Part shown: one piece after another, positions 1 to 64,000 of the stretch
Layout of the letters: each line of letters begins with the position of its first letter
Numbering within the stretch: the stretch's first letter is position 1
DNA from: Eledone cirrhosa
Lineage: Eukaryota
DNA length: 64,000 nucleotides
Reading direction: 5' to 3'
Assembly (NCBI GenBank): GCA_964016885.1
Contig: OZ024750.1
Span: 37,386,001-37,450,000 of the forward strand
Translations under genes and position numbers: made by a program
Notes under the pieces: model-generated
Seen by the model: the letters and a program-made list of their open reading frames with translations, nothing else
What the model was told of the DNA's origin: nothing
Databases searched by the model: none

Positions 1-222
1 GGTTTTTCACAAATTGATCATTTTACACAGTATTTGGAAAAAATGCATTGTTTCGACACGTTGAAAAATTTTTTAAAAATACAAAATATATATCAATTTT
101 CGAAATCAGAAACTATGTTTCGAAAGAAAAAAAATCAATCTTTTTTGAAAAAAAACAATTTTTCGAAATACTTTGTAAAATGATAGATTTGTGAAAAACC
201 TAAAATAATCCATTTTTTTATA

Positions 223-411
223 CTTTTCGAAATATTTACTTCTGATTTCTAAAATTGATTTTTTTAGGTTTTTCACAAATTGATCATTTTACACAGTATT
301 TGGAAAAAATATTTTTTTTCAAAAGAATGCGTTTATAAATTGTGTTTCGACACGTTGAAAAATACAAAATATATATCAATTTTCGAAATCAGAAAGTATA
401 TATTTCGAAAG
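223..411. repeat. Inverted repeat pair B (~37 bp), interleaved with pair A; representative copy
   Basis: 223-259 cttttcgaaatatttacttctgatttctaaaattgat versus 375-411 atcaattttcgaaatcagaaagtatatatttcgaaag, whose reverse complement is ctttcgaaatatatactttctgatttcgaaaattgat. Confidence 0.9.
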
Positions 412-501
412 AAAAAAAATTAATCTTTTTTGAAAAAAAACAATTTTTCGAAATACTGTGTAAAATGATCAATTTGTGAAAGACATAAAATAATCAATTT
501 T
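251..501. repeat. Inverted repeat pair A (~75 bp arms) in a representative monomer; present in nearly all monomers
   Basis: Left arm 251-324 (aaaattgatttttttaggtttttcacaaattgatcattttacacagtatttggaaaaaatattttttttcaaaa) is the near reverse complement of right arm 428-501 (consensus ttttgaaaaaaaacaatttttcgaaatactgtgtaaaatgatcaatttgtgaaaaacctaaaataatcaatttt). Confidence 0.95.
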
Positions 502-3076
502 TTTATACTTTTTGAAATATTTACTTCTGATTTCTAAAATTGATTTTTTTAGGTCTTTCACAAATTGATCATTTTACACAGTATTTGGAAAAAATATTTT
601 TTTTCAAAAGAATGCGGTTATAAATTGTGTTTCGACACGTTGAAAAATACAAAATATATATCAAAAAGTATATATATCGAAATCAGAAAGTATATATTTC
701 GAAAGAAATAAAATCAATCCTTTTTGAAATATAACAATTTTTCGAAATACTGTGTAAAATGATCAATTTGTGAAAAACCTAAAATAATCAATTCGTTTAT
801 ACTTTTCGAAATATTTACTTCTGATTTCTAAAATTGATTTTTTTAGGTTTTTCACAAATTGATCATTTTACACAGTATTTGGAAAAAATATTTTTTTTCA
901 AAAAAATGTGTTTATACATTGTGTTTCGACACGTTGAAAAACTTTTGAAAAATTCAAAATATATATCAATTTTCGAAATCAGAAAGTATATATTTCGAAA
1001 GAAATAAAATTAATCTTTTTTGAAAAAAAACAATTTTTCGAAATACTGTGTAACATGATCAATTTGTGAAAAACCTAAATTAATAAATTTTTTTATAATT
1101 TTAGAAATATTTACTTCTGATTTCTAAAATTGATTTTTTTTAGGTTTTTCACAAATTGATCATTTTACACAGTATTTGGAAAAAATGCATTGTTTCGACA
1201 CGTTGAAAAATTTTTTAAAAATACAAAATATATATCAATTTTCGAAATCAGAAACTATATTTCGAAAGAAAAAAAATCAATCTTTTTTGAAAAAAAACAA
1301 TTTTTCGAAATACTGTGTAAAATGATCAATTTGTGAAAAACCTAAAATAATCAATTTTTTTATACTTTTCGAAATATTTACTTCTGATTTCTAAAATTGA
1401 TTTTTTTAGGTTTTTCACAAATTGATCATTTTACACAGTATTTGGAAAAAATATTTTTTTTCAAAAGAATGCGGTTATAAATTGTGTTTCGACACGTTGA
1501 AAAATACAAAATATATATCAAAAAGTATATATATCGAAATCAGAAAGTATATATTTCGAAAGAAATAAAATCAATCCTTTTTGAAATATAACAATTTTTC
1601 GAAATACTGTGTAAAATGATCAATTTGTGAAAAACCTAAAATAATCAATTCGTTTATACTTTTCGAAATATTTACTTCTGATTTCTAAAATTGATTTTTT
1701 TAGGTTTTTCACAAATTGATCATTTTACACAGTATTTGGAAAAAATATTTTTTTTCAAAAAAATGTGTTTATACATTGTGTTTCGACACGTTGAAAAACT
1801 TTTGAAAAATTCAAAATATATATCAATTTTCGAAATCAGAAAGTATATATTTCGAAAGAAATAAAATCAATCTTTTTTGAAAAAAAACAATTTTTCGAAA
1901 TACTGTGTAAAATGATCAATTTGTGAAAAACCTAAAATAATCAATTTTTTATACTTTTCGAAATATTTACTTCTGATTTCTAAAATTGATTTTTTTAGGT
2001 TTTTCACAAATTGATCATTTTACACAGTATTTGGAAAAAATGCATTGTTTCGACACGTTGAAAAATTTTTTAAAAATACAAAATATATATCAATTTTCGA
2101 AATCAGAAAGTATATATTTCGAAAGAAAAAAAATTAATCTTTTTTGAAAAAAAACAATTTTTCGAAATACTGTGTAAAATGATCAATTTGTGAAAAACCT
2201 AAAATAATCAATTTTTTTATACCTTTCGAAATATTTACTTCTGATTTCTAAAATTGATTTTTTTTTAGGTTTTTCACAAATTGATCATTTTACACAGTAT
2301 TTGGAAAAAATATTTTTTTTCAAAAAAATGTGTTTATACATTGTGTTTCGACACGTTGAAAAATACAATATATATATCAATTTTCGAAATCAGAAAGTAT
2401 ATATTTCGAAAGAAAAAAAATCAATCTTTTTTGAAATAAAACAATTTTTCGAAATACTGTGTAAAATGATCAATTTGTGAAAAACCTAAAATAATCAATT
2501 TTTTTAAACTTTTCGAAATATTTACTTCGAATTTCTAAAATTGATTTTTTTAGGTTTTACACAGTATTTAGAAAAAAGGCGTTTATACATTGTTTCGACA
2601 CGTTGAAAAATTTTTTAAAAATACAAAATATATATCAATTTTCGAAATCTGAAAGTATATATTTCGAAAGAAAAAAAAACATCTTTTTTGAAAAAAAACA
2701 ATTTTTCGAAATACTGTGTAAAATGATCAATTTGTGAAAAACCTAAAATAATCAATTTTTTATACTTTTCGAAATATTTACTTCTGATTTCTAAAATTGA
2801 TTTTTTTAGGTTTTTCACAAATTGATCATTTTACACAGTATTTGGAAAAAATGCATTGTTTCGACACGTTGAAAAATTTTTTAAAAATACAAAATATATA
2901 TCAATTTTCGAAATCAGAAAGTATATATTTCGAAAGAAAAAAAATTAATCTTTTTTTAAAAAAAACAATTTTTCGAAATACTGTGTAAAATGATCAATTT
3001 GTGAAAAACCTAAAATAATCAATTTTTTTATACTTTTCGAAATATTTACTTCTGATTTCTAAAATTGATTTTTTTA

Positions 3077-3916
3077 GGTTTTTCACAAATTGATCATTTT
3101 ACACAGTATTTGGAAAAAATATTTTTTTTCAAAAGAATGCGTTTATAAATTGTGTTTCGACACGTTGAAAAATACAAAATATATATCAAAAAGTATATAT
3201 ATCGAAATCAGAAAGTATATATTTCGAAAGAAAAAAAATCAATCTTTTTTGAAAAGAAATTTTTCGAAATACTGTGTAAAATGATCAATTTGTGAAAAAC
3301 CTAAAATAATCAATTTTTTTATACTTTTCGAAATATTTACTTCTGATTTCTAAAATTGATTTTTTTAGGTTTTACACAAATTGATCATTTTACACAGTAT
3401 TTCGAAAAAATGCATTGTTTCGACACGTTGAAAAATACAAAATATATATCAATTTTCGAAATCAGAAAGTATATATTTCGAAAGAAAAAAAATTAATATT
3501 TTTTGAAAAAAAAACAATTTTTCGAAATACTGTGTAAAATGATCAATTTGTGAAAAACCTAAAATAATCCATTTTTTTATACTTTTCGAAATATTTACTT
3601 CTGATTTCTAAAATTGATTTTTTTAGGTCTTTCACAAATTGATCATTTTACACAGTATTTGGAAAAAATATTTTTTTTCAAAAGAATGCGGTTATAAATT
3701 GTGTTTCGACACGTTGAAAAATACAAAATATATATCAAAAAGTATATATATCGAAATCAGAAAGTATATATTTCGAAAGAAAAAAAATCAATCTTTTTTG
3801 AAAAGAAATTTTTCGAAATACTGTGTAAAATGAGCAATTTGTGAAAAACCTAAAATAATCAATTCGTTTATACTTTTCGAAATATTTACTTCTGATTTCT
3901 AAAATTGATTTTTTTA
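3077..3916 (+). repeat. Recurrent 3-monomer cassette (often with flanking monomers), dispersed in at least 7 copies
   Basis: The same ordered trio (gaaaagaaatttttcg; ggttttacacaaatt with gtatttcgaa; ggtctttc with atgagcaatt) starts at ~3077, 8356, 17329, 26796, 34114, 38304 and 42511. Confidence 0.85.
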
Positions 3917-6900
3917 GGTTTTTCACAAATTGATCATTTTACACAGTATTTGGAAAAAATATTTTTTTTCAAAAAAATGTGTTTATACATTGTGTTTCGG
4001 CACGTTGAAAAACTTTTGAAAAATTCAAAATATATATCAATTTTCGAAATCAGAAAGTATATATTTCGAAAGAAAAAAAATTAATCTTTTTTGAAAAAAA
4101 ACAATTTTTCGAAATACTGTGTAAAATGATCAATTTGTGAAAAACCTAAAATAATCAATTTTTTATACTTTTCGAAATATTTACTTCTGATTTCTAAAAT
4201 TGATTTTTTTAGGTTTTTCACAAATTGATCATTTTACACAGTATTTGGAAAAAATGCATTGTTTCGACACGTTGAAAAATTTTTTAAAAATACAAAATAT
4301 ATATCAATTTTCGAAATCAGAAAGTATATATTTCGAAAGAAAAAAAATTAATCTTTTTTGAAAAAAAACAATTTTTCGAAATACTGTGTAAAATGATCAA
4401 TTTGTGAAAAACCTAAAATAATCAATTTTTTTATACTTTTCGAAATATTTACTTCTGATTTCTAAAATTGATTTTTTTAGGTTTTTCACAAATTGATCAT
4501 TTTACACAGTATTTGGAAAAAATGCATTGTTTCAACACGTTGAAAGATTTTTTAAAAATACAAAATATATATCAATTTTCGAAATCAGAAAGTATATTTC
4601 GAAAGAAAAAAAATCAATCTTTTTTGAAAAAAAACAATTATTCGAAATACTTTGTAAAATGATAGATTTGTGAAAAACCTAAAATAATCCATTTTTTTAT
4701 ACTTTTCGAAATATTTACTTCTGATTTCTAAAATTGATTTTTTTAGGTTTTTCACAAATTGATCATTTTACACAGTATTTGGAAAAAATATTTTTTTTCA
4801 AAAAAATGTGTTTATACATTGTGTTTCGACACGTTGAAAAATACAAAATATATATCAATTTTCGAAATCAGAAAGCATATATTTCGAAAGAAAAAAAATT
4901 AATCTTTTTTGAAAAAAAACAATTTTTCGAAATATTGTGTAAAATGATCAATTTGTGAAAAACCTAAAATAATCAATTTTTTTATACTTTTCGAAATATT
5001 TACTTCTGATTTCTAAAATTGATTTTTTTAGGTTTTACACAGTATTTGGAAAAAAGGCGTTTATACATTTAGTTTCGACACGTTGAAAAATACAAAATAT
5101 ATATCAATTTTCGAAATCAGAAAGTATATATTTCGAAAGAAAAAAAATTAATCTTTTTTGAAAAAAAACAATTTTTCGAAATACTGTGTAAAATGATCAA
5201 TTTGTGAAAAACATAAAATAATCAATTTTTTTATACTTTTTGAAATATTTACTTCTGATTTCTAAAATTGATTTTTTTAGGTCTTTCACAAATTGATCAT
5301 TTTACACAGTATTTGGAAAAAATGCATTGTTTCGACACGTTGAAAAATTTTTTAAAAATACAAAATATATATCAATTTTCGAAATCAGAAACTATGTTTC
5401 GAAAGAAAAAAAATCAATCTTTTTTGAAAAAAAACAATTTTTCGAAATACTTTGTAAAATGATAGATTTGTGAAAAACCTAAAATAATCCATTTTTTTAT
5501 ACTTTTCGAAATATTTACTTCTGATTTCTAAAATTGATTTTTTTAGGTTTTTCACAAATTGATCATTTTACACAGTATTTGGAAAAAATATTTTTTTTCA
5601 AAAGAATGCGTTTATAAATTGTGTTTCGACACGTTGAAAAATACAAAATATATATCAATTTTCGAAATCAGAAAGTATATATTTCGAAAGAAAAAAAATT
5701 AATCTTTTTTGAAAAAAAACAATTTTTCGAAATACTGTGTAAAATGATCAATTTGTGAAAAACATAAAATAATCAATTTTTTTATACTTTTTGAAATATT
5801 TACTTCTGATTTCTAAAATTGATTTTTTTAGGTCTTTCACAAATTGATCATTTTACACAGTATTTGGAAAAAATATTTTTTTTCAAAAGAATGCGGTTAT
5901 AAATTGTGTTTCGACACGTTGAAAAATACAAAATATATATCAAAAAGTATATATATCGAAATCAGAAAGTATATATTTCGAAAGAAATAAAATCAATCCT
6001 TTTTGAAATATAACAATTTTTCGAAATACTGTGTAAAATGATCAATTTGTGAAAAACCTAAAATAATCAATTCGTTTATACTTTTCGAAATATTTAGTTC
6101 TGATTTCTAAAATTGATTTTTTTAGGTTTTTCACAAATTGATCATTTTACACAGTATTTGGAAAAAATATTTTTTTTCAAAAAAATGTGTTTATACATTG
6201 TGTTTCGACACGTTGAAAAACTTTTGAAAAATTCAAAATATATATCAATTTTCGAAATCAGAAAGTATATATTTCGAAAGAAATAAAATTAATCTTTTTT
6301 GAAAAAAAACAATTTTTCGAAATACTGTGTAACATGATCAATTTGTGAAAAACCTAAATTAATAAATTTTTTTATAATTTTAGAAATATTTACTTCTGAT
6401 TTCTAAAATTGATTTTTTTTAGGTTTTTCACAAATTGATCATTTTACACAGTATTTGGAAAAAATGCATTGTTTCGACACGTTGAAAAATTTTTTAAAAA
6501 TACAAAATATATATCAATTTTCGAAATCAGAAACTATATTTCGAAAGAAAAAAAATCAATCTTTTTTGAAAAAAAACAATTTTTCGAAATACTGTGTAAA
6601 ATGATCAATTTGTGAAAAACCTAAAATAATCAATTTTTTTATACTTTTCGAAATATTTACTTCTGATTTCTAAAATTGATTTTTTTAGGTTTTTCACAAA
6701 TTGATCATTTTACACAGTATTTGGAAAAAATATTTTTTTTCAAAAGAATGCGGTTATAAATTGTGTTTCGACACGTTGAAAAATACAAAATATATATCAA
6801 AAAGTATATATATCGAAATCAGAAAGTATATATTTCGAAAGAAATAAAATCAATCCTTTTTGAAATATAACAATTTTTCGAAATACTGTGTAAAATGATC

Positions 6901-9189
6901 AATTTGTGAAAAACCTAAAATAATCAATTCGTTTATACTTTTCGAAATATTTACTTCTGATTTCTAAAATTGATTTTTTTAGGTTTTTCACAAATTGATC
7001 ATTTTACACAGTATTTGGAAAAAATATTTTTTTTCAAGAAAATGTGTTTATACATTGTGTTTCGACACGTTGAAAAACTTTTGAAAAATTCAAAATATAT
7101 ATCAATTTTCGAAATCAGAAAGTATATATTTCGAAAGAAATAAAATCAATCTTTTTTGAAAAAAAACAATTTTTCGAAATACTGTGTAAAATGATCAATT
7201 TGTGAAAAACCTAAAATAATCAATTTTTTATACTTTTCGAAATATTTACTTCTGATTTCTAAAATTGATTTTTTTAGGTTTTTCACAAATTGATCATTTT
7301 ACACAGTATTTGGAAAAAATGCATTGTTTCGACACGTTGAAAAATTTTTTAAAAATACAAAATATATATCAATTTTCGAAATCAGAAAGTATATATTTCG
7401 AAAGAAAAAAAATTAATCTTTTTTGAAAAAAAACAATTTTTCGAAATACTGTGTAAAATGATCAATTTGTGAAAAACCTAAAATAATCAATTTTTTTATA
7501 CCTTTCGAAATATTTACTTCTGATTTCTAAAATTGATTTTTTTTTAGGTTTTTCACAAATTGATCATTTTACACAGTATTTGGAAAAAATATTTTTTTTC
7601 AAAAAAATGTGTTTATACATTGTGTTTCGACACGTTGAAAAATACAATATATATATCAATTTTCGAAATCAGAAAGTATATATTTCGAAAGAAAAAAAAT
7701 CAATCTTTTTTGAAATAAAACAATTTTTCGAAATACTGTGTAAAATGATCAATTTGTGAAAAACCTAAAATAATCAATTTTTTTAAACTTTTCGAAATAT
7801 TTACTTCGAATTTCTAAAATTGATTTTTTTAGGTTTTACACAGTATTTAGAAAAAAGGCGTTTATACATTGTTTCGACACGTTGAAAAATTTTTTAAAAA
7901 TACAAAATATATATCAATTTTCGAAATCTGAAAGTATATATTTCGAAAGAAAAAAAAACATCTTTTTTGAAAAAAAACAATTTTTCGAAATACTGTGTAA
8001 AATGATCAATTTGTGAAAAACCTAAAATAATCAATTTTTTATACTTTTCGAAATATTTACTTCTGATTTCTAAAATTGATTTTTTTAGGTTTTTCACAAA
8101 TTGATCATTTTACACAGTATTTGGAAAAAATGCATTGTTTCGACACGTTGAAAAATTTTTTAAAAATACAAAATATATATCAATTTTCGAAATCAGAAAG
8201 TATATATTTCGAAAGAAAAAAAATTAATCTTTTTTTAAAAAAAACAATTTTTCGAAATACTGTGTAAAATGATCAATTTGTGAAAAACCTAAAATAATCA
8301 ATTTTTTTATACTTTTCGAAATATTTACTTCTGATTTCTAAAATTGATTTTTTTAGGTTTTTCACAAATTGATCATTTTACACAGTATTTGGAAAAAATA
8401 TTTTTTTTCAAAAGAATGCGTTTATAAATTGTGTTTCGACACGTTGAAAAATACAAAATATATATCAAAAAGTATATATATCGAAATCAGAAAGTATATA
8501 TTTCGAAGGAAAAAAAATCAATCTTTTTTGAAAAGAAATTTTTCGAAATACTGTGTAAAATGATCAATTTGTGAAAAACCTAAAATAATCAATTTTTTTA
8601 TACTTTTCGAAATATTTACTTCTGATTTCTAAAATTGATTTTTTTAGGTTTTACACAAATTGATCATTTTACACAGTATTTCGAAAAAATGCATTGTTTC
8701 GACACGTTGAAAAATACAAAATATATATCAATTTTCGAAATCAGAAAGTATATATTTCGAAAGAAAAAAAATTAATATTTTTTGAAAAAAAAACAATTTT
8801 TCGAAATACTGTGTAAAATGATCAATTTGTGAAAAACCTAAAATAATCCATTTTTTTATACTTTTCGAAATATGTACTTCTGATTTCTAAAATTGATTTT
8901 TTTAGGTCTTTCACAAATTGATCATTTTACACAGTATTTGGAAAAAATATTTTTTTTCAAAAGAATGCGGTTATAAATTGTGTTTCGACACGTTGAAAAA
9001 TACAAAATATATATCAAAAATTATATATATCGAAATCAGAAAGTATATATTTCGAAAGAAAAAAAATCAATCTTTTTTGAAAAGAAATTTTTCGAAATAC
9101 TGTGTAAAATGAGCAATTTGTGAAAAACCTAAAATAATCAATTCGTTTATACTTTTCGAAATATTTACTTCTGATTTCTAAAATTGATT

Positions 9190-12100
9190 TTTTTAGGTTT
9201 TTCACAAATTGATCATTTTACACAGTATTTGGAAAAAATATTTTTTTTCAAAAAAATGTGTTTATACATTGTGTTTCGGCACGTTGAAAAACTTTTGAAA
9301 AATTCAAAATATATATCAATTTTCGAAATCAGAAAGTATATATTTCGAAAGAAAAAAAATTAATCTTTTTTGAAAAAAAACAATTTTTCGAAATACTGTG
9401 TAAAATGATCAATTTGTGAAAAACCTAAAATAATCAATTTTTTATACTTTTCGAAATATTTACTTCTGATTTCTAAAATTGATTTTTTTAGGTTTTTCAC
9501 AAATTGATCATTTTACACAGTATTTGGAAAAAATGCATTGTTTCGACACGTTGAAAAATTTTTTTAAAATACAAAATATATATCAATTTTCGAAATCAGA
9601 AAGTATATATTTCGAAAGAAAAAAAATTAATCTTTTTTGAAAAAAAACAATTTTTCGAAATACTGTGTAAAATGATCAATTTGTGAAAAACCTAAAATAA
9701 TCAATTTTTTTATACTTTTCGAAATATTTACTTCTGATTTCTAAAATTGATTTTTTTAGGTTTTTCACAAATTGATCATTTTACACAGTATTTGGAAAAA
9801 ATGCATTGTTTCAACACGTTGAAAGATTTTTTAAAAATACAAAATATATATCAATTTTCGAAATCAGAAAGTATATTTCGAAAGAAAAAAAATCAATCTT
9901 TTTTGAAAAAAAACAATTATTCGAAATACTTTGTAAAATGATAGATTTGTGAAAAACCTAAAATAATCCATTTTTTTATACTTTTCGAAATATTTACTTC
10001 TGATTTCTAAAATTGATTTTTTTAGGTTTTTCACAATTGATCATTTTACACAGTATTTGGAAAAAATATTTTTTATCAAAAGAATGCGTTTATAAATTAT
10101 GTTTCGACACGTTGAAAAATACAAAATATATATCAATTTTCGAAATCAGAAAGTATATATTTCGAAAGAAAAAAAATTAATCTTTTTTGAAAAAAAACAA
10201 TTTTTCGAAATACTGTGTAAAATGATCAATTTGTGAAAAACCTAAAATAATCAATTTTTTTATACTTTTCGAAATATTTACTTCTGATTTCTAAAATTGA
10301 TTTTTTTAGGTTTTACACAGTATTTGGAAAAAAGGCGTTTATACATTTAGTTTCGACACGTTGAAAAATACAAAATATATATCAATTTTCGAAATCAGAA
10401 AGTATATATTTCGAAAGAAAAAAAATTAATCTTTTTTGAAAAAAAACAATTTTTCGAAATACTGTGTAAAATGATCAATTTGTGAAAAACCTAAAATAAT
10501 CAATTTTTTTATACTTTTCGAAATATTTACTTCTGATTTCTAAAATTGATTTTTTTTAGGTTTTTCACAAATTGATCATTTTACACAGTATTTGGAAAAA
10601 ATGCATTGTTTCGACACGTTGAAAAATTTTTTAAAAATACAAAATATATATCAATTTTCGAAATCAGAAACTATGTTTCGAAAGAAAAAAAATCAATCTT
10701 TTTTGAAAAAAAACAATTTTTCGAAATACTTTGTAAAATGATAGATTTGTGAAAAACCTAAAATAATCCATTTTTTTATACTTTTCGAAATATTTACTTC
10801 TGATTTCTAAAATTGATTTTTTTTAGGTTTTTCACAAATTGATCATTTTACACAGTATTTGGAAAAAATATTTTTTTTCAAAAGAATGCGTTTATAAATT
10901 GTGTTTCGACACGTTGAAAAATACAAAATATATATCAATTTTCGAAATCAGAAAGTATATATTTCGAAAGAAAAAAAATTAATCTTTTTTGAAAAAAAAC
11001 AATTTTTCGAAATACTGTGTAAAATGATCAATTTGTGAAAAACATAAAATAATCAATTTTTTTATACTTTTCGAAATATTTACTTCTGATTTCTAAAATT
11101 GATTTTTTTTAGGTTTTTCACAAATTGATCATTTTAAACAGTATTTGGAAAAAATGCATTGTTTCGACACGTTGAAAAATTTTTTAAAAGTACAAAATAT
11201 ATATCAATTTTCGAAATCAGAAACTATATTTCGAAAGAAAAAAAATCAATCTTTTTTGAAAAAAAACAATTTTTCGAAATACTTTGTAAAATGATAGATT
11301 TGTGAAAAACCTAAAATAATCAATTTTTTTATACTTTTCGAAATATTTACTTCTGATTTCTAAAATTGATTTTTTTAGGTTTTACACAGTATTTGGAAAA
11401 AAGGCGTTTATACATTTAGTTTCGACACGTTGAAAAATACAAAATATATATCAATTTTCGAAATCAGAAAGTATATATTTCGAAAGAAAAAAAATTAATC
11501 TTTTTTGAAAAAAAACAATTTTTCGAAATACTGTGTAAAATGATCAATTTGTGAAAAACCTAAAATAATCAATTTTTTTATACTTTTCGAAATATTTACT
11601 TCTGATTTCTAAAATTGATTTTTTTAGGTTTTTCACAAATTGATCATTTTACACAGTATTTGGAAAAAATATTTTTTTTCAAAAAAATGTGTTTATACAT
11701 TGTGTTTCGGCACGTTGAAAAACTTTTGAAAAATTCAAAATATATATCAATTTTCGAAATCAGAAAGTATATATTTCGAAAGAAAAAAAATTAATCTTTT
11801 TTGAAAAAAAACAATTTTTCGAAATACTGTGTAAAATGATCAATTTGTGAAAAACCTAAAATAATCAATTTTTTATACTTTTCGAAATATTTACTTCTGA
11901 TTTCTAAAATTGATTTTTTTAGGTTTTTCACAAATTGATCATTTTACACAGTATTTGGAAAAAATGCATTGTTTCGACACGTTGAAAAATTTTTTAAAAA
12001 TACAAAATATATATCAATTTTCGAAATCAGAAAGTATATATTTCGAAAGAAAAAAAATTAATCTTTTTTGAAAAAAAACAATTTTTCGAAATACTGTGTA

Positions 12101-15100
12101 AAATGATCAATTTGTGAAAAACCTAAAATAATCAATTTTTTTATACTTTTCGAAATATTTACTTCTGATTTCTAAAATTGATTTTTTTAGGTTTTTCACA
12201 AATTGATCATTTTACACAGTATTTGGAAAAAATGCATTGTTTCAACACGTTGAAAGATTTTTTAAAAATACAAAATATATATCAATTTTCGAAATCAGAA
12301 TGTATATTTCGAAAGAAAAAAAATCAATCTTTTTTGAAAAAAAACAATTTTTCGAAATACTTTGTAAAATGATAGATTTGTGAAAAACCTAAAATAATCA
12401 ATTTTTTTATACTTTTCGAAATATTTACTTCTGATTTCTAAAATTGATTTTTTTAGGTTTTACACAGTATTTGGAAAAAAGGCGTTTATACATTTAGTTT
12501 CGACACGTTGAAAAATACAAAATATATATCAATTTTCGAAATCAGAAAGTATATATTTCGAAAGAAAAAAAATTAATCTTTTTTGAAAAAAAACAATTTT
12601 TCGAAATACTGTGTAAAATGATCAATTTGTGAAAAACCTAAAATAATCAATTTTTTTATACTTTTCGAAATATTTACTTCTGATTTCTAAAATTGATTTT
12701 TTTAGGTTTTTCACAAATTGATCATTTTACACAGTATTTGGAAAAAATATTTTTTTTCAAAAAAATGTGTTTATACATTGTGTTTCGGCACGTTGAAAAA
12801 CTTTTGAAAAATTCAAAATATATATCAATTTTCGAAATCAGAAAGTATATATTTCGAAAGAAAAAAAATTAATCTTTTTTGAAAAAAAACAATTTTTCGA
12901 AATACTGTGTAAAATGATCAATTTGTGAAAAACCTAAAATAATCAATTTTTTATACTTTTCGAAATATTTACTTCTGATTTCTAAAATTGATTTTTTTAG
13001 GTTTTTCACAAATTGATCATTTTACACAGTATTTGGAAAAAATGCATTGTTTCGACACGTTGAAAAATTTTTTAAAAATACAAAATATATATCAATTTTC
13101 GAAATCAGAAAGTATATATTTCGAAAGAAAAAAAATTAATCTTTTTTGAAAAAAAACAATTTTTCGAAATACTGTGTAAAATGATCAATTTGTGAAAAAC
13201 CTAAAATAATCAATTTTTTTATACTTTTCGAAATATTTACTTCTGATTTCTAAAATTGATTTTTTTAGGTTTTTCACAAATTGATCATTTTACACAGTAT
13301 TTGGAAAAAATGCATTGTTTCAACACGTTGAAAGATTTTTTAAAAATACAAAATATATATCAATTTTCGAAATCAGAATGTATATTTCGAAAGAAAAAAA
13401 ATCAATCTTTTTTGAAAAAAAACAATTTTTCGAAATACTTTGTAAAATGATAGATTTGTGAAAAACCTAAAATAATCAATTTTTTTATACTTTTCGAAAT
13501 ATTTACTTCTGATTTCTAAAATTGATTTTTTTAGGTTTTTCACAAATTGATCATTTTACACAGTATTTGGAAAAAATATTTTTTTTCAAAAAAATGTGTT
13601 TATACATTGTGTTTCGGCACGTTGAAAAACTTTTGAAAAATTCAAAATATATATCAATTTTCGAAATCAGAAAGTATATATTTCGAAAGAAAAAAAATTA
13701 ATCTTTTTTGAAAAAAAACAATTTTTCGAAATACTGTGTAAAATGATCAATTTGTGAAAAACCTAAAATAATCAATTTTTTATACTTTTCGAAATATTTA
13801 CTTCTGATTTCTAAAATTGATTTTTTTAGGTTTTTCACAAATTGATCATTTTACACAGTATTTGGAAAAAATGCATTGTTTCGACACGTTGAAAAATTTT
13901 TTAAAAATACAAAATATATATCAATTTTCGAAATCAGAAAGTATATATTTCGAAAGAAAAAAAATTAATCTTTTTTGAAAAAAAACAATTTTTCGAAATA
14001 CTGTGTAAAATGATCAATTTGTGAAAAACCTAAAATAATCAATTTTTTTATACTTTTCGAAATATTTACTTCTGATTTCTAAAATTGATTTTTTTAGGTT
14101 TTTCACAAATTGATCATTTTACACAGTATTTGGAAAAAATGCATTGTTTCAACACGTTGAAAGATTTTTTAAAAATACAAAATATATATCAATTTTCGAA
14201 ATCAGAATGTATATTTCGAAAGAAAAAAAATCAATCTTTTTTGAAAAAAAACAATTATTCGAAATACTTTGTAAAATGATAGATTTGTGAAAAACCTAAA
14301 ATAATCCATTTTTTTATACTTTTCGAAATATTTACTTCTGATTTCTAAAATTGATTTTTTTAGGTTTTTCACAAATTGATCATTTTACACAGTATTTGGA
14401 AAAAATATTTTTTATCAAAAGAATGCGTTTATAAATTATGTTTCGACACGTTGAAAAATACAAAATATATATCAATTTTCGAAATCAGAAAGTATATATT
14501 TCGAAAGAAAAAAAATTAATCTTTTTTGAAAAAAAACAATTTTTCGAAATACTGTGTAAAATGATCAATTTGTGAAAAACCTAAAATAATCAATTTTTTT
14601 ATACTTTTCGAAATATTTACTTCTGATTTCTAAAATTGATTTTTTTAGGTTTTACACAGTATTTGGAAAAAAGGCGTTTATACATTTAGTTTCGACACGT
14701 TGAAAAATACAAAATATATATCAATTTTCGAAATCAGAAAGTATATATTTCGAAAGAAAAAAAATTAATCTTTTTTGAAAAAAAACAATTTTTCGAAATA
14801 CTGTGTAAAATGATCAATTTGTGAAAAACCTAAAATAATCAATTTTTTTATACTTTTCGAAATATTTACTTCTGATTTCTAAAATTGATTTTTTTTAGGT
14901 TTTTCACAAATTGATCATTTTACACAGTATTTGGAAAAAATGCATTGTTTCGACACGTTGAAAAATTTTTTAAAAATACAAAATATATATCAATTTTCGA
15001 AATCAGAAACTATGTTTCGAAAGAAAAAAAATCAATCTTTTTTGAAAAAAAACAATTTTTCGAAATACTTTGTAAAATGATAGATTTGTGAAAAACCTAA

Positions 15101-15950
15101 AATAATCCATTTTTTTATACTTTTCGAAATATTTACTTCTGATTTCTAAAATTGATTTTTTTTAGGTTTTTCACAAATTGATCATTTTACACAGTATTTG
15201 GAAAAAATATTTTTTTTCAAAAGAATGCGTTTATAAATTGTGTTTCGACACGTTGAAAAATACAAAATATATATCAATTTTCGAAATCAGAAAGTATATA
15301 TTTCGAAAGAAAAAAAATTAATCTTTTTTGAAAAAAAACAATTTTTCGAAATACTGTGTAAAATGATCAATTTGTGAAAAACATAAAATAATCAATTTTT
15401 TTATACTTTTCGAAATATTTACTTCTGATTTCTAAAATTGATTTTTTTTAGGTTTTTCACAAATTGATCATTTTAAACAGTATTTGGAAAAAATGCATTG
15501 TTTCGACACGTTGAAAAATTTTTTAAAAGTACAAAATATATATCAATTTTCGAAATCAGAAACTATATTTCGAAAGAAAAAAAATCAATCTTTTTTGAAA
15601 AAAAACAATTTTTCGAAATACTTTGTAAAATGATAGATTTGTGAAAAACCTAAAATAATCAATTTTTTTATACTTTTCGAAATATTTACTTCTGATTTCT
15701 AAAATTGATTTTTTTAGGTTTTACACAGTATTTGGAAAAAAGGCGTTTATACATTTAGTTTCGACACGTTGAAAAATACAAAATATATATCAATTTTCGA
15801 AATCAGAAAGTATATATTTCGAAAGAAAAAAAATTAATCTTTTTTGAAAAAAAACAATTTTTCGAAATACTGTGTAAAATGATCAATTTGTGAAAAACCT
15901 AAAATAATCAATTTTTTTATACTTTTCGAAATATTTACTTCTGATTTCTA
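9190..15950 (+). repeat. Block duplication with offset ~4338 bp (~9.2-11.6 kb copied at ~13.5-15.95 kb)
   Basis: Private variants ttttatcaaaagaatgcgtttataaattat (~10071/~14410), cattttaaacag (~11130/~15470) and aaaagtacaaaa (~11187/~15526) recur at this offset; ORFs 9747/14085. Confidence 0.8.
11378..14363 (+). repeat. Local 4-monomer repeat, period 1078 bp (2 copies), followed by a 3-monomer 829 bp copy
   Basis: The variant atcagaatgtata occurs in the monomers under ORFs 12178, 13256 and 14085 (spacings 1078 and 829). The third copy lacks the 249 bp monomer. Confidence 0.85.
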
Positions 15951-18900
15951 AAATTGATTTTTTTTTAGGTTTTTCACAAATTGATCATTTTACACAGTAT
16001 TTGGAAAAAATGCATTGTTTCGACACGTTGAAAAATTTTTTTAAAATACAAAATATATATCAATTTTCGAAATCAGAAACTATATTTCGAAAGAAAAAAA
16101 ATCAATCTTTTTTGAAAAAAAACAATTTTTCGAAATACTTTATAAAATGATAGATTTGTGAAAAACCTAAAATAATCCATTTTTTTATACTTTTCGAAAT
16201 ATTTACTTCTGATTTCTAAAATTGATTTTTTTAGGTTTTTCACAAATTGATCATTTTACACAGTATTTGGAAAAAATATTTTTTTTCAAAAGAATGCGGT
16301 TATAAATTGTGTTTCGACACGTTGAAAAATACAAAATATATATCAAAAAGTATATATATCGAAATCAGAAAGTATATATTTCGAAAGAAATAAAATCAAT
16401 CCTTTTTGAAATATAACAATTTTTCGAAATACTGTGTAAAATGATCAATTTGTGAAAAACCTAAAATAATCAATTTTTTTATACTTTTCGAAATATTTAC
16501 TTCTGATTTCTAAAATTGATTTTTTTAGGTTTTTCACAAATTGATCATTTTACACAGTATTTGGAAAAAATGCATTGTTTCAACACGTTGAAAGATTTTT
16601 TAAAAATACAAAATATATATCAATTTTCGAAATCAGAAAGTATATATTTCGAAAGAAAAAAAATTAATCTTTTTTGAAAAAAAACAATTTTTCGAAATAC
16701 TGTGTAAAATGATCAATTTGTGAAAAACCTAAAATAATCAATTTTTTTATACTTTTCGAAATATTTACTTCTGATTTCTAAAATTGATTTTTTTAGCTTT
16801 TTCACAAATTGATCATTTTACACGGTATTTGGAAAAAATGCATTGTTTCGACACGTTGAAAAATTTTTTAAAAATACAAAATATATATCAATTTTCGAAA
16901 TCAGAAAGTATATTTCGAAAGAAAAAAAATCAATCTTTTTGGAAAAAAAACAATTTTTCGAAATACTTTGTAAAATGAGAGATTTGTGAAAAACCTAAAA
17001 TAATCCATTTTTTTATACTTTTCGAAATATTTACTTCTGATTTCTAAAATTGATTTTTTTAGGTTTTCACAAATTGATCATTTTACACAGTATTTGGAAA
17101 AAATGCATTGTTTCGACACGTTGAAAAATTTTTTAAAAATACAAAATATATATCAATTTTCGAAATCAGAAAGTATATATTTCGAAAGAAAAAAAATTAA
17201 TCTTTTTTTAAAAAAAACAATTTTTCGAAATACTGTGTAAAATGATCAATTTGTGAAAAACCTAAAATAATCAATTTTTTTATACTTTTCGAAATATTTA
17301 CTTCTGATTTCTAAAATTGATTTTTTTAGGTTTTTCACAAATTGATCATTTTACACAGTATTTGGAAAAAATATTTTTTTTCAAAAGAATGCGTTTATAA
17401 ATTGTGTTTCGACACGTTGAAAAATACAAAATATATATCAAAAAGTATATATATCGAAATCAGAAAGTATATATTTCGAAAGAAAAAAAATCAATCTTTT
17501 TTGAAAAGAAATTTTTCGAAATACTGTGTAAAATGATCAATTTGTGAAAAACCTAAAATAATCAATTTTTTTATACTTTTCGAAATATTTACTTCTGATT
17601 TCTAAAATTGATTTTTTTAGGTTTTACACAAATTGATCATTTTACACAGTATTTCGAAAAAATGCATTGTTTCGACACGTTGAAAAATACAAAATATATA
17701 TCAATTTTCGAAATCAGAAAGTATATATTTCGAAAGAAAAAAAATTAATATTTTTTGAAAAAAAACAATTTTTCGAAATACTGTGTAAAATGATCAATTT
17801 GTGAAAAACCTAAAATAATCCATTTTTTTATACTTTTCGAAATATTTACTTCTGATTTCTAAAATTGATTTTTTTAGGTCTTTCACAAATTGATCATTTT
17901 ACACAGTATTTGGAAAAAATATTTTTTTTCAAAAGAATGCGGTTATAAATTGTGTTTCGACACGTTGAAAAATACAAAATATATATCAAAAAGTATATAT
18001 ATCGAAATCAGAAAGTATATATTTCGAAAGAAAAAAAATCAATCTTTTTTGAAAAGAAATTTTTCGAAATACTGTGTAAAATGAGCAATTTGTGAAAAAC
18101 CTAAAATAATCAATTCGTTTATACTTTTCGAAATATTTACTTCTGATTTCTAAAATTGATTTTTTTAGGTTTTTCACAAATTGATCATTTTACACAGTAT
18201 TTGGAAAAAATATTTTTTTTCAAAAAAATGTGTTTATACATTGTGTTTCGGCACGTTGAAAAACTTTTGAAAAATTCAAAATATATATCAATTTTCGAAA
18301 TCAGAAAGTATATATTTCGAAAGAAAAAAAATTAATCTTTTTTGAAAAAAAACAATTTTTCGAAATACTGTGTAAAATGATCAATTTGTGAAAAACCTAA
18401 AATAATCAATTTTTTATACTTTTCGAAATATTTACTTCTGATTTCTAAAATTGATTTTTTTAGGTTTTTCACAAATTGATCATTTTACACAGTATTTGGA
18501 AAAAATGCATTGTTTCGACACGTTGAAAAATTTTTAAAAAATACAAAATATATATCAATTTTCGAAATCAGAAAGTATATATTTCGAAAGAAAAAAAATT
18601 AATCTTTTTTGAAAAAAAACAATTTTTCGAAATACTGTGTAAAATGATCAATTTGTGAAAAATCTAAAATAATCAATTTTTTTATACTTTTCGAAATATT
18701 TACTTCTGATTTCTAAAATTGATTTTTTTAGGTTTTTCACAAATTGATCATTTTACACAGTATTTGGAAAAAATGCATTGTTTCAACACGTTGAAAGATT
18801 TTTTAAAAATACAAAATATATATCAATTTTCGAAATCAGAAAGTATATATTTCGAAAGAAAAAAAATTAATCTTTTTTGAAAAAAAACAATTTTTCGAAA

Positions 18901-21900
18901 TACTGTGTAAAATGATCAATTTGTGAAAAACCTAAAATAATCAATTTTTTTATACTTTTCGAAATATTTACTTCTGATTTCTAAAATTGATTTTTTTAGG
19001 TTTTACACAGTATTTGGAAAAAAGGCGTTTATACATTTAGTTTCGACACGTTGAAAAATACAAAATATATATCAATTTTCGAAATCAGAAAGTATATATT
19101 TCGAAAGAAAAAAAATTAATCTTTTTTGAAAAAAAACAATTTTTCGAAATACTGTGTAAAATGATCAATTTGTGAAAAACCTAAAATAATCAATTTTTTT
19201 ATACTTTTCGAAATATTTACTTCTGATTTCTAAAATTGATTTTTTTTAGGTTTTTCACAAATTGATCATTTTACACAGTATTTGGAAAAAATGCATTGTT
19301 TCGACACGTTGAAAAATTTTTTACAAATACAAAATATATATCAATTTTCGAAATCAGAAACTATGTTTCGAAAGAAAAAAAATCAATCTTTTTTGAAAAA
19401 AAACAATTTTTCGAAATACTTTGTAAAATGATAGATTTGTGAAAAACCTAAAATAATCCATTTTTTTATACTTTTCGAAATATTTACTTCTGATTTCTAA
19501 AATTGATTTTTTTAGGTTTTTCACAAATTGATCATTTTACACAGTATTTGGAAAAAATATTTTTTTTCAAAAGAATGCGTTTATAAATTGTGTTTCGACA
19601 CGTTGAAAAATACAAAATATATATCAATTTTCGAAATCAGAAAGTATATATTTCGAAAGAAAAAAAATTAATCTTTTTTGAAAAAAAACAATTTTTCGAA
19701 ATACTGTGTAAAATGATCAATTTGTGAAAAACATAAAATAATCAATTTTTTTATACTTTTCGAAATATTTACTTCTGATTTCTAAAATTGATTTTTTTAG
19801 GTTTTTCACAAATTGATCATTTTACACAGTATTTGGAAAAAATGCATTGTTTCGACACGTTGAAAAATTTTTTAAAAATACAAAATATATATCAATTTTC
19901 GAAATCAGAAAGTATATATTTCGAAAGAAAAAAAATTAATCTTTTTTGAAAAAAAACAATTTTTCGAAATACTGTGTAAAATGATCAATTTGTGAAAAAC
20001 CTAAAATAATCAATTTTTTTATACTTTTCGAAATATTTACTTCTGATTTCTAAAATTGATTTTTTTAGGTTTTTCACAAATTGATCATTTTACACAGTAT
20101 CTGGAAAAAATATTTTTTTTCAAAAGAATGCGTTTATAAATTGTGTTTCGACACGTTGAAAAATACAAAATATATATAAAAAAGTATATATATCGAAATC
20201 AGAAAGTATATATTTCGAAAGAAATAAAATCAATCTTTTTTGAAAAGAAATTTTTCGAAATACTGTGTAAAATGATCAATTTGTGAAAAACCTAAAATAA
20301 TCAATTTTTTTATACTTTTCGAAATATTTACTTCTGATTTCTAAAATTGATTTTTTTAGGTTTTACACAAATTGATCATTTTACACAGTATTTCGAAAAA
20401 ATGCATTGTTTCGACACGTTGAAAAATACAAAATATATATCAATTTTCGAAATCAGAAAGTATATATTTCGAAAGAAAAAAAATTAATATTTTTTGAAAA
20501 AAAACAATTTTTCGAAATACTGTGTAAAATGATCAATTTGTGAAAAACCTAAAATAATCCATTTTTTTATACTTTTCGAAATATTTACTTCTGATTTCTA
20601 AAATTGATTTTTTTAGGTCTTTCACAAATTGATCATTTTACACAGTATTTGGAAAAAATATTTTTTTTCAAAAGAATGCGGTTATAAATTGTGTTTCGAC
20701 ACGTTGAAAAATACAAAATATATATCAAAAAGTATATATATCGAAATCAGAAAGTATATATTTCGAAAGAAATAAAATCAATCCTTTTTGAAATATAACA
20801 ATTTTTCGAAATACTGTGTAAAATGATCAATTTGTGAAAAACCTAAAATAATCAATTCGTTTATACTTTTCGAAATATTTACTTCTGATTTCTAAAATTG
20901 ATCTTTTTAGGTTTTTCACAAATTGATCATTTTACACAGTATTTGGAAAAAATATTTTTTTTCAAAAAAATGTGTTTATACATTGTGTTTCGACACGTTG
21001 AAAAACTTTTGAAAAATTCAAAATATATATCAATTTTCGAAATCAGAAAGTATATATTTCGAAAGAAATAAAATTAATCTTTTTTGAAAAAAAACAATTT
21101 TTCGAAATACTGTGTAACATGATCTATTTGTGAAAAACCTAAATTAATAAATTTTTTTATAATTTTAGAAATATTTACTTCTGATTTCTAAAATTGATTT
21201 TTTTAGGTTTTTCACAAATTGATCATTTTGGCACAGTATTTGGAAAAAATGCATTGTTTCAACACGTTGAAAGATTTTTTAAAAATACAAAATATATATC
21301 AATTTTCGAAATCAGAAAGTATATTTCGAAAGAAAAAAAATCAATCTTTTTTGAAAAAAAACAATTATTCGAAATACTTTGTAAAATGATAGATTTGTGA
21401 AAAACCTAAAATAATCCATTTTTTTATACTTTTCGAAATATTTACTTCTGATTTCTAAAATTGCTTTTTTTAGGTTTTTCACAAATTGAACATTTTACAC
21501 AGTATTTGGAAAAAATGCGTTATGTTTCGACACGTTGAAAAACTTTTGAAAAATTCAAAATATATATCAATTTTCGAAATCAGAAAGTATATATTTCGAA
21601 AGAAATAAAATCAATCTTTTTTGAAAAAAAACAATTTTTCGAAATACTGTGTAACATGATCATATTGTGAAAAACCTAAATTAATAAATTTTTTTATAAT
21701 TTTAGAAATATTTACTTCTGATTTCTAACATTGATTTTTTTAGGTTTTACACAGTATTTGGAAAAAATGCGTTTATACATTATGTTTCGACACGTTGAAA
21801 AATTTTTTAAAAATACAAAATATATATCAATTTTCGAAATCAGAAAGTATATATTTCGAAAGAAAAAAAATTAATATTTTTTGAAAAAAAACAATTTTTC

Positions 21901-22599
21901 GAAATACTGTGTAAAATGATCAATTTGTGAAAAACCTAAAATAATCCATTTTTTTATACTTTTCGGTCTTTCACAAATTGATCATTTTACATAGTATTTG
22001 GAAAAAATATTTTTTTTCAAAAGAATGCGGTTATAAATTGTGTTTCGACACGTTGAAAAATACAAAATATATATCAAAAAGTATATATATCGAAATCAGA
22101 AAGTATATATTTCGAAAGAAATAAAATCAATCCTTTTTGAAATATAACAATTTTTCGAAATACTGTGTAAAATGATCAATTTGTGAAAAACCTAAAATAA
22201 TCAATTCGTTTATACTTTTCGAAATATTTACTTCTGATTTCTAAAATTGATTTTTTTAGGTTTTTCACAAATTGATCATTTTACACAGTATTTGGAAAAA
22301 ATATTTTTTTTCAAAGAATGCGTTTATAAATTGTGTTTCGACACGTTGAAAAATACAAAATATATATCAATTTTCGAAATCAGAAAGTATATATTTCGAA
22401 AGAAAAAAAATTAATCTTTTTTGAAAAAAAACAATTTTTCGAAATACTGTGTAAAATGATCAATTTGTGAAAAACCTAAAATAATCAATTTTTTTATACT
22501 TTTCGAAATATTTACTTCTGATTTCTAAAATTGATTTTTTTTAGGTTTTTCACAAATTGATCATTTTACACAGTATTTGGAAAAAATGCATTGTTTCGA

Positions 22600-25500
22600 C
22601 ACGTTGAAAAATTTTTTAAAAATACAAAATATATATCAATTTTCGAAATCAGAAACTATATTTCGAAAGAAAAAAAATCAATCTTTTTTGAAAAAAAACA
22701 ATTTTTCGAAATACTTTGTAAAATGATAGATTTGTGAAAAACCTAAAATAATCCATTTTTTTATACTTTTCGAAATATTTACTTCTGATTTCTAAAATTG
22801 ATTTTTTTAGGTTTTTCACAAATTGATCATTTTACACAGTATTTGGAAAAAATATTTTTTTTCAAAAGAATGCGGTTATAAATTGTGTTTCGACACGTTG
22901 AAAAATACAAAATATATATCAAAAAGTATATATATCGAAATCAGAAAGTATATATTTCGAAAGAAATAAAATCAATCCTTTTTGAAATATAACAATTTTT
23001 CGAAATACTGTGTAAAATGATCAATTTGTGAAAAACCTAAAATAATCAATTCGTTTATACTTTTCGAAATATTTACTTCTGATTTCTAAAATTGATTTTT
23101 TTAGGTTTTTCACAAATTGATCATTTTACACAGTATTTGGAAAAAATATTTTTTTTCAAAAAAATGTGTTTATACATTGTGTTTCGACACGTTGAAAAAC
23201 TTTTGAAAAATACAAAATATATATCAATTTTCGAAATCAGAAAGTATATTTCGAAAGAAAAAAAATCAATCTTTTTTGATAAAAAACAATTATTCGAAAT
23301 ACTTTGTAAAATGATAGATTTGTGAAAAACCTAAAATAATCCATTTTTTTATACTTTTCGAAATATTTACTTCTGATTTCTAAAATTGATTTTTTTAGGT
23401 TTTTCACAAATTGAACATTTTACACAGTATTTGGAAAAAATGCGTTATGTTTCGACACGTTGAAAAACTTTTGAAAAATTCAAAATATATATCAATTTTC
23501 GAAATCAGAAAGTATATATTTCGAAAGAAATAAAATCAATCTTTTTTGAAAAAAAACAATTTTTCGAAATACTGTGTAACATGATCATATTGTGAAAAAC
23601 CTAAATTAATAAATTTTTTTATAATTTTAGAAATATTTACTTCTGATTTCTAACATTGATTTTTTTAGGTTTTACACAGTATTTGGAAAAAATGCGTTTA
23701 TACATTATGTTTCGACACGTTGAAAAATTTTTTTAAAAATACAAAATATATATCAATTTTCGAAATCAGAAAGTATATATTTCGAAAGAAAAAAAATTAA
23801 TCTTTTTTGAAAAAAAACAATTTTTCGAAATACTGTGTAAAATGATCAATTTGTGAAAAACCTAAAATAATCAATTTTTTATACTTTTCGAAATATTTAC
23901 TTCTGATTTCTAAAATTGATTTTTTTAGGTTTTTCACAAATTGATCATTTTACACAGTATTTGGAAAAAATATTTTTTTTCAAAAAAATGCGTTTATAAA
24001 TTGTGTTTCGACACGTTGAAAAATACAATATATATATCAATTTTCGAAATCAGAAAGTATATATTTCGAAAGAAAAAAAATCAATCTTTTTTGAAATAAA
24101 ACAATTTTTCGAAATACTGTGTAAAATGATCAATTTGTGAAAAACCTAAAATAATCAATTTTTTAAAACTTTTCGAACTATTTACTTCGAATTTCTAAAA
24201 TTGATTTTTTTAGGTTTTACACAGTATTTAGAAAAAAGGCGTTTATACATTGTTTCGACACGTTGAAAAATTTTTTAAAAATACAAAATATATATCAATT
24301 TTCGAAATCTGAAAGTATATATTTCGAAAGAAAAAAAAACATCTTTTTTGAAAAAAAACAATTTTTCGAAATACTGTGTAAAATGATCAATTTGTGAAAA
24401 ACCTAAAATAATCAATTTTTTTATACCTTTCGAAATATTTACTTCTGATTTCTAAAATTGATTTTTTTTAGGTTTTTTACAAATTGATCATTTTACACAG
24501 TAGTGGGAAAAAATGCGTTTATACATTATGTTTCGACACGTTGAAAAATTTTTTAAAAATACAAAATATATATGAATCATTTTACACAGTATTTGGAAAA
24601 AATATTTTTTTTCAAAAAAATGTGTTTATACATTGTGTTTCGACACGTTGAAAAATATTTGAAAAATACAAAATATATATCAATTTTCGAAATTAGAAAG
24701 TATATATTTCGAAAGAAAAAAAATCAATCTTTTTTGAAAAAAAATTTTTCGAATTACTGTGTAAAATGATCAATTTGTGAAAAACCTAAATTAATAAATT
24801 TTTTTATAATTTTAGAAATATTTACTTCTGATTTCTAAAATTGATTTTTTTAGGTTTTTCACAAATTGATCATTTTACACAGTATTTGGAAAAAATATTT
24901 TTTTTCAAAAGAATGCGTTTATAAATTGTGTTTCGACACGTTGAAAAATACAAAATATATATCAATTTTCGAAATCAGAAAGTATATATTTCGAAAGAAA
25001 AAAAATTAATCTTTTTTGAAAAAAAACAATTTTTCGAAATACTGTGTAAAATGATCAATTTGTGAAAAACCTAAAATAATCCATTTTTTTATACTTTTCG
25101 AAATATTTACTTCTGATTTCTAAAATTGATTTTTTTAGGTTTTTCACAAATTGATCATTTTACACAGTATTTGGAAAAAATGCATTGTTTAGACACGTTG
25201 AAAAATTTTTTAAAAATACAAAATATATATCAATTTTCGAAATCAGAAACTATATTTCGAAAGAAAAAAAATCAATCTTTTTTGAAAAAAAACAATTTTT
25301 CGAAATACTTTGTAAAATGATCAATTTGTGAAAAACCTAAAATAATAAATTTTTTTATAATTTTCGAAATATTTACTTCTGATTTCTAAAATTGATTTTT
25401 TTAGGTTTTTCACAAATTGATCATTTTACACAGTATTTGGAAAAAATATTTTTTTTCAAAAGAATGCGGTTATAAATTGTGTTTCGACACGTTGAAAAAT

Positions 25501-28500
25501 ACAAAATATATATCAAAAAGTATATATATCGAAATCAGAAAGTATATATTTCGAAAGAAATAAAATCAATCCTTTTGGAAATATAACAATTTTTCGAAAT
25601 ACTGTGTAAAATGATCAATTTGTGAAAAACCTAAAATAATCAATTCGTTTATACTTTTCGAAATATTTACTTCTGATTTCTAAAATTGATTTTTTTAGGT
25701 TTTTCACAAATTGATCATTTTACACAGTATTTGGAAAAAATATTTTTTTTCAAAAAAATGTGTTTATACATTATGTTTCGACACGTTGAAAAACTTTTGA
25801 AAAATTCAAAATATATATCAATTTTCGAAATCAGAAAGTATATATTTCGAAAGAAATAAAATCAATCTTTTTTGAAAAAAAACAATTTTTCGAAATACTG
25901 TGTAAAATGATCAATTTGTGAAAAACCTAAAATAATCAATTTTTTATACTTTTCGAAATATTTACTTCTGATTTCTAAAATTGATTTTTTTAGGTTTTTC
26001 ACAAATTGATCATTTTACACAGTATTTGGAAAAAATGCATTGATTCGAAACGTTGAAAAATTTTTTAAAAATACAAAATATATATCAATTTTCGAAATCA
26101 GAAAGTATATATTTCGAAAGAAAAAAAATTATTTTTTTTTGAAAAAAAAACAATTTTTCGAAATACTGTGTAAAATGATCAATTTGTGAAAAACCTAAAA
26201 TAATCAATTTTTTTATACTTTTCGAAATATTTACTTCTGATTTCTAAAATTGATTTTTTTAGGTTTTTCACAAATTGATCATTTTACACAGTATTTGGAA
26301 AAAATGCATTGTTTCGACACGTTGAAAAATTTTTTAAAAATACAAAATATATATCAATTTTCGAAATCAGAAAGTATATTTCGAAAGAAAAAAAATCAAT
26401 CTTTTTTGAAAAAAAACAATTTTTCGAAATACTTTGTAAAATGAGAGATTTGTGATTAACCTAAAATAATCCATTTTTTAATACTTTTCGAAATATTTAC
26501 TTCTGATTTCTAAAATTGATTTTTTTAGGTTTTTCACAAATTGATCATTTTACACAGTATTTGGAAAAAATGCATTGTTTCGACACGTTGAAAAATTTTT
26601 TAAAAATACAAAATATATATCAATTTTCGAAATCAGAAAGTATATATTTCGAAAGAAAAAAAATTAATCTTTTTTTAAAAAAAACAATTTTTCGAAATAC
26701 TGTGTAAAATGATCAATTTGTGAAAAACCTAAAATAATCGATTTTTTTATACTTTTCGAAATATTTACTTCTGATTTCTAAAATTGATTTTTTTAGGTTT
26801 TTCACAAATTGATCATTTTACACAGTATTTGGAAAAAATATTTTTTTTCAAAAGAATGCGTTTATAAATTGTGTTTCGACACGTTGAAAAATACAAAATA
26901 TATATCAAAAAGTATATATATCGAAATCAGAAAGTATATATTTCGAAAGAAAAAAAATCAATCTTTTTTGAAAAGAAATTTTTCGAAATACTGTGTAAAA
27001 TGATCAATTTGTGAAAAACCTAAAATAATCAATTTTTTTATACTTTTCGAAATATTTACTTCTGATTTCTAAAATTGATTTTTTTAGGTTTTACACAAAT
27101 TGATCATTTTACACAGTATTTCGAAAAAATGCATTGTTTCGACACGTTGAAAAATACAAAATATATATCAATTTTCGAAATCAGAAAGTATATATTTCGA
27201 AAGAAAAAAAATTAATATTTTTTGAAAAAAAACAATTTTTCGAAATACTGTGTAAAATGATCAATTTGTGAAAAACCTAAAATAATCCATTTTTTTATAC
27301 TTTTCGAAATATTTACTTCTGATTTCTAAAATTGATTTTTTTAGGTCTTTCACAAATTGATCATTTTACACAGTATTTGGAAAAAATATTTTTTTTCAAA
27401 AGAATGCGGTTATAAATTGTGTTTCGACACGTTGAAAAATACAAAATATATATCAAAAAGTATATATATCGAAATCAGAAAGTATATATTTCGAAAGAAA
27501 AAAAATCAATCTTTTTTGAAAAGAAATTTTTCGAAATACTGTGTAAAATGAGCAATTTGTGAAAAACCTAAAATAATCAATTCGTTTATACTTTTCGAAA
27601 TATTTACTTCTGATTTCTAAAATTGATTTTTTTAGGTTTTTCACAAATTGCTCATTTTACACAGTATTTGGAAAAAATATTTTTTTTCAAAAAAATGTGT
27701 TTATACATTGTGTTTCGGCACGTTGAAAAACTTTTGAAAAATTCAAAATATATATCAATTTTCGAAATCAGAAAGTATATATTTCGAAAGAAAAAAAATT
27801 AATCTTTTTTGAAAAAAAACAATTTTTCGAAATACTGTGTAACATGATCAATTTGTGAAAAACCTAAAATAATCAATTTTTTTATACCTTTCGAAATATT
27901 TACTTCTGATTTCTAAAATTGATTTTTTTTAGGTTTTTCACAAATTGATCATTTTACACAGTATTTGGAAAAAATGCGTTATGTTTCGACACGTTGAAAA
28001 ACTTTTGAAAAATTCAAAATATATATCAATTTTCGAAATCAGAAAGTATATATTTCGAAAGAAAAAAAATCAATCTTTTTTGAAAAAAAACAATTTTTCG
28101 AAATACTGTGTAAAGTGATCAATTTGTGAAAAACCTAAAATAATCAATTTTTTTATACCTTTCGAAATATTTACTTCTGATTTCTAAAATTGATTTTTTT
28201 TAGGTTTTTCACAAATTGATCATTTTACACAGTATTTGGAAAAAATGCGTTATGTTTCGACACGTTGAAAAACTTTTGAAAAATTCAAAATATATATCAA
28301 TTTTCGAAATCAGAAAGTATATATTTCGAAAGAAAAAAAATCAATCTTTTTTGAAAAAAAACAATTTTTCGAAATACTGTGTAAAGTGATCAATTTGTGA
28401 AAAACCTAAAATAATCAATTTTTTTATACTTTTCGAAATATTTACTTCTGATTTCTAAAATTGATTTTTTTAGGTTTTTCACAAATTGATCATTTTACAC

Positions 28501-31500
28501 AGTATTTGGAAAAAATATTTTTTTTCAAAAAAATGTGTGTATACATTGTGTTTCGACACGTTGAAAAATATTTGAAAAATACAAAATATATATCAATTTT
28601 CGAAATTAGAAAGTATATATTTCGAAAGAAAAAAAATCAATCTTTTTTGAAAAAAAATTTTTCGAATTACTGTGTAAAATGATCAATTTGTGAAAAACCT
28701 AAATTAATAAATTTTTTTATAATTTTAGAAATATTTACTTCTGATTTCTAAAATTGATTTTTTTAGGTTTTTCACAAATTGATCATTTTACACAGTATTT
28801 GGAAAAAATGCATTGTTTCGACACGTTGAAAAATTTTTTAAAAATACAAAATATATATCAATTTTCGAAATCAGAAAGTATATATTTCGAAAGAAAAAAA
28901 ATTAATCTTTTTTGAAAAAAAACAATTTTTCGAAATACTGTGTAAAATGATCAATTTGTGAAAAACCTAAAATAATCAATTTTTTTATACTTTTCGAAAT
29001 ATTTACTTCTGATTTCTAAAATTGATTTTTTTTAGGTTTTTCACAAATTGATCATTTTACACAGTATTTGGAAAAAATATTTTTTTTCAAAAGAATGCGT
29101 TTATAAATTGTGTTTCGACACGTTGAAAAATACAAAATATATATCAATTTTCGAAATCAGAAAGTATATATTTCGAAAGAAAAAAAATTAATCTTTTTTG
29201 AAAAAAAACAATTTTTCGAAATACTGTGTAAAATGATCAATTTGTGAAAAACATAAAATAATCAATTTTTTTATACTTTTCGAAATATTTACTTCTGATT
29301 TCTAAAATTGATTTTTTTAGGTCTTTCACAAATTGATCATTTTACACAGTATTAGGAAAAAATATTTTTTTTCAAAAAAATGTGTTTATACATTGTGTTT
29401 CGACACGTTGAAAAATATTTGAAAAATACAAAATATATATCAATTTTCGCAATCAGAAAGTATATATTTCGAAAGAAAAAAAATCAATCTTTTTTGAAAA
29501 GAAATTTTTCGAAATACTGTGTAAAATGATCAATTTGTGAAAAACCTAAAATAATCAATTTTTTTATACTTTTCGAAATATTTACTTCTGATTTCTAAAA
29601 TTGATTTTTTTAGGTTTTACACAGTATTTGGAAAAAAGGCGTTTATACATTTAGTTTCGACACGTTGAAAAATACAAAATATATATCAATTTTCGAAATC
29701 AGAAAGTATATATTTCGAAAGAAAAAAAATTAATCTTTTTTGAAAAAAAACAATTTTTCGAAATACTGTGTAAAATGATCAATTTGTGAAAAACCTAAAA
29801 TAATCCATTTTTTTATACTTTTCGAAATATTTACTTCTGATTTCTAAAATTGATTTTTTTAGGTTTTTCACAAATTGATCATTTTACACAGTATTTGGAA
29901 AAAATGCATTGTTTAGACACGTTGAAAAATTTTTTAAAAATACAAAATATATATCAATTTTCGAAATCAGAAACTATATTTCGAAAGAAAAAAAATCAAT
30001 CTTTTTTGAAAAAAAACAATTTTTCGAAATACTTTGTAAAATGATAGATTTGTGAAAAACCTAAAATAATCCATTTTTTTATACTTTTCGAAATATTTAC
30101 TTCTGATTTCTAAAATTGATTTTTTTAGGTTTTTCACAAATTGATCATTTTACACAGTATTTGGAAAAAATATTTTTTTTCAAAAGAATGCGGTTATAAA
30201 TTGTGTTTCGACACGTTGAAAAATACAAAATATATATCAAAAAGTATATATATCGAAATCAGAAAGTATATATTTCGAAAGAAATAAAATCAATCCTTTT
30301 TGAAATATAACAATTTTTCGAAATACTGTGTAAAATGATCAATTTGTGAAAAACCTAAAATAATCAATTCGTTTATACTTTTCGAAATATTTACTTCTGA
30401 TTTCTAAAATTGATTTTTTTAGGTTTTTCACAAATTGATCATTTTACACAGTATTTGGAAAAAATATTTTTTTTCAAAAAAATGTGTTTATACATTGTGT
30501 TTCGACACGTTGAAAAACTTTTGAAAAATACAAAATATATATCAATTTTCGAAATCAGAAAGTATATTTCGAAAGAAAAAAAATCAATCTTTTTTGATAA
30601 AAAACAATTATTCGAAATACTTTGTAAAATGATAGATTTGTGAAAAACCTAAAATAATCCATTTTTTTATACTTTTCGAAATATTTACTTCTGATTTCTA
30701 AAATTGATTTTTTTAGGTTTTTCACAAATTGAACATTTTACACAGTATTTGGAAAAAATGCGTTATGTTTCGACACGTTGAAAAACTTTTGAAAAATTCA
30801 AAATATATATCAATTTTCGAAATCAGAAAGTATATATTTCGAAAGAAATAAAATCAATCTTTTTTGAAAAAAAACAATTTTTCGAAATACTGTGTAACAT
30901 GATCATATTGTGAAAAACCTAAATTAATAAATTTTTTTATAATTTTAGAAATATTTACTTCTGATTTCTAACATTGATTTTTTTAGGTTTTACACAGTAT
31001 TTGGAAAAAATGCGTTTATACATTATGTTTCGACACGTTGAAAAATTTTTTTAAAAATACAAAATATATATCAATTTTCGAAATCAGAAAGTATATATTT
31101 CGAAAGAAAAAAAATTAATCTTTTTTGAAAAAAAACAATTTTTCGAAATACTGTGTAAAATGATCAATTTGTGAAAAACCTAAAATAATCAATTTTTTAT
31201 ACTTTTCGAAATATTTACTTCTGATTTCTAAAATTGATTTTTTTAGGTTTTTCACAAATTGATCATTTTACACAGTATTTGGAAAAAATATTTTTTTTCA
31301 AAAAAATGCGTTTATAAATTGTGTTTCGACACGTTGAAAAATACAATATATATATCAATTTTCGAAATCAGAAAGTATATATTTCGAAAGAAAAAAAATC
31401 AATCTTTTTTGAAATAAAACAATTTTTCGAAATACTGTGTAAAATGATCAATTTGTGAAAAACCTAAAATAATCAATTTTTTAAAACTTTTCGAACTATT

Positions 31501-34500
31501 TACTTCGAATTTCTAAAATTGATTTTTTTAGGTTTTACACAGTATTTAGAAAAAAGGCGTTTATACATTGTTTCGACACGTTGAAAAATTTTTTAAAAAT
31601 ACAAAATATATATCAATTTTCGAAATCTGAAAGTATATATTTCGAAAGAAAAAAAAACATCTTTTTTGAAAAAAAACAATTTTTCGAAATACTGTGTAAA
31701 ATGATCAATTTGTGAAAAACCTAAAATAATCAATTTTTTTATACCTTTCGAAATATTTACTTCTGATTTCTAAAATTGATTTTTTTTAGGTTTTTTACAA
31801 ATTGATCATTTTACACAGTAGTGGGAAAAAATGCGTTTATACATTATGTTTCGACACGTTGAAAAATTTTTTAAAAATACAAAATATATATGAATCATTT
31901 TACACAGTATTTGGAAAAAATATTTTTTTTCAAAAAAATGTGTTTATACATTGTGTTTCGACACGTTGAAAAATATTTGAAAAATACAAAATATATATCA
32001 ATTTTCGAAATTAGAAAGTATATATTTCGAAAGAAAAAAAATCAATCTTTTTTGAAAAAAAATTTTTCGAATTACTGTGTAAAATGATCAATTTGTGAAA
32101 AACCTAAATTAATAAATTTTTTTATAATTTTAGAAATATTTACTTCTGATTTCTAAAATTGATTTTTTTAGGTTTTTCACAAATTGATCATTTTACACAG
32201 TATTTGGAAAAAATATTTTTTTTCAAAAGAATGCGTTTATAAATTGTGTTTCGACACGTTGAAAAATACAAAATATATATCAATTTTCGAAATCAGAAAG
32301 TATATATTTCGAAAGAAAAAAAATTAATCTTTTTTGAAAAAAAACAATTTTTCGAAATACTGTGTAAAATGATCAATTTGTGAAAAACCTAAAATAATCC
32401 ATTTTTTTATACTTTTCGAAATATTTACTTCTGATTTCTAAAATTGATTTTTTTAGGTTTTTCACAAATTGATCATTTTACACAGTATTTGGAAAAAATG
32501 CATTGTTTAGACACGTTGAAAAATTTTTTAAAAATACAAAATATATATCAATTTTCGAAATCAGAAACTATATTTCGAAAGAAAAAAAATCAATCTTTTT
32601 TGAAAAAAAACAATTTTTCGAAATACTTTGTAAAATGATCAATTTGTGAAAAACCTAAAATAATAAATTTTTTTATAATTTTCGAAATATTTACTTCTGA
32701 TTTCTAAAATTGATTTTTTTAGGTTTTTCACAAATTGATCATTTTACACAGTATTTGGAAAAAATATTTTTTTTCAAAAGAATGCGGTTATAAATTGTGT
32801 TTCGACACGTTGAAAAATACAAAATATATATCAAAAAGTATATATATCGAAATCAGAAAGTATATATTTCGAAAGAAATAAAATCAATCCTTTTGGAAAT
32901 ATAACAATTTTTCGAAATACTGTGTAAAATGATCAATTTGTGAAAAACCTAAAATAATCAATTCGTTTATACTTTTCGAAATATTTACTTCTGATTTCTA
33001 AAATTGATTTTTTTAGGTTTTTCACAAATTGATCATTTTACACAGTATTTGGAAAAAATATTTTTTTTCAAAAAAATGTGTTTATACATTATGTTTCGAC
33101 ACGTTGAAAAACTTTTGAAAAATTCAAAATATATATCAATTTTCGAAATCAGAAAGTATATATTTCGAAAGAAATAAAATCAATCTTTTTTGAAAAAAAA
33201 CAATTTTTCGAAATACTGTGTAAAATGATCAATTTGTGAAAAACCTAAAATAATCAATTTTTTATACTTTTCGAAATATTTACTTCTGATTTCTAAAATT
33301 GATTTTTTTAGGTTTTTCACAAATTGATCATTTTACACAGTATTTGGAAAAAATGCATTGATTCGAAACGTTGAAAAATTTTTTAAAAATACAAAATATA
33401 TATCAATTTTCGAAATCAGAAAGTATATATTTCGAAAGAAAAAAAATTATTTTTTTTTGAAAAAAAAACAATTTTTCGAAATACTGTGTAAAATGATCAA
33501 TTTGTGAAAAACCTAAAATAATCAATTTTTTTATACTTTTCGAAATATTTACTTCTGATTTCTAAAATTGATTTTTTTAGGTTTTTCACAAATTGATCAT
33601 TTTACACAGTATTTGGAAAAAATGCATTGTTTCGACACGTTGAAAAATTTTTTAAAAATACAAAATATATATCAATTTTCGAAATCAGAAAGTATATTTC
33701 GAAAGAAAAAAAATCAATCTTTTTTGAAAAAAAACAATTTTTCGAAATACTTTGTAAAATGAGAGATTTGTGATTAACCTAAAATAATCCATTTTTTAAT
33801 ACTTTTCGAAATATTTACTTCTGATTTCTAAAATTGATTTTTTTAGGTTTTTCACAAATTGATCATTTTACACAGTATTTGGAAAAAATGCATTGTTTCG
33901 ACACGTTGAAAAATTTTTTAAAAATACAAAATATATATCAATTTTCGAAATCAGAAAGTATATATTTCGAAAGAAAAAAAATTAATCTTTTTTTAAAAAA
34001 AACAATTTTTCGAAATACTGTGTAAAATGATCAATTTGTGAAAAACCTAAAATAATCGATTTTTTTATACTTTTCGAAATATTTACTTCTGATTTCTAAA
34101 ATTGATTTTTTTAGGTTTTTCACAAATTGATCATTTTACACAGTATTTGGAAAAAATATTTTTTTTCAAAAGAATGCGTTTATAAATTGTGTTTCGACAC
34201 GTTGAAAAATACAAAATATATATCAAAAAGTATATATATCGAAATCAGAAAGTATATATTTCGAAAGAAAAAAAATCAATCTTTTTTGAAAAGAAATTTT
34301 TCGAAATACTGTGTAAAATGATCAATTTGTGAAAAACCTAAAATAATCAATTTTTTTATACTTTTCGAAATATTTACTTCTGATTTCTAAAATTGATTTT
34401 TTTAGGTTTTACACAAATTGATCATTTTACACAGTATTTCGAAAAAATGCATTGTTTCGACACGTTGAAAAATACAAAATATATATCAATTTTCGAAATC

Positions 34501-37360
34501 AGAAAGTATATATTTCGAAAGAAAAAAAATTAATATTTTTTGAAAAAAAACAATTTTTCGAAATACTGTGTAAAATGATCAATTTGTGAAAAACCTAAAA
34601 TAATCCATTTTTTTATACTTTTCGAAATATTTACTTCTGATTTCTAAAATTGATTTTTTTAGGTCTTTCACAAATTGATCATTTTACACAGTATTTGGAA
34701 AAAATATTTTTTTTCAAAAGAATGCGGTTATAAATTGTGTTTCGACACGTTGAAAAATACAAAATATATATCAAAAAGTATATATATCGAAATCAGAAAG
34801 TATATATTTCGAAAGAAAAAAAATCAATCTTTTTTGAAAAGAAATTTTTCGAAATACTGTGTAAAATGAGCAATTTGTGAAAAACCTAAAATAATCAATT
34901 CGTTTATACTTTTCGAAATATTTACTTCTGATTTCTAAAATTGATTTTTTTAGGTTTTTCACAAATTGCTCATTTTACACAGTATTTGGAAAAAATATTT
35001 TTTTTCAAAAAAATGTGTTTATACATTGTGTTTCGGCACGTTGAAAAACTTTTGAAAAATTCAAAATATATATCAATTTTCGAAATCAGAAAGTATATAT
35101 TTCGAAAGAAAAAAAATTAATCTTTTTTGAAAAAAAACAATTTTTCGAAATACTGTGTAACATGATCAATTTGTGAAAAACCTAAAATAATCAATTTTTT
35201 TATACCTTTCGAAATATTTACTTCTGATTTCTAAAATTGATTTTTTTTAGGTTTTTCACAAATTGATCATTTTACACAGTATTTGGAAAAAATGCGTTAT
35301 GTTTCGACACGTTGAAAAACTTTTGAAAAATTCAAAATATATATCAATTTTCGAAATCAGAAAGTATATATTTCGAAAGAAAAAAAATCAATCTTTTTTG
35401 AAAAAAAACAATTTTTCGAAATACTGTGTAAAGTGATCAATTTGTGAAAAACCTAAAATAATCAATTTTTTTATACCTTTCGAAATATTTACTTCTGATT
35501 TCTAAAATTGATTTTTTTTAGGTTTTTCACAAATTGATCATTTTACACAGTATTTGGAAAAAATGCGTTATGTTTCGACACGTTGAAAAACTTTTGAAAA
35601 ATTCAAAATATATATCAATTTTCGAAATCAGAAAGTATATATTTCGAAAGAAAAAAAATCAATCTTTTTTGAAAAAAAACAATTTTTCGAAATACTGTGT
35701 AAAGTGATCAATTTGTGAAAAACCTAAAATAATCAATTTTTTTATACTTTTCGAAATATTTACTTCTGATTTCTAAAATTGATTTTTTTAGGTTTTTCAC
35801 AAATTGATCATTTTACACAGTATTTGGAAAAAATATTTTTTTTCAAAAAAATGTGTGTATACATTGTGTTTCGACACGTTGAAAAATATTTGAAAAATAC
35901 AAAATATATATCAATTTTCGAAATTAGAAAGTATATATTTCGAAAGAAAAAAAATCAATCTTTTTTGAAAAAAAATTTTTCGAATTACTGTGTAAAATGA
36001 TCAATTTGTGAAAAACCTAAATTAATAAATTTTTTTATAATTTTAGAAATATTTACTTCTGATTTCTAAAATTGATTTTTTTAGGTTTTTCACAAATTGA
36101 TCATTTTACACAGTATTTGGAAAAAATGCATTGTTTCGACACGTTGAAAAATTTTTTAAAAATACAAAATATATATCAATTTTCGAAATCAGAAAGTATA
36201 TATTTCGAAAGAAAAAAAATTAATCTTTTTTGAAAAAAAACAATTTTTCGAAATACTGTGTAAAATGATCAATTTGTGAAAAACCTAAAATAATCAATTT
36301 TTTTATACTTTTCGAAATATTTACTTCTGATTTCTAAAATTGATTTTTTTTAGGTTTTTCACAAATTGATCATTTTACACAGTATTTGGAAAAAATATTT
36401 TTTTTCAAAAGAATGCGTTTATAAATTGTGTTTCGACACGTTGAAAAATACAAAATATATATCAATTTTCGAAATCAGAAAGTATATATTTCGAAAGAAA
36501 AAAAATTAATCTTTTTTGAAAAAAAACAATTTTTCGAAATACTGTGTAAAATGATCAATTTGTGAAAAACATAAAATAATCAATTTTTTTATACTTTTCG
36601 AAATATTTACTTCTGATTTCTAAAATTGATTTTTTTAGGTCTTTCACAAATTGATCATTTTACACAGTATTAGGAAAAAATATTTTTTTTCAAAAAAATG
36701 TGTTTATACATTGTGTTTCGACACGTTGAAAAATATTTGAAAAATACAAAATATATATCAATTTTCGCAATCAGAAAGTATATATTTCGAAAGAAAAAAA
36801 ATCAATCTTTTTTGAAAAGAAATTTTTCGAAATACTGTGTAAAATGATCAATTTGTGAAAAACCTAAAATAATCAATTTTTTTATACTTTTCGAAATATT
36901 TACTTCTGATTTCTAAAATTGATTTTTTTAGGTTTTACACAGTATTTGGAAAAAAGGCGTTTATACATTTAGTTTCGACACGTTGAAAAATACAAAATAT
37001 ATATCAATTTTCGAAATCAGAAAGTATATATTTCGAAAGAAAAAAAATTAATCTTTTTTGAAAAAAAACAATTTTTCGAAATACTGTGTAAAATGATCAA
37101 TTTGTGAAAAACCTAAAATAATCCATTTTTTTATACTTTTCGAAATATTTACTTCTGATTTCTAAAATTGATTTTTTTAGGTTTTTCACAAATTGATCAT
37201 TTTACACAGTATTTGGAAAAAATGCATTGTTTAGACACGTTGAAAAATTTTTTAAAAATACAAAATATATATCAATTTTCGAAATCAGAAACTATATTTC
37301 GAAAGAAAAAAAATCAATCTTTTTTGAAAAAAAACAATTTTTCGAAATACTTTGTAAAAT
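22600..37360 (+). repeat. Higher-order tandem duplication, period 7318 bp (26 units including one composite monomer), 2 copies
   Basis: Constant offset 7318 for ORFs 23092/30410, 24572/31890, 25126/32444, 26250/33568, 26809/34127, 28461/35779, 29850/37168. Shared private variants: tagtgggaa, tgtgattaacc, aattgctcat, gtattaggaa. Confidence 0.93.
24471..24852 (+). repeat. Composite 382 bp monomer (truncated monomer fused to the next); 6 copies in the window
   Basis: Junction aaaatatatatgaatcattttacacag at ~24572, 31890, 40351, 58639, 60907 and 63191. Confidence 0.92.
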
Positions 37361-40300
37361 GATCAATTTGTGAAAAACCTAAAATAATAAATTTTTTTAT
37401 AATTTTCGAAATATTTACTTCTGATTTCTAAAATTGATTTTTTTAGGTTTTTCACAAATTGATCATTTTACACAGTATTTGGAAAAAATATTTTTTTTCA
37501 AAAGAATGCGGTTATAAATTGTGTTTCGACACGTTGAAAAATACAAAATATATATCAAAAAGTATATATATCGAAATCAGAAAGTATATATTTCGAAAGA
37601 AATAAAATCAATCCTTTTGGAAATATAACAATTTTTCGAAATACTGTGTAAAATGATCAATTTGTGAAAAACCTAAAATAATCAATTCGTTTATACTTTT
37701 CGAAATATTTACTTCTGATTTCTAAAATTGATTTTTTTAGGTTTTTCACAAATTGATCATTTTACACAGTATTTGGAAAAAATATTTTTTTTCAAAAAAA
37801 TGTGTTTATACATTATGTTTCGACACGTTGAAAAACTTTTGAAAAATTCAAAATATATATCAATTTTCGAAATCAGAAAGTATATATTTCGAAAGAAATA
37901 AAATCAATCTTTTTTGAAAAAAAACAATTTTTCGAAATACTGTGTAAAATGATCAATTTGTGAAAAACCTAAAATAATCAATTTTTTATACTTTTCGAAA
38001 TATTTACTTCTGATTTCTAAAATTGATTTTTTTAGGTTTTTCACAAATTGATCATTTTACACAGTATTTGGAAAAAATGCATTGATTCGAAACGTTGAAA
38101 AATTTTTTAAAAATACAAAATATATATCAATTTTCGAAATCAGAAAGTATATATTTCGAAAGAAAAAAAATTATTTTTTTTTGAAAAAAAAACAATTTTT
38201 CGAAATACTGTGTAAAATGATCAATTTGTGAAAAACCTAAAATAATCAATTTTTTTATACTTTTCGAAATATTTACTTCTGATTTCTAAAATTGATTTTT
38301 TTAGGTTTTTCACAAATTGATCATTTTACACAGTATTTGGAAAAAATATTTTTTTTCAAAAGAATGCGTTTATAAATTGTTTCGACACGTTGAAAAATAC
38401 AAAATATATATCAAAAAGTATATATATCGAAATCAGAAAGTATATATTTCGAAAGAAAAAAAATCAATCTTTTTTGAAAAGAAATTTTTCGAAATACTGT
38501 GTAAAATGATCAATTTGTGAAAAACCTAAAATAATCAATTTTTTTATACTTTTCGAAATATTTACTTCTGATTTCTAAAATTGATTTTTTTAGGTTTTAC
38601 ACAAATTGATCATTTTACACAGTATTTCGAAAAAATGCATTGTTTCGACACGTTGAAAAATACAAAATATATATCAATTTTCGAAATCAGAAAGTATATA
38701 TTTCGAAAGAAAAAAAATTAATATTTTTTGAAAAAAAACAATTTTTCGAAATACTGTGTAAAATGATCAATTTGTGAAAAACCTAAAATAATCCATTTTT
38801 TTATACTTTTCGAAATATTTACTTCTGATTTCTAAAATTGATTTTTTTAGGTCTTTCACAAATTGATCATTTTACACAGTATTTGGAAAAAATATTTTTT
38901 TTCAAAAGAATGCGGTTATAAATTGTGTTTCGACACGTTGAAAAATACAAAATATATATCAAAAAGTATATATATCGAAATCAGAAAGTATATATTTCGA
39001 AAGAAAAAAAATCAATCTTTTTTGAAAAGAAATTTTTCGAAATACTGTGTAAAATGAGCAATTTGTGAAAAACCTAAAATAATCAATTCGTTTATACTTT
39101 TCGAAATATTTACTTCTGATTTCTAAAATTGATTTTTTTAGGTTTTTCACAAATTGATCATTTTACACAGTATTTGGAAAAAATATTTTTTTTCAAAAAA
39201 ATGTGTTTATACATTGTGTTTCGGCACGTTGAAAAACTTTTGAAAAATTCAAAATATATATCAATTTTCGAAATCAGAAAGTATATATTTCGAAAGAAAA
39301 AAAATTAATCTTTTTTGAAAAAAAACAATTTTTCGAAATACTGTGTAACATGATCAATTTGTGAAAAACCTAAAATAATCAATTTTTTTATACCTTTCGA
39401 AATATTTACTTCTGATTTCTAAAATTGATTTTTTTTAGGTTTTTCACAAATTGATCATTTTACACAGTATTTGGAAAAAATGCGTTATGTTTCGACACGT
39501 TGAAAAACTTTTGAAAAATTCAAAATATATATCAATTTTCGAAATCAGAAAGTATATATTTCGAAAGAAAAAAAATCAATCTTTTTTGAAAAAAAACAAT
39601 TTTTCGAAATACTGTGTAAAGTGATCAATTTGTGAAAAACCTAAAATAATCAATTTTTTTATACTTTTCGAAATATTTACTTCTGATTTCTAAAATTGAT
39701 TTTTTTAGGTTTTTCACAAATTGATCATTTTACACAGTATTTGGAAAAAATATTTTTTTTCAAAAAAATGTGTTTATACATTGTGTTTCGACACGTTGAA
39801 AAATACAATATATATATCAATTTTCGAAATCAGAAAGTATATATTTCGAAAGAAAAAAAATCAATCTTTTTTGAAATAAAACAATTTTTCGAAATACTGT
39901 GTAAAATGATCAATTTGTGAAAAACCTAAAATAATTAATTTTTTTAAACTTTTCGAAATATTTACTTCGAATTTCTAAAATTGATTTTTTTAGGTTTTAC
40001 ACAGTATTTAGAAAAAAGGCGTTTATACATTGTTTCGACACGTTGAAAAATTTTTTAAAAATACAAAATATATATCAATTTTCGAAATCTGAAAGTATAT
40101 ATTTCGAAAGAAAAAAAAACATCTTTTTTGAAAAAAAACAATTTTTCGAAATACTGTGTAAAATGATCAATTTGTGAAAAACCTAAAATAATCAATTTTT
40201 TTATACCTTTCGAAATATTTACTTCTGATTTCTAAAATTGATTTTTTTTAGGTTTTTTACAAATTGATCATTTTACACAGTATTGGGAAAAAATGCGTTT

Positions 40301-43300
40301 ATACATTATGTTTCGACACGTTGAAAATTTTTTAAAAATACAAAATATATATGAATCATTTTACACAGTATTTGGAAAAAATATTTTTTTTCAAAAAAAT
40401 GTGTTTATACATTGTGTTTCGACACGTTGAAAAATATTTGAAAAATACAAAATATATATCAATTTTCGAAATTAGAAAGTATATATTTCGAAAGAAAAAA
40501 AATCAATCTTTTTTGAAAAAAAATTTTTCGAATTACTGTGTAAAATGATCAATTTGTGAAAAACCTAAATTAATAAATTTTTTTATAATTTTAGAAATAT
40601 TTACTTCTGATTTCTAACATTGATTTTTTTAGGTTTTACACAGTATTTGGAAAAAATGCGTTTATACATTATGTTTCGACACGTTGAAAAATTTTTTAAA
40701 AATACAAAATATATATCAATTTTCGAAATCAGAAAGTATATATTTCGAAATAAAAAAAATTAATCTTTTTTGAAATATAACAATTTTTCGAAATACTGTG
40801 TAAAATGATCAATTTGTGAAAAACCTAAAATAATCAATTTTTTATACTTTTCGAAATATTTACTTCTGATTTCTAAAATTGATTTTTTTAGGTTTTTCAC
40901 AAATTGATCATTTTACACAGTATTTGGAAAAAATGCATTGTTTCGACACGTTGAAAAATTTTTTAAAAATACAAAATATATATCAATTTTCGAAATCAGA
41001 AAGTATATATTTCGAAAGAAAAAAAATTAATCTTTTTTGAAAAAAAACAATTTTTCGAAATACTGTGTAAAATGATCAATTTGTGAAAAACATAAAATAA
41101 TCAATTTTTTTATACTTTTCGAAATATTTACTTCTGATTTCTAAAATTGATTTTTTTAGGTCTTTCACAAATTGATCATTTTACACAGTATTTGGAAAAA
41201 ATATTTTTTTTCAAAAAAATGTGTTTATACATTGTGTCTCGACACGTTGAAAAATATTTGAAAAATACAAAATATATATCAATTTTCGCAATCAGAAAGT
41301 ATATATTTCGAAAGAAAAAAAATCAATCTTTTTTGAAAAGAAATTTTTCGAAATACTGTGTAAAATGATCAATTTGTGAAAAATTTAAAATAATTAATTT
41401 TTTTATACTTTTCGAAATATTTACTTCTGATTTCTAAAATTGATTTTTTTAGGTTTTACACAAATTGATCATTTTACACAGTATTTAGAAAAAATGCATT
41501 GTTTCGACACGTTGAAAAATACAAAATATATATCAATTTTCGAAATCAGAAAGTATATATTTCGAAAGAAAAAAAATTAATCTTTTTTGAAAAAAAACAA
41601 TTTTTCGAAATACTGTGTAAAATGATCAATTTGTGAAAAACCTAAAATAATCCATTTTTTTATACTTTTCGAAATATTTACTTCTGATTTCTAAAATTGA
41701 TTTTTTTAGGTTTTTCACAAATTGATCATTTTACACAGTATTTGGAAAAAATGCATTGTTTCGACACGTTGAAAAATTTTTTAAAAATACAAAATATATA
41801 TCAATTTTCGAAATCAGAAAGTATATATTTCGAAAGAAAAAAAATTAATCTTTTTTGAAAAAAAACAATTTTTCGAAATACTGTGTAAAATGATCAATTT
41901 GTGAAAAACCTAAAATAATCAATTTTTTTATACTTTTCGAAATATTTACTTCTGATTTCTAAAATTGATTTTTTTAGGTTTTTCACAAATTGATCATTTT
42001 ACACAGTATTTGGAAAAAATGCATTGTTTCGACACGTTGAAAAATTTTTTAAAAATACAAAATATATATCAATTTTCGAAATCAGAAAGTATATTTCGAA
42101 AGAAAAAAAATCAATCTTTTTTGAAAAAAAACAATTTTTCGAAATACTTTGGAAAATGAGAGATTTGTGAAAAACCTAAAATAATCCATTTTTTTATACT
42201 TTTCGAAATATTTACTTCTGATTTCTAAAATTGATTTTTTTAGGTTTTTCACAAATTAATCATTTTACACAGTATTTGGAAAAAATGCATTGTTTCGACA
42301 CGTTGAAAAATTTTTTAAAAATACAAAATATATATCAATTTTCGAAATCAGAAAGTATATATTTCGAAAGAAAAAAAATTAATCTTTTTTGAAAAAAAAC
42401 AATTTTTCGAAATACTGTGTAAAATGATCAATTTGTGAAAAACCTAAAATAATCAATTTTTTTATACTTTTCGAAATATTTACTTCTGATTTCTAAAATT
42501 GATTTTTTTAGGTTTTTCACAAATTGATCATTTTACACAGTATTTGGAAAACATATTTTTTTTCAAAAGAATGCGTTTATAAATTGTGTTTCGACACGTT
42601 GAAAAATACAAAATATATATCAAAAAGTATATATATCGAAATCAGAAAGTATATATTTCGAAAGAAAAAAAATCAATCTTTTTTGAAAAGAAATTTTTCG
42701 AAATACTGTGTAAAATGATCAATTTGTGAAAAACCTAAAATAATCAATTTTTTTATACTTTTCGAAATATTTACTTCTGATTTCTAAAATTGATTTTTTT
42801 AGGTTTTACACAAATTGATCATTTTACACAGTATTTCGAAAAAATGCATTGTTTCGACACGTTGAAAAATACAAAATATATATCAATTTTCGAAATCAGA
42901 AAGTATATATTTCGAAAGAAAAAAAATTAATATTTTTTGAAAAAAAACAATTTTTCGAAATACTGTGTAAAATGATCAATTTGTGAAAAACCTAAAATAA
43001 TCCATTTTTTTATACTTTTCGAAATATTTACTTCTGATTTCTAAAATTGATTTTTTTAGGTCTTTCACAAATTGATCATTTTACACAGTATTTGGAAAAA
43101 ATATTTTTTTTCAAAAGAATGCGGTTATAAATTGTGTTTCGACACGTTGAAAAATACAAAATATATATCAAAAAGTATATATATCGAAATCAGAAAGTAT
43201 ATATTTCGAAAGAAAAAAAATCAATCTTTTTTGAAAAGAAATTTTTCGAAATACTGTGTAAAATGAGCAATTTGTGAAAAACCTAAAATAATCAATTCGT

Positions 43301-43339
43301 TTATACTTTTCGAAATATTTACTTCTGATTTCTAAAATT

Positions 43340-46300
43340 GATTTTTTTAGGTTTTTCACAAATTGAGCATTTTACACAGTATTTGGAAAAATTGTTTTTT
43401 TTCAAAAAAATGTGTTTATACATTGTGTTTCGACACGTTGAAAAATATTTGAAAAATACAAAATATATATCAATTTTCGAAATAAGAAAGTATATATTTC
43501 GAAAGAAAAAAAATCAATCTTTTTTGAAAAAAAACAATTTTTCGAAATACTGTGTAAAATGATCAATTTGTGAAAAACCTAAAATAATCAATTTTTTTAT
43601 ACTTTTCGAAATATTTACTTCTGATTTCTAAAATTGATTTTTTTAGGTTTTACACAGTATTTGGAAAAAAGGCGTTTATACATTGTTTCGACACGTTGAA
43701 AAATTTTTTAAAAATACAAAATATATATCAATTTTCGAAATCAGAAAGTATATATTTCGAAAGAAAAAAAATCAATCTTTTTTGAAAAAAAACAATTTTT
43801 CGAAATACTGTGTAAAATGATCAATTTGTGAAAAACCTAAAATAATCAATTTTTTTATACCTTTCGAAATATTTACTTCTGATTTCTAAAATTGATTTTT
43901 TTTAGGTTTTTCACAAATTGATCATTTTACACAGTATTTGGAAAAAATATTTTTTTTCAAAAAAATGTGTTTATACATTGTTTCGACACGTTGAAAAATA
44001 TTTGAAAAATACAAAATATATATCAATTTTCGAAATCAGAAAGTATATATTTCGAAAGAAAAAAAATCAATCTTTTTTGAAAAAAAATTTTTCGAATTAC
44101 TGTGTAAAATGATCAATTTGTGAAAAACCTAAAATAATCAATTTTTTTATACCTTTCGAAATATTTACTTCTGATTTCTAAAATTGATTTTTTTTAGGTT
44201 TTTCACAAATTGATCATTTTACACAGTATTTGGAAAAAATGCGTTATGTTTCGACACGTTGAAAAACTTTTGAAAAATTCAAAATATATATCAATTTTCG
44301 AAATCAGAAAGTATTTATTTCAAAAGAAATAATATCAATCTTTTTTGAAAAAAAACAATCTTTCGAAATACTGTGTAACATGATCAATTTGTGAAAAACC
44401 TAAATTAATAAATTTTTTTATAATTTTAGAAATATTTACTTCTGATTTCTAACATTGATTTTTTTAGGTTTTACACAGTATTTGGAAAAAATGCGTCTAT
44501 ACATTATGTTTCGACACGTTGAAAAATTTTTTAAAAATACAAAATATATATCAATTTTCGAAATCAGAAAGTATATATTTCGAAAGAAAAAAAATTAATC
44601 TTTTTTGAAAAAAAACAATTTTTCGAAATACTGTGTAAAATGATCAATTTGTGAAAAACCTAAAATAATCCATTTTTTTATACTTTTCGAAATATTTACT
44701 TCTGATTTCTAAAATTGATTTTTTTAGGTCTTTCACAAATTGATCATTTTACACAGTATTTGGAAAAAATGCAGTTTCGACACGTTGAAAAATTTTTTAA
44801 AAATACAAAATATATATCAATTTTCGAAATCAGAAAGTATATTTCGAATGAAAAAAAATCAATCTTTTTGAAAAAAAACAATTTTTCGAAATACTTTGTA
44901 AAATGATAGATTTGTGAAAAACCTAAAATAATCCATTTTTTTTATACTTTTCGAAATATTTACTTCTGATTTCTAAAATTGATTTTTTTAGGTTTTTCAC
45001 AAATTGATCATTTTACACAGTATTTGGAAAAAATATTTTTTTTCAAAAGAATGCGTTTATAAATTGTGTTTCTACACGTTGAAAAATACAAAATATATAT
45101 CAAAAAGTATATATATCGAAATCAGAAAGTATATATTTCGAAAGAAATAAAATCAATCCTTTTTGAAAAAAAACAATTTTTCGAAATACTGTGTAAAATG
45201 ATCAATTTGTGAAAAACATAAAATAATCAATTTTTTTATACTTTTCGAAATATTTACTTCTGATTTCTAAAATTGATTTTTTTAGGTTTTTCACAAATTG
45301 ATCATTTTACACAGTATTTGGAAAAAATGCGTTATGTTTCGACACGTTGAAAAACTTTTGAAAAATTCAAAATATATATCAATTTTCGAAATCAGAAAGT
45401 ATATATTTCGAAAGAAATAAAATCAATCTTTTTTGAAAAAAAACAATTTTTCGAAATACTGTGTAACATGATCAATTTGTGAAAAACCTAAAATAATAAA
45501 TTTTTTTATACTTTTAGAAATATTTATTTCTGATTTCTAACATTGATTTTTTTAGGTTTTACACAGTATTTGGAAAAAATGCGTTTATACATTATGTTTC
45601 GGCACGTTGAAAAATATTTGAAAAATACAAAATATATATCAATTTTCGAAATCAGAAAGTATATATTTCGAAAGAAAAAAAATCAATCTTTTTTGAAAAA
45701 AAAAAATTTTTCGAAATACTGTGTAAAATGATCAATTTGTGAAAAACCTAAAATAATCAATTTTTTTATACTTTTCGAAATATTTACTTCTGATTTCTAA
45801 AATTGATTTTTTTAGGTTTTTCACAAATTGATCATTTTACACTATTTGGAAAAAATATTTTTTTTCAAAAAAATGCGTTTATACATTGTGTTTCGACACG
45901 TTGAAAAATACAATATATATATCAATTTTCGAAATCAGAAAGTATATATTTCGAAAGAAAAAAAATCAATCTTTTTTGAAAAAAAACAATTTTTCGAAAT
46001 ACTGTGTAAAATGATCAATTGGTGAAAAACCTAAAATAATCAATTTTTTTATACTTTTCGAAATATTTACTTCTGATTTCTAAAATTGATTTTTTTAGGT
46101 TTTTCACAAATTGATAATTTTACACTATTTTAAAAAAATATTTTTTTTCAAAAAAATGCGTTTATACATTGTGTTTCGACACGTTGAAAAATACAATTTA
46201 TATATCAATTTTCGAAATCAGAAAGTATATATTTCGAAAGAAAAAAAATCAATCTTTTTTGAAAAAAAACAATTTTTCGAAATACTGTGTAAAATGATCA

Positions 46301-49300
46301 ATTGGTGAAAGACCTAAAATAATCAATTTTTTTATACTTTTCGAAATATTTACTTCTGATTTCTAAAATTGATTTTTTTTAGGTTTTTCACAAATTGATC
46401 ATTTTACACAGTATTTGGAAAAATTGCGTTTATACATTGTTTCGACACGTTGAAAAATTTTTTAAAAATACAAAATATATATCAATTTTCGAAATCAGAA
46501 ATTATATATTTCGAAAGAGAAAAAATCAATCTTTTTTGAAAAAAAACAATTATTCGAAATACTGTGTAAAATGATCAATTTGTGAAAAACCTAAAATAAT
46601 CAATTTTTTTATACTTTTCGAAATACTTACTTCGGATTTCTAAAATTGATTTTTTTAGGTTTTACACAGTATTTGGAAAAAAGGCGTTTATACATTGTTT
46701 CGACACGTTGAAAAATTTTTTAAAAATACAAAATATATATCAATTTTCGAAATCAGAAAGTATATATTTCGAAAGAAAAAAAATCAATCTTTTTTGAAAA
46801 AAAACAATTTTTCGAAATACTGTGTAAAGTGATCAATTTGTGAAAAACCTAAAATAATCAATTTTTTTATACTTTTCGAAATATTTACTTCTGATTTCTA
46901 AAATTGATTTTTTTAGGTCTTTCACAAATTGATCATTTTACACAGTATTTGGAAAAAATATTTTTTTTCAAAAAAATGTGTTTATACATTGTGTTTTGAC
47001 ACGTTGAAAAATATTTGAATAATACAAAATATATATCAATTTTCGCAATCAGAAAGTATATATTTCGAAAGAAAAAAAATCAATCTTTTTTGAAAAGAAA
47101 TTTTTCGAAATACTGTGTAAAATGATCAATTTGTGAAAAACCTAAAATAATCAATTTTTTTATACTTTTCGAAATATTTACTTCTGATTTCTAAAATTGA
47201 TTTTTTTAGGTTTTACACAGTATTTGGAAAAAAGGCGTTTATACATTTAGTTTCGACACGTTGAAAAATACAAAATATATATCAATTTTCGAAATCAGAA
47301 AGTATATATTTCGAAAGAAAAAAAATTAATCTTTTTTGAAAAAAAACAATTTTTCGAAATACTGTGTAAAATGATCAATTTGTGAAAAACCTAAAATAAT
47401 CAATTTTTTTATACTTTTCGAAATATTTACTTCTGATTTCTAAAATTGATTTTTTTAGGTTTTTCACAAATTGATCATTTTACACAGTATTTGGAAAAAA
47501 TGCATTGTTTCGACACGTTGAAAAATTTTTTAAAAATACAAAATATATATCAATTTTCGAAATCAGAAACTATATTTCGAAAGAAAAAAAATCAATCTTT
47601 TTTGAAAAAAAACAATTTTTCGAAATACTTTGTAAAATGATAGATTTGTGAAAAACCTAAAATAATCCATTTTTTTATACTTTTCGAAATATTTAATTCT
47701 GATTTCTAAAATTGATTTTTTTAGGTTTTTCACAAATTGATCATTTTACACAGTATTTGGAAAAAATATTTTTTTTCAAAAGAATGCGGTTATAAATTGT
47801 GTTTCGACACGTTGAAAAATACAAAATATATATCAAAAAGTATATATATCGAAATCAGAAAGTATATATTTCGAAAGAAATAAAATCAATCCTTTTTGAA
47901 ATATAACAATTTTTCGAAATACTGTGTAAAATGATCAATTTGTGAAAAACCTAAAATAATCAATTCGTTTATACTTTTCGAAATATTTACTTCTGATTTC
48001 TAAAATTGATTTCTTTAGGTTTTTCACAAATTGATCATTTTACACAGTATTTGGAAAAAATATTTTTTTTCAAAAAAATGTGTTTATACATTGTGTTTCG
48101 ACACGTTGAAAAATATTTGAAAAATACAAAATATATATCAATTTTCGAAATAAGAAAGTATATATTTCGAAAGAAAAAAATCAATCTTTTTTGAAAAAAA
48201 ACAATTTTTCGAAATACTGTGTAAAATGATCAATTTGTGAAAAACCTAAAATAATCAATTTATTTATACTTTTCGAAATATTTACTTCTGATTTCTAAAA
48301 TTGATTTTTTTAGGTTTTACACAGTATTTGGAAAAAAGGCGTTTATACATTGTTTCGACACGTTGAAAAATTTTTTAAAAATACAAAATATATATCAATT
48401 TTTGAAATCAGAAAGTATGTATTTCGAAAGAAAAAAAATCAATCTTTTTTGAAAAAAAACAATTTTTCCAAATACTGTGTAAAGTGATCAATTTGTGAAA
48501 AACCTAAAATAATCAATTTTTTTATACTATTCGAAATATTTACTTCTGATTTCTAAAATTGATTTTTTTAGGTTTTTCACAAATTGATCATTTTACACAG
48601 TATTTGGAAAAAATGCATTGTTTCGACACGTTGAAAAATTTTTTAAAAATACAAAATATATATCAATTTTCGAAATCAGAAACTATATTTCGAAAGAAAA
48701 AAAATCAATCTTTTTTGAAAAAAAACAATTTTTCGAAATACTTTGTAAAATGATAGATTTGTGAAAAACCTAAAATAATCCATTTTTTTATACTTTTCGA
48801 AATATTTACTTCTGATTTCTAAAATTGATTTTTTTAGGTTTTTCACAAATTGATCATTTTACACAGTATTTGGAAAAAATATTTTTTTTCAAAAGAATGC
48901 GGTTATAAATTGTGTTTCGACACGTTGAAAAATACAAAATATATATCAAAAAGTATATATATCGAAATCAGAAAGTATATATTTCGAAAGAAATAAAATC
49001 AATCCTTTTTGAAATATAACAATTTTTCGAAATACTGTGTAAAATGATCAATTTGTGAAAAACCTAAAATAATCAATTTTTATATACTTTTCGAAATATT
49101 TACTTCTGATTTCTAAAATTGATTTTTTTAGGTTTTTCACAAATTGATCATTTTACACAGTATTTGGAAAAAATGTTTTCTTTCAAAAAAATGCGTTTAT
49201 ACATTGTGTTTCGACACGTTGAAAAATATTTGAAAAATACAAAATATATATCAATTTTCGAAATAAGAAAGTATATATTTCGATAGAAAAAAAAATCAAT

Positions 49301-52300
49301 CTTTTTTGAAAAAAAACAATTATTCGAAATACTGTGTAAAATAATCAATTTGTGAAAAACCTAAAATAATCAATTCGTTTATACTTTTCGAAATACTTAC
49401 TTCTGATTTCTAAAATTGATTTTTTTAGGTTTTTCACAAATTGATCATTTTACACAGTATTTGGAAAAAATTTTTTTTTTCAAAAAAATGCGTTTATACA
49501 TTGTGCTTCGACACGTTGAAAAATATTAAATATATATCAATTTTCGAAATCAGAAAGTATGTATTTCGAAAGAAAAAAAATCAATCTTTTTTGAAAAAAA
49601 ACCATTTTTCGAAATACTGTGTAAAGTGATCAATTTGTGAAAAACCTAAAATAATCAATTTTTTTATACTTTTCGAAATATTTACTTCTGATTTCTAAAA
49701 TTGATTTTTTTAGGTTTTTCACAAATTGATCATTTTACACAGTATTTGGAAAAAATATTTTTTTTCAAAAAAATGTGTTTATACATTGTGTTTCGACACG
49801 TTGAAAAATATTTGAAAAATTAAAAATATATATCAATTTTCGAAATCAGAAAGTATATATTTCGAAAGAAAAAAATCAATCTCTTTTAAAAAAAAACAAT
49901 TTTTCGAAATACTGTGTAAAATGATCAATTTGTGAAAAACCTAAAATAATCAATTTTTTTATACTTTTCGAAATATTTACTTCTGATTTCTAAAATTGAT
50001 TTTTTTAGGTTTTTCACAAATTGATCATTTTACACTATTTGGAAAAAATATTTTTTTTCAAAAAAATGCGTTTATACATTGTGTTTCGACACGTTGAAAA
50101 ATACAATATATATATCAATTTTCGAAATCAGAAAGTATATATTTCGAAAGAAAAAAAATCAATCTTTTTTGAAAAAAAACAATTTTTCGAAATACTGTGT
50201 AAAATGATCAATTTGTGAAAAACCTAAAATAATCAATTTTTTTATACTTTTCGAAATATTTACTTCTGATTTCTAAAATTGATTTTTTTAGGTTTTTCAC
50301 AAATTGATAATTTTACACTATTTGGAAAAAATATTTTTTTTCAAAAAAATGCGTTTATACATTGTGTTTCGACACGTTGAAAAATACAATTTATATATCA
50401 ATTTTCGAAATCAGAAAGTATATATTTCGAAAGAAAAAAAATCAATCTTTTTTGAAAAAAAACAATTTTTCGAAATACTGTGTAAAATGATCAATTTGTG
50501 AAAAACCTAAAATAATCAATTTTTTTATACTTTTCGAAATATTTACTTCTGATTTCTAAAATTGATTTTTTTTAGGTTTTTCACAAACTGATCATTTTAC
50601 ACAGTATTTGGAAAAAAGGCGTTTATACATTGTTTCGACACGTTGAAAAATTTTTTAAAAATACAAAATATATATCAATTTTCGAAATCAGAAAGTATGT
50701 ATTTCGAAAAAAAAAAATCAATCTTTTTTGAAAAAAAACAATTTTTCGAAATACTGTAAAATGATCAATTTGTGAAAAACCTAAAATAATCAATTCGTTT
50801 ATACTTTTCGAAATATTTACTTCTGATTTCTAAAATTGATTTTTTTAGGTTTTTCACAGTATTTCGAAAAATTGTTTATTTTCAAAAAAATGCGTTCATA
50901 CATTGTTTCGACACGTTGAAAAATATTTGAAAAATTAAAAATATATATCAATTTTCGAAATCAGAAAGTATATATTTCGAAAGAAAAAAAATCAATCTTT
51001 TTTGAAAAAAAACAATTTTTCGAAATACTGTGTAAAATGATCAATTTGTGAAAAATCTAAAATAATCAATTTTTTTATAGTTTTCGAAATTTACTTTCTG
51101 ATTTCTAAAATTGATTTTTTTAGGTTTTTCACAAATTGATCATTTTACACAGTATTTCGAAAAATCGTTTTTTTTAAAAAAAAATGCGTTTATACATTGT
51201 GTTTCGACACGTTGAAAAATATTTGAAAAATACAAAATATATATCAATTTTCGAAATAAGAAAGTATATATTTCGAAAGAAAAAAAAATCAATCTTTTTT
51301 GAAAAAAAAACAATTATTCGAAATACTGTGTAAAATGATCAATTTGTGAAAAACCTAAAATAATCAATTCGTTTATACTTTTCGAAATATTTACTTCTGA
51401 TTTCTAAAATTGATTTTTTTAGGTTTTTCACAAATTGATCATTTTACACAGTATTTCGAAAAATTGTTTTTTTTCAAAAAAATGCGTTTGTACATTGTGT
51501 TTCGACACGTTGAAAAATATTTTAAAAATACAAAATATATATCAATTTTCGAAATCAGAAAGTATATATTTTGAAAGACATATAATCAATCTTTTTTGAA
51601 AAAAAACAATTTTTCGAAATACTGTGTAACATGATCAATTTGTGAAAAACCTAAAATAATCAATTTTTTTATACTTTTCGAAATATTTACTTCTGATTTC
51701 TAAAATTGATTTTTTTAGGTTTTTCACAAATTGATCATTTTACACAGTATTTCGAAAAATTGTTTTTTTTCAAAAAATTGCGTTTGTACATTGTGTTTCG
51801 ACACGTTGAAAAATATTTGAAAAATTAAAAATATATATCAATTTTCGAAATCAGAAAGTATATATTTCGAAAGAAAAAAAAACAATTATACGAAATACTG
51901 TGTAAAATGATCAATCTGTGAAAAACCTAAAATAATCAATTTTTTTATACTTTTCGAAATATTTACTTCGTATTTCTAAAATTGATTTTTTTAGGTTTTA
52001 CACAGTATTTGGAAAAATATACATTGTTTCGACACGTTGAAAAATTTTTTAAAAATACAAAATATATATCAATTTTCGAAATCAGAAAGTATATATTTCG
52101 AAAGAAAAAAAATCAATCTTTTTTGAAAAAAAACAATTATTCGAAATACTGTGTAAAATGATCAATTTGTGAAAAACCTAAAATAATCAATTTTTTTATA
52201 CTTTTCGAAATATTTACTTTGGATTTCTAAAATTGATTTTTTTTAGGTTTTACACAGTATTTGGAAAAAAGGCGTTTATACATTGTTTCGACACGTTGAA

Positions 52301-55300
52301 AAATTTTTTAAAAATACAAAATATATATCAATTTTCGAAATCACAAAGTATATATTTCGAAAGAAAAAAATCAATCTTTTTTGAAAAAAAACAATTATTC
52401 GAAATACTGTGTAAAATGATCAATTTGTGAAAAACCTAAAATAATCAATTCGTTTATACTTTTCGAAATATTTACTTCTGATTTCTAAAATTGATTTTTT
52501 TTAGGTTTTTCACAAATTGATCATTTTACACAGTATTTCGAAAAATCGTTTTTCTTTCAAAAAAATGCGTTTATACATTGTGTTTCGACACGTTGAAAAA
52601 TATTTGAAAAATACAAAATATATATCAATTTTCGAAATCAGAAAGTATATATTTCGAAAAAAAAAAATCAATCTTTTTTCAAAAAAACAATTTTTCGAAA
52701 TACTGTGTAAAATGATCAATTTGTGAAAAACATAAAATAATCAATTTTTTTATACTTTTCGAAATATTTACTTCTAATTTCTAAAATTGATTTTTTTAGG
52801 TTTTTCACAAATTGATCATTTTACACTATTTGGAAAAAATATTTTTTTTCAAAAGAATGCGTTTATACATTGTGTTTCGACACGTTGAAAAATACAAAAT
52901 ATATATCAATTTTCGAAATCAGAAAGTATATATTTCGAAAGAAAAAAAATCAATCTTTTTTGAAAAAAAACAATTTTTCGAAATACTGTGTAAAATGATC
53001 AATTTGTGAAAAACCTAAAATAATCAATTCGTTTATACTTTTCGAAATATTTACTTCTGATTTCTAAAATTGATTTTTTTAGGTTTTTCACAAATTGATC
53101 ATTTTACACAGTATTTCGAAAAATTGTTTTTTTTTAAAAAAATGCGTTTATACATCGTGTTTCGACACGTTGAAAAGTATTTGAAAAATTAAAAATATAT
53201 ATCAATTTTCGAAATCAGAAAGTATATATTTCGAAAGAAAAAAATTCAATCTTTTTTGAAAAAAAACAATTTTTCGAAATACTGTGTAAAATGATCAATT
53301 TGTGAAAAACCTAAAATAATCAATTTTTATATACTTTTCGAAATATTTACTTCTGATTTCTAAAATTGATTTTTTTAGGTTTTTCACAAATTGATCACTT
53401 TACATAGTATTTGGAAAAATTGCGTTTATACATTGTTCCGACACGTTGAAAAATTTTTTAAAAATACAAAATATATATCAATTTTCGAAATCAGAAAGTA
53501 TGTATTTCGAAAAAAAAAAATCAATCTTTTTTGAAAAAAAACAATTTTTCGAAATACTGTAAAATGATCAATTTGTGAAAAACCTAAAATAATCAATTCG
53601 TTTATACTTTTCGAAATATTTACTTCTGATTTCTAAAATTGATTTTTTTAGGTTTTTCACAGTATTTCGAAAAATTGTTTATTTTCAAAAAAATGCGTTC
53701 ATACATTGTTTCGACACGTTGAAAAATATTTGAAAAATTAAAAATATATATCAATTTTCGAAATCAGAAAGTATATATTTCGAAAGAAAAAAAAACAATT
53801 ATACGAAATACTGTGTAAAATGATCAATCTGTGAAAAACCTAAAATAATCAATTTTTTTATACTTTTCGAAATATTTACTTCGTATTTCTAAAATTGATT
53901 TTTTTAGGTTTTACACAGTATTTGGAAAAATATACATTGTTTCGACACGTTGAAAAATTTTTTAAAAATACAAAATATATATCAATTTTCGAAATCAGAA
54001 AGTATATATTTCGAAAGAAAAAAAATCAATCTTTTTTGAAAAAAAACAATTATACGAAATACTGTGTAAAATGATCAATTTGTGAAAAACCTAAAATAAT
54101 CAATTTTTATATACTTTTCGAAATATTTACTTCTGATTTCTAAAATTGATTTTTTTAGGTTTTTCACAAATTGATCATTTTACACAGTATTTGGAAAAAA
54201 TGTTTTCTTTCAAAAAAATGCGTTTATACATTGTGTTTCGACACGTTGAAAAATATTTGAAAAATACAAAATATATATCAATTTTCGAAATAAGAAAGTA
54301 TATATTTCGATAGAAAAAAAAATCAATCTTTTTTGAAAAAAAACAATTATTCGAAATACTGTGTAAAATAATCAATTTGTGAAAAACTTAAAATAATCAA
54401 TTCGTTTATACTTTTCGAAATATTTACTTCTGATTTCTAAAATTGATTTTTTTAGGTTTTTCACAAATTGATCATTTTACTCAGTATTTGGAAAAAATTT
54501 TTTTTTTCAAAAAAATGCGTTTATACATTGTGCTTCGACACGTTGAAAAATATTAAATATATATCAATTTTCGAAATCAGAAAGTATGTATTTCGAAAGA
54601 AAAAAAATCAATCTTTTTTGAAAAAAAACCATTTTTCGAAATACTGTGTAAAGTGATCATTTTGTGAAAAACCTAAAATAATCAATTTTTTTATACTTTT
54701 CGAAATATTTACTTCTGATTTCTAAAATTGATTTTTTTAGGTTTTTCACAAATTGATCATTTTACACAGTATTTGGAAAAAATATTTTTTTTCAAAAAAA
54801 TGTGTTTATACATTGTGTTTCGATACGTTGAAAAATATTTGAAAAATTAAAAATATATATCAATTTTCGAAATCAGAAAGTATATATTTCGAAAGAAAAA
54901 AATCAATCTCTTTTAAAAAAAAACAATTTTTCGAAATACTGTGTAAAATGATCAATTTGTGAAAAACCTAAAATAATCAATTTTTTTATACTTTTCGAAA
55001 TATTTACTTCTGATTTCTAAAATTGATTTTTTTAGGTTTTTCACAAATTGATCATTTTACACTATTTGGAAAAAATATTTTTTTTCAAAAAAATGCGTTT
55101 ATACATTGTGTTTCGACACGTTGAAAAATACAATATATATATCAATTTTCGAAATCAGAAAGTATATATTTCGAAAGAAAAAAAATCAATCTTTTTTGAA
55201 AAAAAACAATTTTTCGAAATACTGTGTAAAATGATCAATTTGTGAAAAACCTAAAATAATCAATTTTTTTATACTTTTCGAAATATTTACTTCTGATTTC

Positions 55301-56060
55301 TAAAATTGATTTTTTTAGGTTTTTCACAAATTGATAATTTTACACTATTTGGAAAAAATATTTTTTTTCAAAAAAATGCGTTTATACATTGTGTTTCGAC
55401 ACGTTGAAAAATACAATTTATATATCAATTTTCGAAATCAGAAAGTATATATTTCGAAAGAAAAAAAATCAATCTTTTTTGAAAAAAAACAATTTTTCGA
55501 AATACTGTGTAAAATGATCAATTTGTGAAAAACCTAAAATAATCAATTTTTTTATACTTTTCGAAATATTTACTTCTGATTTCTAAAATTGATTTTTTTA
55601 GGTTTTTCACAAATTGATCACTTTACACAGTATTTGGAAAAATTGCGTTTATACATTGTTCCGACACGTTGAAAAATTTTTCGAAATACTGTAAAATGAT
55701 CAATTTGTGAAAAACCTAAAATAATCAATTCGTTTATACTTTTCGAAATATTTACTTCTGATTTCTAAAATTGATTTTTTTAGGTTTTTCACAAATTGAT
55801 CATTTTACACAGTATTTCGAAAAATTGTTTTTTTTCAAAAAAATGCGTTCATACATTGTTTCGACACGTTGAAAAATATTTGAAAAATTCAAAATATATA
55901 TCAATTTTCGAAATCAGAAAGTATATATTTCGAAAGAAAAAAAATCAATCTTTTTTGAAAAAAAACAATTTTTCGAAATACTGTGTAAAATGATCAATTT
56001 GTGAAAAATCTAAAATAATCAATTTTTTTATAGTTTTCGAAATTTACTTTCTGATTTCTA
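43340..56060 (+). repeat. More diverged, weakly ordered domain of the satellite
   Basis: Higher density of private substitutions, and monomer types not noticed before ~43 kb (ttacactattt, aattgataatt, gaaaaattgtttttttt, aaattaaaaat, aattatacgaa). Boundaries are gradual. Confidence 0.7.
49080..55600 (+). repeat. Non-adjacent duplication of ~5 monomers, offset 5027 bp (~49.1-50.55 kb and ~54.1-55.6 kb)
   Basis: ORF pairs 49148/54175, 49441/54468, 50021/55048 and 50304/55331. Private variants tttcgatagaa, tgtgcttcg and aaaaccattttt are shared. Confidence 0.85.
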
Positions 56061-58537
56061 AAATTGATTTTTTTAGGTTTTCCACAAATTGATCATTTTA
56101 CACAGTATTTGGAAAAAATGCATTGTTTCGACACGTTGAAAAATTTTTTAAAAATACAAAATATATATCAATTTTCGAACTCAGAAACTATATTTCGAAA
56201 GAAAAAAAATCAATCTTTTTTGAAAAAAAACAATTTTTCGAAATACTTTGTAAAATGATAGATTTGTGAAAAACCTAAAATAATCCATTTTTTTATACTT
56301 TTCGAAATATTTACTTCTGATTTCTAAAATTGATTTTTTTAGGTTTTTCACAAATTGATCATTTTACACAGTATTTGGAAAAAATATTTTTTTTCAAAAG
56401 AATGCGGTTATAAATTGTGTTTCGACACGTTGAAAAATACAAAATATATATCAAAAAGTATATATATCGAAATCAGAAAGTATATATTTCGAAAGAAATA
56501 AAATCAATCCTTTTTGAAATATAACAATTTTTCGAAATACTGTGTAAAATGATCAATTTGTGAAAGACCTAAAATAATCAATTCGTTTATACTTTTCGAA
56601 ATATTTACTTCTGATTTCTAAAATTGATTTTTTTAGGTTTTTCACAAATTGATCATTTTACACAGTATTTGGAAAAAATATTTTTTTTCAAAAAAATGTG
56701 TTTATACATTGTGTTTCGACACGTTGAAAAACTTTTGAAAAATTCAAAATATATATCAATTTTCGAAATCAGAAAGTATATATTTCGAAAGAAATAAAAT
56801 TAATCTTTTTTGAAAAAAAACAATTTTTCGAAATACTGTGTAACATGATCAATTTGTGAAAAACCTAAATTAATAAATTTTTTTATAATTTTCGAAATAT
56901 TTACTTCTGATTTCTAAAATTGATTTTTTTAGGTTTTTCACAAATTGATCATTTTACACAGTATTTGGAAAAAATGCATTGTTTCGACACGTTGAAAAAT
57001 TTTTTAAAAATACAAAATATATATCAATTTTCGAAATCAGAAAGTATATATTTCGAAAGAAAAAAAATTAATCTTTTTTGAAAAAAAACAATTTTTCGAA
57101 ATACTGTGTAAAATGATCGATTTGTGAAAAACCTAAAATAATCAATTTTTTTATACTTTTCGAAATATTTACTTCTGATTTCTAAAATTGATTTTTTTAG
57201 GTTTTTCACAAATTGATCATTTTACACAGTATTTGGAAAAAATGCATTGTTTCAACACGTTGAAAGATTTTTTAAAAATACAAAATATATATCAATTTTC
57301 GAAATCAGAAAGTATATTTCGAAAGAAAAAAAATCAATCTTTTTTGAAAAAAAACAATTATTCGAAATACTTTGTAAAATGATAGATTTGTGAAAAACCT
57401 AAAATAATCCATTTTTTTATACTTTTCGAAATATTTACTTCTGATTTCTAAAATTGATTTTTTTAGGTTTTTCACAAATTGAACATTTTACACAGTATTT
57501 GGAAAAAATGCGTTATGTTTCGACACGTTGAAAAACTTTTGAAAAATTCAAAATATATATCAATTTTCGAAATCAGAAAGTATATATTTCGAAAGAAATA
57601 AAATCAATCTTTTTTGAAAAAAAACAATTTTTCGAAATACTGTGTCACATGATCATATTGTGAAAAACCTAAATTAATAAATTTTTTTATAATTTTAGAA
57701 ATATTTACTTCTGATTTCTAACATTGATTTTTTTAGGTTTTACACAGTATTTGGAAAAAATGCGTTTATACATTATGTTTCGACACGTTGAAAAATTTTT
57801 TAAAAATACAAAATATATATCAATTTTCGAAATCAGAAAGTATATATTTCGAAAGAAAAAAAATTAATCTTTTTTGAAAAAAAACAATTTTTCGAAATAC
57901 TGTGTAAAATGATCAATTTGTGAAAAACCTAAAATAATCAATTTTTTATACTTTTCGAAATATTTACTTCTGATTTCTAAAATTGATTTTTTTAGGTTTT
58001 TCACAAATTGATCATTTTACACAGTATTTGGAAAAAATTTTTTTTTTCAAAAAAATGTGTTTATACATTGTGTTTCGACACGTTGAAAAATACAATATAT
58101 ATATCAATTTTCGAAATCAGAAAGTATATATTTCGAAAGAAAAAAAATCAATCTTTTTTGAAATAAAACAATTTTTCGAAATACTGTGTAAAATGATCAA
58201 TTTGTGAAAAACCTAAAATAATCAATTTTTTTAAACTTTTCGAAATATTTACTTCGAATTTCTAAAATTGATTTTTTTAGGTTTTACACAGTATTTAGAA
58301 AAAAGGCGTTTATACATTGTTTCGACACGTTGAAAAATTTTTTAAAAATACAAAATATATATCAATTTTCGAAATCTGAAAGTATATATTTCGAAAGAAA
58401 AAAAAACATCTTTTTTGAAAAAAAACAATTTTTCGAAATACTGTGTAAAATGATCAATTTGTGAAAAACCTAAAATAATCAATTTTTTTATACCTTTCGA
58501 AATATTTACTTCTGATTTCTAAAATTGATTTTTTTTA

Positions 58538-61500
58538 GGTTTTTTACAAATTGATCATTTTACACAGTATTGGGAAAAAATGCGTTTATACATTATGTTT
58601 CGACACGTTGAAAAATTTTTTAAAAATACAAAATATATATGAATCATTTTACACAGTATTTGGAAAAAATATTTTTTTTCAAAAAAATGTGTTTATACAT
58701 TGTGTTTCGACACGTTGAAAAATATTTGAAAAATACAAAATATATATCAATTTTCGAAATTAGAAAGTATATATTTCGAAAGAAAAAAAATCAATCTTTT
58801 TTGAAAAAAAATTTTTCGAATTACTGTGTAAAATGATCAATTTGTGAAAAACCTAAATTAATAAATTTTTTTATAATTTTAGAAATATTTACTTCTGATT
58901 TCTAACATTGATTTTTTTAGGTTTTACACAATATTTGGAATAAATGCGTTTATACATTATGTTTCGACACGTTGAAAAATTTTTTAAAAATACAAAATAT
59001 ATATCAATTTTCGAAATCAGAAAGTATATATTTCGAAATAAAAAAAATTAATCTTTTTTGAAATATAACAATTTTTCGAAATACTGTGTAAAATGATCAA
59101 TTTGTGAAAAACCTAAAATAATCAATTTTTTATACTTTTCGAAATATTTACTTCTGATTTCTAAAATTGATTTTTTTAGGTTTTTCACAAATTGATCATT
59201 TTACACAGTATTTGGAAAAAATGCATTGTTTCGACACGTTGAAAAATTTTTTAAAAATACAAAATATATATCAATTTTCGAAATCAGAAAGTATATATTT
59301 CGAAAGAAAAAAAATTAATCTTTTTTGAAAAAAAACAATTTTTCGAAATACTGTGTAAAATGATCAATTTGTGAAAAACCTAAAATAATCAATTTTTTTA
59401 TACTTTTCGAAATATTTACTTCTGATTTCTAAAATTGATTTTTTTAGGTTTTACACAGTATTTGCAAAAAAGGCGTTTATACATTTAGTTTCGACACGTT
59501 GAAAAATACAAAATATATATCAATTTTCGAAATCAGAAAGTATATATTTCGAAAGAAAAAAATCAATCTCTTTTGAAAAAAAACAATTTTTCGAAATACT
59601 GTGTAAAATGATCAATTTGTGAAAAACCTAAAATAATCAATTTTTTTATACTTTTCGAACTATTCACTTCTGATTTCTAAAATTGATTTTTTTAGGTTTT
59701 TCACAAATTGATCATTTTACACTATTTGGAAAAAATATTTTTTTTCAAAAAAATGCGTTTATACATTGTGTTTCGACACGTTGAAAAATACAATATATAT
59801 ATCAATTTTCGAAATCAGAAAGTATATATTTCGAAAGAAAAAAAATCAATCTTTTTTGAAAAAAAAACAATTTTTCGAAATACTGTGTAAAATGATCAAA
59901 TGGTGAAAAACCTAAAATAATCAATTTTTTTATACTTTTCGAAATATTTACTTCTGATTTCTAAAATTGATTTTTTTAGGTTTTTCACAAATTGATAATT
60001 TTACACTATTTTGAAAAAATATTTTTTTTCAAAAAAATGCGTTTATACATTGTGTTTCGACACGTTGAAAAATACAATTTATATATCAATTTTCGAAATC
60101 AGAAAGTATATATTTCGAAAGAAATAAAATCAATCTTTTTTGAAAAAAAACAATTTTTCGAAATACTGTGTAACATGATCAATTTGTGAAAAACCTAAAA
60201 TAATCAATTTTTTTATACTTTTCGAAATATTTACTTCTGATTTCTAAAATTGATTTTTTTAGGTTTTTCACAAATTGATCATTTTACACAGTATTTGGAA
60301 AAATTGCGTTTATACATTGTTTCGACACGTTGAAAAATTTTTTAAAAATACAAAATATATATCAATTTTCGAAATCACAAAGTATATATTTGGAAAGAAA
60401 AAAATCAATCTTTTTTGAAAAAAAACAATTATTCGAAATACTGTGTAAAATGATCAATTTGTGAAAAACCTAAAATAATCAATTCGTTTATACTTTTCGA
60501 AATATTTACTTCTGATTTCTAAAATTGATTTTTTTAGGTTTTTCACAAATTGATCATTTTACACAGTATTTGGAAAAAATGCATTGTTTCGACACGTTGA
60601 AAAATTTTTTAAAAATACAAAATATATATCAATTTTCGAAATCAGAAAGTATATATTTCGAAAGAAAAAAAATTAATCTTTTTTGAAAAAAAACAATTTT
60701 TCGAAATACTGTGTAAAATGATCAATTTGTGAAAAACCTAAAATAATCAATTTTTTTATACCTTTCGAAATATTTACTTCTGATTTCTAAAATTGATTTT
60801 TTTTAGGTTTTTTACAAATTGATCATTTTACACAGTATTGGGAAAAAATGCGTTTATACATTATGTTTCGACACGTTGAAAAATTTTTTAAAAATACAAA
60901 ATATATATGAATCATTTTACACAGTATTTGGAAAAAATATTTTTTTTCAAAAAAATGTGTTTATACATTGTGTTTCGACACGTTGAAAAATATTTGAAAA
61001 ATACAAAATATATATCAATTTTCGAAATTAGAAAGTATATATTTCGAAAGAAAAAAAATCAATCTTTTTTGAAAAAAAATTTTTCGAATTACTGTGTAAA
61101 ATGATCAATTTGTGAAAAACCTAAATTAATAAATTTTTTTATAATTTTAGAAATATTTACTTCTGATTTCTAACATTGATTTTTTTAGGTTTTACACAGT
61201 ATTTGGAATAAATGCGTTTATACATTATGTTTCGACACGTTGAAAAATTTTTTAAAAATACAAAATATATATCAATTTTCGAAATCAGAAAGTATATATT
61301 TCGAAATAAAAAAAATTAATCTTTTTTGAAATATAACAATTTTTCGAAATACTGTGTAAAATGATCAATTTGTGAAAAACCTAAAATAATCAATTTTTTA
61401 TACTTTTCGAAATATTTACTTCTGATTTCTAAAATTGATTTTTTTTAGGTTTTTCACAAATTGATCATTTTACACAGTATTTGGAAAAAATATTTTTTTT

Positions 61501-64000
61501 CAAAAGAATGCGTTTATAAATTGTGTTTCGACACGTTGAAAAATACAAAATATATATCAATTTTCGAAATCAGAAAGTATATATTTCGAAAGAAAAAAAA
61601 TTAATCTTTTTTGAAAAAAAACAATTTTTCGAAATACTGTGTAAAATGATCAATTTGTGAAAAACCTAAAATAATCAATTTTTTTATACTTTTCGAAATA
61701 TTTACTTCTGATTTCTAAAATTGATTTTTTTAGGTTTTACACAGTATTTGCAAAAAAGGCGTTTATACATTTAGTTTCGACACGTTGAAAAATACAAAAT
61801 ATATATCAATTTTCGAAATCAGAAAGTATATATTTCGAAAGAAAAAAATCAATCTCTTTTGAAAAAAAACAATTTTTCGAAATACTGTGTAAAATGATCA
61901 ATTTGTGAAAAACCTAAAATAATCAATTTTTTTATACTTTTCGAACTATTCACTTCTGATTTCTAAAATTGATTTTTTTAGGTTTTTCACAAATTGATCA
62001 TTTTACACTATTTGGAAAAAATATTTTTTTTCAAAAAAATGCGTTTGTACATTGTGTTTCGACACGTTGAAAAATACAATATATATATCAATTTTCGAAA
62101 TCAGAAAGTATATATTTCGAAAGAAAAAAAATCAATCTTTTTTGAAAAAAAAAATTTTTCGAAATACTGTGTAAAATGATCAAATGGTGAAAAACCTAAA
62201 ATAATCAATTTTTTTATACTTTTCGAAATATTTACTTCTGATTTCTAAAATTGATTTTTTTAGGTTTTTCACAAATTGATAATTTTACACTATTTTGAAA
62301 AAATATTTTTTTTCAAAAAAATGCGTTTATACATTGTGTTTCGACACGTTGAAAAATACAATTTATATATCAATTTTCGAAATCAGAAAGTATATATTTC
62401 GAAAGAAATAAAATCAATCTTTTTTGAAAAAAAACAATTTTTCGAAATACTGTGTAACATGATCAATTTGTGAAAAACCTAAAATAATCAATTTTTTTAT
62501 ACTTTTCGAAATATTTACTTCTGATTTCTAAAATTGATTTTTTTAGGTTTTTCACAAATTGATCATTTTACACAGTATTTGGAAAAATTGCGTTTATACA
62601 TTGTTTCGCCACGTTGAAAAATTTTTTAAAAATACAAAATATATATCAATTTTCGAAATCACAAAGTATATATTTCGAAAGAAAAAAATCAATCTTTTTT
62701 GAAAAAAAACAATTATTCGAAATACTGTGTAAAATGATCAATTTGTGAAAAACCTAAAATAATCAATTCGTTTATACTTTTCGAAATATTTACTTCTGAT
62801 TTCTAAAATTGATTTTTTTAGGTTTTTCACAAATTGATCATTTTACACAGTATTTGGAAAAAATGCATTGTTTCGACACGTTGAAAAATTTTTTAAAAAT
62901 ACAAAATATATATCAATTTTCGAAATCAGAAAGTATATATTTCGAAAGAAAAAAAATTAATCTTTTTTGAAAAAAAACAATTTTTCGAAATACTGTGTAA
63001 AATGATCAATTTGTGAAAAACCTAAAATAATCCATTTTTTTATACCTTTCGAAATATTTACTTCTGATTTCTAAAATTGATTTTTTTTAGGTTTTTTACA
63101 AATTGATCATTTTACACAGTATTGGGAAAAAATGCGTTTATACATTATGTTTCGACACGTTGAAAAATTTTTTAAAAATACAAAATATATATGAATCATT
63201 TTACACAGTATTTGGAAAAAATATTTTTTTTCAAAAAAATGTGTTTATACATTGTGTTTCGACACGTTGAAAAATATTTGAAAAATACAAAATATATATC
63301 AATTTTCGAAATTAGAAAGTATATATTTCGAAAGAAAAAAAATCAATCTTTTTTGAAAAAAAATTTTTCGAATTACTGTGTAAAATGATCAATTTGTGAA
63401 AAACCTAAATTAATAAATTTTTTTATAATTTTAGAAATATTTACTTCTGATTTCTAACATTGATTTTTTTAGGTTTTACACAGTATTTGGAATAAATGCG
63501 TTTATACATTATGTTTCGACACGTTGAAAAATTTTTTAAAAATACAAAATATATATCAATTTTCGAAATCAGAAAGTATATATTTCGAAATAAAAAAAAT
63601 TAATCTTTTTTGAAATATAACAATTTTTCGAAATACTGTGTAAAATGATCAATTTGTGAAAAACCTAAAATAATCAATTTTTTATACTTTTCGAAATATT
63701 TACTTCTGATTTCTAAAATTGATTTTTTTAGGTTTTTCACAAATTGATCATTTTACACAGTATTTGGAAAAAATGCATTGTTTCGACACGTTGAAAAATT
63801 TTTTAAAAATACAAAATATATATCAATTTTCGAAATCAGAAAGTATATATTTCGAAAGAAAAAAAATTAATCTTTTTTGAAAAAAAACAATTTTTCGAAA
63901 TACTGTGTAAAATGATCAATTTGTGAAAAACCTAAAATAATCAATTTTTTAATACTTTTCGAAATATTTACTTCTGATTTCTAAAATTGATTTTTTTTAG
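58538..64000 (+). repeat. Higher-order repeat of 8 units, period 2268-2284 bp, about 2.4 copies, running off the window end
   Basis: Units start at 58538, 60806 and 63090. Shared private variants: ggaataaatg, tttgcaaaaaagg, gaactattcac, atcaaatggtg. ORF offsets 2268 and 2284-2286. Confidence 0.9.

Follow-up and report, generated by a model that had tools for sequence, protein, structure and literature searches.

Positions 27552 and 27651 of the 64,000-nt window (the whole stretch of DNA analysed here, C10:37,386,001-37,450,000 of the 3.0-Gb Eledone cirrhosa assembly; window coordinates refer to the plus strand) carry complementary variants in opposite arms of an inverted repeat, and the question raised by this locus is whether one arm was copied onto the other or whether two mutations arose separately. 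Arm A has a T>G variant at 27552 and arm B an A>C variant at 27651, its mirror; the two sites are exactly paired in the inverted repeat and their 14-mers are exact reverse complements, as a sequence-only reading of the window had noted, together with G34870 and C34969. Sister copies identify A as the earlier state at 27651, and the derived C complements the G with which it pairs. The G variant is the older of the two and is present in seven copies of the cassette (3834, 9113, 18085, 27552, 34870, 39058, and 43267), two of which have the younger C partner. The same reading had described sister G copies with an unmodified partner, and five copies do keep A, but its listing missed the seventh G copy at 43267. 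It had also described the pair as duplicated at 34870-34969; the bases are present there, but they represent the same single event, because 22598-30045 is identical to 29916-37363 over 7,448 bp at an offset of 7,318 bp, and both copies of the pair lie within this perfect tandem duplication (22598-37363, period 7,318 bp). C27651 is the sole difference between its lineage and a sister over 611 bp. A genome-wide search with the corresponding 24-mer gave 11 exact matches, nine in the window and two that are arm A variants on another contig.

Two further sites belong with this pair. A second mirror pair, G482/C555 (482-555), is accompanied by A485, which lies 3 nt from G482 and is unmirrored. The sister cassette at 43267-43367 combines G43267 with a private T>G change at 43367, which adjoins the paired site and repeats the arm A core in direct orientation. 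Just downstream of 43367, this cassette (43267-43394) changes to another monomer lineage.

The satellite monomer and its stem

The window is head-to-tail satellite throughout (1-64000, part of a ~230-kb array), with AT-rich monomers of ~250-296 bp and 20% G+C; short units of ~107 bp and ~182 bp are also present. The arms had earlier been placed on either side of a monomer junction, a description that depends on the phase chosen; when the array is anchored on the spacer motif (at 27423 and 27714), both arms fall within a single 291-bp monomer (27423-27713) that contains internal inverted repeats. Arm A (27534-27584, stem positions 0-50) and arm B (27619-27669, stem positions 85-135) flank a loop that measured 34 nt (27585-27618), against the ~35 nt first estimated, and the stem continues imperfectly outwards to about 27512 on one side and about 27694 on the other. 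The outer 40 pairs of the consensus stem are perfect, the next is a T.T mismatch, and an imperfect stem then extends outwards. At the pair, the arms are 64 nt long and 92% complementary, indicating a pre-existing imperfect inverted repeat. The predicted fold of the strand has an energy of -62.8 kcal/mol, compared with -18.0 for shuffles (z -15.6); this modelled value is a hairpin potential and does not in itself show formation. A second, weaker inverted repeat at 27448-27633, which joins the loop region to spacer sequence lying upstream of arm A, provides for competing alternative folds.

The mismatches around the pair (T27574/T27629, 27583-4/27619-20, and G27533/G27670) are unrepaired, and the loop of monomer 27423-27713 is not inverted; we thus found at G27552/C27651 neither several changes derived from one copied tract nor a spacer inversion. 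Since the flanking mismatches are untouched, any copied tract would hold one informative base, and a one-base tract is indistinguishable from a point mutation.

Mirrored variants across three arrays

Long head-to-tail arrays of this one monomer family lie on three contigs, at about 37.316-37.55 Mb of C10 (which includes the window), 29.862-30.167 Mb of C7, and 50.303-50.548 Mb of C6. They are about 230, 305, and 245 kb long, orientation is constant within each, and at ~0.8 Mb in total they do not dominate the satellite content of the assembly. The arm 28-mer has 2,882 exact matches genome-wide; the 1 Mb of sequence examined around the three arrays covers 2,634 of these (91%), and the remaining 248 (9%) lie outside the stretches taken. 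In the C6 array there are also short units of ~132 bp (for example 50467938-50468070), in which the arm B core directly abuts inner arm A. Diverged patchwork repeats of the same short motifs adjoin two of the arrays (C10:37575000-37587000 and C6:50290000-50302600) and are possibly older relatives of the monomer. Rfam had no match for window positions 27000-28300.

Of the 2,794 hairpin units that we aligned, 2,697 were retained (759 from C10, 1,101 from C7, and 837 from C6); the 97 that were dropped (16, 0, and 81, respectively) exceeded 12 substitutions or 4 inserted bases, and 27 units beyond 37.55 Mb, from a diverged neighbouring repeat, had been excluded beforehand. A first tally of C10, with nine mirror types in the stem, was rejected when seven proved to come from the badly aligning diverged repeat at C10:37.575-37.586 Mb. 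An unfiltered recount of 2,588 units, in which C7 was incomplete, returned the same two mirror events as the filtered set.

The 304 types of arm substitution in the 2,697 units include two mirror events, G27552/C27651 and G482/C555. When arm B positions were relabelled within each base class, with haplotypes left intact, 4.46 mirror events were expected (P = 0.96 for two or more). This null may run high, as outside the window it predicts 4.3 events where none was observed in 2,469 units (P = 0.005), and for this reason we also give a conservative analytic count, which expects 2.15, and the counts in 24 slid registers, which average 2.33 and reach two or more in 15 cases. The earlier reading held that reverse-complement variants would be enriched in adjacent arms, and this expectation, for which the test had been set in advance, was not borne out: stem-perfecting changes do not exceed the rate of independent mutation (2 against 2.15-4.46, or 2.33 in slid registers). 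The mirror pair thus stands at the level expected by chance across the arrays.

The same picture was obtained when the variants were divided in other ways. Among rare variant types, two of 172 are mirrored, compared with 1.0 expected, and 5 double changes at paired sites are non-complementary, where 5.8 would be expected. None of the 46 common one-arm variants, each carried by 30-429 units, is mirrored within its own unit. In none of the 2,697 forward units is the fixed T40.T95 mismatch repaired on the arm B side, and stem-perfecting bases are not enriched at six sites of fixed mismatch (7/18 versus 11/36, P = 0.56). The sites in question also mutate alone, with T18G found on four backgrounds and A117G in four units. 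T>G changes occurred at 5 of 12 site/array pairs in the TGATCA core, versus 44 of 234 at other A/T sites (Fisher P = 0.07). For mutagenesis targeted to the mismatch beside a paired variant, offsets of -1 and +1 gave 11 and 13 pairs, the mean being 8.2 and the range 4-13. Two routes of copying were tried and rejected. Conversion in trans from the arms of other units would predict 20.4, 20.6, and 15.0 shared variant types, and 18, 17, and 14 were found, with no excess; direct-register copying between the two TGATCA cores accounts for one case where 0.69 was expected.

Taken alone, the window gives a different impression, as it has two mirror events in 228 units against a null mean of 0.26 (P = 0.022, to be read with the fact that the window was chosen for the pair G27552/C27651). 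The probability that some block of this size contains at least two mirror events is 0.68. A simple Poisson model gives any one mirror pair a probability of templated origin between 0.11 and 0.59, depending on the null and the prior, and between 0.27 and 0.59 when only the C10 array is counted.

Inverted tracts elsewhere in the satellite

In the assembly, 783 kb were scanned for locally inverted k-mers, which fell into 92 clusters; the seven with at least 13 hits comprise two single-base variants and five inverted tracts of 28-131 bp. All five tracts are outside the window, and the array orientation resumes after each one. The first is a 68-bp extension of arm B at C10:37,531,668-735 (L042:1668-1735), an exact reverse complement of the upstream flank of its own unit. 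Its donor (L042:1442-1509; C10 span with the tract 37531442-37531735) ends 158 bp upstream of the tract, is the sole perfect match in the 783 kb of the three arrays, has a private haplotype, and stands in a symmetric hairpin register with the copy; the spacer was lost, and the window has, near 52,539 (~52,300-52,650), a sister that represents the earlier state. We infer from this geometry that the 68-bp extension is the best evidence of arm-to-arm template switching in cis. The second tract is a perfect inverted duplication of 124 bp with a 4-nt inverted spacer (C10:37,364,399-650; L005:8399-8650), which copies arm B, the loop, and inner arm A together with the variants of the unit and returns through arm homology; its two-variant haplotype is shared by 15 of 759 units, the neighbour among them. 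In the third, at C6:~50405320-50405445 (L031, ~50,405,443), arms A and B enclose an inverted loop, which follows a short insertion that is built of loop pieces in both orientations and looks templated. The fourth (C7:30162453-30162491, L086) and fifth (C6:50357068-50357095, L026) are fold-backs of 39 and 28 bp, respectively, each of which makes a new perfect hairpin. A palindrome scan of C7 returned a run of N and nothing else.

Each tract matches a nearby donor in reverse complement; for the last three, the donors are adjacent by inspection and are not unique. Judged by their geometry, the five tracts would be products of replication template switches. Such switching is a known mechanism that needs no hairpin in vivo, and the inverted spacers of the second and third tracts point to inter-strand switching, for which no hairpin is required; the 68-bp extension fits either a fold-back or an inter-strand route. 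It had been argued that templating of G27552/C27651 would imply a hairpin in vivo, which does not follow, as the same product can be obtained by inter-strand switching as described in the human study discussed below (PMC5453318).

A subfamily of C10 units (window positions 50859, 51451, 51747, 53111, 53662, and 55812, and 28 more units) has an outer arm B that agrees with the consensus outer arm A at two or three sites where the arms are elsewhere mismatched. These units are rare in or absent from the C6 and C7 arrays; their private arm A variants were not copied, and the subfamily may go back to an old conversion or may have kept an ancestral state.

Origin of the mirrored pair

We consider that G27552/C27651 probably arose by two independent point mutations, with no copying between the arms. 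A T>G mutation in arm A would have come first and spread with the cassette to seven copies, an A>C mutation would then have occurred in arm B of one cassette copy, and the 7,318-bp tandem duplication would have doubled the copy that carried the pair. With about 300 types of arm substitution, and with each unit carrying one to three variants, chance should produce two to four such pairs in these arrays, and two were seen. Apart from the pair, rare replication template switches are likely on this satellite, and their recognisable products would be the inverted tracts of tens of bases in other units. The double coincidence of C27651 and the change at the adjacent base in a sister (43367) is unexplained except by chance or by a mild preference for T>G at the core.

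A considerably less likely origin, though one to which we give some weight, is a short template switch within the 40-bp perfect stem that transferred G27552 to arm B as C27651, through either fold-back of the nascent strand or an inter-strand switch; it would have entered and exited between positions 96 and 135 and copied no other marker. The register and complementarity of the pair are exact, the predicted fold gives the strand the potential for such a hairpin, and the window-only and C10-only estimates lean the same way, as does the private change at 43367, which likewise repeats the arm A core. In addition, the C10 array, in which both mirror events occur, also has the 68-bp arm extension and the 124-bp fold-back, so that real template switches using the same arms exist there. 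Against these points, there is no overall excess over chance and nothing outside the window, the tract would be one base with the neighbouring mismatches not co-converted, the T40.T95 mismatch is unrepaired on the arm B side, and stem-perfecting bases are not enriched at the six fixed sites. Moreover, single compensatory changes in rRNA hairpins were not enriched over simulation while multiple ones were, according to the report on template-switch compensatory mutations (PMC8794818). The general claim first made with the pair, that mirror variants are enriched in adjacent arms, is refuted by the counts across the arrays, yet the mechanism has left footprints at other sites of the satellite, and it is for this reason that a templated origin of G27552/C27651 retains the weight we give it.

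The broader proposal that frequent fold-back at replication copies single variants from arm to arm, so that both mirror pairs and 43367 were templated in a manner akin to the 68-bp extension, appears rather improbable to us. If it were true, the arrays would be a natural record of accumulated mutations, from which fold-back switching across the 34-nt loop could be counted against point mutation, at about five visible switches for every 300 substitution types; switching would also build and lengthen satellite dyad symmetry without selection.

We regard it as very unlikely that C27651 and C34969 reflect a consensus or polishing error, with arm A reads placed in reverse on arm B, or that the assembly process created the second copy. 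In favour of an error, the two copies of the duplicated stretch agree at 100% over 7,448 bp, and C27651 was found in none of 398 public short reads over the site in two other samples (X5 and X6), which is expected for a private variant; these reads come from other individuals with all copies pooled, so that a variant present in 2 of 2,800 units should appear in far fewer than one read. The five other G-variant copies, equally exposed to such an error, keep A, and the error would have to be in both copies or to precede a false duplication. The public runs used in the read check (four on 27440-27760 and four on L042:1400-1800) were all from individuals other than the assembled one, and the best run shares 0.38 of words. 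The private stretch of the 68-bp extension had no depth in any of the four runs, again as expected for a private variant, and opposite-strand joints in the read tables were left out since they are expected from the built-in inverted repeats. Selection for a paired stem, which the length and stability of the predicted hairpin might seem to favour, is scarcely credible, as it is contradicted by uncompensated arm substitutions in 2,291 of 2,697 units (85%) and by the absence of ~18 bp of arm B from about one in six C10 units.

The preferred reading of independent mutation can be set beside the systems in which such changes have been described. In yeast, quasi-palindrome correction of the Ripley type homogenises arms and inverts spacers by template switching, and the published cases reported there have arms of 9-16 bp and spacers of 2-5 nt (PMC8604942). 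The satellite resembles these cases in its pre-existing imperfect inverted repeat, in a derived base that restores pairing at 27552/27651, and, outside the window, in arm extension and spacer inversion (PMC8604942). It differs in that its arms (50-80 bp) and spacer (34 nt) are both longer, and in that the change at 27552/27651 is one base with no excess, in contrast to the multi-nucleotide changes or spacer inversions described (PMC8604942). G27552/C27651 thus acts as a compensatory change, but it shows neither the multi-base tract nor the excess over chance by which quasi-palindrome correction is recognised.

The five tracts fit the four-point model of short template switches, for which a human study favours inter-strand switches without need of a hairpin (PMC5453318); they are local reverse-complement copies with a return, and they include stem extension, loop inversion, and new hairpins, as in that model. 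The absence of enrichment among single compensatory changes in the satellite arms agrees with the rRNA hairpins (PMC8794818). Unlike the material of these two studies, as described there, the record here is a tandem array, in which sister copies show the state before each event (PMC5453318, PMC8794818).

Satellites with dyad symmetry have been described in Tribolium madens (TmSat2), T. brevicornis (1061 bp), and Trichogramma brassicae (385 bp), and such symmetry is often taken as a sign of function (PMC13081366). The monomers analysed here share with them a long imperfect inverted repeat in each tandem unit and a predicted hairpin or cruciform potential, a likeness of structure as described (PMC13081366). 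With respect to the same description, they differ in having ~290-bp monomers with nested inverted repeats, in keeping one monomer orientation per array (no macro-dyads), and in amounting to ~0.8 Mb in three arrays rather than dominating the assembly (PMC13081366).

The pair itself carries little weight, being of the kind that chance yields in a large array. Mismatches, however, are tolerated in the arms of 85% of units, base-by-base homogenisation is absent, and rare inverted template switches would lengthen a stem or make a new hairpin in a single step; together these features support a mutational origin of satellite palindromes. The arrays also yield a rough ratio of switches to substitutions that is testable in other long-read assemblies. 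Literature searches that covered few subscription journals found neither an account of this satellite nor template-switch counts in satellite arrays. In public contigs (runs X3 and X4), the summed word depth of the satellite reached up to about 200,000, so that other individuals, or a close relative, have it in abundance.
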